A DNA stretch of 46,610 nucleotides from a virus (taxonomy: Duplodnaviria; Caudoviricetes), in IMG/VR virus record IMGVR_UViG_3300034993_000035, positions 1 to 46,610 of that record; one strand, written 5' to 3'. How positions within the stretch are numbered: the stretch's first letter is position 1; each line of letters opens with the position of its first letter. Below, in pieces: positions 1-46,610 of the stretch. The notes below the pieces were generated by a model. The model saw only the letters and a list, made by a program, of their open reading frames with translations, did not search any database and was not told where the DNA came from. The translations under genes and the position numbers were made by a program.

Positions 1-127
1 GCTGCGGTCGAGGTGACGTGCTGGTGCCAGCCGTAGATGTCCTGCTCCCTGAGGTACGTCATCCCGAGCAGTCGCCCATCGGAGCGCCGCGCCCAGACGA
101 TGGAGTTGTCGTTCTGCTGGTAGACGA
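1..127. repeat. 127-bp terminal direct repeat, left copy (circular contig overlap)
   Basis: 1-127 is identical to 46484-46610, and a CDS reads in frame across the join. Confidence 0.97.
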
Positions 128-1607
128 TCTCCGGGACCGTGAAGCCTTGGACCAGGTGCTCGGCCAGAATCGTCAAATCACGGCCACCGAGCCCGTCAAT
201 CTGCTGGTCGTAGCGGAGGTCATGGAGCGCGCGGCCGCGCGCCTCGACGAAGAGAATGGCATTGCCCGCCACGACCGGCTTCGCCGTCGACGCGCCGAAG
301 TAGAGGTCTTGAATCGCATCCAGGCTGCTCGGCGTGAGCGGCCCTTCGGCACCTTCACCCGACACGATCCGATGGACGCCGTTGGTCGTGAGCACGGCGA
401 GCCCCGCCGCCACGGACACCAGATGCCGGATCGCGTGGTTCTGGTTCTGCGCCATGCGGATCGCGAGCGAGTCGTCATCCTGGAGCGGCGAGCTGCGCGT
501 GAAGTTCGCGCGTTGCCCGACCCGTGAGGCGTACATGGCGTCCGGCGTCGTGATCGTGTGCGCGAAGCACCGCCGCTGCTGATGGGTCGCCGACACGCCC
601 GGCCGCATGTTGCTCGACGTCAAGTCGATGTCGTTGATGGGCGGCGTAATCGCCGGATCAGCTAGAAAGCCGGTATCGAGAAACCGCACCTTGCTGCCCG
701 AGCCCAGCGCATTGGTTTTACACGTCCCGATGAACTCCAAGGTGCCGCTGCCCGTCGTGTCGCGGTAGACCCCATACTCCGGGCAATCGACGCCGGTATG
801 GGTGACTTTCGTCCATTCGTAGATGTTTGGGGCGGTCGGCGTCGGGAACACCGCCTGCGCCCGGCTACTGACTGCCACCAGCGACTCTTCAAAGGTCACT
901 GGCGCAAAGGCCGTGATGCCGATCTGGTTCTGGTCGGCCGGTCCCGCCCCCACGGTGCCAGCCGTGAAGGTGACGTTCGTCGGCGCGGCCACGGCCGGCC
1001 CGATGGAGACGGCCGACAACACCCAGCGCGTGAGCGCGATGAACACGAGTTCCCGCGCCGTCACGCCGGTATTGGTCAGTGTGATGATCGGGCCGGACTG
1101 ATGCCAGTAGAACCCAGCCGTGAACGGCGACGGGATCTCGTAGATGGCGACCCCGGCCGAGGCATCCGCCAGCGCGTACCAGTAGGTCGCATTCGGCGGC
1201 TGCTGGTTGATGTGCGCGAGGATGCAGTAGTAGACGACCCCGCCATCATCGGCCAGGTCGCCCACGGTGTAGTTCGTGGCGTTCGACCAGTTCGTGACGC
1301 TGGCGTGGGTCACTTCGACGCGCGCGCCGTCCTTGTAGAACCGGAGATAGCCGTTGCCTGCTTCGATCAGGATTGACTCGTTTGGGTCGTCCGCCAGGTA
1401 CGGGACCAGGAACTTTCCCGACGTGTTGTCCTTGCACCCCTCGATAAAGCCCCAGCCGGGACGGTTCGCGATAGCACCGCTTTTTTCGAGCAGGAAGTTC
1501 TTGAGCGTCCGCGCGGCAATCGTGCGCTTCGGGAGATCGGCCCGGATCTCAATCTTCGGGCTGATCTCGCCTCCAGCAAACGATCTCAAAATAATCGACT
1601 GGCTCAT
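1..1607 (-). CDS. Tail tubular protein B / nozzle, N-terminal part (about 751 aa in total across the circular join)
   Basis: Manual translation from ATG 1607 gives MSQSIILRSFAGGEISPKIEIRADL...NFLLEKSGAIANRPG, the typical N-terminus of this family. It is in frame with the 45835-46545 ORF and absent from the ORF track because it runs off the edge. Confidence 0.9.
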   Translation of the reverse strand, partial: MSQSIILRSFAGGEISPKIEIRADLPKRTIAARTLKNFLLEKSGAIANRPGWGFIEGCKDNTSGKFLVPYLADDPNESILIEAGNGYLRFYKDGARVEVTHASVTNWSNATNYTVGDLADDGGVVYYCILAHINQQPPNATYWYALADASAGVAIYEIPSPFTAGFYWHQSGPIITLTNTGVTARELVFIALTRWVLSAVSIGPAVAAPTNVTFTAGTVGAGPADQNQIGITAFAPVTFEESLVAVSSRAQAVFPTPTAPNIYEWTKVTHTGVDCPEYGVYRDTTGSGTLEFIGTCKTNALGSGSKVRFLDTGFLADPAITPPINDIDLTSSNMRPGVSATHQQRRCFAHTITTPDAMYASRVGQRANFTRSSPLQDDDSLAIRMAQNQNHAIRHLVSVAAGLAVLTTNGVHRIVSGEGAEGPLTPSSLDAIQDLYFGASTAKPVVAGNAILFVEARGRALHDLRYDQQIDGLGGRDLTILAEHLVQGFTVPEIVYQQNDNSIVWARRSDGRLLGMTYLREQDIYGWHQHVTSTA

Positions 1608-2917
1608 CGGTTCCGAATCCAGTCGGGATCGTTCGATCGCGTGTCTTGCGACTCCTCCTCATTGGCGGCCGTCGCGTGCGCCTTGGCCGCGTAGAAGGCG
1701 GCCATCGCGTAGCAGTCGGCTTGCGTCTTCTCGTTCTTCGAGAGCGTCGGCACGAAGAGCGCCGCCAGATACCACGCTAACGCTTCGCGGAAGTTCACAT
1801 CGCCCTGAAGCGCCGGGCAGGTCGGACGGATGATGTATTCCAGCTCGGCCGTCTCGACATCGGTATCAATCGCCCAGCCGACCGCGTCCTGTGCGGTGCG
1901 GAACGGCGACGGCGCCGGATTGAACTCGCGCGTATCGCCTTCCGCCTTGATACGAATAGCCCGGACGAAGTCCTCCGGCGCCCGGTAGCGAAACTGCCAG
2001 TCGGAATTGAACGCCGTCGCCGCAGTGCCGCCGACGAGCGTCGGTGAGGTCAGCCGCGAGAACGCCGGCCAGTTGAAGTCCCTGAGGATGGACTCAACCG
2101 CGCTCGGGATAAACCGCCGCGCCGTCTCATAGGCCGGGCCTGACCCAGACGACAGGCTCGTGAGGAACTGGCTCTGCCCCACATGCGCGAGCGCGTGATT
2201 GACGAGCGCCAGCGTCGCGTCGTGGCAGGAGAACCGAGCCGCCCAGATCGTCTGAATCTGCGCGTCCGTCAGCGCCACGCCGGGCATGTAGACGAGACGG
2301 GCCAGCACGGCGCGGAGGCGAAGATTCGAGGCATCGACCGCCCCGACCCGCGTCGGTGTGAACGTCGCAATCGATGCGGACACATTGCCGTCTCCGCCCT
2401 CGTAGCGGACACCATTCCGGTAAAACTTCGCCACCCCATCCGTCACGACCACTGTCACGAGCGCCACCTGACGCACGCCCAGGGATTCGTAATCGTCGTC
2501 CCAGTCCGATCCGCTGTCGGTTGTAAAGAGCGGCGCCCGGATCAATGAGCCGGTGATGCTGATCGCTAATCCCGTAGCAGATGTGTGGCTCCAGAGCACG
2601 GCGCCTGTCGTGTCAATGTTGTCGTGAAGTAGTTTGACGAGCGCCAGAATCGTGAACGTGGTCGTGCTGGCCGGGAGCGCACTGGCCGGCGTGAAGAACG
2701 AGCCGGACGCGAACTGCACGCCCGTCACGCCGGTAATCCCTGTCGCCTGCTGAAACGCCGGCGCACCCGTCAGCGTGAGCGCGATGTTGCCGTACCCGGA
2801 GTCCGTCGCATTCCCGGAGGCTTGGTCGAGCTTCCAACAATGCTGCGGGTCCAGCGCGGCAATCACGCTGTCGAACGTCGCCAGATCGTCCGTCAGGCTG
2901 TGCGGATCGCGCTCCAT
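1604..2917 (-). CDS. Tail tubular protein A (adaptor/gatekeeper) with an N-terminal LamG/ConA-like domain
   Basis: C-terminal half LVNHALAHVGQ...ILRDFNWPAF...WQFRYRAPEDFVRAIRI; N-terminal half CWKLDQASGNATDSG...FTILALVK...KFYRNGV...ALTDAQIQTIW; located between the capsid genes and tubular B. Confidence 0.85.
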   Translation of the reverse strand: MERDPHSLTDDLATFDSVIAALDPQHCWKLDQASGNATDSGYGNIALTLTGAPAFQQATGITGVTGVQFASGSFFTPASALPASTTTFTILALVKLLHDNIDTTGAVLWSHTSATGLAISITGSLIRAPLFTTDSGSDWDDDYESLGVRQVALVTVVVTDGVAKFYRNGVRYEGGDGNVSASIATFTPTRVGAVDASNLRLRAVLARLVYMPGVALTDAQIQTIWAARFSCHDATLALVNHALAHVGQSQFLTSLSSGSGPAYETARRFIPSAVESILRDFNWPAFSRLTSPTLVGGTAATAFNSDWQFRYRAPEDFVRAIRIKAEGDTREFNPAPSPFRTAQDAVGWAIDTDVETAELEYIIRPTCPALQGDVNFREALAWYLAALFVPTLSKNEKTQADCYAMAAFYAAKAHATAANEEESQDTRSNDPDWIRNR

Positions 2918-2923
2918 CGCCGC

Positions 2924-3232
2924 CTAGATGACGGTATCGCCGGTCCCAGTCGCAGGCTCGGGCGGTGCGCTAGGGCCGTGGTCCTCGTTCGTCGCCGGGT
3001 CCACGCGCGACATCCAGCCATGAATCCCTGACGCCTTCCCGCGCCGCAGGATCGGCTTGTCCGCATCAGAAAAGAACTTCGGATCGTGCAGGTAGAACTT
3101 CTCGCCCTTCTCGACCAGGCACTGCCGCGCCGGGTCGATGCCCTGACGAGTCGCCCAGACGTAGAAGCCTTTCGCGGTCGGGGCCTTCGGCTCTGGGGGA
3201 GCCGCGAGATTGCCAAACGGTTTCTTCGCCAT
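2924..3232 (-). CDS. Hypothetical virion-associated protein
   Basis: GGAG RBS; lies between cement and tail genes. Confidence 0.75.
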   Translation of the reverse strand: MAKKPFGNLAAPPEPKAPTAKGFYVWATRQGIDPARQCLVEKGEKFYLHDPKFFSDADKPILRRGKASGIHGWMSRVDPATNEDHGPSAPPEPATGTGDTVI

Positions 3233-3251
3233 GATGGTCTCCAGGTAGAAG

Positions 3252-3282
3252 CCGGGAGCGGCCCGTCATGAGCCGCCCCCGG
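3252..3282 (-). terminator. Hairpin after the capsid/cement genes, probably a weak terminator
   Basis: CCGGGGGCGGCTC-ATGAC-GGGCCGCTCCCGG followed by CTTCT (poor U-tract). Confidence 0.55.
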
Positions 3283-3292
3283 ATGGGGTGAA

Positions 3293-3739
3293 CTAGCTGA
3301 TGTCGAACGAGTAGCCGCGCGCGTAGCCCTGCGCGAGGGTCGCGCCGGTCTCACGCGGCACAATCCACGCATCGACGGTGTAATCGACCGTCCCCGTGAT
3401 GTCGTGGTTCATCCCGAAGAACCGGAGTGGCGGGATGCCGTTCGAGATCGGGATGACGTAGACCTTGCCGGCCGCGATGTCCGCGGTGGCGAGGTCGATC
3501 TCCCCGATGATCTGCGTGCCTGATCCGAGACCTTCGGTCGCGGACTGGATCACCTGCAGCTTCGCGCTGCCGGTCGTGGTGCCGATGGCCGTGATGCAGC
3601 AGAGCGCGGCCAATGGACGGCCCTGTCCGATGTCGCGCTTCGGGGTGACGTTGCCCGCGTCGTAGCAGTGGGTGGACACGGCATCGGCCGTGATCTGCTG
3701 CGCCGCGCTGATCTTGAGCTGTGCGTCGGGTGTCGCCAT
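3293..3739 (-). CDS. Capsid cement/decoration protein (Bbp16-like)
   Basis: DAQLKISAAQQITADAVST...RDIGQGRPL; directly downstream of the major capsid gene. Confidence 0.85.
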   Translation of the reverse strand: MATPDAQLKISAAQQITADAVSTHCYDAGNVTPKRDIGQGRPLAALCCITAIGTTTGSAKLQVIQSATEGLGSGTQIIGEIDLATADIAAGKVYVIPISNGIPPLRFFGMNHDITGTVDYTVDAWIVPRETGATLAQGYARGYSFDIS

Positions 3740-3767
3740 GATTCGATGTCTCCTCTGATGCGGTCGC

Positions 3768-4781
3768 TTACGAGACCGCGGTTTCGGTGGACAGCAGCCC
3801 GTCGCAGCGGAGGATGGGAATCCCTTCCCAGACCGTGAGACGCGAGTTGTCGATGTTCTCGTAGGTGAGCCCGCCGCCCGCCCCGACTTCGCGACGGACT
3901 TCCGTCTCGAACAGGTACTTCACGGCGCGGTTCATCACGAGGTACGGCGTGCCGGTGCCCGGTTCGACCGAGGCCACCATCCGACGCACGAGGTTCGGCA
4001 GCACCGAGTCCGTCGCCGCGAGACGGTCGCTGATGTCGATGTTCACGACGCGGCCCGCCGCCCGCCAGTCGGCCACGCAGAGGCCGAGCGACAGGTTCCA
4101 CTCGTCGACCAGCATCGACAGGATCGAGCCCGTGGCACCTGTGGCTCCAGGCACGAGCGCGATGCCGCGGTCGATGTGTTCGAGCCCAGCCGTGAGGCCC
4201 TTCGGGTGCAGGCCGTGGATCGTGTCCGGCCCGACCGCCACGTACCAGATCGACGCGAGATCCGACGGGCTGTCCTGCGTGCCCGCCGCGTCGATCACGT
4301 TGGCCGCCGAGACCTGCGTGGAGGTCGACAGGCTGTTGAAGAAGCGCGACAGTCCGTTGAACGCCTTCGGACTCGTGCCCGCGTTGCCGTAGAAGAGCGT
4401 CGACATCATCTTCTGGCGAATCGACTCGACGAACTTCTGCGACTGGTTCATCCGGAACGTGCCCGGATCGGCGTAGGTGGCCGCAAGCTTCGCATCCACC
4501 TTTGAGAACGCCGTCACGAGACCAGTGCCGAACCGCTCCTGAGTCGAATCGCCCTTCGTCGGGCTGACCGCTTCGTTGTACTCCCGGAAGTTGACGACCG
4601 GCAGCGCTGTGATCACCGTCGTGACGTGGGTCGTACCGTCGTTGCACTCCATGAGCGGCAACCGCGGCATCAGTTCGTCTTTCTGCGCGAGCATGTTGAT
4701 CAGCTTCGCGGGCTTGCCGTCCGGGTCCAGTTCTTTCACGCGATCAATCAGCGTGTAGACGCCCGTTCCAAGTGTGGCCAT
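3768..4781 (-). CDS. Major capsid protein (BPP-1/epsilon15-like)
   Basis: MATLG...TLID..K.LDPDGK...MECNDGTTH.TTV.T.LP...R.YN; C-terminal GIPILRCDGLLSTE. Confidence 0.95.
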   Translation of the reverse strand: MATLGTGVYTLIDRVKELDPDGKPAKLINMLAQKDELMPRLPLMECNDGTTHVTTVITALPVVNFREYNEAVSPTKGDSTQERFGTGLVTAFSKVDAKLAATYADPGTFRMNQSQKFVESIRQKMMSTLFYGNAGTSPKAFNGLSRFFNSLSTSTQVSAANVIDAAGTQDSPSDLASIWYVAVGPDTIHGLHPKGLTAGLEHIDRGIALVPGATGATGSILSMLVDEWNLSLGLCVADWRAAGRVVNIDISDRLAATDSVLPNLVRRMVASVEPGTGTPYLVMNRAVKYLFETEVRREVGAGGGLTYENIDNSRLTVWEGIPILRCDGLLSTETAVS

Positions 4782-4807
4782 GAGAACTCCTCGTTTCTAA
4801 AATGTGA

Positions 4808-5452
4808 TCAGGCGTTCTCCACCGGCAGCCCGAGTGGGTTGCCGTTGTAGAACGTCTCGGAAACCGTCTTCGGCTTCTCCGGCGGCTTCCCGCCTCCGCC
4901 TGTCGGCGGCCGGTCCTCCGCGCGTTCCTGGCCGAGTCGCATGAGCGCCGACACAATCGCCACCGACTGACTGCGCCCGGACGCTTGCAACAGCGCCCGG
5001 AGCTCGCGGCCTTCGGGGGTGTCCTTCGGCGCCAACCAGTCCAGACCGGCATTCGCCAACCGCTCCGTCTGCGGCAAGTGATCGCCGCCGAGCGTTGGGT
5101 GGGCCTTGACCGCCTCTACGTCCCGGTCGACCTGGGCGTAGAAGGTGTCCATCTGGCGGACGAGCCGAGCCTGCGCGGCCTCGTTCGAGAGGCCATCGGC
5201 GCGCGCCTCGTCCTCGAAAGCCTTCAGGCTCTCGGCCGGCCACTGGACCCCCTCGGGCAGCGCCAGCGCGTACGTCTCGGGCGGTCCCGAGGCCGGTTGC
5301 GGCGTCCCTGCAGGCGGCTTCGTGTCGGACTGGCCCGCGGTGCTTTCCGCAGGCTTCTCCGCTGCCACGGCCGGCGCGGCCGGTACGGCCGGCGCCACTC
5401 CGTCAGCGGGGATCTCTGGGGTCTTCGTCTCTTCGGCGACTGCCGTCGTCAT
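4808..5452 (-). CDS. Capsid scaffolding protein
   Basis: Pro/Ala-rich N-terminus, PETYALALPEG motif, helical body, upstream of the major capsid gene; start moved to ATG 5452 (GAGGG RBS). Confidence 0.8.
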   Translation of the reverse strand: MTTAVAEETKTPEIPADGVAPAVPAAPAVAAEKPAESTAGQSDTKPPAGTPQPASGPPETYALALPEGVQWPAESLKAFEDEARADGLSNEAAQARLVRQMDTFYAQVDRDVEAVKAHPTLGGDHLPQTERLANAGLDWLAPKDTPEGRELRALLQASGRSQSVAIVSALMRLGQERAEDRPPTGGGGKPPEKPKTVSETFYNGNPLGLPVENA

Positions 5453-5475
5453 GTGCCCTCGCAAACGTGGGACCG

Positions 5476-5519
5476 AAAAACAAAAGGCCCTGCACGCGGC
5501 GTCTGCCGCATACAAGGCC
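5476..5519 (-). terminator. Intrinsic terminator-like hairpin upstream of the scaffold gene
   Basis: GGCCTTGTATGCGGC-AGAC-GCCGCGTGCAGGGCC followed by TTTTGTTTTT. Confidence 0.65.
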
Positions 5520-5619
5520 CCGTCCCTTGGTCCCGTTGTGAAGCTGGCCCGCTCGGGAGCGGATCGTCAGGCGGTCATGAGGCGCCCCTAGCCACGCTTC
5601 GGAAACTTGGTCTAGCTCA

Positions 5620-5883
5620 TTAGCCCTCTACTCGCGGGTCGGTCCTGATGGGAACGCCGTTCACGGCTTCCAACGTCATCTGACCAGACTCGTACGTTTC
5701 AATGTCGATCGTGTCGCCGGTCTTCAACAGCACGTGAGCGTCTACTGGGTCCGTGAACGAGAACAGACGCTCAGAGTCTTTAAGCGACACGTCCTGATGG
5801 ACATACACCGCGCCCTCATGTTGACACTTCACCGCATGAACGGTCTCCACCGTGAATCGCTGAATGGTTCCCGCTGCCATCAT
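5620..5883 (-). CDS. Hypothetical protein
   Basis: ATGA-coupled to the upstream gene; plausible beta-rich sequence. Confidence 0.7.
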   Translation of the reverse strand: MMAAGTIQRFTVETVHAVKCQHEGAVYVHQDVSLKDSERLFSFTDPVDAHVLLKTGDTIDIETYESGQMTLEAVNGVPIRTDPRVEG

Positions 5884-6134
5884 TGCCCGCCCATCCGTCG
5901 TCGTGCCACCGTGGCCGGCGGGTGCTGGTAGTCAGCACGCACCGGCGGTGTCAGATTCCGCGGCTCACCCGTCACCGCCCGAATCTCAGCCTCAAGTTCA
6001 TCCACGAGAAAGGCGTTACTGATGTCCGGGGGCAGGGACCGCACGTAGTCGATCGCTTCCCGGTGCGCGCCGATGGCGCGCTCCAGGTGCGGATTCGGCT
6101 CGGTTGGTGTGCCCTCCGGCTGCCAATCAGTCAA
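5880..6134 (-). CDS. Hypothetical protein
   Basis: GAGGTG RBS; overlaps both neighbours in the operon. Confidence 0.65.
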   Translation of the reverse strand: MTDWQPEGTPTEPNPHLERAIGAHREAIDYVRSLPPDISNAFLVDELEAEIRAVTGEPRNLTPPVRADYQHPPATVARRRMGGQ

Positions 6135-6468
6135 CGCTCACCTCGCGCGGCTTCTTGTCCTCGCGGTCAGCCCGCTCGGCCGCCTCGAACGCTTCCTGCT
6201 CCATCTCGGCGAAACTCAACCGCGCGTCCCGCTGGCATTCTTTCTTCAGCCAGCACCCAACATGCCGACAGCCTTCCGCAAACGCCATCACGCCCGCATC
6301 CCGGTTGAACGTCGTCTCGTCCATGCGCGCCTGCTCAAGAATCGCCTGCACGAACCGCCGCCCCTGCACGTTATCCATAACGAACCGGATATCGAGCGCG
6401 CGCTGTGCCTCGGCACTAAGCGCAGCCGCCTTCGGCTTCGGGGCGTCACTGGTCTGAGCCTGCGCCAT
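6127..6468 (-). CDS. Bbp19-like protein
   Basis: DIRFVMDNVQGRRFV...TTFNRDAGVMAFAEGCRHVG motif; downstream of the portal gene. Confidence 0.85.
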   Translation of the reverse strand: MAQAQTSDAPKPKAAALSAEAQRALDIRFVMDNVQGRRFVQAILEQARMDETTFNRDAGVMAFAEGCRHVGCWLKKECQRDARLSFAEMEQEAFEAAERADREDKKPREVSVD

Positions 6469-7380
6469 TTACGCCGCCGTGATCAGCCGATACCGGCACT
6501 TCCAGCGCACCACGCCCGCCGCCGTGCCGGGATTCGTGAACGCCGCCGAACTCACGAGACTCAGGCCCGCCGGCATCGCCACGGCCGCCGTCGTCAGCGG
6601 GTAGAACACATACATCGCATCGCTCGCCGCGCCCAGCGAATTGGCCGCCGAGACCAGCCCCGTGAGCGCCGCGCCGCCCGACGCATTCACGCTGATGTTC
6701 CCGCCAGCCGTGTAGGCCGCCGTGATCCGATCGAAGACCGCTACGACCGAGACGAGTTCGATCCGATGGTCCGCATCCGTCGCCACCATCGGCACGCCTT
6801 CCGCGTGGCCGAACTGCCCCGCGCTCGTGCCGATGATGTCGGCCGGTGAAATCGTGCCTGTGGCGACACGCTCCACCACCCCAGAGGCCAGCGCAATCGA
6901 CTCCGGGCTGATCTCGCCCGCCGAGGCTTCGGCATCGAGCGCGCCAGCCACGCGGAGCTTCCCCGGCACGCTCAGCCCGCCGTTGTCGAGCACCTGCAGC
7001 ACCGGCCGGCCGCGCGTATCAAACAAAATCGTCTGGATCACGTTGTCGGCGACTTCCGTCAGCGCGTAGTCGAGATCGTCCGACGCTTCATCGAACACGG
7101 TGCAGACGATCCGGTACCGCTCATCGCCGCCGGACTCGTTCTTCACGATCTCCGACACCGCAAAATCAGCCGCCTGCTCACCCGACCACGACAGCACTGT
7201 GCCATCCGTGCTGACCGGCGTCTCCCACGAGGCCCCGCCTGTCCTCGACCGCTGCACCGCCACCGTCCCGTTGAACACATAGGCCGGCGCCCCTGAGAGC
7301 ACCACCGTCAACGTCTCCCCTGACTGGACCAGCAGCGTGTTCGAGACGCCAACGTCGTCAAATGTGCCTGTCGTGGCCAT
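6469..7380 (-). CDS. Putative virion structural protein (beta-rich)
   Basis: GTVAVQRSRTGGASW motif, Ala/Gly/Thr-rich, AGGAG RBS, head gene cluster. Confidence 0.65.
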   Translation of the reverse strand: MATTGTFDDVGVSNTLLVQSGETLTVVLSGAPAYVFNGTVAVQRSRTGGASWETPVSTDGTVLSWSGEQAADFAVSEIVKNESGGDERYRIVCTVFDEASDDLDYALTEVADNVIQTILFDTRGRPVLQVLDNGGLSVPGKLRVAGALDAEASAGEISPESIALASGVVERVATGTISPADIIGTSAGQFGHAEGVPMVATDADHRIELVSVVAVFDRITAAYTAGGNISVNASGGAALTGLVSAANSLGAASDAMYVFYPLTTAAVAMPAGLSLVSSAAFTNPGTAAGVVRWKCRYRLITAA

Positions 7381-7387
7381 AAATCTC

Positions 7388-9094
7388 CTAGAGGGCTCCC
7401 GCCATCTCCACCGCGCGCGTGAGCGCGGTATCGCCCGTCATGGGCGTCGTGCCGGCATTCTTGAGCGCCGTGCTCATGTCCTTCGCCTGCTGGGCCGCGG
7501 CGGCTTCCTGCTGCTGCCGCGCCCGTTCGGTAATGCGCGCAATGGCGGCCTCGGTCGACCGGATCACCTTCGGGCTCACGCCCAGCGCCTCGCCGTACTC
7601 GTCGACCATCTCCATCGCGTCAATCTTCTCGATGATGTCAGGCAGCACCCCCGCCATCGGGAGCACCGTGGCCGCGAAGCGATCCAGCCCGACCGCGCGC
7701 GTCACCTTCATCTGCTCAGCCAAGACCGACGTGAAATGCACCGGCAGGCGCATCCCGCGCAGTTCCTCGGGCGGCTCCGGCAGCATCCGCGCGTCCGACA
7801 GCACATCAAACCCGCGATCGACCACCCGCTCCAGAAACTCCTCGTTCAGCCGCTCGAGCGCGGGCAAGAGCACGAGCTTTTCCTTGTCGCGGAGTTTCGC
7901 TTCCTCAGCCGTCATCGGCTGGCCGTAGGGATTCGACTGGAACGACAGGAACAACTGCTCGAAGCAACCGCCGCGGATGCGAGACCGCACCTGTTCCTGC
8001 TTCAGGTCGAAGTGCTGCATCCCTTCGACGCGCAGTTCGTGAATCGGGCGCAGGCTGTTCGACTGGTCCCGCGGATCGGCGCCCGTGTAGTGCCCTGGCA
8101 AGAGCGAGACCATGCTGGCCTTGAGCGACGACGGCCCGGTGATGGCCGGGTCGATAAACTTATCGAGCCACTGATTGCCCTTGCGCTCCATGCGCTGGAG
8201 CTGCTTGACGTCGCCCTTAATGAGCATGCCGGGACACTTCATCCCGTAGGCGTCGTTCCCTGTGACCTTCCACCGAGGCGCCATCACCGGGAACGACCGG
8301 AAGCCGGACTCGCGGAGCACCCCGTCGTGCTCCTGACGGCCCACCTCGAACCAACACGAGGTAAAAGGCAGATACCTGGCGTTCAGCCGGGTCGGGTCAG
8401 CCTGGTTGTTTGGCATCACGATCCAGCAGCACTCCACCGAGTCTTCGTATCTCTTGTCGTCCCACGCCGTCCGAACCGCCTGCGAGAAGTTCTCAGGGTT
8501 CGCGATCTTGCCGTCTCGCAGGACGCCGAACTCGGTCACGACCTGCCTGACTGTGAACTGCTCCTCGAGCACGAACGTACAGACCTCGCGGCGCCGGTCG
8601 AGGCCAATCGCGTAGGAACCCAGCGGATACGTGTAGAACCGCAGCACGTCCTCGTCGTCCTCGAAGCAGGCCATCGCGGCGGTGCCGTACGTCGACACGT
8701 CCCCGTAGACCTCCGGACAGGCGTTGTAGAAGTTCGAGAGGATCAGCACCGCGTTCAGCCGGCGCTCCACCTCGTGGAGATAGGTCTTGACGGCACCCGA
8801 CTCGCTCAACTCAGGATCCGGCGTCGTGAGCTTGAACCAGGGCCGCGTCTGGGCGCTCATACCCGAGTACAGGAACGATTCGAGCCGGTCGAGGCTCAGC
8901 GTGGCCGTATTGTCGAGAATGTCTTTGGCGCGGTCCTTGGGCCGGTTGCGCTCGTTCGTGGTGATGCGGAGGCGGCCCGGCTTGGCGTACTCCTCGATCT
9001 CCTGCCAGAGCACCATGAGCGGCTGGCGGTCGGACCAGAGCTTGTCTTTCAGCGTCTGGTACTCCTCGCGCTTGCGGAGCTGAAAGCTCGCCAT
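7388..9094 (-). CDS. Portal (head-to-tail connector) protein
   Basis: ILDNTA...SGMS...RPWFKL...SNFY...YGTA...PRW...YG..CPG...MTAEE...EKL motifs. Confidence 0.95.
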   Translation of the reverse strand: MASFQLRKREEYQTLKDKLWSDRQPLMVLWQEIEEYAKPGRLRITTNERNRPKDRAKDILDNTATLSLDRLESFLYSGMSAQTRPWFKLTTPDPELSESGAVKTYLHEVERRLNAVLILSNFYNACPEVYGDVSTYGTAAMACFEDDEDVLRFYTYPLGSYAIGLDRRREVCTFVLEEQFTVRQVVTEFGVLRDGKIANPENFSQAVRTAWDDKRYEDSVECCWIVMPNNQADPTRLNARYLPFTSCWFEVGRQEHDGVLRESGFRSFPVMAPRWKVTGNDAYGMKCPGMLIKGDVKQLQRMERKGNQWLDKFIDPAITGPSSLKASMVSLLPGHYTGADPRDQSNSLRPIHELRVEGMQHFDLKQEQVRSRIRGGCFEQLFLSFQSNPYGQPMTAEEAKLRDKEKLVLLPALERLNEEFLERVVDRGFDVLSDARMLPEPPEELRGMRLPVHFTSVLAEQMKVTRAVGLDRFAATVLPMAGVLPDIIEKIDAMEMVDEYGEALGVSPKVIRSTEAAIARITERARQQQEAAAAQQAKDMSTALKNAGTTPMTGDTALTRAVEMAGAL

Positions 9095-9420
9095 CAGTAG
9101 GCCACGATCCCGCCGCCCAGCCGCCGACGGTTCAGGGTGGCCTTCGGCGCTGTGGCCGCCGCATCGGCCGGCTGGCCTTCGAGGAGCAGCGCGTTCTTGG
9201 CCGCCTTCTTCCGCTGACGGCCCGCCGCGCCGAGGGCGTCTCGCTCCAGTGAAGGGAAGTCGACGGGCGGCGGGAGCGGGGGATCGCCAATCAGGCCCTC
9301 ACGCGGCCGTGGGACCGCAATGCCACGGATGGCCTCTGGCGGGAGCGGCGTATCGCCACGGCGACCCGTGCGCGCGCGCGCCGCGAGGTCACTGCCGCCG
9401 TTCCGCCACCAATAACTCAT
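9094..9420 (-). CDS. Small pre-portal hypothetical protein
   Basis: Pro-rich then basic; TGATG-coupled to the portal gene, a typical position. Confidence 0.7.
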   Translation of the reverse strand: MSYWWRNGGSDLAARARTGRRGDTPLPPEAIRGIAVPRPREGLIGDPPLPPPVDFPSLERDALGAAGRQRKKAAKNALLLEGQPADAAATAPKATLNRRRLGGGIVAY

Positions 9421-9458
9421 GCGGGTCGCTTAACCACACCACGAGATACACGCGATGT

Positions 9459-9884
9459 CTAGGGGCTGATACGCATCCGCCACGCGGTTTCGATGGGCTC
9501 GCAGGCATGGCGACGGAAGAACCGGGCGAGCCGTGGACGGGCGACCGGTTGAATCAGCCGCGCCTCACGAATGCCACGCGCCCGACAGGCCTCCCGAAAC
9601 GCCAGCAGCAGCCGCGGGCCGGCCGCCGTGCCGCGCTTCGACGGCACGACATACCAGAGCATCTGATCGGCGTACGGTTGGCCTGAGAGCGGGTGACGCG
9701 CCAGCGCCGCTACAAAACACCCGATAGGCTGGTCTGCCTCCGCGATGAGTGCCAGCGTGTCCGTAGACAGGCTCAGCGCCTCCCACGGCACCGGGCCGGC
9801 GTCGTAGCCGCGCTCGTCCCACGCCGCCTTAGCGAAGGCTTCAAGGATGGGGCGATCAGCGTCAGTCGCGGGGCGTATAATCAC
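9459..9884 (-). CDS. GNAT-family acetyltransferase
   Basis: IIRPAT..D start; WYVVPSKRGTAAGPRLL acetyl-CoA motif A; start placed at GTG 9884. Confidence 0.8.
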   Translation of the reverse strand: MIIRPATDADRPILEAFAKAAWDERGYDAGPVPWEALSLSTDTLALIAEADQPIGCFVAALARHPLSGQPYADQMLWYVVPSKRGTAAGPRLLLAFREACRARGIREARLIQPVARPRLARFFRRHACEPIETAWRMRISP

Positions 9885-9960
9885 GGGCAACCCGGTGGTG
9901 TAACGGCGCACACTCGACACCTAGTAGTCGAGAGGACACGGCTTGCCACCGTGCGACGGT

Positions 9961-11472
9961 TCAAGCCTCCAGGTCATCCATCGTCTTCGCCTTCTGCGAC
10001 CGCCCCACCTGAAAATGCTCCGACATCTCGACGTCCGCCGGCATGTCCGGCAAGGCGCACGTGTTCGCGTAGCCGTCCCAAAGGTCCGGGCTGTAGCCCA
10101 GCCGCTTCTTCATCACTTCCTTCGGTTCGAGCAGCAGTTTCCCGCTCTTGAACGTATACGTGATGCCCGTGAACTCCCGCGGCAAACTGGAGTCATTCGG
10201 CAGCGCCCCGCCCCGCTTCACCCACTCCGCCAGCTCCCAGCCAATCTCAGACCGCTTATTGAAGAACTTCGGATCGTTCGGTTTGCCTGCGTACTCGACC
10301 GAGATGACAGACCGGCCGGCCAGCTTCAGGTTGTCAATGACCCCAGCGCCGTAGCCGCCTGTGGCGTCCACGAGCATCAGCACGTCGTCGGGATGCCGCC
10401 CCTTCGCCCACTTCTGCTGCCCGACCACCGCCCGCGCCGCTATCTCGTTCGTCGTCGCGTGCCGCATCACGATCGCCGGAAACGCCTGCAGCCCCTGCCT
10501 CGGACAGAGCGTCGTGCGATCGTCCCCGAACCGTGCCACGTCAATCCCTAGTCGCTTCTGGCTGAAGATGTACTGGTGCGGCTGGAGCGTCCGACTCATC
10601 GCCGCCGTCACATCCTCCAGGCCCAGGAGCGAATTGATACTCGCGCTCGGAAACTGTCCGAGAATGTAACTCTTGACCCACGGGTTATCCCGGCCGAATT
10701 GGTCGATTTGCGTCTGCGACTCGCAGCGCGGGCACCCGCACGGACCCTGACTGACGTGCTGAGCCGCAAACCGGGGCGAGTTCACCCAGGCGTGCGGGTC
10801 GTCCGGATCACCCGTGACCACGATGATGTTCCACTGCGGCCGGAGTTCGTTCGCCGCGGCGTGAAGCATCCCTTCCAAACTGATCGGGTTGCCCGCCTGC
10901 AGGATCTTCCCGATGTCACACCGGAGCAGCGACTGATTCGCTGCATTCAGCACCGACGGCGGGATAGCGCCTGACTCGTCAATCAGCGTGACAACGTACT
11001 TCGAGTGCAACCCGGACAGCGTGGCGCCCTGCTCGTCCGCATTCGCCGTCTTCGGCCAGGACCGGGCCGACAGAAACCATGTCGACGGGTGATCATTCGC
11101 AAAGATGCGCTCGCTGGTACAGGTGAAGGCCGCCGAGACATACGGGCTGACCGCGTGCCACTTGAGCAGCTCTTTCCAGAGATTGTCTTTCAGGTTCTTT
11201 TCCGAGATGGAGACGGCGGCGCCCTGCGGATGCTCGCGCGTCTCCCCTTGACAGCCGAGGAACCAGAGGCCGCACCACGCCAGCACGGCCGACTTGCCGG
11301 GGCCGGCGCAGGCTTGGAGACTGATGCGGCGATGCTCGGGCTTGGGCGAGGCGAACAGAAGCGCGGCCTGCTCCTGCCACGGATCTAAACTGACCTGAAA
11401 CTGCTCGTCGATGAACCGGAGAATGCCTCTGTCCTCGCGCCAATTCTTGATGCGCGCCGCAGCCGCTCTCAC
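9961..11472 (-). CDS. terL: Terminase large subunit
   Basis: Walker A ACAGPGKS, Walker B TLIDES, GNP coupling motif, RNase H-like LGIDVARFGDD, SPD near the C-terminus; GTG 11472 overlaps the terS stop (GTGA). Confidence 0.95.
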   Translation of the reverse strand: MRAAAARIKNWREDRGILRFIDEQFQVSLDPWQEQAALLFASPKPEHRRISLQACAGPGKSAVLAWCGLWFLGCQGETREHPQGAAVSISEKNLKDNLWKELLKWHAVSPYVSAAFTCTSERIFANDHPSTWFLSARSWPKTANADEQGATLSGLHSKYVVTLIDESGAIPPSVLNAANQSLLRCDIGKILQAGNPISLEGMLHAAANELRPQWNIIVVTGDPDDPHAWVNSPRFAAQHVSQGPCGCPRCESQTQIDQFGRDNPWVKSYILGQFPSASINSLLGLEDVTAAMSRTLQPHQYIFSQKRLGIDVARFGDDRTTLCPRQGLQAFPAIVMRHATTNEIAARAVVGQQKWAKGRHPDDVLMLVDATGGYGAGVIDNLKLAGRSVISVEYAGKPNDPKFFNKRSEIGWELAEWVKRGGALPNDSSLPREFTGITYTFKSGKLLLEPKEVMKKRLGYSPDLWDGYANTCALPDMPADVEMSEHFQVGRSQKAKTMDDLEA

Positions 11473-11852
11473 CCGCGGGATTCCGTGAGGATGTCTTCGA
11501 GGCTGATCCGGCCGGAATGCTTCACAGACATGGAATGCCGGCCTTCGCACTTGTTCAACTCGCCAATGGCCTTCAACCGGATATGCCAGTCGGCGCCCGC
11601 GTCTCTGGCGGCTGCTGTGGCGATGCGGTCACGCTCGTTCGCATCGGCGATAGCCGCGTCTGTGCGCTGAGCCTGAACCGCCTCAAGGGCAGCCCTGACG
11701 TTGGCTTTTGTTAACAGCCGGCTGGCCTGCGCCCGGGCATTATCTGGCTTGTAGCCAGCCGCCACAGCCGCTGCTGCCCCATTCCCGCGGCAGTCGCCCA
11801 GGTAGGCGTCGATGAACCGCCGTTCTTTCTCGCTGAGCTTCTTTGCGTGCAT
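11469..11852 (-). CDS. terS: Terminase small subunit
   Basis: LSEKERRFIDAYL...NGAAAAVAAGY...AQASRLL..ANV motif. Confidence 0.92.
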   Translation of the reverse strand: MHAKKLSEKERRFIDAYLGDCRGNGAAAAVAAGYKPDNARAQASRLLTKANVRAALEAVQAQRTDAAIADANERDRIATAAARDAGADWHIRLKAIGELNKCEGRHSMSVKHSGRISLEDILTESRG

Positions 11853-11861
11853 GGGCCTGAG

Positions 11862-12044
11862 TTATTTTACGCCTGCCGTCAACCAGCCGTCTCTCCCTCT
11901 CGGCGGATCAGCCCACGCCCGCACCTTCTCCAGAGTCTCGGCGTCTGAGGCGGCTTGCGCGAACATCTTCGGGACCGTCACCCAATCCAACAACTCGAAC
12001 GCGTCCGCAGTCTTTCGGTACTGCTCCGCCGTGTAGCGCGTCAT
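11862..12044 (-). CDS. Hypothetical protein (60 aa)
   Basis: ATG 12044 overlaps the upstream stop (ATGA). Confidence 0.6.
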   Translation of the reverse strand: MTRYTAEQYRKTADAFELLDWVTVPKMFAQAASDAETLEKVRAWADPPRGRDGWLTAGVK

Positions 12045-12397
12045 CGCTGGGCCTGTCTCTCTGCGGCGCGACTGAAATGACCGTTGTATTCCTGATCGGC
12101 GCGTTCTGGCGCATAGAAGTTCTTCGGGAACGGGCGCAACGAACAATTCCCGCGAACGCAACCCTCTCGTGCCGTCACGGCCAACGTCCAGCCGCAAATC
12201 GCGCAGCGATTGGGATCGTCCGGCGGCGCTGGCTTTGGTAGGTTCTTCTCCACCTCCGCCACGAGGAGCCGGAGCGCCTCGGCATCAGCGATGAACTCCT
12301 GAACAATCTGCGGGGCATAGTGGCGCAGCGTCGCGCTCTGCTCAAAACCGGCCGCCAGCACCTTCACCCGCTCCATCGCCTTTTGGATATTCATCAT
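12041..12397 (-). CDS. Hypothetical protein with a Cys4 motif
   Basis: GGAGG RBS; CAICG...GCVRGNC. Confidence 0.7.
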   Translation of the reverse strand: MMNIQKAMERVKVLAAGFEQSATLRHYAPQIVQEFIADAEALRLLVAEVEKNLPKPAPPDDPNRCAICGWTLAVTAREGCVRGNCSLRPFPKNFYAPERADQEYNGHFSRAAERQAQR

Positions 12398-12576
12398 CGC
12401 GTCCTCCGGGGCCGGGAGCGACGAGTCTCAATCATGGACATCCATTTGAGAACCCAATCAGGCGTCACCGTAGGGCACGCCCCCGTTTCTTTTAGAATGG
12501 ACAAGTCTCGTCGCAATAGCTCCCAACGCTTCCTGTAGTTTAGCCGCGTCACCGGCCTCGGGCGGGGCGGCTTCAC
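12394..12576 (-). CDS. Hypothetical protein
   Basis: Coupled overlaps at both ends. Confidence 0.55.
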   Translation of the reverse strand: MKPPRPRPVTRLNYRKRWELLRRDLSILKETGACPTVTPDWVLKWMSMIETRRSRPRRTR

Positions 12577-12812
12577 TTTTCACGCTCCGCAAACAGCGCG
12601 TGAAATGACTTCGGCCAGCCGCACCATGCGCATTGTGGACAACCGTCCGCATCCATCGCGCCTGCGCCGGCCGCATCATAGTCATCACAGACCGGATCGC
12701 CTGGAATCGGCTCGATGTGCTCGCCATCATCGCGAATACGATGCGGGTTTACGATGTCGTCCTCATCGGCGTTTCGCCACTCTTTGCTACCGGGGCGGGG
12801 CGGCTTAGACAT
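12573..12812 (-). CDS. Hypothetical Zn-binding protein
   Basis: GGAGGGAG RBS; C...CPQCAWCG....H. Confidence 0.65.
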   Translation of the reverse strand: MSKPPRPGSKEWRNADEDDIVNPHRIRDDGEHIEPIPGDPVCDDYDAAGAGAMDADGCPQCAWCGWPKSFHALFAEREK

Positions 12813-13275
12813 GGGGCTCTCCCTCCTGCGGCACGAGGAGGGCGCGGACCTGCTCCAGTATTTGATAGTGATCGCGTTCTTCGTCTGCGCCACTGGATAT
12901 TGTCCTGCCGTATGCTTCAATAAGCGCCAACACCTGCGCGATGCGGGCGTCCAACTGCTCGCGCTGCTCCATCGCATCTTCGCGTTCGCGTAGCCACATC
13001 TGAAAATCAGCACGGAACTGGCTGACAATTCTCTGGGGTGTTCGTGCGGCACGCGGGGTGTTCGTCAAACTCGGATTCCAGCCAATGAGTTCTGCCGCAT
13101 ACAGGTCGCGCTCCGCTTCCAGGTCCGCCACCCGCGCACGCAGGGCGGCATTCTCCGTTTGATGGCGCGTGATGCAGTTGTCCGAGCACGCCTTCTCGTC
13201 AGGCGAGTGATCGGCTGCTGCACCGCAGCGCGGGCAAGCAACGGCGTCATTCGGGATGTCTATTGCCTCACTCAT
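12805..13275 (-). CDS. Hypothetical protein (Zn ribbon plus coiled coil)
   Basis: GGAGG RBS; CPRCG...CSDNC; ENAALRARVADLEAERD. Confidence 0.7.
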   Translation of the reverse strand: MSEAIDIPNDAVACPRCGAAADHSPDEKACSDNCITRHQTENAALRARVADLEAERDLYAAELIGWNPSLTNTPRAARTPQRIVSQFRADFQMWLREREDAMEQREQLDARIAQVLALIEAYGRTISSGADEERDHYQILEQVRALLVPQEGEPHV

Positions 13276-13801
13276 GGGTCGCCTCCGGGGGCGCTGGTAG
13301 CGGCATCCAGTGGGTTGGTGCATTCTCGCCGCGCCAGCGATCGCTTCCCCATCCTCCATCGCCAGCGCACCATGCCTCACGATAGTCAGACCAGAACACG
13401 ATCTCGGTCCATCCAGATTCTCGCCAATACGCGACGATTCGCGGGGCGTTGTGTTTTGGTTCTTTTGGCGCCGTCTCAATCGGCCGCCACTGCTGCGCCC
13501 CATCCCGTTCGGCACGGGCGGCCTCCAATTCTCCGGCTTGACGAATATAGGCTTCTACGCGCTCGTCGGCCCTCGTGCGCTGAAACGCCAGATCCTTCTG
13601 TAACTGCGCCCGCTCCTGCTCGGCGGCGAGGAGCAACGCCCGTAACGTTGGCGTGTCATCGTCTACCGATTCGTCCTCGCCCATGTTCCGTTTCTCCAAC
13701 CGCTCAATCGGCAGCTTGTGCGCCTCGCACCTATACGGAATGCCGTGATCCACGCGGCACCCGCACGGTTCTTCGATAAACACCGGGCCTTGTCTACTCA
13801 T
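13268..13801 (-). CDS. DUF551-like domain protein, copy 1 (177 aa)
   Basis: C-terminal WRPIETAPK...PTHWMPLPAPP; GGAGG RBS. Confidence 0.8.
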   Translation of the reverse strand: MSRQGPVFIEEPCGCRVDHGIPYRCEAHKLPIERLEKRNMGEDESVDDDTPTLRALLLAAEQERAQLQKDLAFQRTRADERVEAYIRQAGELEAARAERDGAQQWRPIETAPKEPKHNAPRIVAYWRESGWTEIVFWSDYREAWCAGDGGWGSDRWRGENAPTHWMPLPAPPEATHE

Positions 13802-14026
13802 GGGTCGCCTCCGGGGGCGCGGGGAGCGGCATCCAGTGGGTTGGAGCATTCTCGCCGCGCCAACGATCACTCCCCCATCCTCCATCTCCAGCGCACCACG
13901 CCTCGCGATAGTCAGACCAGAACACGATCTCGGTCCATCCAGATTCTCGCCAATACGCGATGATTCGCGGGGCGTCGTGCTTGGGTTCTTTCGGCGCCGT
14001 CTCGATCTGCCGCCATTGCTGCGCCC
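13270..14026. repeat. 231-bp direct repeat (13270-13500 and 13796-14026), 17 mismatches by manual alignment
   Basis: Manual alignment, ungapped, offset 526. Confidence 0.92.
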
Positions 14027-14327
14027 GCTCCTGCAGCGCGTCTCGTTCGGCGCGGGCGGCATCGCGCTCCATCTCAGCCGCTTTGATAAAGTTTGCCTGC
14101 GCTTCGATGATGGCTCCGTCACGCGCTCGCTCCTGCTCGGCGGCGAGGAGCACAGGACGAATGGAGTAAACGAAGCTTCGGAGGCTTTCGGCCGCGATGG
14201 CTTTGTATCGCGCATCGACCACCGCGTTTGTGGTATCGAGCGTCAATGCCTCAACCGCATTAACGGCCAATGTCAGCGCCTTCTCCACCTGGGCCACGAG
14301 ACTCGCGGTAGACTGGGATTCAGCCAT
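13794..14327 (-). CDS. DUF551-like domain protein, copy 2 (177 aa)
   Basis: C-terminal WRQIETAPK...PTHWMPLPAPP; AGGAG RBS. Confidence 0.8.
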   Translation of the reverse strand: MAESQSTASLVAQVEKALTLAVNAVEALTLDTTNAVVDARYKAIAAESLRSFVYSIRPVLLAAEQERARDGAIIEAQANFIKAAEMERDAARAERDALQERAQQWRQIETAPKEPKHDAPRIIAYWRESGWTEIVFWSDYREAWCAGDGGWGSDRWRGENAPTHWMPLPAPPEATHE

Positions 14328-14330
14328 CGG

Positions 14331-14702
14331 TTATTTCTCCTGCACCCAAGACTTCAGCCACCCAAGAATCAACGCCCTGAGTGAGACGCCCTCACGCCGG
14401 GCCTTGTTCACAAGCACCGTCCACAACTCAGGCCCGACCAGTTTCGTTAACTCATCTTCCAGTTTCCGTCCACCGTGGCATCTATCGCACAGCCACTCAA
14501 TTAGCATCGGCTGCGAATGGTCAGGATGGTGAGCGATGATCGGTCGGAATCTATCTCTCTTGCGGCCGCACTGTTCGCAATGTTTCGGCCTGACGAGTTC
14601 ACCACGCCGGAGCGCCGTCCCAACTTTCGCATAGGCGCGCATCTTTCGGACGGCATGACCGCCGCGATCTGGATTACTTTCGGTTAGGATTGTGTCAGCC
14701 AT
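14331..14702 (-). CDS. HNH-like endonuclease with a C-terminal ribbon-helix-helix-like segment
   Basis: CEQCG...AHHPDHSQPMLIEWLCDRCH; then PELWTVLVNKARREGVSLRALILGWL. Confidence 0.7.
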   Translation of the reverse strand: MADTILTESNPDRGGHAVRKMRAYAKVGTALRRGELVRPKHCEQCGRKRDRFRPIIAHHPDHSQPMLIEWLCDRCHGGRKLEDELTKLVGPELWTVLVNKARREGVSLRALILGWLKSWVQEK

Positions 14703-14779
14703 GCTCAGCCGCTCCAACGGCGAAGGCCTGGTAGGGGTGCGATTGGTGAACCATTCACCGTCGCACTCCGCTAATCCTA

Positions 14780-14977
14780 TCACGATTGCTCACCCGTCAG
14801 CCGCGCCTCAGTCTGATACCGCAGCATCTTCTCCCCCCGTGACGCCGGGTTCATTTCCCTCACGAAAAAGCATTGGCTGCACTGGAGAAACCAGCGGCCG
14901 TCCCGCTTCACTCTGATCGTGTGCGGATGCCGACAGCCCACCACGAAGCGCCAGAGGCCCCAGAGAAACCGCATCAC
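14780..14977 (-). CDS. Hypothetical protein
   Basis: GCRH...QCSQC; coupled to the upstream gene. Confidence 0.6.
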   Translation of the reverse strand: MMRFLWGLWRFVVGCRHPHTIRVKRDGRWFLQCSQCFFVREMNPASRGEKMLRYQTEARLTGEQS

Positions 14978-15306
14978 ACTACAAGCCGGCCCTGAATCGA
15001 CCCGAGCGCATCGCCGATCTGATTCAGCCGCGCAATCGCTGTGTTCAGCGTGTCCACGACGTATCCGTGAGCCGCGTTCACCTCCGACGCGCCAGCGGCG
15101 GCCGTAGGGACTGGCACCATCAATACCGGCCCGAGTTGGATCTCAAGATCTTGCACGCGCTTTTCGAGTGATGTCACTACGTCCACAAGCGTTTGCAGCC
15201 GATCCTGTAGCGGCGTCACCACAGCCGGCGGCGCCGGCATACCCGCGCCGATCGAGACTCCACCAAGACGACCATTACCAGCGTATCCCTGAGTTGCTTG
15301 ATTCAT
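14974..15306 (-). CDS. Hypothetical coiled-coil protein
   Basis: AGGAG RBS; heptad pattern. Confidence 0.7.
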   Translation of the reverse strand: MNQATQGYAGNGRLGGVSIGAGMPAPPAVVTPLQDRLQTLVDVVTSLEKRVQDLEIQLGPVLMVPVPTAAAGASEVNAAHGYVVDTLNTAIARLNQIGDALGSIQGRLVV

Positions 15307-15336
15307 GTGACTGTCTCCTGTCTGTTTGTTGTTTAC

Positions 15337-16506
15337 CTACTTCGGGTTGAGCCGGCCCACACCAAGATACGGAATCCGCACCGGGGCATCCGTCACGAGC
15401 GACACAGCCGTTCCGGCTAAGTTCGCGGACGATTGGGCTGCCTCGAACGCAACCACCGCAGCAGTCTGAGCCGCCTTAGCCGCAGACTCCGCCGCCCGCG
15501 CCGCGTCCACCGCCTCGTTCACCTTCGCCACCAACGCCAGATATTGCGCTTCTGTCATGTCGCCTCCATCAGGGGGATCTACCGGGGGATCAATCGGGGG
15601 GTCAACTGTCTCGGGCGGCACGAGGCCCATCGGGGACGCCGGATCGATCTCGCCGATGGTGATGACGCCGCTGCCAGGGAACTCCGAACCCGCAATGACG
15701 AAATGCCCCTCGGGGGTCACGCGCGCTTGGAGCTGCTGGTGGCGGATGCCGTCCACGTACCAGCCGAGTTCTCGGCCCTCGGCCTCTGCGAGCTGCCACA
15801 ACGGCCGCACCATCACGCCGCGGGGATTCTGCTGCCCGCCCATGACCGCCGAGACGACGTAGAGCCCGTCGTCGGCATCGAACACTGGCCCGGCGAGCTC
15901 GCGCTCCGGCAGCAGGATGACCTGCGTGTGATTGGGCGGGTAGACGCGCGACCCGCCCGGATATTGCCCGCTCACCCAGACGCCATCGCTCAGCGTGTAG
16001 GGCTGTTCCCACCTCCCCGCCTGATCGATCTCGCGCACGATCATGTTGTCGCTGACCCGCCGAACCACGAACGGCCCGCCGCCGTCCCAGCCGCGCTTGT
16101 AGCCGTAGTGCTCGCCGCTCCAGACGACGCCGAGAAACGGCTCGGGCGTGATATCGACGCCGTTGTGCCAGATGCGCTGACCATTCGTCGAAAGCACGCG
16201 GCCGTTGATGATCGCCAGCCCCGCGTGGCCGATGGCCTGGTCCACTACGCCGAGCTTCTCCATCGTGTCAGGAAGCCCCCAGCCGTACGCCTGCGTCACT
16301 GGCGGACTGGACTTGGTCGGCTGGAACACCGCTGGCCGGTTGTCATCCAGCCAGCCGCACGGGTAGAAGGCCCCTTGCCCGTTGAGCGGCCAGGGCGTCT
16401 CGACGCCGGTCCGGAGATCGACATGCTTGACCGTCTCGTAGCCGCAGACTAACTGCGTGCCGTCACGGCTGAGCTGGAACGTGTTGCCGTTCTGAATCGT
16501 GATCAC
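15337..16506 (-). CDS. Hypothetical protein: beta-propeller-like body, Pro/Asp linker, Ala-rich helix
   Basis: AGGAGG RBS; LSRDGTQL blade-like motif; PPETVDPPIDPPVDPPD linker. Confidence 0.7.
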   Translation of the reverse strand: MITIQNGNTFQLSRDGTQLVCGYETVKHVDLRTGVETPWPLNGQGAFYPCGWLDDNRPAVFQPTKSSPPVTQAYGWGLPDTMEKLGVVDQAIGHAGLAIINGRVLSTNGQRIWHNGVDITPEPFLGVVWSGEHYGYKRGWDGGGPFVVRRVSDNMIVREIDQAGRWEQPYTLSDGVWVSGQYPGGSRVYPPNHTQVILLPERELAGPVFDADDGLYVVSAVMGGQQNPRGVMVRPLWQLAEAEGRELGWYVDGIRHQQLQARVTPEGHFVIAGSEFPGSGVITIGEIDPASPMGLVPPETVDPPIDPPVDPPDGGDMTEAQYLALVAKVNEAVDAARAAESAAKAAQTAAVVAFEAAQSSANLAGTAVSLVTDAPVRIPYLGVGRLNPK

Positions 16507-16514
16507 TTGGCCTC

Positions 16515-16733
16515 CTACGTCCCGGTCTCAAGGCGGACCGGATCGTCCGCCGGTAACTCCACGCGCCCATCAGTCTTGTGCAGGCTGCCATCCGCCCGCC
16601 GGACCACGCCAGCCTCGCACCGCTTGATCGCCTGCCGACACGCCAAACAGGCCGCCGCACCAATCGGCAACGCATTCATCGGCCGCGTCTGCACCGTCGC
16701 CGAGGACGCGCCGCAGAGACAGCACGCGCTCAC
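16515..16733 (-). CDS. Hypothetical Zn-finger protein
   Basis: CLCG...CLAC; GTGA-coupled start. Confidence 0.5.
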   Translation of the reverse strand: MSACCLCGASSATVQTRPMNALPIGAAACLACRQAIKRCEAGVVRRADGSLHKTDGRVELPADDPVRLETGT

Positions 16734-17434
16734 CGCGGATACTCCCGCACAATCTGCCCATCCAGTTCGATGCCGGTTTCTGTTTTGACTCCGGCTGACT
16801 GCTTGAAGAAGAACGCGCACTCGGCTTCGCGCGCTTCACTCCGAAGATCCCGCGCCCAAGCGTGATCCATCGGACGGAACTCCGGGCCGCTCTCGCCGCC
16901 GACGATTAACCAGTCGATGCCGCGCAGGCTAAGTGATGGCAACGGCCCGAGCAGCGGCTCTGCGCTGATGAACCGCACGGCCACCTGCACGCGGCGCAAG
17001 TCGTCGGCGCGATAAATAAATCGGTCGTTCTCGATGCTCACGCCAAGCCAGACGTTCGGATAGCCATTGCCCCAATCGGCGGGCAAGTGCGCAACGATAC
17101 GATCCGACCGCTTTGTGAGAATTTGAAACGTGAGATTCGGGCACGCCTTAACCACGGCCCACGCCTCATCGCGCCAGCCGTCCGCCGCCTCGTGAAACCA
17201 GTCCGACCATGAGCACGTAAACACGCGCCACTGGACGCCGAGCGCGGCCGCCTGCTTCTGCCACTTCAACGGATCGCCCCATGTTTTGGTGCGCGTGACG
17301 ACTTCTGGATCGCGCCCGTAGCGCAACTGGTCGCGGAACATGTAGCAATGGGCGCAGCCAGGGCTGACTTTCGTGCAGCCGCGCCACGGGTTCCAACTAC
17401 GATCAGTCCACGCGATAATGGTGGACTCACCCAT
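16730..17434 (-). CDS. DUF5131 (phage Gp37/Gp68) family protein
   Basis: IAWTD.SWNPWRGCTKVSPGCAHCY; FQILTKR; RFISAEPLLG; W.IVGGESGP. Confidence 0.92.
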   Translation of the reverse strand: MGESTIIAWTDRSWNPWRGCTKVSPGCAHCYMFRDQLRYGRDPEVVTRTKTWGDPLKWQKQAAALGVQWRVFTCSWSDWFHEAADGWRDEAWAVVKACPNLTFQILTKRSDRIVAHLPADWGNGYPNVWLGVSIENDRFIYRADDLRRVQVAVRFISAEPLLGPLPSLSLRGIDWLIVGGESGPEFRPMDHAWARDLRSEAREAECAFFFKQSAGVKTETGIELDGQIVREYPR

Positions 17435-17717
17435 TGAGCACCTCGGGCACATATCGGTATTCGCTGATCTTCACGCCGCTCGCTAGTCGCCTCACGCGGT
17501 TGTCAATACGCATTCCGAACTGCGTGCGGCAATCCGAAATGCGCGTCCTCCACGCCTGACGCCCAGCGAACTCCAGATCGATCGCTGGAATCCACTCCCC
17601 CGGCCGGGCCTTGAAGTACGCCGCCAGCTTCTCCGCGAAACTCTGCGGCACAGGCGACGTGTCCGCTATCTGGCGCAGGACCGGGGAGAACAAACCTGGG
17701 AGCACGGCGGTTTTCAC
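17427..17717 (-). CDS. Putative winged-HTH DNA-binding protein
   Basis: YFKARPGEWI...AWRTRISDCRTQFGMRIDN...EYRY. Confidence 0.6.
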   Translation of the reverse strand: MKTAVLPGLFSPVLRQIADTSPVPQSFAEKLAAYFKARPGEWIPAIDLEFAGRQAWRTRISDCRTQFGMRIDNRVRRLASGVKISEYRYVPEVLNG

Positions 17718-18046
17718 TGGTTCGCCAACTCCAACAACACGTCCGCATGGCAAGGTTGATCCAGTGGACACCAGCACGCGAGGTCATGTCCGCGCAGCGA
17801 CCGCAGATCGCGCTCCTCACCCTCAAAGTCTGTAAAGAATCCGGGGCGATCTTCGATAGGATTCATGGAGTATCGGAACATCTCCACAGCGTGGGCCGCA
17901 GTAACTCTCTCCTCACCTTTGCCGCGATCAATCAACTCGCCAACTGTCCAGGGGTTTCCAAACACGGTTGGCCTACCGACGTAGATCGCTCCTTCGGGCA
18001 TCCGCCAACCTTTTGTGCGCTTACGCTGAATACGCTTTGGCTTCAT
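17714..18046 (-). CDS. DUF4326 domain protein
   Basis: KRIQRKRTKGWRMP..AIYVGRP..FGNP...LRG.DLACWCP....CHADVLLELAN. Confidence 0.9.
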   Translation of the reverse strand: MKPKRIQRKRTKGWRMPEGAIYVGRPTVFGNPWTVGELIDRGKGEERVTAAHAVEMFRYSMNPIEDRPGFFTDFEGEERDLRSLRGHDLACWCPLDQPCHADVLLELANQ

Positions 18047-18300
18047 GCCGCCTCCCTGCTGTGCTCGCATTCCCTGCAGATCCAGACCGGCTCCAGCCAC
18101 ATCGGCCGACCCGGCAGCACCAACGGACGCTGCACTTCCCGCGCCTTACTCACCGGCCGGAACCGATCGCAGGACGCACAGCGCACGTGCCGCTCCGTCA
18201 GCCGATGCCGCCGCGAATCCTTGTGCAGGAGATAGGACGCATACGCCAAGATCGGCACCAGGGCGAGACAGACGAGGCCGAACACCTGTAACGCGGTCAT
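18043..18300 (-). CDS. Hypothetical membrane-anchored Zn-ribbon protein
   Basis: N-terminal hydrophobic helix; CASC...CREC. Confidence 0.6.
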   Translation of the reverse strand: MTALQVFGLVCLALVPILAYASYLLHKDSRRHRLTERHVRCASCDRFRPVSKAREVQRPLVLPGRPMWLEPVWICRECEHSREAA

Positions 18301-18638
18301 GCCGCCGCTCCCTTCAGCACACGCGAGATCCAATCCACGGCCTGCCCTGACTTGACATGTTCTGGCAGGCAATGAATCACCCGAAATCCATGCAGCGCCG
18401 CGAGCGCCGACTTCTCGCACTCCGCCCGCAAGCCGCGAATCGACGTATGCCGCCCGCCCGCCTGGTGGCTGCCACGTTGAAACGTGATGCCATCGATCTC
18501 GACTGCCAACTTTTCAGCCACGAAGCAGAGGTCGAACCGGAACCGGCGCGGCGGGGCAAAGCGCAACTCCCGCTCGTAGCCGCGAAGGCCCAGCGCGTGG
18601 CACTGAAAGACCAACTCGGCGGACCAGTCGCGCGTCAC
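18297..18638 (-). CDS. Vsr/DUF559-like PD-(D/E)xK endonuclease (possible resolvase)
   Basis: ELRFAPPRRFRFD.....KLAVEIDG...GGRH...EK...AAL.GFRVI. Confidence 0.8.
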   Translation of the reverse strand: MTRDWSAELVFQCHALGLRGYERELRFAPPRRFRFDLCFVAEKLAVEIDGITFQRGSHQAGGRHTSIRGLRAECEKSALAALHGFRVIHCLPEHVKSGQAVDWISRVLKGAAA

Positions 18639-19107
18639 GCGATCCTCCGCTGTAGTTGTCCGCAACGACACGGCCGCGCGCAGTTGTGTTGGCCGCGACA
18701 CGGCGCCGCCGCGTACGTCTGCTTCCCGTCCTCGCTCGTGTCCCACATGAACTTCTCAGGACGGCCGCACGTCCGCTGTGAACCGCCCGGACAGACGAAC
18801 AGCACGTAGCCGGTGTCGAGGCAGTGAAAGCAGCGATACGTCGTCGCTGGGGTGTCCGCAAAAAACTCTTTCGTCGCCGCAGCGCGTCGGAACTCCAGCG
18901 CCTTTTCGCGGATCGTTCCGGCCGATGGCATCGCCGTGCCGTACGCCTCCGTCGACCGATCCGCGAAGTAGTCACACGCCTGTTTCACTTCACCCGCGCC
19001 CACGTCATGCAGCACGCGAAGATAGACGCGCTGCGCGTCCTCGTCGAAGTTCGTCGCCTGACGCGCGAGCGCGAGATCGAGCAGATGATCGTGCGCAGTG
19101 AGCGGCG

Positions 19108-19111
<4 letters not shown>
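18635..19111 (-). CDS. Putative helicase loader / replication accessory protein
   Basis: Follows the initiator; Y...L.D....V..AC...MPSAG.IR motif plus CFHCLDTGY...PCRC. Confidence 0.55.
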
Positions 19112-20006
<895 letters not shown>

Positions 20007-20010
<4 letters not shown>

Positions 20011-20051
20011 CGAGCACCGCCAAGGTGTACAGATAGACTGATTGGAGCCAT
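20007..20051 (-). CDS. Putative 14-aa leader peptide MAPISLSVHLGGAR, coupled to the initiator
   Basis: TAGGAGG SD; its TGA overlaps the initiator TTG (TTGA at 20010-20007). Confidence 0.55.
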
Positions 20052-20056
20052 GCGGC

Positions 20057-20130
20057 CGGGCCTCCTACGCCCGTGCTGACTGGTCAGGGACCGTTCGACG
20101 CTACCAACGTCGGCGGTCCCGCCTATTCTA
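20057..20130 (-). promoter_or_regulatory. TAGAAT -10 box, hairpin, CTGACCA and SD hairpin (c4-a1b1-like architecture)
   Basis: GGGACCG-CCGACG-TTGGTAG-CGTCG-AA-CGGTCCC-TGACCA; CGGGC-GTAGGAG-GCCCG. Confidence 0.55.
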
Positions 20131-20263
20131 CAGCAAATCAACCCTGCTTGCGCCGTCATTTCGCCTCGATTAGTCGCCCCGAATCAGCCACGCTCGGGAC
20201 CACACGCATGAGCGCCGCGCGTAGGAGGCGCGACGGGCTGAACTGGCCGTGCTCAACTCTCAA

Positions 20264-20359
20264 GTGACGCGGGCTGCTCTGAATCGCTAGGCGTCTTAGA
20301 AGCAGCTCTCGCTGGCGCCTTTCGGCACGCCTACGGTCAGAGACTCACGCCCGCGTCAC
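20264..20359 (-). ncRNA. Candidate structured RNA (96 nt, multibranch, two GNRA tetraloops)
   Basis: Nested 11-, 6- and 7-bp helices closing GCC-GAAA-GGC and CAGC-GAGA-GCTG. Confidence 0.6.
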
Positions 20360-20513
20360 CACTCGACTTGCTCAACTCGAAACTCAGTTGCCCGTCTCTC
20401 CGGGCCGTCACGTCTCCGGCTGTGCGGTCGCATCCACCAGCCGAGTGCTCACCGCCGACGTTCACTTCACCGACTTGCTAACAGTTCGGCGACCCGCTCA
20501 CTTTCAACAACCT

Positions 20514-20606
20514 TCACGCCAACCGCTTCGTTTCGACCTGCGCGAATGCGCTCGCTCTGCGGTCCCCCCTGTCGTGCGGCTTGCATGGCGCTACTGATTG
20601 GGTCAT
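20514..20606 (-). CDS. Possible 30-aa peptide MTQSVAPCKPHDRGDRRASAFAQVETKRLA
   Basis: AAGGAGA RBS directly before ATG (short spacing); below the ORF track cut-off. Confidence 0.4.
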   Translation of the reverse strand: MTQSVAPCKPHDRGDRRASAFAQVETKRLA

Positions 20607-20629
20607 TTCTCCTTTGGGTTATCTCTTTG

Positions 20630-20956
20630 TTACCCGTCCCAAATTTGGCCTGTCTCGGTGTTCTCAAACCTGAGCACCGAATCCGCATTGCCCGTGATGA
20701 TCAGCACGCGCTTGGAGTGCCGCAGATCGTGGCAGTCATCGCAGATATCCATAATGTTGCTGGTATCTTCGGCCATAGGTCCGACACGACCGCGGATGTG
20801 GTGATGCTGCGTGCGCTTGCGTTGGCAGGCGCGGCATCGCAGATGGTCCCGGATGTCCGCCTGCCTGTACGACGCGTGCCGCTGCCGCAGTTTGTTGTTC
20901 AGCTTCTTCACGTGATCCATGTGCCGCGTGGTCATCTGGCTGCGAAGGAGGGTCAT
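20630..20956 (-). CDS. HNH endonuclease
   Basis: RD..RCRAC...HHHI...NIMDICDDCHDLRH. Confidence 0.8.
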   Translation of the reverse strand: MTLLRSQMTTRHMDHVKKLNNKLRQRHASYRQADIRDHLRCRACQRKRTQHHHIRGRVGPMAEDTSNIMDICDDCHDLRHSKRVLIITGNADSVLRFENTETGQIWDG

Positions 20957-21165
20957 CGCGGCCACACCGCGCAGAGATCCTGAGCTGGAGCGTAGGAAGC
21001 GTGCGCGCCTTTATGCCTCGATCGACGGCAACACTTGAACCCGTCACACGTCGCCTCGCACCACATCACTTCAAATGGTCCCTGCGGATACGCCTTCGAC
21101 AACAAGCGCTTTCTCTCAGGCGTCATGTCCCGTGATTCCTCGTACCGCAGAACATCTGGATTCAC
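20953..21165 (-). CDS. Hypothetical Cys/His-rich protein
   Basis: GGGAGG RBS; C.ATCDGFKCC...H.G.H. Confidence 0.6.
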   Translation of the reverse strand: MNPDVLRYEESRDMTPERKRLLSKAYPQGPFEVMWCEATCDGFKCCRRSRHKGAHASYAPAQDLCAVWPR

Positions 21166-21227
21166 ACGGCCTCCCGCGCATCAGTGTCCATGTGCCGCGT
21201 GGTCATGGCGCTGCGTAAGAGGCTCAC
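21162..21227 (-). pseudogene. 21-codon remnant duplicating the HNH gene N-terminus
   Basis: MSLLRSAMTTRHMD versus MTLLRSQMTTRHMD; 20-bp exact repeat. Confidence 0.65.
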
Positions 21228-21793
21228 GACGCCACCTTAGGAGACGGCGAGAACTTCGCTTTCGCGCGAGCGAGAGCGGGGCCGATCAATTGGTGGATGC
21301 GCCCGCGGCTCAAGCCAAGTTCCTCACCAATACGATCCATAGTCCAGCCTTCAAAGAGGCCGGACAAAATCACGCGTTCGCGTTCGTTCGTTGCGTTGCG
21401 TAGTACGGCCTCGCGCTGGGTCCTACGATGAATCTGCTCGTCCACGTCAACGCTGTCGGCGGGAAGATCGATTTCCTCGCCCTCCTCGTTGATAGGCCAC
21501 GGATCGATATGCAGCACATGCTCCATCGGACCGTGCGACCCCTCTCCGAGCGCGTGCCACGTCCAACCGTTCTGGCGTTTCCAGATCCGATGGTGATGAC
21601 GGAGGTAACCGTCCACTGTTGAAAACACCCAACTCTTCACAGCAGCCCCACGCGATGGGTCGAAACTCCGAACAGCTTTCACTAATGCGAACATCGCGGT
21701 TGAACGCAATTCCTCGACCGTGTGGATGCCTTGCGACATGCGCGCGTACTTCACAGCGCCGCTTTCTGCATACGACATGTGCTCCACGATCAA
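21224..21793 (-). CDS. Sigma-70-family sigma factor (regions 2 and 4; start uncertain)
   Basis: EELRSTAMFALVKAVRSFDPSRG...W; ERERVIL...EGWTMDRIGEELGLSRGRIHQL. Confidence 0.88.
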   Translation of the reverse strand: MIVEHMSYAESGAVKYARMSQGIHTVEELRSTAMFALVKAVRSFDPSRGAAVKSWVFSTVDGYLRHHHRIWKRQNGWTWHALGEGSHGPMEHVLHIDPWPINEEGEEIDLPADSVDVDEQIHRRTQREAVLRNATNERERVILSGLFEGWTMDRIGEELGLSRGRIHQLIGPALARAKAKFSPSPKVAS

Positions 21794-22320
21794 TTGCTCC
21801 TGCTCGGGAGTGAGGTCGGGCCACTTTGTGGATGGTCGAAAGGGACCACAGGCGCGACCTGCCCCGCCGTTTCTTCGGCGGTCGCCGATGCCTTCACGCG
21901 CCAGCCGTGATCGGTGTTTTCGATGCGCCCAGACTTGCTGAGTGCGAGCAGGTCGTTATAGACGGAGCTTGTTAGATTCAGTTCGTCTCGAAGCTGCGAC
22001 GGAAACATCGCGCCTTTCGCGCGCAGGGTCCGCAGAATTAAGGCGCGTCGGTCATCGGGGCTCATGTTGCCCGCGTAGCACATCCGAGAACAGAACCGGC
22101 CAGACACGCCTTGCTTGGGTTCGAACTGGGCGCCACACTTCTCGCATGTGCCGCGAGGCAACGAACGAGGCTCTACCGGAGCAGGCTTAGGAAACGGTGT
22201 CAGCTTCTGCGCTGGCGCAATGCCGGCAACCACCTCAAGTGCAGCGATGGCCTGGTCCATTAGATCGCGCTTCGACCGGAGGTCGGCTAGAACGACGGCA
22301 TAATCAACCGGCAGGCTCAC
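21790..22320 (-). CDS. Zn-finger plus winged-helix putative DNA-binding protein
   Basis: CEKCG.QF...RFCSRMC; LILRTLR..GAM.PSQLRDEL...L..LSKSGRIE....W. Confidence 0.7.
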   Translation of the reverse strand: MSLPVDYAVVLADLRSKRDLMDQAIAALEVVAGIAPAQKLTPFPKPAPVEPRSLPRGTCEKCGAQFEPKQGVSGRFCSRMCYAGNMSPDDRRALILRTLRAKGAMFPSQLRDELNLTSSVYNDLLALSKSGRIENTDHGWRVKASATAEETAGQVAPVVPFDHPQSGPTSLPSRSN

Positions 22321-22787
22321 GACGCCACCGCCTCACGCGCGTGCCGCTGGCGCCACTCCGGATCAGGCGGCGGGATCACGATGTGCAGTTCGGTCGGCGC
22401 CCAATCCAGCACCCACTCGATCAGTTTCGTAAACTCGGCGCGGCTGAGTTCTGACGAGCTGGCAATCTTCGGCACCGGTTGCCCGGTCGGCCCGATCTGA
22501 TACCCGCCGTACTCGCCAAGCAGCGCGTAGTGCATCTGGTTCTCGGTGTAGCCGAGTTCGTCCGCCAGGATCTTCACGGGCACGGCCCACCAATAGGCAT
22601 TCTGATCGAGCGACCGTTTGTAGGCTTTCTTCTGCACGGTCACGGTGACTTCGTGGCCCTTGAACTTTGCGGCCACGTAGCGGCGGAAGGCGTGTTGGTT
22701 GTCCAGCACGAAGATGCCGGCGTCATCGACGAAACCGTCGAACACGTTGGCCGGCACGGTGCGCGCGAACTTCGGCGGCTGCGTCAT
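22317..22787 (-). CDS. NinB-like recombination protein
   Basis: KRSLDQNAYWW...SSSELSRAEFTKLIE...A....I.IP.P. Confidence 0.75.
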   Translation of the reverse strand: MTQPPKFARTVPANVFDGFVDDAGIFVLDNQHAFRRYVAAKFKGHEVTVTVQKKAYKRSLDQNAYWWAVPVKILADELGYTENQMHYALLGEYGGYQIGPTGQPVPKIASSSELSRAEFTKLIEWVLDWAPTELHIVIPPPDPEWRQRHAREAVAS

Positions 22788-22990
22788 GACGCCTCTGCCT
22801 CCACCGTCTCGCGCCGCTCCTTCTGCTCGATCTCCCACGCGAGACACGCCTTGAGAAAGGCGTACTCCCCCATCTCCCGCGCATCCGCCTTCGTCACGAG
22901 CTGCCCGCACAGGCAGGGCTCTTCAGGGTCAGGCCCGTTACCGCCTGTGGTGCCGCGATGCCCTGAGGTCTGACAGATCAAGCAGGTCAT
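22784..22990 (-). CDS. Hypothetical protein
   Basis: CLICQTSG...PCLCG; ATGA coupling. Confidence 0.6.
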   Translation of the reverse strand: MTCLICQTSGHRGTTGGNGPDPEEPCLCGQLVTKADAREMGEYAFLKACLAWEIEQKERRETVEAEAS

Positions 22991-23211
22991 GCCGCCGCCT
23001 TTCTTGCCTTCCACGCCGCAACGTGGGCCGCGTGCTTCAGCGCACACGGCCGACACCGCTGGCGGTTCTTCTGGGCGTCATTCCGACAGGCCACGCAGCG
23101 CCCCAGCGCCGTCCTGATGTCTCGGACAACCCTGGAGTGCGCCGCGTTCGCCTGACGGCACTGAGGGCACCGACAGCCCTTCTGGTAGGCGTAGCGCGTC
23201 CCGCAGGTCAT
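22987..23211 (-). CDS. Hypothetical Cys-rich protein
   Basis: CGTRYAYQKGCRCPQCRQAN; CVAC...CRPC. Confidence 0.7.
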   Translation of the reverse strand: MTCGTRYAYQKGCRCPQCRQANAAHSRVVRDIRTALGRCVACRNDAQKNRQRCRPCALKHAAHVAAWKARKAAA

Positions 23212-23873
23212 GACGCGGCGGCCTCCAACTGGCCGCGGAGGTTTGTCAGCGTCGCGATGGCCTCAACCTCGCGATCCACTTCAGCGAGGAACGCGATCAG
23301 CTTCTTTTCGTAGTCGGCGATCTGCGCCTCGTCGCGGGTCACGCGCACGAGCTTCACGCGCAGCGGTTCGGGAAAGTCCGGCTGATACGACAGCCAGTCG
23401 CACCACTGCGCGCCGGTCACGTAGAGCTGGTGGAGGACTTGCCGCTGGTAGTCAGTCGGGATGACGCCAGTGCGGAGGTAGTCCAAGTGGATCGGCGCGG
23501 TCGGGCACTTCGCTTCCGCGATGCCTTCGAAGCCGTTAATCACCCCGTCCGGCGACGCGCCGGCCATCAGGTCATCGAGGCTCACATAACCCACGCGCTC
23601 CACGAGCGAGCCCGTCAGCGCCTCGTACGCCGCGAGCGCGTCCCCCTCACGCTCGACGCCATCGAGCATCGCCTGGGATTGGAACTGGCGGTCCATCGAG
23701 CGGCCAGTGATGCGCTCGAGCGCGAGTTTGACGCGGAGGTTACGACGGGCGGCCGCTTCGCCTTTCTGGACCGTAGCCAGCATGTCCTTAGCGTCCGAGC
23801 TGCCGACGCGGCCGACACGCGCGGCGGTCCACTGTTCTGACCGCTGATCGCAGACGATAATGGTGGCCTTCAT
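23208..23873 (-). CDS. YqaJ / lambda-exonuclease family 5'-3' exonuclease
   Basis: QRSEQW...R.G...SS; GASPDG; EAKCP; Y..Q...QL.VTG..WCD..SY. Confidence 0.93.
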   Translation of the reverse strand: MKATIIVCDQRSEQWTAARVGRVGSSDAKDMLATVQKGEAAARRNLRVKLALERITGRSMDRQFQSQAMLDGVEREGDALAAYEALTGSLVERVGYVSLDDLMAGASPDGVINGFEGIAEAKCPTAPIHLDYLRTGVIPTDYQRQVLHQLYVTGAQWCDWLSYQPDFPEPLRVKLVRVTRDEAQIADYEKKLIAFLAEVDREVEAIATLTNLRGQLEAAAS

Positions 23874-23877
23874 GCCG

Positions 23878-24624
23878 TCACCCCTTCACCTTCGCGGCCG
23901 TGGCCTTCGTGGCTTCCCACGCGCGGCGGTAGTGGTTGAACGTGTGCTGACGGAACCCCTCTGGCGACTTCTTCCACGCCTCGGTGAGCGCTGGGAGACC
24001 CTTTTCGGTGGCGATGACTTCCAGGTCCATCCGCCAGTCGTCGTAGCCTTTCGGGTCAGCCACTTCAGCGCGACCTGTGGCCGCGCCGTCGTCATCCTCG
24101 CGGGTCGCGATGCCGAGCAGGTCGTTGGTGGTGTAGCGCCGGCCGTACTGGTTCGCGGAGCCGAGCCCTTGAATGGCGTTCTTACTCCCGGATCCGTCCG
24201 CCGCTGAGACGAACTCGGACTGCCGCGAATGCCCGAGCCGATGCGAGAGAATCCCGACGACCTTGAGGATGTTCTTTTCGGGCCACTCGGTGCGGTGCGA
24301 CAGCGCGAATCCGTGCTTCTGGAGGATCGGCCGGACGATCTCGACGATGTCCTCGAGCGGCGCATACTTCCACTTGTCGCCCTTCTTCCGGGCCGCGACG
24401 GTCGGGATCTCGCCCTGCATGACCGAGAACGCCTCGTTGAACGCGGCCTCGGCCTGCGAGCGCATCACGCGCTCCTGCATTTCGATGAGCGCTTGGAGCT
24501 TCGCGACGTCGAAGTTCGGATTGGCCGCGAGCGCGACGATCTGTGAGGCGAGGTCGGCCTGTGGCGCAAGGGCCGTCTCGTCCTTCGGGAGCAGCGTCAT
24601 GTCCTTTACGGCTGTGTTGGCCAT
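23878..24624 (-). CDS. erf: ERF-family ssDNA annealing protein
   Basis: KYAPLEDIV..VRPIL.KHG...Q..GSA..YGRRY....LLGI...DDDG. Confidence 0.92.
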   Translation of the reverse strand: MANTAVKDMTLLPKDETALAPQADLASQIVALAANPNFDVAKLQALIEMQERVMRSQAEAAFNEAFSVMQGEIPTVAARKKGDKWKYAPLEDIVEIVRPILQKHGFALSHRTEWPEKNILKVVGILSHRLGHSRQSEFVSAADGSGSKNAIQGLGSANQYGRRYTTNDLLGIATREDDDGAATGRAEVADPKGYDDWRMDLEVIATEKGLPALTEAWKKSPEGFRQHTFNHYRRAWEATKATAAKVKG

Positions 24625-24627
24625 GGC

Positions 24628-25158
24628 CTACCACCCGATCCCTTGCGACAGCGCGTCGTAGTACTGCGCCTCTGCCGCCCGGATCTCGCTGATCCGCAGG
24701 CACTGCTCGATCTCGCCCTCAGTCAGCTCGTCCACTTCTTTCATGGCGTCAGCCGCGAGTCTCGCCATGAACTCGGACTCAGCCGCGGCGAGGCCCTTCA
24801 TCACCGCATCGGCCGCGCGCCAGTGCCGTTCGGCATCCAGCGCTGTGCAGTTGCGAATGGCTGGGGCGATGTAGGCGTAGAACAGATCCAACCGGGAGAG
24901 CCTCAGCGATGCGCTGATCGGAATCAGCAGCGACCCGTCGGGCTGCATCGCCGGGGCCACGTCGCTCACCGTCCGCCCCAGCCGCCGACAGATGAGGCCG
25001 TAGGCCGTGAAGAAGTCTTTGACCGAGCCGCGCTCGGCCGCCCAGAAGAAGTCCCCCACCAGGCGGATCGCCTGCGCCACCGGCTGATGGGCCGTCACCA
25101 GGAATCCGTCAGGGAAGTGCGTTTTGATCTCATAACTGGTAGAATGAAGTCCTCTCAT
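24628..25158 (-). CDS. Hypothetical protein
   Basis: GGGAGG RBS before ATG 25158. Confidence 0.7.
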   Translation of the reverse strand: MRGLHSTSYEIKTHFPDGFLVTAHQPVAQAIRLVGDFFWAAERGSVKDFFTAYGLICRRLGRTVSDVAPAMQPDGSLLIPISASLRLSRLDLFYAYIAPAIRNCTALDAERHWRAADAVMKGLAAAESEFMARLAADAMKEVDELTEGEIEQCLRISEIRAAEAQYYDALSQGIGW

Positions 25159-25203
25159 TGGTCGCCTCCCAAGGGCCGCTCTCACCAAGCGGCCCGAACT
25201 TTT

Positions 25204-25440
25204 TCAACCCAACTTCCCCCGCCGCTTCCGCTGCCAGACCGCATTCGCCAACCGGCACTTCACGCAGCGACAACCGGCGAGATACGTCGCGCGCACCCCA
25301 CATTTCCGCTGACTGAGCGGCCACCGTGGACGCGGGCGGTGGCGGTGGCGGATACTTGAAGGCGTGACGCCATCGATATTCGTCTTCCAGTACTTGACGC
25401 CAGAGTCACGCGTGAACCATGAAATCCGCCTCTGACTCAA
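25204..25440 (-). CDS. Hypothetical protein with a GCRCxxCR motif
   Basis: CGVRATYLAGCRCVKCRLAN; TTGA-coupled, GGAGG RBS. Confidence 0.55.
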   Translation of the reverse strand: MSQRRISWFTRDSGVKYWKTNIDGVTPSSIRHRHRPRPRWPLSQRKCGVRATYLAGCRCVKCRLANAVWQRKRRGKLG

Positions 25441-25649
25441 TCCGCCTCCGCCTGCTTCTTCCCGAACGTCACGGGCGATCCGTCCCTGGCCCACCGCTCA
25501 ATGCGTGAGGCCACGTAGCGCCGAATCCCAATCGGGCGGCCGGCCTCACACGACTTGAACAGCCCGCGCGACTGGTACTTGTGGAACGTGGACTTCTTCA
25601 GCCCGAGCCGCGCCATCACCTCTTGAGGCGTCAGTAACGTCGCCTTCAC
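25437..25649 (-). CDS. Excisionase/AlpA-like HTH protein
   Basis: LLTPQEVMARLGLKKSTFHK...G.F...RRY....IERW. Confidence 0.75.
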   Translation of the reverse strand: MKATLLTPQEVMARLGLKKSTFHKYQSRGLFKSCEAGRPIGIRRYVASRIERWARDGSPVTFGKKQAEAD

Positions 25650-25897
25650 GACGCCACCCGCTCACACCAGACCTTGTGGACGCGCTGGCAGACCATCACA
25701 TCCATGAGCCCGTTCCGCCGCAGTTGGTTCCTGGCGGCGTTGGCCGCCCTGAGCGCGATGGTGTAGGTCTCGAACTCCACGGAACCATCCGGCACGTCAA
25801 GCGTGTTGAGGACCGCCAGAGTTTCCGGCTTCTGTTTCCGGCCGCCGCGATACTTCCGCTGGCCGTGGTTCACCTTGAAGGCGGGCATGGCATTCAT
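25646..25897 (-). CDS. Hypothetical protein
   Basis: Coupled to both neighbours. Confidence 0.65.
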   Translation of the reverse strand: MNAMPAFKVNHGQRKYRGGRKQKPETLAVLNTLDVPDGSVEFETYTIALRAANAARNQLRRNGLMDVMVCQRVHKVWCERVAS

Positions 25898-26334
25898 TCG
25901 CTCACCACCGTCAGCGCCACGAGTTCGTGGATGATGGCGAAGAGCCGGTCCAGCACGATCTGCCGCTGCTGCTCTTTTGAGATCCCAAACTTCTTAGCGA
26001 CGATGCGGGCCAAGGCCGCGCGGTAGTCGAAGGGCTGCGCGTCCAGCCACGCCACGGAGAAGTTCTTCCCGTGCGTGCCGTTCATCGCCGCCGAGAACGT
26101 GCCGAAGTTGACGCCAGCGTTCAGCGCCATTTCCTTTTGGGACATCCCGCAGAGCACGCGCGCTTCGTCAATCAGCGCCAGAAACGGATCGGTCGGGACG
26201 ACAGCGTTTGCCGTGGTTGCTGCCTGCGTCAAATCCAAGGCAACTTTCGCGGGCCTCGTCTGGACGTGCCGCAAACGGTCGTAAACCGTTCGTGAGTGCG
26301 TTTGACGGGCTGGGGTCGCTACCGTGGCGGGCAT
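25894..26334 (-). CDS. XRE-HTH regulator in the CII position
   Basis: IDEAR..CGMSQKEMALNAGVNFGTFS; downstream of cro; start uncertain (26334 or 26382). Confidence 0.7.
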   Translation of the reverse strand: MPATVATPARQTHSRTVYDRLRHVQTRPAKVALDLTQAATTANAVVPTDPFLALIDEARVLCGMSQKEMALNAGVNFGTFSAAMNGTHGKNFSVAWLDAQPFDYRAALARIVAKKFGISKEQQRQIVLDRLFAIIHELVALTVVSE

Positions 26335-26464
26335 GTCAGATGCCTTCTCAGCTTTGAGTGACGCCGTGGAGCGCCGGACCATTCAGATCGGGCGCCTTGT
26401 GTTCCGGTTGCGCCGGGCCAGCGTGGCGCTGCGCGATGCGATCGACGCGCTGGAGGCGCATGGC

Positions 26465-26692
26465 TTAGGCGACCTCCACGAACTCGCGCGTCGGGATGCC
26501 GGTCAAAAATTCGATACGGGACGCGAGCGTCAACGACGGCCGGCGCACGCCGGACAGGACTTGTGAGACCTGTGCTGGTGTTACATCGAGCTGGGTCGCC
26601 AGCCACGACTGACTCTGCTTCTGTTTGTCAAGCCACTCGCGCAAGCGTTCGCGCCCGAGTTGCCGCTCCGGAGTTGAAGTGTGTCCATTCAC
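26465..26692 (-). CDS. cro: Cro-like XRE-HTH repressor
   Basis: LREWL.....SQSWLATQLDVTPAQVSQVLSGVRRPSL.LA.RIE..TGIP; divergent from cI. Confidence 0.85.
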   Translation of the reverse strand: MNGHTSTPERQLGRERLREWLDKQKQSQSWLATQLDVTPAQVSQVLSGVRRPSLTLASRIEFLTGIPTREFVEVA

Positions 26693-26701
26693 GATATGTG
26701 A

Positions 26702-26730
26702 ACGGTAACCAAACGTGACCGACGAGTCAA
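26702..26730 (-). promoter_or_regulatory. Early lytic promoter for cro
   Basis: TTGACT-17 bp-TACCGT, ending 9 nt before the GTG (near-leaderless). Confidence 0.65.
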
Positions 26731-26751
26731 GAGAATTGTCACGTTCCGTTA
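26706..26751. promoter_or_regulatory. Candidate operators: inverted pair GTCACGTT-NN-GTTA
   Basis: taaccaaacgtgac (26706-26719) and gtcacgttccgtta (26738-26751) flank the -35 box. Confidence 0.55.
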
Positions 26752-26822
26752 TGATTTCCAGTAACGATTTGAGCCACAAGGACTTACCGGCCGGATGCGC
26801 TACGCTATCGCCAGCTTCACTA

Positions 26823-27266
26823 ATGGCTAACGCCGCGCAGAACTTACGGGACCGGGTTCAAGAACTCATCGAACGAGACCAGAAGTCGGCCAGCGCGGTC
26901 GCTCGCGCGCTTGGCCATCGACCAGCGTGGTTGAGCATGTTTCTCACAGGGAAACGCGACATTCCTCTGAAAAATCTCGACAAGATCGCGGACTATTTCC
27001 GGGTACCGGTTGAGGCCTTGATCAGCTCTGACCCAATCCGTCACGGGGGTACGCAAGGCTCCGGGCGTGACCCAGCCACCTCACCTTCGGCTCGCCTACT
27101 CCAGATCGAGCGGCTTGAAGCCCGAGCCGCCCTCCGCGAGATCCACGACACCGCCCGCGCCATCCTCGACCGTTTCGACGATCGCGCAGAACCTGAACGA
27201 ACTCGACACCCTAAGACCGGCACTCATGGCCGAGGTCGGCCGGCTCATCGCCGCGCTGCTGGCTAG
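26823..27266 (+). CDS. CI-like XRE-HTH repressor (no S24 peptidase domain seen)
   Basis: LRDRVQEL...SASAVARALGHRPAWLSMFLTGKRDI.L.NLDKIADYF.VPV..L. Confidence 0.85.
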   Translation: MANAAQNLRDRVQELIERDQKSASAVARALGHRPAWLSMFLTGKRDIPLKNLDKIADYFRVPVEALISSDPIRHGGTQGSGRDPATSPSARLLQIERLEARAALREIHDTARAILDRFDDRAEPERTRHPKTGTHGRGRPAHRRAAG

Positions 27267-27280
27267 AGCGAGGAGACAAC

Positions 27281-27694
27281 ATGCGGCCTTCACTGATTCG
27301 GGCGATTTGTTTTGTGGCGATGTCTCTGTGCCTGTCCGCTTGCGACGACCAACCGGCAGGACCGACAGGACCGGACATCACCGGCACGTGGACAGGGACG
27401 CTGAACGATAGTTTAGCTGGCGTTGGCACCGTTCGCTTGACCATCATCCAGTCAGGCTCACGCCTCTCTGGTACATGGGCGAGCACGTTTCAAGATCCAA
27501 CCTTCAGTAACAGCGGCACGCTGACCGGCACGTATTCCGGCACATCAGCCACCATCACGCTCACACCGGGTGGCCAAGGCGCGTGCCCGTTTCGCGTGAC
27601 GGCCACCCCAACTGCAACTGCAATCACTGGCACTTACGCAGCCGTCAATTGCCAGATCGCCATCGGTGGCAGTGTCACCGTCACAAAAGAGTGA
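27281..27694 (+). CDS. Lipoprotein (beta-barrel-like), possible superinfection exclusion
   Basis: Lipobox LSAC; ITGTWTG; GAGGAG RBS; between cI and int. Confidence 0.8.
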   Translation: MRPSLIRAICFVAMSLCLSACDDQPAGPTGPDITGTWTGTLNDSLAGVGTVRLTIIQSGSRLSGTWASTFQDPTFSNSGTLTGTYSGTSATITLTPGGQGACPFRVTATPTATAITGTYAAVNCQIAIGGSVTVTKE

Positions 27695-28785
27695 AGCGCG
27701 ATCCCCTCTGGCGTGGCCTCGAACCCCACGGCGCCGGCTGGCGCGCGGTGGTCAGCCAAGGCCGCGACCGCCCCCGCTTCAAGAAGCATTTCCCCGCCGG
27801 GACACCCCCGCAGATCATGCAAGCGTGGCGGCGGGACACCAGGGACAAGCTGAGGTACACGCGCAAGATCCGCAGCCGCGCCGGGCTGTTTCGGGCCGAC
27901 GTGCGCCGCTACTTGGCGCTCGAAGCTGTGAAGCGCATGCCCACGGTGAAAGAACGCACCTACCATCTTCGGCTCTGGACCGCCGTCTTTAGCGACCTGC
28001 CCACCGACGCCATCACGGCCAACCAGATCGAGAGCCAGAAAATCCGCTGGGCCACAGAACCGCGGAGCGCGAAGGATGACCGGCCGCTCTCGGCCGTGGC
28101 GGTCAATCACCGGCTGAAGGCCCTGTCGAACCTCTTCGCCCGGCTCTATCCTGACTGGCCCAATCCGGTCAGGAAGGTGCCGGAAGAGACCGAAGCGCGG
28201 CCAGCGGGGAAAGGTCGGGCGATTCCCTACTCGGTCATCCAGCGCATTCTGGCGGCCCTGCCTGACCGTGGACGTGCTGACAGAGGCGCGCATGTGCCGA
28301 CGTTTTCCCGCACGAAGATCCGGCTGCGCTGTCTGGCCTACTGTCAGATCACCGCCGGGCAGATGATGCGGCTGACGCCGGAGGATCTGGACTTGTCAGC
28401 CGGGGCGATTCGCCTGCCCAGACGCTACAAGGGGCGCGGGGCTGACGCCCGCTGGGTGCCGCTCGTCACGCTAGCCGTGGCAGCCTTCACCGACTTTATG
28501 ACACACAATCTCTTCGGCCGGTTCTCGACATCCTCGACCTGGAAGAGCTTCAACCGTGCGGCGGCCCAGGTGGGCCTAGGACCGCTCCGGGTCTACGACC
28601 TGCGCCATTCGTTCGCCTCGGCCCTGGTCGCCGCCTCCAAGGACGACGGAGCCGCCCAGATGGCCCTCCAGCACGGCTCCCCGGAGACGACCCGACGCTA
28701 TACCGAGTCAGCCGTGGACCCGCGCATCCGTGACGCCATGACGAAATTGAATGCAGTATTGGGGGAACATTCCGGGGGAACTTGA
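27691..28785 (+). CDS. int: Tyrosine recombinase / integrase
   Basis: VNHRL.ALS.LF; YDLRHSFAS; LQHGS.ETT.RY; GTG 27691 coupled to the lipoprotein stop; adjacent tRNA fragment. Confidence 0.9.
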   Translation: MKRDPLWRGLEPHGAGWRAVVSQGRDRPRFKKHFPAGTPPQIMQAWRRDTRDKLRYTRKIRSRAGLFRADVRRYLALEAVKRMPTVKERTYHLRLWTAVFSDLPTDAITANQIESQKIRWATEPRSAKDDRPLSAVAVNHRLKALSNLFARLYPDWPNPVRKVPEETEARPAGKGRAIPYSVIQRILAALPDRGRADRGAHVPTFSRTKIRLRCLAYCQITAGQMMRLTPEDLDLSAGAIRLPRRYKGRGADARWVPLVTLAVAAFTDFMTHNLFGRFSTSSTWKSFNRAAAQVGLGPLRVYDLRHSFASALVAASKDDGAAQMALQHGSPETTRRYTESAVDPRIRDAMTKLNAVLGEHSGGT

Positions 28786-28826
28786 TGTAGACTTTCGTAG
28801 ACTTGCTAGGACTTTTAAGCACTTTC
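28761..28826. repeat. attP arm candidates: GGGGGAAC x2 and TAGACTT-like repeats about 10 bp apart
   Basis: 28761-28768 and 28774-28781; gtagacttt/gtagactt/taggacttt/aagcacttt. Confidence 0.5.
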
Positions 28827-28907
28827 CATCGCGACACCGCAGGAGGCGGACAGGCGAAAGGTGACGAAAACTCAGGGAGAAATGGGGCGAAAGTGCGAGC
28901 GACTCAG

Positions 28908-28950
28908 TCGGCTTAGAAGGCCGATGCTCTGTCCCCTGAGCTACGGGCGC
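28908..28950 (-). mobile_element. attP core: 5' 43 nt of tRNA-Arg(UCU), a partial tRNA
   Basis: GCGCCCGTAGCTCAGGGGACAGAGCA-TCGGC-CTTCTAA-GCCGA contains acceptor 5' strand, D arm and anticodon arm; no T arm follows. Confidence 0.85.
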
Positions 28951-29009
28951 GTAAAGACTTGCAGGCTGGGGCAAACGTTCGGTGCCACCAACCCGCTCAC
29001 ACATTGATC

Positions 29010-29038
29010 TTATAGCACCGCTGGAGGCTCCCATGAAG
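29010..29038 (-). promoter_or_regulatory. Candidate promoter for the reconstituted tRNA
   Basis: TTCATG-17 bp-TATAAG with TG extension, about 60 nt upstream of the tRNA fragment. Confidence 0.45.
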
Positions 29039-29227
29039 CGTGTTCTGATCGTTGCTGCCCTTGTTACCTTCGCCCTGTCCTCCTACGCCGCCGCGCAAGG
29101 CTTCGTCTCGCGCTGTGGCCGGGTGAAGAACGGCACCGACTTCAACATCTCGGTCTATACGCGCGGGTCCAGTATCCCGACGAACATCGGGCCGCACAGC
29201 ACCGGCACGGTCTGCGCCGGCCGATGA
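29033..29227 (+). CDS. Small secreted protein (64 aa, two Cys)
   Basis: GGAGG RBS; signal peptide MKRVLIVAALVTFALSSYAAA. Confidence 0.75.
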   Translation: MKRVLIVAALVTFALSSYAAAQGFVSRCGRVKNGTDFNISVYTRGSSIPTNIGPHSTGTVCAGR

Positions 29228-29406
29228 GCGCCCTGGTGCTGGGGATGATCTATCTGGTCGTGGGAATCGGGTTCGCGTGGCGGGACGCTAAGCTGCACGC
29301 GGAGGTGTCAGACGACTGGCTGACCCGCGTCATCTTAGCGATCCTCTACGTCACCGGCTGGCCGCTGTGGCTACTCACGCGAGTGGCTATGCGACTCTGG
29401 CGCTAG
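29224..29406 (+). CDS. Small two-TM membrane protein
   Basis: ATGA-coupled; two hydrophobic helices; GWPLWLL. Confidence 0.75.
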   Translation: MSALVLGMIYLVVGIGFAWRDAKLHAEVSDDWLTRVILAILYVTGWPLWLLTRVAMRLWR

Positions 29407-29906
29407 GGCAGATCCATCACCTGATCAGCAAGGCGATTTAGCCATCCTCGCGCCCAGCGACGTCGATCTGCCTTCTCTGACCAGAGGAGCTCGCCGACGA
29501 AGCGCAACCGCTCGGCGTAGACGCTTCGTGCGAGCGACGGCTGGCCGGCGACCGCCCGGAAGGCTGCTTGACTCCGCGGCCCCATCACGCCATCGGCGCG
29601 CACGCCGAGCGCCTTCTGCAGAATCACGATGGCCCGGTACAGTCCCGAATGCGCCGCGCAATCGGTGACGAGGTAGCCGACGATGCGATCGGCGATGCAG
29701 ATGTCGACGAGGCCGGTTCGCTGCATCCACGTCTCGTAATTGATGGCCGCGTCGGCCGCGTTCGACGGCGGGATAAACCCGTTGTCGTCGAGCCATTGCG
29801 GGGTCTGCCCGAAACGGGTCAGGCCCTTCCCGTCGCCGACGTCCGCCACACCGCCTTCAGCCTCAAGGATTCTGTCAATCGCGTACTGGACCGAGGCGGG
29901 TGTCAC
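29403..29906 (-). CDS. Endolysin, glycoside hydrolase family 108 with peptidoglycan-binding C-terminus
   Basis: ILEAEGG...G.TRFG.T; D.A.HSG..RA...LQ.ALGV.ADG.MGP; GWLNRL. Confidence 0.88.
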   Translation of the reverse strand: MTPASVQYAIDRILEAEGGVADVGDGKGLTRFGQTPQWLDDNGFIPPSNAADAAINYETWMQRTGLVDICIADRIVGYLVTDCAAHSGLYRAIVILQKALGVRADGVMGPRSQAAFRAVAGQPSLARSVYAERLRFVGELLWSEKADRRRWARGWLNRLADQVMDLP

Positions 29907-30220
29907 TTGCCGTCTTTCTTCGGTTCGGGTTTCTTCACGGCGACCATCTTCTGGGTGTCGAGTGTCCAGCCGGGGAACTCTTTCTCGAACTGCGCCACGG
30001 CTGTCTGAATCACCTGCCCACTCTCGCGGGCAATCGCCTGGTACTGCTGCTGCGCTCGATTAGCCTTCAGCACCGCGTTCTCGATGCGGAGCGCGATGAG
30101 TTCAGGCACCGCTGGCGGCGCTTGGGCCGTGCTCAGCGGCAGTGGCGGCGCCGGCTTCTCCTGCGGGGCCACCGGCACCAGCGCCAGCAGCCACAGTGCG
30201 ATCACGATCCCATACGTCAT
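29903..30220 (-). CDS. Membrane-anchored or secreted coiled-coil protein (i-spanin-like candidate)
   Basis: N-terminal hydrophobic segment, Pro linker, helix; next to the endolysin. Confidence 0.55.
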   Translation of the reverse strand: MTYGIVIALWLLALVPVAPQEKPAPPLPLSTAQAPPAVPELIALRIENAVLKANRAQQQYQAIARESGQVIQTAVAQFEKEFPGWTLDTQKMVAVKKPEPKKDGK

Positions 30221-30237
30221 GTGTCCTCGTTTCAACA

Positions 30238-30307
30238 GGGCCGGGTAAAGTCGTCGTCACTCCGCCGTGAGGCCGGCGGGTCCAGCCGACGACTCGTGTC
30301 CCGGCCC
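30238..30307. other. Long interrupted intergenic hairpin
   Basis: Nested GGGCCGGG/CCCGGCCC, AGTCGTCG/CGACGACT and CCGCCG/CGGCGG helices. Confidence 0.7.
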
Positions 30308-30311
30308 ATCT

Positions 30312-30587
30312 CTAGGGCTTCGCCTGCACAGCCGCGTAGGCCGCGCGCAGCGCCGCAATCGCTTTGCGAACCGCCACGATGGCGTCGATCAATTGACTGA
30401 TCGCCAGCCCGATCTGTGGTGTCGCGGCATCGACGCGCCCGAGCACGTCCGCCTTCTTCTCGGCGCCCGTCAGCGGGTCTCCGTCCACCTTCTGGACTTC
30501 CGTCAGCACCCGCGCCGCGGTGCCGGTGACGGAGCCGGTCGGGAGCCACGTCGCGACCTTCAGTGCCGCCTTCTGGAAGAGGTTCAT
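30312..30587 (-). CDS. Hypothetical protein in the lysis cassette
   Basis: GAGGT RBS; TGAEKK motif, which recurs in holin-associated proteins. Confidence 0.65.
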   Translation of the reverse strand: MNLFQKAALKVATWLPTGSVTGTAARVLTEVQKVDGDPLTGAEKKADVLGRVDAATPQIGLAISQLIDAIVAVRKAIAALRAAYAAVQAKP

Positions 30588-30590
30588 CGG

Positions 30591-30731
30591 CTACCTCAGG
30601 AGGCCGCGCTCGATGAGGAGCGCGAGAAAGCCCAGCGCCACGGCCCACGCGATGAGGGACTGGCCCCGGGACCGCACGAGTTCGATGACGCCGAAGATGA
30701 CCGCGACAATGAGCAGTGCGAGGACAAGCAT
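30591..30731 (-). CDS. 46-aa two-TM protein (holin/antiholin candidate)
   Basis: Manual translation MLVLALLIVAVIFGVIELVRSRGQSLIAWAVALGFLALLIERGLLR; GGGAG RBS. Confidence 0.7.
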   Translation of the reverse strand: MLVLALLIVAVIFGVIELVRSRGQSLIAWAVALGFLALLIERGLLR

Positions 30732-30741
30732 GGGGATCTCC

Positions 30742-31062
30742 CTATTCGCCTTTGACGGCATTGAAGACATTGGCCGCCGCGCCTTTGACGCCGCCCTTGA
30801 GCGACGTCACCGCTTCAGGTGCCGAGTTGATGAGCCCGAACACGCCAGCGGCCGAGGACAGGATCGACGTCCAGCCGATGAGATAGCGGACGGCGGTTGC
30901 GCGCCCGAAGTCCGCCGCCGCCCAGGCGACAAAGACGGTGCCCAGAAACGATAGCAGCGCCGCGACAAGCAGCGCCCAGCGGCCCGTCACGCCGACCGAC
31001 TTGAGCAACTGACACACGACCACCACCGAGCCGGCAATCGTCATCGTGACTTCACTGTCCAC
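30742..31062 (-). CDS. Putative holin (three TM)
   Basis: GAGGAGG RBS before GTG 31062; VCQLLK motif; three hydrophobic segments. Confidence 0.7.
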   Translation of the reverse strand: MDSEVTMTIAGSVVVVCQLLKSVGVTGRWALLVAALLSFLGTVFVAWAAADFGRATAVRYLIGWTSILSSAAGVFGLINSAPEAVTSLKGGVKGAAANVFNAVKGE

Positions 31063-31082
31063 AGGGAGCCTCCTCTTTCGGA

Positions 31083-31367
31083 TCAGCGTGACCACTTCCA
31101 CAGGCGTTTCAGAATCCGCCGCGTGGCCACCTTGTCCGGCTGGTGATAATCGCTCACGCACTGCATGAGATCTTGCTGCATGGCCACCGGATCGGTCCAT
31201 GGACGCTGAGCGGCGGCGGTGAGAAACGACACCATGAAATCATCTTTCCGCTCTGCGCGTTTCGCGACCGCCCATAGCCGCCGGATGTGCCAGAGGAGCT
31301 GCACGAACACGGAGATAAACAAGACCTGCACGGACGCCCAGAGCGCGAAGGCGGCATACCGACCCAT
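31083..31367 (-). CDS. Membrane protein
   Basis: N-terminal TM; TGATG coupling. Confidence 0.65.
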   Translation of the reverse strand: MGRYAAFALWASVQVLFISVFVQLLWHIRRLWAVAKRAERKDDFMVSFLTAAAQRPWTDPVAMQQDLMQCVSDYHQPDKVATRRILKRLWKWSR

Positions 31368-31630
31368 CAGCGTTCCCCTTTATTTTCGAGGCGATCGAGC
31401 CGGCGGCTCAGGGCGTCGAAAAGTTTGTCGAGTTCGTCGCGGAGAAATCCCGTCTCGCGGTGATAGTCCGCCACAGCCAACTTGCTGCTCCAGAGCCCGT
31501 CAAGTTTCGTGCGGCTCAGGTCCGCCTCACGCTCTAGTTCCTTCATCTTCTGATTCTTCCCGCCGAGCAAGATCAACGTCCCGGCAAGCTGGAGCGCGAG
31601 CGCAATCCACGGCAGATAGGCTGGGTCCAT
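31367..31630 (-). CDS. Membrane protein with coiled coil (holin-like)
   Basis: N-terminal TM; RRLDRLE C-terminus. Confidence 0.7.
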   Translation of the reverse strand: MDPAYLPWIALALQLAGTLILLGGKNQKMKELEREADLSRTKLDGLWSSKLAVADYHRETGFLRDELDKLFDALSRRLDRLENKGER

Positions 31631-31713
31631 CTAGGCGTCTCCCATCCGGGCACACATCGCCCTATAACGAGAGAACGAGCGCCAGCCGAAAACCGAACAC
31701 GGTCCCACGCACA

Positions 31714-33345
31714 TCACACCGGCTTTCGTAGTCGGAGCGCCGCGAACGCGCGATCCAGTAACGTCACCACCGGCGCCGGAGCGCCAGGCATCGGCAGATT
31801 CGAGCGTGGAATCCGCACGAGGAAGCAGTCCATCCGCGCCGAGTCGTGATTCGAGCAGAGGTAGTACCAGCGGCCATCCGATGACACGTTCGGCTTCGGG
31901 CCTTTGTAGTAGGCCTGTTCTGATTCGTTGCCGCCTGTGCCCGCCGCCGACATCATCGTCATCTGCGGCGCGATGACCATCACGGTCGGATCGCCGGGGC
32001 GGTAGACGTAGAGTTCTCGCTCGCGCGCTACCGGCGGATTAGGCGACCCACCAGAAGCCACGTTGGTGTGGAACACCATCTGCTCCGCGATAGGCGTCGT
32101 GGCCGCCGCCACCGCCGTACCCCACGCGGGCTGGCCAAATCCGTTCGGGAGATTGGTCGGGTAGCTCGTGACCAGCACGCCGCCCGCTGCCACGTCTGAG
32201 AGATCCCAGAGTTTGACCTGCTCGAAGCCGGCGCCGCCGCCCGCGCTCGCGTCGTTGTCGGACGCCAACATGTAGCCGAAGCCAAACGCGAGATGCCCTG
32301 GTGCGCCTCCAGGAGGCGTGCCGCCGTGTAAGTCACAAATCAAATCCTCACTAGCCGGTGACGCGAGCGGAAACACAATGAAATCATTCCCGCTTGATGT
32401 CGGGCAATTGGCTGGATTATTGGCAATACCCATCGCCCCGTAGGTGCCGCTGAGGTCCACAAACGGATCGCCGCCGGGCGGCTTGACGACCCACGTATCA
32501 GCAGCCGTCATGAAGATGGCGCCGAGGTTGTTTCCGGCGAAATCAAGAATCGTCGCCGAGAACTTCGAGCCATCCGCGGTCACATGCGGCGACCAGATCC
32601 GCACGTCATCGAGATAATCCCCAGCCGCACCGCCGAGCACCGCCGCCATCTGGGTCCGCGCGGCAATCGTGTTGATGTCGCCGACCGTCGTGCAATCGCC
32701 GCCAGCCTCAGACGACAGCGGCAAGGAGCCTAGACCCGATCCGGTATCGCAGCGGAGATAGTGCGCACGGCGCGTCGTGCCGCCGCCTTTGATGTAGAGG
32801 ACATTCGCTTCCGTCGGCGAGGTCTGCCAGCTATCGGTCGCCGAGTTGGCGCCTTCGTTGTCGTCGCCAACCTCAAACAGCTTCGCCCACGTGACGGTAT
32901 TTGTGCTGAGGACGTAGCAGCCCTTGTACGGCCCGAGATCGCCGAAGCTATTCCAGAAGCACACTTCATCCGACGCCGCGCCGGAGGGCGGGCCTTCGTA
33001 GAAGATGTTCTGCCAATCGCTGTATCCCGTTTGGCGCACGCAGTCAGTCGCGCCGCATCCATGCCCGCCCGAGGCGACACTCGTCCCTGTCGAGACCGTC
33101 AGCCGTACGCCGTCGGTATCGTAGGGAGACGGGAATCGGAACTTGACAGCCGTCGCGGGCAGGAACGCCGGAGAGTCGATGTCGTCCTGCTCGCGCGCCG
33201 TGGTGTCAGTAAACTCCTCGGTAAAGCCGCCCTGGGTGTCAGAGAACCCGCCGAACTCGGCCGACGCGATCCGCGCTCGGAAGTATTGCTCGGGCAGTAA
33301 CGCCGCTCCAGCCAGCAGGAACGCGAGTAGCGTGCGCGTCCTCAT
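31714..33345 (-). CDS. Exported beta-propeller-like protein (543 aa, 10 Cys)
   Basis: Signal-like N-terminus; HVTADGSKF and PNVSSDGRWYYLCSN blade motifs. Confidence 0.7.
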   Translation of the reverse strand: MRTRTLLAFLLAGAALLPEQYFRARIASAEFGGFSDTQGGFTEEFTDTTAREQDDIDSPAFLPATAVKFRFPSPYDTDGVRLTVSTGTSVASGGHGCGATDCVRQTGYSDWQNIFYEGPPSGAASDEVCFWNSFGDLGPYKGCYVLSTNTVTWAKLFEVGDDNEGANSATDSWQTSPTEANVLYIKGGGTTRRAHYLRCDTGSGLGSLPLSSEAGGDCTTVGDINTIAARTQMAAVLGGAAGDYLDDVRIWSPHVTADGSKFSATILDFAGNNLGAIFMTAADTWVVKPPGGDPFVDLSGTYGAMGIANNPANCPTSSGNDFIVFPLASPASEDLICDLHGGTPPGGAPGHLAFGFGYMLASDNDASAGGGAGFEQVKLWDLSDVAAGGVLVTSYPTNLPNGFGQPAWGTAVAAATTPIAEQMVFHTNVASGGSPNPPVARERELYVYRPGDPTVMVIAPQMTMMSAAGTGGNESEQAYYKGPKPNVSSDGRWYYLCSNHDSARMDCFLVRIPRSNLPMPGAPAPVVTLLDRAFAALRLRKPV

Positions 33346-34115
33346 CGGCGCACCGTCTTAATCTGCCGCAGGCGCACGCCGCCGCCACGGACAGGATTAT
33401 TGATGATGCCGGGGACAAACGACGGCGCCGCGCCGCCGTCCTCCCCAATCGCCGCGACGATATTCAGCGTGGCGTTCGTGCCGGTAAACGTCCAATCGAG
33501 ATCGAACGTGCCAGCCGTGGCCGCGCGCTTGTCCGCAAAGTTGAGATTGATCGTGGTGGAGGACGCGCCCTCTTCACGCGTCGTGGTGCCGGTGTCGGCG
33601 TTCAGGTCCACCGTGGACACGCCAGCCCCGACAATGAGCGCCGCCGTCGTCGGGTCCACGTCCGCGCCGTCAATCGGCGACGACTGAGACGCGCTCTCCC
33701 CGCCGCCGCTGTCCTGCACGCAGGAGGTCAGATCCGTCCCGCTGTATTCGGCCGCGTACGTGACCAGAAAGGTCTGCGCGGCGCTATCGAGCGTGATCGT
33801 ATAGGTCGCGGCAACCGTGTCGCACTTCACCCACATCAGCAGCCGATGGCCTGAGCCGTCCTGCGTGATGACGGTTTCCCACACGTTGTCTTGATCGTCG
33901 GCAATGGTCGGCGTGGACAGATTGCCGATGATGGAGATCACCACAAGCGCCCGGTCCGCCGCCGTCGTGATCGTGATGTCGTTATTCGGATCAGCGTCGT
34001 CCACGTCATCAGCGGTTATTTCGACGAAGGCCGAATCGAGCACGGCTGACACCACCGGCTCCGCCACCACAAGCGCCGCCAGCGCCATCGCGCACGAGAC
34101 GAGGAGAAGCTTCAT
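33342..34115 (-). CDS. Exported beta-rich protein in the tail-fibre locus
   Basis: Signal peptide MKLLLVSCAMALAALVVA; DDQDNVW...EYSG motif pattern. Confidence 0.7.
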   Translation of the reverse strand: MKLLLVSCAMALAALVVAEPVVSAVLDSAFVEITADDVDDADPNNDITITTAADRALVVISIIGNLSTPTIADDQDNVWETVITQDGSGHRLLMWVKCDTVAATYTITLDSAAQTFLVTYAAEYSGTDLTSCVQDSGGGESASQSSPIDGADVDPTTAALIVGAGVSTVDLNADTGTTTREEGASSTTINLNFADKRAATAGTFDLDWTFTGTNATLNIVAAIGEDGGAAPSFVPGIINNPVRGGGVRLRQIKTVRR

Positions 34116-34705
34116 CGCCGCGCCTTCCGCACCTGTACGCCGCCCTTCATGCCGTTAATGAACCCCTGCGGCCCGCCCACCGAGTACTCAATCGCCATTG
34201 TCACGAAGTCAATCGCCAAGGTGTTTGTGCTGTCCGTGCTCCACAGCGCCGCGCAGAACCCGTTTGCATTCACGATGGCCGGCGTCAGTGTCGCGCTCCA
34301 GACATCCGAGACGCCGCCGTTCGTGCTGATGACCTTCGTTGTGTTGTTGACCGTCACCGCGCTCTTGGCCGCTCCGATGAGCGTTGGCGTCGTGTCAGAG
34401 CACAACTGCGGAATATAATTGCTAGACCCTGTGCCCGTCTCGCTGGCCTCGACTCGCACTGTAATTCCCGCCACGGTCGCCGCGGCTGGGATGTCGAAAT
34501 CGAATGCCGCAATCAGGTAATCGCACGGCACCACACACGTGGTATCCGTCGCGTTGTCGCTCACGATGTTGCCGGGATTAATCCACGCGGTGGAGCCTGC
34601 CCGGTCCACGCTCGTGCCCGCGCCGGGGAACGTGTTCCCAGTCGCGTCGGCCAGGAGCGTGACCGCGAGTGCCAGCCAGATCGCCATCGTGGCGGTCCGC
34701 CTCAC
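34112..34705 (-). CDS. Exported beta-sandwich protein in the tail-fibre locus
   Basis: Signal peptide; AWINPGN...FDFDIPA.ATV.GI.V.VE...GG.SD.W..TLTPA.VN..GF. Confidence 0.7.
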   Translation of the reverse strand: MRRTATMAIWLALAVTLLADATGNTFPGAGTSVDRAGSTAWINPGNIVSDNATDTTCVVPCDYLIAAFDFDIPAAATVAGITVRVEASETGTGSSNYIPQLCSDTTPTLIGAAKSAVTVNNTTKVISTNGGVSDVWSATLTPAIVNANGFCAALWSTDSTNTLAIDFVTMAIEYSVGGPQGFINGMKGGVQVRKARR

Positions 34706-36403
34706 CTATCCACCGATGGTCACCGCGCGCCGATACGTGAACTCGATCCAGATGAACTGCACATCCTGATCGAGCGTGTCGCCGGCCGTGTCGGTGTCTC
34801 TGAGAACCTTGAAGTAGAACGTCTCACCAGCCGCGCAGCCGGTCGTCGTGAGCGCTTGGCTGACCGTGTGATTGTGCTGCAGCGTTGTGCCGAGGTTGGT
34901 GTCGGCCGTGAACGCATCAGCCGCGTTGAACGAGATCGCCGTAGACGCCGCGCCCGCTTCGAGGCAGCCGGTCTGCACGAGCCACACCACATCGTTCGCG
35001 GTCGTGGAGATCGCGCGCCAGTTGATCCGCGCGTGGAGACCACCGCTGGCGGTCCAGTCCGAGGGCAGCGGAAAGTTGTGATGCCACTCGGTCAGCGCCC
35101 CGCCGGTTGGAAACGTGACCGTGCCGTAGGCCGGGTCGCCCGAGGCCGCCGCCGTCGATTCGCACACCGCCGCCGCGCCAAGCGTCGTCGGCAGGTTGCC
35201 GCCGCCTGAGGCTGTCGCGTTCTGACAGACGGCCGCGTGGAACACCATCTTGAACGGGAGTGCGAGCGTGCCGGATGTCGGCGTGCCGAGCGCCCCGCCG
35301 TTGACCACGAAGGCCCCAGCCGAGCCCACATTCACGCCGAGCGCCGTGAGCACGCCCGTGCCGGCCGCGAACCCCTCAAAGTTCCCGCCCGTGTCATCCC
35401 AGAACACCAGCGCATCGGCGCCAGGGTCCGTGAACTCCGGGACGCCCAGATCGGCCAGATCGACCCACTCGGCCGCTGTGGCGCCGGCATTCACGCGGAG
35501 CACCTGATCAGCCGTGCCTATAGCGAGCCGCGCCGCGGTGTTCGACCCGGTGCCCTGTACCAAGTCCCCGGCCGCATCCCAGATCGTGTCCGTCCCAACC
35601 GCGCCGCCGCCGCCCGCCCCGAGCGCCACGTTCGCGCCGTTGATCCGCGCCGTCAGTTCGTTGGCCGTCGAGTCGTACCAGAGATCGCCATTTGACGGCG
35701 TGCCTGGATCGCCAGCGATGGAGCCCACATTGAGGCCGGCGGCGTCGGCACCGGGGTTGAAGGTCTGCCGCGTGTTGTCGATAAACGTGATGACGCCGTT
35801 AGCCGTGACCGTGCCGAGTGTCGTCGTGCCGCCTGAGAGATTAGAGGTCGACGAGGTGATAAACGCGCCCGTGATCGTCATCGCGCCAGAGGCCACCAGC
35901 ACATCTGAGCCGTTCACGCCGAGCGTGAGATCCGTGCCCGGCGTCGCCGCTTCCCAGCCGATGACGGTGTTGTTCGACAGCCTGAGCGAGCCCGCATCGG
36001 CCGGGTCGGCCCCGAAGGCCAACGAGGTCGCCGTCGCCGCTCCAAGGACCGGCGCCACGAAGGTCAGCCCGGAGAGCGTGGAGGCCCATTCGGCTGCCGT
36101 CGCACCCGCATTCACGCGGAGGAGTTGATTGGCCGTGCCGACGGCGAGCCGAGCCGCCGTATTCGCGCCCGTTCCTTGCACGAGATCTCCGGCGGCGTCC
36201 CAGATCGAATCCGTCCCAACCGCGCCGGACCCACCGACGGCGCCACAGTCCCAGCGCCGCGTCGAGATGTTGTAGACAATGCCCTCGCCGTCGGCGCACG
36301 CGAGCGGGATATTCGGCGGGTAGATGACCGGCGTGACCTGCGCGGCCGCAGGCACCGCCAGCGCCGTCAGGAACAGCGTGAGCGCGAGAATGCGGCCCTT
36401 CAT
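34706..36403 (-). CDS. Tail-fibre-like protein with a signal peptide
   Basis: MKGRILALTLFLTALAVPAAA-Q; duplicated AAGDL..GTG.NTAARLA.GTA.Q.LRV...ATA.EW repeat; GDLWYDST. Confidence 0.75.
   Translation of the reverse strand: MKGRILALTLFLTALAVPAAAQVTPVIYPPNIPLACADGEGIVYNISTRRWDCGAVGGSGAVGTDSIWDAAGDLVQGTGANTAARLAVGTANQLLRVNAGATAAEWASTLSGLTFVAPVLGAATATSLAFGADPADAGSLRLSNNTVIGWEAATPGTDLTLGVNGSDVLVASGAMTITGAFITSSTSNLSGGTTTLGTVTANGVITFIDNTRQTFNPGADAAGLNVGSIAGDPGTPSNGDLWYDSTANELTARINGANVALGAGGGGAVGTDTIWDAAGDLVQGTGSNTAARLAIGTADQVLRVNAGATAAEWVDLADLGVPEFTDPGADALVFWDDTGGNFEGFAAGTGVLTALGVNVGSAGAFVVNGGALGTPTSGTLALPFKMVFHAAVCQNATASGGGNLPTTLGAAAVCESTAAASGDPAYGTVTFPTGGALTEWHHNFPLPSDWTASGGLHARINWRAISTTANDVVWLVQTGCLEAGAASTAISFNAADAFTADTNLGTTLQHNHTVSQALTTTGCAAGETFYFKVLRDTDTAGDTLDQDVQFIWIEFTYRRAVTIGG
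35465..36226. repeat. Intragenic 141-bp (47-aa) duplication, 35465-35605 and 36086-36226
   Basis: GAVGTD(S/T)IWDAAGDLVQGTG(A/S)NTAARLA(V/I)GTA(N/D)Q(L/V)LRVNAGATAAEW occurs twice. Confidence 0.9.
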
Positions 36404-36843
36404 TGCCGGACCCACACGGTGAGCACGCCGCTATTGGCATTGCCTGCGGCGGCGATGTTGAGATCCAGCTTGCGCGATCGGCTGTGCCAGATCGGGACCG
36501 CGAAGACCACCGATTCCACATTCGCTGTATCGCGATTCGCGCCCTGCCCCTGCAGCACGTCCACGCCCGCCGTATCGAGGAGCGTGACATCGTAATTGTC
36601 GTCCGGAGCCAGCGCGCCGCCGTCCGGATCGGTGTCCATCCGGATGATCTCGCCGTAGGGAAAGTCCAGCGGGTTGGTGTTGACGTTGCCGGAGCCATCA
36701 GCTAGCCACGTAAACACGCACCGCTGCACGGAGCCGTTCCGTTCCGGACACGTCAGCGTCACCGTGCCGACCGCCTGCAGCGAACTGGCCGCCGGTGCCA
36801 GAAGGGCCAGAAGTACCAGGAAGAATCCAAGTCGTCGCATCAT
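36400..36843 (-). CDS. Exported beta-sandwich protein, first gene of the signal-peptide cluster
   Basis: GGAGG RBS; MRRLGFFLVLLALLAPAASSLQA; APDDNYDVTLLD..GVDVL.G.GANRD. Confidence 0.75.
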   Translation of the reverse strand: MMRRLGFFLVLLALLAPAASSLQAVGTVTLTCPERNGSVQRCVFTWLADGSGNVNTNPLDFPYGEIIRMDTDPDGGALAPDDNYDVTLLDTAGVDVLQGQGANRDTANVESVVFAVPIWHSRSRKLDLNIAAAGNANSGVLTVWVRQ

Positions 36844-36893
36844 GGCGTTACAGTCCTCCGGCGTGTCTCACCCTAGCGCGAGATACACGCCCG

Positions 36894-37214
36894 CTAAATC
36901 TCAATCGGATCGGGGAACCCGCCGCCGCCCCCGTCCCCCTTCTTGCCGCCGAACTCAATGGCCGTGGGGGTCGCCACCGTGCCGCCGGTGACGAGAAACA
37001 CCACGGTGCCAACCGGGTAGTCCCCCGGATCAAAGTCGCCTTCCAGGACGGTCTCCACCTGTGTCCCGTCCGCCCCGTCGTCGCCGTCCGCTCCAGCCGA
37101 GCCATCGTCGCCGGCCGGGCCGACAAGCAGCGGCTGTAGATTGGCGTGGCCTCTGGCGACCGCTCCGCCGCGCACGAAGCGCCGACTGCCGACAATGCGG
37201 TTTCTGCCGGCCAT
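36894..37214 (-). CDS. Short collagen-like (Gly-X-Y) protein
   Basis: GPAGDDGSAGADGDDGADG; TAATG-coupled to the 2074-aa gene. Confidence 0.65.
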   Translation of the reverse strand: MAGRNRIVGSRRFVRGGAVARGHANLQPLLVGPAGDDGSAGADGDDGADGTQVETVLEGDFDPGDYPVGTVVFLVTGGTVATPTAIEFGGKKGDGGGGGFPDPIEI

Positions 37215-40200
37215 TACTGATCCCTCTTCGGCCCGAAGATAAGGGCCAGCGGGTTCTGCGTCCGGTCTTCGATGAGCGCCGCCACCCCTTCGGCCGTGCG
37301 CTGCGCCTGTGACGCCGGATACCGAAAGACCGTGCCGGCCACACTATTGAGCGACCGCGCCAGCGCCGCATCGATCTCGCCTTGTTCGACCTGCTGCGCC
37401 GCCCGCACGACGCTGACCAAGACCCGCGTGCCCGCCGGCCCTTCGTAGCCCCGGACCGCGGTATCGGCGTCCGTCAGCGCGCGCGCAATCGTGCTCACGT
37501 CCCGCACAACCGCCATCGTGCCCATCGCCGTACTCATGGACTCACCCGCAATGGCCCAAAACCATTCCTCTTCGTCGTCGGGCCACGCGCCCTTCAGGAT
37601 GGCCGCGAGCACCGTCGTGCCGATGGCCGGTGCGACGTAGACGAGCGACAGGTCCGAGAGCGCCTTAGCCACCGACGCCGGGCTCTGGTAGTCCGTCCGG
37701 CCGTGAATCCGGCGCGTCTGCTGAAAGACGAGGTTGGCGTAGGAGTAGAACGTCAGCCAGGCGCGCATCGCCGGCCCGCCGCGCTGGATCTCGGCCATGT
37801 CCTTGATCGACCCGCCGCCCTGCGAGTCGAGCACGAGCTGATCGGCCAGCCGGAACGCCTTCTCTTCGTCGATGGCTGCCGGTCCCTGCCGTCGCATCGC
37901 GTCCATCGCCTGCTCGTAGCCGGCCAGCCACGCCGGGATGTCCGCGAGGAGCTGCGCCTTGCCGATGTGCCACATGAACGAATCGCCGAGTTGTTCCTGT
38001 GTGACGGCATCGCCCGTGACTTGGAGCAGCAGCCGATTGAACCAGCCGCCTTCCTTGCGGAACGCCTCACGGAGATCGGACATCTCCTGATTGAGATTCG
38101 ATTCCCGCTGGCGCATGAACGCGGAGTTCGAGCGAATCCAGGCGAGGGTCGATTCCTGCGAGCCCGCATCCTTCCCGAACCGTGCCAGCCCTTTGAAGTA
38201 GTAGTGGTAGTCGCCGGCGCCGAGGACCGCCAGTGTATTAGCGTTGCCGAGGGGCTGCTGCGCGGCCGTCCAGGCGTTGTACCCCATCGCGGCAATCTGG
38301 CTGCCGGTCTTCATCCAATTGAACAGCTTGTCAGCCGAGGTCCGGGCCGGCACGTAGCCGTGCGCGATGTCTTTCACTGCACCCATGATCTGCGCGTAGA
38401 CCAGCGGGCCGTGAGACGCGCTGATCGCCTGCTCGACGACCTTTCCGTTGAGGAGCCGCGTGACGTCGATCAATGTCTCGTGGAAGGCGAGATCATGCAC
38501 CACCTGATCGACGTGCTGGCCGACCACGGTGAGTTCCAAGAGCAGCGGCATCGAGACCGTCTTCAGCCGCTCCTCGGTGTGGCCGCGCTCGGTCGTCATC
38601 CGGCCGTAGCCCGCCGTGGCCGTGAGTTTCCCATCGGCCGCGATGTCGAGCATCCCCGGCCGGGCCGCCAGTTTGGAGTCGTAGGCAATCGGGTAGTAGC
38701 CGCCGCGGAGCGTGCCGGACTTTGTGACGAGCGGCACGGCCGCCACCTTCTTCGGCTCAAGCCCGGTCAGCCGCTTTTCTTTCGCGGCAATCTCGGGCCA
38801 GAACGTCTCCAGGTAATCCCACGTCGCCTGCACGAACCGGGTATCGCGCTCGTCGAGCGTGGCCGCAATGGCTTCAAGTTCCACGGGCGTGTACTTCCGC
38901 TGCGGGTCCGTCTGCAACCGCGCGAGGTTGTCGGCGTTGCCCATGTTGAGGACAATCGCGATCCGGGCCTCTTTCGTCAGACTGAAGGTGGTGCCGGGAA
39001 TCTCCCGCGCGATAGAGAACTCGGCCCGCTCGCTCCGCGTGTAGTGCGCGTCAAGAATGGCCGTGTAGGCCTTGGCTTCCTTGGTGTTCCGGTCCCGCTT
39101 CCAGTCGTCAGCTTCGTTCAGCGGCCGGCCGACGAGTTCCCACACCTTACCGCCCGTCTCCGACCCGTCCAGCTCGTGAATGAACTGGCTGAGCTTCGTG
39201 TGGGTCGCAAACCACGACGCGACGGAGATCCGCCGCTTGTCGGCGTCTGTGACTTCATGGACGCGGCCGCCCTTCGGCGGCGTCTTCGCGGCGATGTGAT
39301 CGGCGGTCTCCTGCCGCACCTCGTCCAGCACGGCCTTGTTGCCGATCTTGACGAAGCGATTCTCGATGTTAGCCGCGTGGACAATCTGCCGCAGGCCGTC
39401 CGTGATGCCCAGAAACTCCTCTGTCGAGAGCGTCTGATACGGGGTCGCCGGTGTGCCGAGCGCCGTCGGGAGATCCACCGGCAGCCCACGCGCACGCTGC
39501 GCAGCGGCCCACTTCTCAGGATCAGCGGCCCGAGCGGCGAGTTCCGTCTTCGTCATCGACACGAACGAGTACCGCTCCAGGATCGCCCGTGCCTGTTCGA
39601 TGAACGAGTCGCCAGCCAGCCCCAGCTTCGCCAGCTTCTTGGGCTTCGTGAGATCCCGCGCCTGCTTGGCCCGCTTCTGGATCTCGTCCTGCAACTGCAT
39701 CGACTGTCGGAACAGCGCGAGGTTGAGCAGTTCCCGATGCTTGGCCGAGACCGCCGCGTCGAAATCATTTTTGCCCGCCGCCTCCGTCGCTTCCTTGCTG
39801 GCCTTGCGGGCGGCGACCCAATACGTCTGTGGCGTGAGGTTTTGCACGATGGTCCGCGAGAGCCGATCAGCCGCTTGCCGCGCGAAGAACCCAAGATCAG
39901 GAATACCCGCCCGGAGCGTTGTCACCGGAGACCGCGCCTGCATCTTTCGCAGCGCCTTCAGTTCCTCATAAACAATCGTCTCGGCGTGGTCGTTGATGAT
40001 GGCCGCTCGGGCCTGCTCGTGGAGCGTGCCATCAAGCAACATCGACCCGTGCTCGGCCAGCATCCGCTCGTTCGTCAGCCGGACGACCTTCCGCGCCATC
40101 GGCTCGGCAGAAGCCAAGGCATTAAGCAGCGCATCGCCAGAGTCGAAGCCAAAGAGTTCCGCCGCCTCTGACGGTGTGAGCCCGCCCAGTTCCGTCGTCG

Positions 40201-43200
40201 TCAACCCCTTCGGCAGTTCCGACAACCGGCCCGGATAGTTGCTCTGAATCGTGTGCTTGCTGAGCGGGTTCGGCTTCGGGTCGCCGTCGGTCAGCGACAC
40301 CCCCGCAGGCGTCGTGCCGTCCTTGATGGCCGAGAGCGCGAGATAGACCGGCTCGGCGTAGACATCGGCCTGCACCTGCGCTTGCACTTCGGCCTTGCGC
40401 TCTTTCCATGCGGCCGTGTTCTCACGGCGCACGTCCTGCAACAGCCGCGTTTCCAGCGTCTCGACGGCCTGCTGGTGGGCCTTCGTAATCGTCGCCGTGT
40501 AGCGGTCGAACTGTTCCGGCGTGTAGCCCATGCCCTCGGGCGTCAGGAACATCGGGGAGAGATCGGCTTCTTGCGCGACTTGGGCAATGGCCTCATCCGT
40601 CGCCAGCATCCGGTCCACGATGGCGCGGACTTCCGGCGAGAACTCCACCGTGGTCCGGAGGTGCTTCACGAGCGCGAGCAGCCACGAGCGGAACCGCGCG
40701 AAGGCCCCGCGCAAGGCGACACTCGGCGCTTTGCCATCGCGGACGTACGACTCAAATGCCTCCGCGAACTTCTCATGAAATGGCGTCTTGGCTTCGGTGG
40801 AGAGCGAGCGCCAGTCTGATAGCGACCCCTCAAAACCGCTCCACTTGAGCAGCGCCGCGAAGTCGGTCAGCGTGCGCGCCTGCTCTGGTGTGTGCTTGGC
40901 AGCATCGATCGCCGCCACTTCCGCCGAGACATCGGCGAACACATCGAGGAATAGATGGGCCGATTCATGGATGACAGATGACAGATCCGCCTTCTCGAAC
41001 AGCACCATCGTTCGCTTGAGTGTGGCGTCATCGATGCGGAGCGCGGCGCGTTCGCCTTGCAGGAGAATGCTAGGATTCTTCGGATCGAACGTGCCCTGAT
41101 TGCCGATGGCTGACTTGACTTGCGACGGCGAGAACACTGCGACTGTGCCCGCTTCACCAGCAGTCGTAATCTTCGGGAAGATAATCCCGTCGTGACCCGC
41201 CTTTTTGGCTCGGGCGATCTCCTTGACCATCTCGCGGCTGTTGTAGAACTCCATCGACGAAATGAACGGGTTCTCGATCTTCAGGTAAACCGGATACACA
41301 ACGCTTCCAACTTCTGGAAACTCAATACCAAGTGATTCGTTTAGCATCTTGGCCGCAAACGCTTGGCCAGTCCGTTCCGAAAGTCCCACACCAGCAACAC
41401 TTGCTGAATGATTCGCGGTGTCAGGTGTCGTCGAGAAAAACAGCGCCTTTTCGCCGGCCACGCCGCGAGTCTCTCCGGCATGCGCAACATCGAACGTATC
41501 AAAGGATCGTGCCGTGCCGTGGTACATGACCTGAGGCTGACCCTGAGCATCAACGGCCTTACTTTCACCGAACCACAACTGAAACGCGGGCGTGAACGTC
41601 TGCGGCTTCGCTTTATCGCCCTGAAAGAACTGCGCGACACGCTGCGTCAGCGTCGGCTGCTTCGCCGCCGCCGCTTGTGCCGCCGTCTCCCGCGTCACCG
41701 CCAGCCCGTACCGCTGATACACCGCCATCGGGTCCAGACCGAACCGCTGCGCCAGCGTCGTGAAGCCCGCCTCGACGAGTTGCGCGTACTGCTCGGCCTC
41801 AGCCGGCTTAAACCGCCCGCCTTCGGTGAACTGCTGGAAGGCGTGCTCAAAGATGGGGCGCGGCTGCTCGCCTTCCGTCGCCGGTTCGTCCTTCGCGCCG
41901 AGTTCCGTCGCGACCGCTTCCTCTTCCTTCGCGTTGGCCACCCCAGGCGCGCGGCGGAACTCTTGATTGAGTTCGGCAAACTGGGGCGCGATATGCACCC
42001 GGTAACTGGCTTCTGGAATCTTCAGCGCCTCGCCGGTCTGCACAGCATCGGCGTACGCCTGCTGCGAACCCGTCACGGTCGCCGCCATCTCGGCCGGGTC
42101 GATACCCTTGCCTTGGAAAAACTCGGTCCACGTCGGCAGGTCCACGTAGACGCTAGCCTCGCCGGTCGCCGCCTTCAGCGCGTCAATCGCCACATGCGGC
42201 AGCGATTGCACGGTCGTGGACTCAGCGGCCACCTTGCCGGACTCGTCCATTGCCCGCGCCGCAATCCGTGCGCCGGAACTCATGAGCGCCGTCGCCGTGA
42301 CCGTGCTGACGAGAGTCGCCGCCGCTTGGCTCGGCCGCTCGGCCAGAAAGTCCGCGCCCGTCTTCTGCTGATTCGACGGCAGCGTCACCCAATCGCTCCA
42401 GTCCTGCAGGAGTGTGGCGACCTGTTCGCCGGGGATCTCCGTCGCGAGCTGCTGCCCGATCAGTTTGAAGAACGACGCGCCCTCTTTGACGCCCTTGAAC
42501 AACAGCCCGACCGGAATCCGTTCCGTGGCGACTTCGACCGCCGCGTGGAAGCCCGCATGGAGCGCCGCCGGCCCAGACCTGACGCCTTGCTCCCGCGCCC
42601 CCGCGTAGGCCGTACCGCCCGTCGTCACCCCCAGACCGGCCAGCACGCCCGCCGGCCCAAACGGCGCAAACTGCACGACCTGCCCGACCGACCGGATGCC
42701 GCCATAGACCGCCTGCTCGACCGGCCCGGCGCCCGTCATCGGGCCTTGCGTCAATTCCGCCTTGACGGCGGCTATCCGCTGGGCCCCGGTCGCAAACTCG
42801 GCCGCCGTCCCGAGCGGCGTCCGGGTCGCCTGAAAGCCAGGCAGCGTCCGCGCCGCAATCGCCTGAGTCGCCACGTCCAAGTTCTCAGCCGCGGCGCGCA
42901 CCGCGCCCCAGAAGCCCGCCCCGACATCCCACCAGGACGCGCCGAGCGCCCCGGCCGTGTTGCGACTGATGCGCGACAGGCTAGACAGGTGCTGCAGATC
43001 GCCCTTGACGGCCCCGACCGTGACCGCATCCTGACGGGTCAGCCACTCCGCCAGCTCGGCCGAATCCAGCAGCCACTTCCGCTGCTGGTCGCTCGGCATC
43101 GCCTGATAGGTCTCCCAGTTCCGCTGAATGACATCGGACGGCAGCCCGAGGATGCGCGACCGTTCCAGGATGTCGGCTGCCTGCTTCGGGTCGAGATCCG

Positions 43201-43438
43201 GCGCGAGGTTCAGCGTCGTCCGCAGCCGCGCGTCACGGCCGCGTCTGTCGTCCAGAATGTCCTGCAGGTACGGATTCGCCGGCGGCGGGACGGCCGGCGG
43301 CGGAGCCAGCGGCGCCGGTCCCTGCGGTTGGCGGCGCTTCTGCTCGCTCAGCAGGTCATCGAGATAGGGATTCCCTGAGGACGGTTGAAGCGGCTGCCCC
43401 GCCTGCTCAAGCGCGTCTTCGATGATGGGATTCGCCAT
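37214..43438 (-). CDS. Large internal virion / DNA-ejection polyvalent protein with ART-like and HExxH domains
   Basis: 2074 aa, mostly helical; F..WFG.SK.VD..G.P...YHGT...FFS...YPVYL.I.NP...G.DG.I...VF.P.QVKS..GN.GTFD; VIHESAH...HEKFA..FE.Y...GKAPS. Confidence 0.85.
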   Translation of the reverse strand: MANPIIEDALEQAGQPLQPSSGNPYLDDLLSEQKRRQPQGPAPLAPPPAVPPPANPYLQDILDDRRGRDARLRTTLNLAPDLDPKQAADILERSRILGLPSDVIQRNWETYQAMPSDQQRKWLLDSAELAEWLTRQDAVTVGAVKGDLQHLSSLSRISRNTAGALGASWWDVGAGFWGAVRAAAENLDVATQAIAARTLPGFQATRTPLGTAAEFATGAQRIAAVKAELTQGPMTGAGPVEQAVYGGIRSVGQVVQFAPFGPAGVLAGLGVTTGGTAYAGAREQGVRSGPAALHAGFHAAVEVATERIPVGLLFKGVKEGASFFKLIGQQLATEIPGEQVATLLQDWSDWVTLPSNQQKTGADFLAERPSQAAATLVSTVTATALMSSGARIAARAMDESGKVAAESTTVQSLPHVAIDALKAATGEASVYVDLPTWTEFFQGKGIDPAEMAATVTGSQQAYADAVQTGEALKIPEASYRVHIAPQFAELNQEFRRAPGVANAKEEEAVATELGAKDEPATEGEQPRPIFEHAFQQFTEGGRFKPAEAEQYAQLVEAGFTTLAQRFGLDPMAVYQRYGLAVTRETAAQAAAAKQPTLTQRVAQFFQGDKAKPQTFTPAFQLWFGESKAVDAQGQPQVMYHGTARSFDTFDVAHAGETRGVAGEKALFFSTTPDTANHSASVAGVGLSERTGQAFAAKMLNESLGIEFPEVGSVVYPVYLKIENPFISSMEFYNSREMVKEIARAKKAGHDGIIFPKITTAGEAGTVAVFSPSQVKSAIGNQGTFDPKNPSILLQGERAALRIDDATLKRTMVLFEKADLSSVIHESAHLFLDVFADVSAEVAAIDAAKHTPEQARTLTDFAALLKWSGFEGSLSDWRSLSTEAKTPFHEKFAEAFESYVRDGKAPSVALRGAFARFRSWLLALVKHLRTTVEFSPEVRAIVDRMLATDEAIAQVAQEADLSPMFLTPEGMGYTPEQFDRYTATITKAHQQAVETLETRLLQDVRRENTAAWKERKAEVQAQVQADVYAEPVYLALSAIKDGTTPAGVSLTDGDPKPNPLSKHTIQSNYPGRLSELPKGLTTTELGGLTPSEAAELFGFDSGDALLNALASAEPMARKVVRLTNERMLAEHGSMLLDGTLHEQARAAIINDHAETIVYEELKALRKMQARSPVTTLRAGIPDLGFFARQAADRLSRTIVQNLTPQTYWVAARKASKEATEAAGKNDFDAAVSAKHRELLNLALFRQSMQLQDEIQKRAKQARDLTKPKKLAKLGLAGDSFIEQARAILERYSFVSMTKTELAARAADPEKWAAAQRARGLPVDLPTALGTPATPYQTLSTEEFLGITDGLRQIVHAANIENRFVKIGNKAVLDEVRQETADHIAAKTPPKGGRVHEVTDADKRRISVASWFATHTKLSQFIHELDGSETGGKVWELVGRPLNEADDWKRDRNTKEAKAYTAILDAHYTRSERAEFSIAREIPGTTFSLTKEARIAIVLNMGNADNLARLQTDPQRKYTPVELEAIAATLDERDTRFVQATWDYLETFWPEIAAKEKRLTGLEPKKVAAVPLVTKSGTLRGGYYPIAYDSKLAARPGMLDIAADGKLTATAGYGRMTTERGHTEERLKTVSMPLLLELTVVGQHVDQVVHDLAFHETLIDVTRLLNGKVVEQAISASHGPLVYAQIMGAVKDIAHGYVPARTSADKLFNWMKTGSQIAAMGYNAWTAAQQPLGNANTLAVLGAGDYHYYFKGLARFGKDAGSQESTLAWIRSNSAFMRQRESNLNQEMSDLREAFRKEGGWFNRLLLQVTGDAVTQEQLGDSFMWHIGKAQLLADIPAWLAGYEQAMDAMRRQGPAAIDEEKAFRLADQLVLDSQGGGSIKDMAEIQRGGPAMRAWLTFYSYANLVFQQTRRIHGRTDYQSPASVAKALSDLSLVYVAPAIGTTVLAAILKGAWPDDEEEWFWAIAGESMSTAMGTMAVVRDVSTIARALTDADTAVRGYEGPAGTRVLVSVVRAAQQVEQGEIDAALARSLNSVAGTVFRYPASQAQRTAEGVAALIEDRTQNPLALIFGPKRDQ

Positions 43439-43439
43439 G

Positions 43440-45239
43440 TTACCGCTTCGCCAGTCGCGCGAGATACCGCTGGAGGATCATCGGGTCATTGACCGGCAGG
43501 CCCGCTACGCGCAAGGCTTCCGTAATCTGCGCCTTCGCCTCAGCCGGCACGTCGTTGATCGTCATCTGATAGATGGGCTTCACCGTCGTGCCCCCGCCGA
43601 CCGTGAACCCGACCATCGACGGCCCGACCCCAATCCCGAGGTACCGGCCCGGCGTCGTGGCCGTGACCTGTTGCGAGAAGATGTCGTCAATCACCTGTTG
43701 CACGTCGGACGCCTTAGCGGTCTTCGGCAAGAGTTCCACGCGGTCCATCACCAAGCGCCGCATCGTCGCAATCCGACCGATCAGCGTCGAGTCCGCCTTC
43801 TGCTGCGCCTCGGTCGGAGTCGCATCCACGCCGGTAAAGCGCGTCCAGGTCTCGTTGAACGCATTCCTGACCATCGGGCTCGTCCCGTCCAAGGTTTCGC
43901 GCTGCTTGTCCTTCTGCGCGAGCGTGGCGTCTTTCACGGCGAGCCGCGTCTGCATCAGGCGATCGAAGTCCTGATCGTCCAGCTCGTTGCGGAGCTTCCA
44001 CGGATCAACCGCCATGAACTTGTCGGCATCGTCTCGCGCGAGATCCATCAGCCGCCAGAACTCACGGTTGCCGTAGTCACTGGTCTTCCGGGCTTTCCCG
44101 GCATAAAGGTTCGACCGGAACGCCAGATAGTTGTCGGCGTCCTCGCCGAGCCGCTGCAGCTCCGCCGGGGTCGGTTCAAACGCCTGCCGCTGGGTATACG
44201 CTGCGACGGTCCGCGTATAAAGGTCTTGCTGGAAGGACTGATAGGACTCCGCCTGTGCGACCTTCTGGACGTTGTGCTTGTCCTTCAGCCGCGCCACCGT
44301 GGCATCGCGGACATCGGTATTCTCAATCTTGTCGGCTTCTTCGATCTGCTTCGTCAGTGACTCCAGACCCAGCGCCGAGATCCGATCGGCGTGCTGCCGA
44401 GAGGCGTCCTTGACCGACCCGATCTCGATGTTCTTCCGGATCGCCGTCGCCGCTTCTGCGCTGATCTGCCCTTCAACCTGCTCGAAGTAGGCTTGTGCGC
44501 CCGCCGTGTTCCCGCGCGCCGTGAGCGCCGTGATCACCGACGTGTAGGCCGACGTCCGAAACGCGGTTTTGACCTGTTCGGTCTGCTCCGGTCCCCAGCC
44601 GCGATCCTTGGCCTGCTGGTCAATCGCGGCGAGTCCGTCGCCCACGTCCTGCCCGACCCGGCGCGGATCGTCAGCCGCCAGCCCCACCGTCGAGGTGATG
44701 TTCGTCAGCTTCGACTGAAACTCCTGATCCTGGTAGGCGTTCTGTTCCCGGAACGTGTGGCGCTCAAGGTCGAGTTGGAAGTCCGTCCCGAGCCGGCCGC
44801 GAATCGCCTCGAAGGACGCCCGCTGCGGCTCATTGGCCATCCCGCCGGCAATACCATCGGCGTACTTGTTGAAAGCGTCACGGTACTCCCCGGCCGCCCC
44901 CATCGCGTCCAAGCCCTTCCGGGCAAAGGGGCTGTTCTCGCCCGTGGACGTGGCCGAGATCCATTCCCGCAGCCGGTTCTCCGCGCCCATGACCACGAGG
45001 CGGTTCGAGCGATCGGCCAGTTCTTCCTGCGCACGCCGCTGCTCGGCCTGCTGGCGCCCGTGGAGCGCGAGCGCGTCCCGGCTGAGGTCCGCGAACACTC
45101 CCGCACTGACCGCCAGCGTACGGGCCTCGTCGCGGGCGACACCGGCCCCTAAGGCGTCCGGCGTGAAGGCAGGCGACCGCCGCATCGACGGGAGGCCCGC
45201 CGGTTCGACACGCGAGGAGTACGTGGGGACGCGCGGCAT
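43440..45239 (-). CDS. Internal virion / ejection protein (599 aa)
   Basis: MPRVPTY start, KG.DA motif, helical; second of three ejection genes. Confidence 0.75.
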   Translation of the reverse strand: MPRVPTYSSRVEPAGLPSMRRSPAFTPDALGAGVARDEARTLAVSAGVFADLSRDALALHGRQQAEQRRAQEELADRSNRLVVMGAENRLREWISATSTGENSPFARKGLDAMGAAGEYRDAFNKYADGIAGGMANEPQRASFEAIRGRLGTDFQLDLERHTFREQNAYQDQEFQSKLTNITSTVGLAADDPRRVGQDVGDGLAAIDQQAKDRGWGPEQTEQVKTAFRTSAYTSVITALTARGNTAGAQAYFEQVEGQISAEAATAIRKNIEIGSVKDASRQHADRISALGLESLTKQIEEADKIENTDVRDATVARLKDKHNVQKVAQAESYQSFQQDLYTRTVAAYTQRQAFEPTPAELQRLGEDADNYLAFRSNLYAGKARKTSDYGNREFWRLMDLARDDADKFMAVDPWKLRNELDDQDFDRLMQTRLAVKDATLAQKDKQRETLDGTSPMVRNAFNETWTRFTGVDATPTEAQQKADSTLIGRIATMRRLVMDRVELLPKTAKASDVQQVIDDIFSQQVTATTPGRYLGIGVGPSMVGFTVGGGTTVKPIYQMTINDVPAEAKAQITEALRVAGLPVNDPMILQRYLARLAKR

Positions 45240-45835
45240 CAGAGGTGGATGAGTGACGATTGAATGCGCGGCCCAGTGCCGCCGCCGCGATTACCGAACC
45301 CGTACCGATTGGCCAGGAGCGACGTGCCCGCCCCGAGCAGCATGCCGCCCGCCGCCCAGTTGGCCGCGCTCCGCTGCGCCCGGCCGGACTCCAGCGCCGC
45401 AATGCCGGTCTTCCGCATAATGTGGGCGCGCGCGCGGAGATCCACGGCTTCGACACGGAGGCCCAGCGCCTCCCGAGCGGCATTGTTCCGAATCATCAAG
45501 GCGTCGAGCTCGCCGAGATAGGCCGTATCGGCCTGCACATCCACCGCCGAGCCGAAGTTGACATCGATCCCCGAGGCCGCTTGAGTCGCCCGCTGCGTGC
45601 CGATGAACTTCTCCACGTCCTGCCGGAACCGTGTTTCCGTGAAGCGCCCGCGGTTGATCGCGTCGTCGGCCATGATCTCGGCCATCGCCGCGTTCCAGTC
45701 GTAGACCTTCGCGTTGAGATCGGCGGCTTCTTTCTCGCGCTGCGCGGCGGTCTGCGCCGCCGAGCCCGCACGCCGGGTCTGCACCGCGCCGTAGATCGCA
45801 GTCCCGATGCCGATGGCCGCAGGAATCCAGCCCAT
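45239..45835 (-). CDS. Internal virion (pilot) protein
   Basis: Hydrophobic Gly/Ala N-terminus; DAI.RG...G.QRA.QAASG.D...GSA...GELDAL.IR.NA.REA. Confidence 0.85.
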   Translation of the reverse strand: MGWIPAAIGIGTAIYGAVQTRRAGSAAQTAAQREKEAADLNAKVYDWNAAMAEIMADDAINRGRFTETRFRQDVEKFIGTQRATQAASGIDVNFGSAVDVQADTAYLGELDALMIRNNAAREALGLRVEAVDLRARAHIMRKTGIAALESGRAQRSAANWAAGGMLLGAGTSLLANRYGFGNRGGGTGPRIQSSLIHL

Positions 45836-46610
45836 CAGCCGCCGGTCTCCGCCATTGGGATCACACTCAGAATCGTGAGCGGCAGCGGCCGCGCCATCCG
45901 CAGGAACACCCGGCCTTCGTCATTCCAGGATGTCGTGAGCGGAATGTCCGGCACGAGGCCCGAGAACTCGCTGATCCCGTCCGTCGGCGCCGGCTGCGCC
46001 GCCAGCGTGCCCGTCGTCGTCCCGACCTGAAACTGCCGATCCGACTTCCAGAGGAGCAGCGAGGCGCCGCCCACGCGCTTCTTCCGCGCGCGGACATCGG
46101 AGTCAGCTATGTCGAGATCCAGTGTTTCCAGATCGGACTCGTAGAGCAGGCCCGCATGAATCGGCACGGTGTAGGTATCTCCGAGCGTGACCGTGCCGCT
46201 CGACACCGTGAACGTCCCGATGTAGACGCCGTTCGCCACGACGCCCACCGTCTGCCCTTCCAGATGATCCAGGCCGGTCAAGCTGGAGGCCGTGCCGCCG
46301 GAGACGAGCGACAGCGACGAATCGAGAAAGATCGCATCAGCCGCGAGTGTGCTAATCTCGCGCGACTCCAGCCGCTCGATGTAGCGCACCGTGCTGCCGC
46401 CCACCGAGCGCGCAATCACCGCGTACAGCACGTCCTCGTCTTCCTCAGGGACCACCGCCAGCGATTCGATGTCGCTCTCACCGGCTGCGGTCGAGGTGAC
46501 GTGCTGGTGCCAGCCGTAGATGTCCTGCTCCCTGAGGTACGTCATCCCGAGCAGTCGCCCATCGGAGCGCCGCGCCCAGACGATGGAGTTGTCGTTCTGC
46601 TGGTAGACGA
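45835..46610 (-). CDS. Tail tubular protein B, C-terminal part (continues from 1-1607)
   Basis: VW..RSDG.L.GMTY.REQ...GWH.H; RYIERL; GLDHLEG.TV; PLPLTILSV. Confidence 0.92.
   Translation of the reverse strand, partial: VYQQNDNSIVWARRSDGRLLGMTYLREQDIYGWHQHVTSTAAGESDIESLAVVPEEDEDVLYAVIARSVGGSTVRYIERLESREISTLAADAIFLDSSLSLVSGGTASSLTGLDHLEGQTVGVVANGVYIGTFTVSSGTVTLGDTYTVPIHAGLLYESDLETLDLDIADSDVRARKKRVGGASLLLWKSDRQFQVGTTTGTLAAQPAPTDGISEFSGLVPDIPLTTSWNDEGRVFLRMARPLPLTILSVIPMAETGG
46484..46610. repeat. 127-bp terminal direct repeat, right copy
   Basis: Identical to 1-127. Confidence 0.97.

Follow-up and report, generated by a model that had tools for sequence, protein, structure and literature searches.

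Results

A leader ORF and stable hairpins precede a probable replication initiator gene

The window, by which we mean the whole stretch of DNA analysed (46,610 nucleotides; virus record IMGVR_UViG_3300034993_000035, Caudoviricetes), is a complete 46.6-kb record with direct terminal repeats. It carries an integrase gene (27583-28785), divergent cI-like and cro-like genes (26465-27266), recombination genes, a sigma factor gene, an HNH-like gene (20630-20965) and a DUF1376 gene (19108-20010). A truncated tRNA on the minus strand (28894-28950; 31.2 bits in Rfam) adjoins the integrase gene and likely marks the attP region. The element under study forms the 3' part of the 620-nucleotide stretch between the HNH-like and DUF1376 genes and reads on the minus strand; the reads covering it consisted only of identical or near-identical DNA. 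The following features surround the DUF1376 start and the region upstream.

19108-20010, minus strand: gene of a 300-amino-acid DUF1376 protein with a TTG start (Pfam match to residues 9-87), likely a replication initiator
19998-20023, minus strand: hairpin over an SD-like GGCGGU and the initiator TTG (−15.2 kcal/mol, z −4.28, 0/200 shuffles)
20007-20051, minus strand: 14-codon leader ORF with ATG at 20051 and a stop codon overlapping the TTG (TTGA), with the best SD score among the starts listed in 19990-20660
20125-20130, minus strand: TAGAAT, candidate −10 box of a short transcript, proposed from sequence only
20264-20359, minus strand: very stable branched rod with GAAA/GAGA loops (−52.2 kcal/mol, z −5.41), flanked by a 10-nucleotide direct repeat at 20378 and 20259

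The DUF1376 protein is annotated as 'primosomal protein' in PHROG and belongs to Atlas clusters with a DnaT domain. At this level of annotation it is a probable replication initiator; no relative with a solved structure was found. Its TTG codon is the first ATG, GTG or TTG past the in-frame stop and sits just before a conserved PPAFxFY motif. A sequence-only reading of this DNA had proposed a 14-amino-acid ORF whose stop overlaps this start, and the overlap was confirmed (ATG 20051, stop 20007, TTG 20010). An in-frame ORF of 50 codons, beginning at an ATG at 20159 with a GAGG SD, is open through to the TTG overlap and, judged from its sequence, could bypass a block of the leader SD. Within the DUF1376 gene, four to five tandem heptamers (19586-19620) encode a SPISDLR linker also present in relatives and are candidate origin iterons.

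The same reading had placed a TAGAAT box between two hairpins and had envisaged read-through from cro. The box is present (20130-20125), but a full promoter was absent from a consensus scan (0 sites), which gave no −35 partner for it; the sense promoter and the antisense promoter described below are both proposed from a −10 box. The cro-like gene lies about 6.2 kb upstream and is thus not adjacent to the element. Given that a scan found no minus-strand terminator between cro and the element, read-through transcription would be possible.

Several further observations concern the upstream sequence. A phage-encoded sigma-70-type factor (21224-21793, minus strand) lies upstream of the element and could drive promoters that a consensus scan overlooks. 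Directly after the HNH-like gene is a 30-codon ORF (20514-20606, minus strand) with a strong AAGGAG SD and no Pfam match. Repeats of the GTTGAGC type (20000-20011, 20232-20259, 20364-20378 and 20471-20479, minus strand) lie on either side of the stable rod, with one overlapping the start codon of the initiator gene; three of the four minus-strand GTTGAGC copies of the genome fall in this region, where they are possible protein-binding or processing sites. Finally, a 28-nucleotide hairpin-containing segment (20386-20413, minus strand) is shared with Ralstonia phage intergenic regions (locus L132, 1501-1528; E 0.08).

An upstream hairpin loop is complementary to the SD loop of the leader ORF

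20213-20235, minus strand: upstream hairpin with anti-SD loop CUCCUAC and an 8-bp stem (−13.1 kcal/mol folded alone)
20057-20073, minus strand: SD hairpin with loop GUAGGAG and a 5-bp stem (−8.8 kcal/mol folded alone)
20451-20462, minus strand: second complement, 12 nucleotides, matching the 5' arm (20106-20117) of the leader-family hairpin described below (10/20,000 shuffles)

The segments 20060-20070 and 20219-20229, which had been noted as perfect 11-nucleotide complements, are indeed exact, and each is unique in the window. All seven loop bases of the two minus-strand hairpins are complementary to each other. The downstream hairpin presents the SD of the 14-amino-acid ORF in its loop GUAGGAG (20073-20057), as had been stated, and the upstream hairpin was borne out as well, but with a loop register one base off the earlier drawing. 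The suggestion that the hairpin flanks are direct copies fared less well, since the likeness is modest and 54 of 31,020 sampled positions score equally high. Like the SD hairpin, the upstream hairpin has an ATG behind it, and the relative spacing is the same.

Dinucleotide shuffling of the 499-nucleotide upstream region produced an 11-nucleotide complement spanning the whole SD loop in 2 of 20,000 cases and any 11-nucleotide complement to the SD hairpin in 23 of 20,000, p-values that overstate the surprise because the loop is near a generic anti-SD (9-nucleotide matches to 4/46 other leaders) and because CUCC/CCUC is common upstream of the pseudoknot described below (16/22 loci; background 27%). 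The region holds three 11-nucleotide inverted pairs, compared with at most two in 3000 shuffles. Tested against the phage's own leaders, the upstream hairpin matches 11 nucleotides of the adjacent leader and only 5 nucleotides of a second family leader (14702). The 12-nucleotide complement at 20451-20462 was not formed in any computed fold. A 10-nucleotide match at the SD of a 389-amino-acid gene (16506) was considered as a co-evolved target and rejected, because its CGTAG is made up of the final codon and stop codon of the preceding gene and also occurs in a hairpin-less relative.

The leader belongs to a widespread family with a predicted SymR-like antisense RNA

The proximal 100 nucleotides represent one member of a widespread leader family laid out as a hairpin, UGACCA, an SD in a hairpin loop, AUG and an antisense −10 box in codons 5-6. 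That the SD-loop hairpin is a family trait accompanied by a predicted cis-antisense RNA had been overlooked in the sequence-only reading, as had the conserved pseudoknot. In the window the family features are as follows.

20081-20120, minus strand: family hairpin (20120-20087) followed by UGACCA; a profile built without the window matches 20125-20032 (E 0.00027)
20034-20039, plus strand: TAGACT, predicted cis-antisense −10 box in leader codons 5-6, with a −35 matching at only 2/6 positions in the window copy
20046-20121, plus strand: predicted two-hairpin antisense RNA of about 76 nucleotides, SymR-like, with first loop CUCCUAC, based on its fold and on register and length relative to E. coli symR

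A search pattern drawn from the window (TGACCA, GGAG, ATGGCT, 8 nucleotides, TCTA) gave 30 matches in viral contigs and, when AGGAG was required, 44 in genomes. This resulted in 65 distinct sequences including the window. A fold filter, which errs both ways, kept 48 of them as having a hairpin immediately ahead of TGACCA. The SD lies inside a hairpin loop in 35 of these 48. The T completing an antisense TAGANT box (position 6), which is outside the search pattern, was found in 40/48 family members compared with 9/17 of the remainder, and antisense −35 matches at the right distance averaged 2.90 in the family versus 2.31 ± 0.12 in shuffles. A sense −10 was scored in only 7/44 family members. 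Because the proximal leader is built like E. coli symE/SymR, we predict a cis-antisense RNA of about 76 nucleotides, whose loop and closing pairs are shared by the upstream hairpin; a scan found no U-tract terminator downstream of it.

A profile of 44 leaders with the window excluded recovered the window leader together with one DUF1376 relative (L011) and did not match the symE leader. The Rfam symR model (RF01809) gave 0 matches in the window at E 10, with E. coli symR matched as a positive control. Given that the profile misses symE and RF01809 misses the window, the leader resembles symE/SymR in anatomy and is not a member by sequence. RNAalifold on a MAFFT alignment of 45 leaders returned no consensus structure, and stem lengths vary; no Rfam family was found in 20 leader loci.

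Judged by their translations, the genes downstream of family leaders are mutually unrelated, and symE/SymR-type architecture appears to form a general cassette preceding HNH nucleases, integrases and initiators in several phyla. Coupling of a short ORF by ATGA/GTGA overlap was seen in 6 of 10 short-ORF family loci examined, four of them close relatives, and locus L018 contains, by eye, a 12-codon ORF abutting a DUF1376 start. Four loci (L053, L054, L092 and L097) combine a family leader with a conserved 29-codon ORF that is ATGA-coupled to an 80-amino-acid gene. The phage itself carries a second family leader (14684-14780, minus strand), comprising TAGGAT, a hairpin, TACCA, an SD-loop hairpin with GUUGGAG, ATGGCT at 14702 and an antisense TAGGAT; it precedes an endonuclease gene and has no upstream complement.

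A covarying pseudoknot lies between the hairpins with complementary loops

20173-20208, minus strand: candidate H-type pseudoknot with conserved copies in unrelated intergenic regions of phages (first stem in 22/27 pattern matches)

At this position a stem is shared with a close relative phage (locus L153, record G412), and a pattern drawn from the shared stem gave 32 viral matches, 27 of them distinct including the window. The crossing stem, whose bases are outside the pattern, is formed in 22/27, with a mean of 3.5 bp for a sequence's own pairing and 0.93 bp for cross pairings over all 27. By contrast, the long stem gives no covariation evidence because the search pattern fixed it. Two-sided changes filled 34 cells, a number reached in 0/500 shuffles, for 22 loci that had been preselected for having the stem. 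These 22 loci, the window and 21 other phage loci with the covarying pseudoknot, are mostly intergenic with the motif after a hairpin, and an SD and start codon follow within 45 nucleotides in 13/22. Some copies are near RNA genes: that in L167 stands 2 nucleotides ahead of a tRNA, and that in L165 follows one. One contig (L182, 1104-1534) contains a phage-encoded permuted tmRNA with the motif at its 3' end. The phage intergenic pseudoknot may thus mark RNA ends.

Rfam returned no family for the pseudoknot in 20 loci besides neighbouring tRNA/tmRNA, STAXI (RF01728) gave 0 matches at E 10 and those STAXI seed sequences that were compared also differ, and the pattern had 0 matches in 401 genomes from the phylum of an Acidobacteriota locus. 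As to strand, G-U pairs in the upstream stem and the pseudoknot, together with the GAAA/GAGA loops of the rod, suit the minus strand only.

Relatives carry the modules separately

The searches produced no second locus carrying both hairpins. We compared 44 other family leaders that have 300 nucleotides or more of upstream sequence; 0/44 have an upstream hairpin or a comparable complement, the best complements being 8 nucleotides to the SD and 9 nucleotides to the hairpin, versus 11 and 12 in the window. When segments upstream of pseudoknots were crossed with family SD hairpins, 0/1033 pairs reached 11 nucleotides. A scan for the exact 11+11 pattern gave 0 matches, and a relaxed one gave 6, none with leader anatomy on inspection. 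The 401-genome scan produced 21 matches in 15/401 genomes (6 not placed, 2 misplaced) and no second full element; the phylum used for the 401-genome scans is a guess. Blastn against phages, plasmids and the 401 genomes returned short matches only, and Rfam over the whole element gave no family.

The initiators closest to this one include P0002 (57%) and P0003 (51%, encoded on a 42-kb contig), as well as P0004-P0007. Scans anchored on the initiator yielded 29 viral and metagenome loci and 0 in genome contigs. In these loci the DUF1376 relatives are mostly simply coupled to the upstream gene, and 3/29 have, by eye, a leader of the family type; in these three, two of which are on short contigs, the upstream complement never exceeds 7 nucleotides. 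An anti-SD match in L049, located within the terminal part of the preceding gene, was taken to be fortuitous. Loci L028 and L029 carry, by eye, a different structured leader about 130 nucleotides upstream of 3001 and 2734, respectively, before a DUF1376-like gene, and between the two loci its long-range complement is altered on both sides. The relative L153/G412 keeps the pseudoknot and has no anti-SD hairpin, no leader and not this initiator at that place; compared at the sequence level, it neither supports nor refutes the loop pair.

Predicted folds close the SD in long transcripts

Because ViennaRNA handles neither kissing interactions nor pseudoknots, folds were computed with the pseudoknot bases held out. 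Long nascent RNAs ending at 20045 or 20000 had the SD in an 11-bp anti-SD duplex (P 0.97-1.0, 12/12), and the short RNA had it open (P 0.92-0.94). Scrambling the upstream loop reopened the SD in 123 of 124 long transcripts. The claim that the SD is blocked only when the upstream hairpin is present is thus supported by closed long and open short or scrambled transcripts, but more weakly without the pseudoknot constraint: its release dropped the duplex probability to 0.27-1.0, and to 0-0.86 for RNAs reaching 19960.

A further structure appeared when the short transcript was extended beyond about 19975, where the SD was closed by fold-back of initiator codons.

19957-19983, minus strand: initiator codons possibly folding back onto the SD hairpin in the equilibrium fold

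The significance of this fold-back is marginal, with equal pairing in 148/3000 synonymous recodings and 8/419 window tiles; on the folding model it could limit translation to a short window of time. Fold-back onto coding sequence as a family-wide property was rejected (mean z about +0.25).

Discussion

The complementary loops, the ORF overlap, the TTG hairpin, the family membership and the covarying pseudoknot are read directly from the DNA. We regard the feature as real and the mechanism outlined below, which draws on shuffle statistics and folding, as plausible. Our preferred explanation, to which we give about even credence, is that the region represents a translational gate on the DUF1376 protein operated by a leader, an antisense RNA and a same-strand anti-SD hairpin. 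With the TTG buried in a hairpin, ribosomes would arrive there only after translating the overlapping 14-codon leader, whose SD loop would be blocked by the predicted antisense RNA of SymR type and also, when the transcript is long, by the upstream hairpin. A short mRNA would begin after TAGAAT, at about 20118, and leave the SD loop open. The antisense RNA from TAGACT would then set a threshold, and only a surplus of short mRNA would yield initiator. In early read-through RNA, the upstream hairpin would fold first and kiss the SD loop emerging 150 nucleotides later, and this kissing complex would be converted into the 11-bp duplex; such RNA would make little initiator because its SD loop is first kissed and then held in the duplex. 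The pseudoknot would shield the anti-SD hairpin from mispairing with the intervening strand. The promoter of the message would thus decide initiator synthesis, most likely so that neither the lysogen nor the newly induced phage replicates at the wrong time. More tentatively, and with somewhat less than even confidence, we propose that a copy of the antisense RNA's loop carried by the message on its own strand constitutes an RNA-only filter for promoter of origin, assembled from two modules that Rfam 15 misses. The sequence-only reading had suggested a cis-acting timer or copy-number control. Leader coupling and an SD block in read-through RNA are supported, but copy-number control is unlikely because the phage has an integrase and an attP-like site, the latter being our interpretation.

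Could the loop match be incidental? A genuine SymR-type leader, antisense-controlled and coupled to the initiator, may simply lie downstream of a common hairpin-pseudoknot module with an often anti-SD-like loop, or the upstream hairpin may be the relic of a duplicated SD hairpin with a flipped loop, and in either case the match would be non-regulatory. The two modules do occur separately in many genomes, L153/G412 has its pseudoknot without the other parts, the upstream loop also gives 9-nucleotide matches to other leaders, and an ATG is placed alike after both hairpins. However, the loop-to-loop register is perfect, 0/1033 cross pairs reach 11 nucleotides and a second, independent 12-nucleotide complement exists; moreover, the predicted pairing is stable and would shut the gene off even if its origin were accidental. 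We consider an incidental match rather unlikely.

A trans-acting product appears improbable to us as well. According to this alternative, approximately 20480-20173 is cut from the early transcript as a pseudoknot-ended small RNA that acts in trans on the short mRNA through two seeds, in the manner of C4. The two complements are separate and, as for C4, are directed at the SD and at a site upstream of it; a pseudoknot at a tmRNA 3' end (L182) and beside tRNAs (L167, L165) fits a marker of RNA ends; the predicted trans duplex gains −13.6 to −19.9 kcal/mol; and the rod at 20264-20359 is stable. Set against these are the lack of a C4 family match and of a tRNA-like fold, seeds that are separated by 220 nucleotides and ordered in parallel with their targets, and, across 21 other phage records, the failure to find a consistent SD target for pseudoknot-upstream segments within the same record. 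Finally, the pairing may matter in plus-strand RNA, where a lengthened antisense transcript would fold back on its own loop and be inactivated, or the 50-codon ORF may activate the initiator in long transcripts. Complementarity holds on both strands, the scan found no U-tract terminator after the predicted antisense RNA, and the ORF has its GAGG SD and an uninterrupted frame to the TTG overlap; yet the G-U pairs and the rod loops suit the minus strand only, and the 50-codon frame would cross two stable hairpins, making this alternative very improbable.

If the gate proposed here is true, plasmid-style RNA control of replication, with an antisense RNA and a coupled leader peptide, works in a phage that integrates, supplemented by a further layer in which the transcript silences itself according to its start site. 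It would be a simple means, with the whole switch within 250 nucleotides, to keep leaky early transcription from firing the prophage origin. Whatever the role of the loop pair, the pseudoknot represents a compact, testable phage RNA absent from Rfam. In the literature on DUF1376/YdaU, phage initiators under antisense or leader control and SymR-like leaders, covered as titles and abstract openings with few subscription journals, this arrangement is not described. The leader or pseudoknot motif may be among the candidate RNAs of two published collections (PMC5737381, PMC10690425). DNAVirus_187 and DNAVirus_230 resemble the present element in lying within 25 bp upstream of phage DUF1376 genes but, compared by description only, are 49 and 75 nucleotides long with no function given in the accessible part of the report (PMC10690425).

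Among known systems, the closest anatomy is that of symE/SymR of E. coli (RF01809), which, in the portion of its report available (PMC1891008), shares the hairpin, short linker, SD in a hairpin loop and AUG, the antisense −10 in codons 5-6 (CATTCT in symE; TAGACT at 20034-20039 here) and a two-hairpin antisense RNA of about 77 nucleotides, here predicted from the fold. That portion reports no same-strand mimic for symE (PMC1891008). In our phage the place of the SymE toxin as target is taken by a 14-codon leader, to which a DUF1376 gene would be coupled.

A short ORF coupled to the regulated gene (icd-ant) is also part of the C4 system. The C4 RNA of P1/P7, as described in the available text (PMC5320573), is likewise a same-strand upstream RNA with one segment directed against the ribosome-binding site and one against upstream sequence, and that of P1 acts via its b' and a' loops (PMC5320573). 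In contrast, our element has no match to the C4 covariance model and no cloverleaf, and its seeds are 220 nucleotides apart.

Plasmid replication control provides the other comparison, and the sequence-only reading had invoked both R1 and ColIb-P9. Leader-peptide coupling justifies the analogy, but ColIb-P9 serves poorly as a model of the loop pairing, since RepZ translation there depends on the pseudoknot. In ColIb-P9 Inc/repY/repZ, according to the sections of the review available (PMC8053102), an upstream loop likewise pairs at long range in a rep leader with a leader peptide, and the resulting pseudoknot is essential for RepZ translation (PMC8053102); unlike that case, the pairing here covers the leader SD and is predicted to close it and repress. 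R1 CopA/tap/repA and IncI2 AS RNA/repR/repA, from the same sections (PMC8053102), have an antisense RNA from the leader's opposite strand and a leader ORF that overlaps the initiator start and is needed for its translation, and for our phage both the antisense RNA and the coupling are predicted. The R1-type trait of a leader ORF overlapping a start hidden in a stem-loop is found here. What sets our element apart from R1 and IncI2 is an integrating phage as its carrier, other RNA and protein families and the extra same-strand anti-SD hairpin. On our best reading, plasmid-style control of a phage initiator by antisense RNA and leader peptide is joined by a same-strand antisense mimic, which would silence read-through RNA.

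What the first reader, a model, noticed from the sequence alone, without database searches (positions are those of the whole stretch)
31714..36843. Tail-fibre locus made of five Sec-exported, paired-cysteine proteins: possible extracytoplasmic assembly of the adsorption apparatus
Seen: five consecutive coupled genes in the position where podoviruses encode fibres or spikes all begin with signal-peptide-like N-termini (MRRLGFFLVLLALLAPAASSLQA; MKGRILALTLFLTALAVPAAA; MRRTATMAIWLALAVTLLADA; MKLLLVSCAMALAALVVA; MRTRTLLAFLLAGAALL). Their mature parts have even Cys counts (2, 6, 4, 2, 10), mostly as neighbouring pairs. One has duplicated tail-fibre-type repeats, and no other fibre gene with a recognisable virion-attachment domain was found. 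Known: tailed-phage virion proteins normally fold and assemble in the reducing cytoplasm without signal peptides, while disulfides form in the periplasm. Inference: receptor-binding parts are exported, oxidatively folded and attached to particles only at or after lysis, which could also prevent premature adsorption. Alternatively they form a phage-encoded cell-surface or secreted adhesin complex. Either would be an unusual, possibly undescribed system.
Basis: partly seen in the sequence, partly recalled or inferred. Interest (0 to 1): 0.9.

Follow-up and report, generated by a model that had tools for sequence, protein, structure and literature searches.

The report
Phage tail fibres built for export
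A complete short-tailed phage genome puts secretion-signal-like leaders and paired cysteines on all five proteins of its fibre gene block, so this predicted host-recognition gear likely folds outside the cytoplasm and would join the virus particle only when the cell bursts, a route not found described for tailed phages.

Summary
Observation confirmed. The window is a complete temperate BPP-1/T7-type podovirus, probably of Acidobacteriota. Five tightly coupled late-operon genes (A-E) begin with Sec-type leaders and carry 2, 6, 4, 2, 10 mature cysteines. Relatives supply natural controls: most homologues of A (65 of 82) and C (100 of the best 150) are leaderless and start exactly where the window's mature protein would start; cysteines are gained and lost two at a time and are even in leader-bearing fibres (38 of 41 versus 8 of 12). 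One relative of B carries the leader directly before a T7 particle-binding domain, and cultured Tunturi_1 shows the same pattern, although Tunturi_3 and 4 do not. Export with disulfide formation is very likely; attachment to the particle after lysis is inferred (about 0.6), and the docking partner in this phage is unidentified. Rivals: a soluble lysis-time helper or decoy, or a lysogen surface adhesin. SignalP and proteomics were not available. Seven literature searches found no description; this scan has noted the same trait before on other DNA (79 findings), so it is a widespread, apparently unpublished system rather than a one-off.

The parts
36400..36840 (-). A, 146 aa: leader (about 1-23) plus a single jelly-roll beta-sandwich with Cys31/Cys41 on neighbouring strands; family of mostly leaderless phage head-module proteins
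   Evidence: (pLDDT 84.9)
34706..36403 (-). B, 565 aa: leader (1-21, AAA|Q), Cys36/Cys53 hairpin, fibre-type shaft with a duplicated repeat, C-terminal jelly-roll knob (about 378-563) with Cys393/414 and Cys480/523
35464..35606 (.). second copy of the shaft repeat of B
   Evidence: 78% identical to 36085-36227
36085..36227 (.). first copy of the shaft repeat of B
34112..34705 (-). C, 197 aa: leader plus one domain that is the N-terminal domain of many long leaderless proteins; short basic C-terminal tail
33342..34115 (-). D, 257 aa: leader, beta-rich body (fold not predicted), C-terminal motif PGIINNPVRGGG shared with unrelated proteins encoded behind B in other phages; candidate docking tag
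31714..33345 (-). E, 543 aa: leader plus predicted beta-propeller resembling oligogalacturonate lyase/TolB, five cysteine pairs
36894..37214 (-). leaderless, cysteine-free 106-aa collagen-like protein; candidate cytoplasm-made anchor for the exported parts (inferred from position only)
   Evidence: (one homologue, also directly before A)
1604..2917 (-). tail adaptor (phrog_394, residues 237-437) with an N-terminal LamG-like domain, leaderless; second candidate docking site or an independent receptor-binding part
   Evidence: PF13385 22.1 bits, below the 27.6 cut-off; 48% identical full-length homologue in G002
28909..28950 (-). probable attP core: 5' half of a tRNA-Arg(TCT) beside the integrase; host pointer

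Best explanation
The five genes encode a modular fibre-and-tip appendage whose subunits are very likely exported by the host Sec pathway, likely fold with disulfide bonds in the periplasm, and would dock on the cytoplasm-built particle only when lysis mixes the two compartments. Shown from sequence: late-operon position and coupling, leaders, cysteine pairing, fibre repeats, leaderless virion-module relatives. Predicted: A and the tip of B are jelly rolls (B's like sugar-binding modules), E is a propeller. Inferred: B is a trimeric fibre that acts as hub; C, D and E hang on it by their short C-terminal tails and bind or cut host surface polysaccharide; A, with the leaderless collagen-like protein or the adaptor's LamG domain, links the assembly to the particle. 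The likely gain is disulfide-stiffened, exchangeable receptor-binding parts.
For: (1) Leader is an add-on: in 82 distinct A homologues the family profile starts at median residue 1 in 65 leaderless ones and 23 in 17 leader-bearing ones (alignment); 100 of the best 150 C homologues are leaderless with the domain at the very N-terminus, matching profile position 25-26. (2) Cysteines behave as disulfides: A mature domain has exactly one Cys in 0 of 17 leader-bearing versus 23 of 65 leaderless; B representatives (<40% identity) with 4 or more Cys are even in 38 of 41 with leader, 8 of 12 without (Fisher p 0.039); in E, Cys129/143 are lost together in 1 and Cys497/507 in 3 of 6 homologues, and a pair present in all 6 is wholly absent in the window; C's four Cys are all absent from its 61% identical homologue. 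(3) Virion link: B relatives sit in morphogenesis operons, 22 of 28 flagged with a leader; L128's B relative has leader + PF03906 T7 fibre N-terminal domain (28.1 bits, cut-off 25.2; phrog_1640 E 5e-30) in the T7-type fibre slot; leaderless A relatives lie between major capsid and head-tail adaptor genes; a leaderless C relative lies next to head-tail joining and portal genes; leaderless B relatives carry Mtd_N. (4) Repeated origin: 6 label changes on the A tree, at least 2 forced, shuffled mean 15.9; a neighbouring family also gains leaders. (5) No minus-strand promoter or terminator consensus inside the block. (6) Cultured plaque-forming Tunturi_1 has leaders on gp12-17, including its annotated tail spike, and none on core virion genes.
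Against: No particle has been examined. B itself lacks a known particle-binding domain. Leaderless LamG-adaptor, 303-aa and collagen-like proteins could serve adsorption without the five. Tunturi_3 and Tunturi_4, on the same host genus, have no leaders among 27 and 20 structural-region ORFs. 5 of 52 leader-bearing B representatives have no Cys and 3 of 41 have odd counts; Tunturi_1 gp16 and gp17 have 1 and 31. In some relatives the last gene ends in a hydrophobic, basic tail like a membrane anchor (L016, L118, L144). The leader rule is my own, not SignalP; the tree is the quick version on 127 columns; homologues are related, so p-values are optimistic.
Confidence: 0.6

Rival explanations
1. 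The proteins are exported late in infection but stay off the particle: a fibre-derived soluble complex that cuts capsule or matrix to free progeny, or masks receptors on the lysing cell and its debris.
For: E resembles a lyase-type propeller (atlas TM 0.52-0.53 to oligogalacturonate lyase clusters, below the naming bar); B's tip resembles carbohydrate-binding modules (Z 12.5, rmsd 2.5, 123 aligned to 7ay3); the block lies just before the lysis genes; no known particle-binding domain in the five.
Against: A B relative keeps a T7 particle-binding domain behind its leader; leader-bearing A relatives keep their place inside head modules of siphoviruses; no other fibre is recognisable in this complete genome.
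Confidence: 0.2
2. A lysogenic-conversion module: the prophage displays a fibre-like adhesin or superinfection shield on the host surface, as lambda does with Lom and Bdellovibrio with its MAT fibres.
For: The phage is temperate (integrase, repressor, attP). Lom has a signal peptide, lies among lambda tail genes and is a host membrane protein (PMC12309495, one passage). MAT proteins show that phage-like fibres with signal peptides and disulfides are surface displayed (PMC10769870, passages). Membrane-anchor-like tails in L016, L118, L144.
Against: Genes are coupled to the virion operon with normal GC3 and no own promoter consensus; no transmembrane segment after the leaders; no PEP-CTERM or other sorting model hit in 16 proteins; B's knob had one strong match in 401 Acidobacteriota genomes, so it is not a common chromosomal surface protein there.
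Confidence: 0.12
3. The leaders are not used for export (hydrophobic assembly peptides, or mis-called starts); the proteins assemble in the cytoplasm and disulfides form by air oxidation after release.
For: SignalP and N-terminal sequencing could not be run; E's and D's cleavage sites are less canonical; major capsid proteins of P. gingivalis phages have predicted signal peptides thought to be cut by the prohead protease (PMC10367356, passage).
Against: Starts are fixed by overlap with the upstream stop; leaders vary in sequence but keep basic-hydrophobic-AxA layout in dozens of homologues and end where leaderless relatives begin; even cysteine counts track the leader.
Confidence: 0.08

Closest known systems
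Podovirus tail fibres of T7/BPP-1 type (T7 gp17, Pfam PF03906)
   Same: Gene slot behind the ejection proteins; fibre repeats; distal sugar-binding-type domain; one relative of B carries PF03906.
   Different: Known fibres are leaderless and assemble in the cytoplasm (own knowledge); here all parts have leaders and paired cysteines, the appendage is split over five genes, and B lacks PF03906.
Bdellovibrio MAT fibres (PMC10769870, passages read)
   Same: [quoted passage not shown]
   Different: Chromosomal genes displayed on the predator's surface, not phage late genes; 13 of 21 end in an S74 domain, for which the five have no Pfam hit.
Filamentous phage coat protein pIII (recalled; no call)
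   Same: Phage receptor-binding protein with Sec leader and periplasmic disulfides.
   Different: Membrane-anchored and added during extrusion without lysis; this phage has portal, terminase, HK97-type head and lysis genes and the five have no anchor helix.
Capsid cement/decoration proteins (KHP40 7dou, GP4 8h89, Pam1 7eel)
   Same: A is a single jelly roll (Z 6.9, 6.8, 6.3; rmsd 3.2-3.4; 100-114 aligned) and its leaderless relatives follow the capsid gene; such proteins bind finished capsids (own knowledge).
   Different: Scores tie with unrelated cupins and binding modules; known cements are leaderless; here A sits in the tail-fibre slot.
Phage morons with signal peptides: lambda Lom (PMC12309495, passage) and Q-rule proteins of P. 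gingivalis prophages (PMC10367356, passages)
   Same: Phage-encoded Sec substrates, Lom among tail genes.
   Different: Interpreted as host-envelope modifiers, not fibre homologues; here the substrates are homologous to leaderless virion-module proteins.

Membership tests
Sec/signal peptidase I substrates | basic n-region, hydrophobic core, small-residue cleavage site, leader dispensable for the mature fold | tested here: met
   clear for A, B, C; cleavage site less canonical for D, E; own rule and alignment, not SignalP
Sec/signal peptidase I substrates | export and cleavage in vivo | not testable with these tools
   needs reporter fusion or N-terminal proteomics
T7/BPP-1-type podovirus tail fibre | position in the late operon behind the ejection proteins | tested here: met
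T7/BPP-1-type podovirus tail fibre | N-terminal particle-binding domain PF03906 | tested here: not met
   no hit in the five; present in relative L128
T7/BPP-1-type podovirus tail fibre | leaderless, cytoplasmic synthesis | tested here: not met
T7/BPP-1-type podovirus tail fibre | homotrimer bound to the virion | not tested
   B was folded as a monomer only (shaft pLDDT below 50)
Bdellovibrio MAT fibres | signal peptide on a phage-fibre-like protein | tested here: met
Bdellovibrio MAT fibres | conserved ~130-aa beta-rich domain after the signal peptide | not tested
   no MAT sequence was compared; B has only a short hairpin there in the model
Bdellovibrio MAT fibres | chromosomal gene, displayed on the cell surface | tested here: not met
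   genes lie in a complete phage record; display itself not testable
Capsid cement/decoration jelly rolls | single jelly-roll fold specifically like a cement protein | tested here: inconclusive
   Z 6-7, tied with unrelated folds
PEP-CTERM/exosortase targets | C-terminal PEP motif, transmembrane helix, basic tail | tested here: not met
   no NCBIfam hit at E up to 1; no hydrophobic C-terminal helix in the five
PL22 oligogalacturonate lyase | beta-propeller fold | tested here: inconclusive
   atlas model pLDDT 0.64, TM 0.52-0.53, under the naming bar; no Pfam hit
PL22 oligogalacturonate lyase | catalytic residues and lyase activity | not tested
   none

The most novel reading that the evidence does not exclude
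Many tailed phages of soil and sediment diderm bacteria run a second, periplasmic assembly line: fibres, tips and head appendages are secreted, disulfide-stapled and snapped onto finished particles only at lysis through short docking tags, so host-range parts are made apart from the capsid and could even be swapped between particles outside the cell.
Probability: 0.55. Interest if true: 0.92.

Novelty: categorically new. Interest (0 to 1): 0.8.

Why it matters
Tailed phages are taught to finish their particles in the cytoplasm before lysis. An exported, oxidatively folded adsorption apparatus would add a new branch to phage morphogenesis, make infectivity depend on host Sec and disulfide machinery, explain why fibre genes of these phages escape annotation, and mean that annotation pipelines mislabel such genes as lysogenic-conversion or host genes. 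It is directly testable because a cultured phage (Tunturi_1) has the same trait.

Tried and rejected
Complex prediction of the collagen-like protein (45-106, three copies) with mature A (three copies): no answer, score 0.02 against a mark of 0.32; neither support nor evidence against. PHROG, Pfam, NCBIfam and solved-structure sequence searches gave nothing for the five or the 303-aa orphan. Foldseek gave no PDB match at E below 0.001 for A. A suspected likeness between the 303-aa orphan and the N-terminal domain of L013's B was not supported by BLASTP. A profile of the head-module family that precedes A in siphoviruses did not match the collagen-like protein. No homologue of A, and only a 27-residue match for B, among annotated phage records; Tunturi proteins show the trait but no sequence match to the five. 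E gave no viral-contig locus and one short metagenome contig. Sequencing runs: one DNA holder, possibly the source sample; no RNA holder listed. Cluster membership and source names could not be looked up, so hosts of protein-only homologues are unknown. PEP-CTERM reading of C-terminal tails rejected. Literature searches (listings only, apart from the passages cited) returned no description of exported tailed-phage fibres; subscription papers and supplements are not covered.

Full report
Context. The window is one complete virus record of 46,610 bases with direct terminal repeats. Profile hits identify a temperate podovirus of BPP-1/T7 layout: terminases, portal (phrog_332), capsid (phrog_212), Bbp16-type protein, tail adaptor (phrog_394), nozzle (phrog_376, split across the record ends), three ejection proteins, then the block in question, lysis genes, integrase and repressor. 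Beside the integrase lies the 5' half of a tRNA-Arg(TCT). It matches within two mismatches in 9 of 401 Acidobacteriota genomes (none exact; one of the nine, G157, is unpublished and the point stands on the other eight), the match is a tRNA-Arg(TCT) in 2 of 2 loci checked, and it was not found in two other phylum samples of 151 genomes each or in 5 single genomes. The host is therefore probably an acidobacterium, a diderm with a periplasm; other high-GC phyla were not sampled.

The observation. All five genes, their leaders, coupling and cysteine counts (2, 6, 4, 2, 10) are as described, as is the repeat in B. A crude leader rule of my own flagged 4 of 72 called minus-strand ORFs, all in this block. 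Capsid, portal, adaptor and ejection proteins are leaderless, and the three ejection proteins have no cysteine.

The leaders are add-ons. A's family is mostly leaderless. Of 82 distinct homologues (duplicates, one fragment and lengths outside 112-180 aa dropped), 65 have no leader and begin with the sequence that follows the window's predicted cleavage site; the family profile starts at median residue 1 in these and 23 in the 17 with leaders. For C, 4,216 proteins matched; of the best 150, 100 are leaderless with the domain at the N-terminus, 18 have leaders and 32 are other forms. On a quick tree of A's mature domain the leader needs 6 changes, at least 2 forced by strong branches, against 15.9 for shuffled labels, so it was gained or lost more than once. 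A second family, which precedes A in siphovirus head modules, shows the same switch (L033, L051, L087), and L064 has it leaderless beside a leader-bearing A.

The cysteines behave as disulfides. In A's mature domain a single cysteine occurs in 0 of 17 leader-bearing and 23 of 65 leaderless proteins; 13 of 17 have two. Among 86 B representatives under 40% identity, those with four or more cysteines are even in 38 of 41 with leader and 8 of 12 without (p 0.039; the second group includes truncated and mis-started genes); all long ORFs of those loci give 45 of 52 versus 49 of 82. The four knob cysteines are invariant in 18 aligned close relatives. In E, pairs vanish together: 129/143 in one, 497/507 in three of six homologues, and a pair found in all six is absent from the window. 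C's four cysteines are all replaced in its 61% identical homologue, which has two others. Exceptions: 5 of 52 leader-bearing B representatives have none and 2 lost only one knob cysteine. That disulfides form in the periplasm is established knowledge; that these do is inferred.

What the parts look like. A folds as one jelly roll (pLDDT 84.9); matches include phage cement proteins but tie with unrelated folds (Z 6-7). B's shaft is not modelled as a monomer, while residues about 378-563 form a confident jelly roll closest to carbohydrate-binding modules (Z 12.5, rmsd 2.5, 123 aligned). E's atlas model is a propeller near oligogalacturonate lyase/TolB, below the naming bar, with unnamed clusters in Nitrospirota, Acidobacteriota and Uroviricota. 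C and D were not folded. The protein encoded behind B ends in a shared motif, of the form P-x-I-I-N-x-P-x-R-G-G-G, in 7 of 10 hand-picked aligned proteins whose bodies are 15-31% identical; I read this as a docking tag, untested.

Link to the particle. B relatives occur in morphogenesis operons of differently built phages; of 28 loci, 22 were flagged with a leader, 2 are cut at the start, 2 show a leader by eye, 1 has none at the called start and 1 was not displayed. A close podovirus keeps collagen-like gene, A and B but has different last two genes, also with leaders (L016); a P22-type phage carries B-C-D-E right after its capsid gene (L013). In L128 the B relative has a leader followed at once by the T7 fibre particle-binding domain, in the T7 fibre slot. 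Leaderless relatives are virion-module genes: A between capsid and head-tail adaptor, C beside head-tail joining and portal genes in the one leaderless locus retrieved, B with Mtd_N domains. Following a lead from an earlier scan note I checked cultured Acidobacteria phages (first 50 kb of three of five): Tunturi_1 has leaders on gp12-17, with 20, 10, 20, 2, 1 and 31 cysteines after residue 25, and none on core genes; Tunturi_3 and 4 have none in 27 and 20 ORFs. A term search of the isolation paper (PMC11924767) found no mention of signal peptides or mass spectrometry.

Mechanism. Most likely the block is transcribed with the virion genes (no internal consensus promoter or terminator), its products are exported, cleaved, oxidised and assembled into a fibre with several tips in the periplasm, and they dock on the particle when lysis mixes compartments. 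Export and pairing rest on comparative sequence evidence; docking is inferred; the anchor here (collagen-like protein or LamG-adaptor) is a guess from position and conservation in L016. I give this 0.6, a soluble lysis-time helper or decoy 0.2, a lysogen surface adhesin 0.12 and non-export 0.08.

Known systems and novelty. Nearest are ordinary podovirus fibres (leaderless), Bdellovibrio MAT fibres (exported but cellular; passages), filamentous phage pIII (recalled) and signal-peptide morons such as Lom and the P. gingivalis Q-rule proteins (passages). It fails membership in each on a defining feature. Seven searches of the open library showed no description for tailed phages; closed journals and supplements were not seen. 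This scan has recorded the same trait on other DNA (79 findings by words; six look-alike windows by sequence, four of them phage fibre blocks); these are unchecked notes and are not counted as support. Verdict: real, widespread, apparently undescribed; interest 0.8.

Noticed in passing
window 37214-43438, residues 630-784: The 2074-aa ejection protein carries an ART-PolyVal (ADP-ribosyltransferase-like) domain; the L016 homologue aligns only on either side of this region, suggesting a swappable insert.
   Followed up: no
window 1604-2917: LamG-like domain fused to the N-terminus of the tail adaptor, kept in the close relative G002.
   Followed up: partly
window 6469-7380: Leaderless 303-aa orphan between portal and Bbp19-like gene; its C-terminal part is 64% identical in G002; possible head appendage.
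   Followed up: partly
window 29903-30235: 110-aa protein with a hydrophobic N-terminus and no cysteine just before the endolysin, 40% identical homologue in L016; possibly a sixth exported protein or a spanin-like lysis factor.
   Followed up: no
window 29403-29906 and L016 15227-15688: The endolysin differs between the two close relatives (no match to the window's enzyme) although flanking genes are shared.
   Followed up: no
window 21224-21793: Phage-encoded sigma-70-type factor with regions 2 and 4, a candidate late-gene activator.
   Followed up: no
L051 6872-11044, L087, L089, L033, L064: Siphoviruses with several leader-bearing genes inside the head module, between capsid and head-tail adaptor.
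   Followed up: partly
L008, L009, L010: Leader-bearing B relatives with 0-1 cysteine: export without disulfides in another lineage.
   Followed up: no
L016 13164-14891, L118 11802-14459, L144 12487-14274: Last exported protein ends in a hydrophobic stretch plus arginines, like a membrane anchor; no curated sorting model matches.
   Followed up: partly
proteins P0152-P0301: Long leaderless proteins with the C domain at the N-terminus often end in short acidic-hydrophobic or basic tails, suggesting C-terminally anchored fibres.
   Followed up: partly
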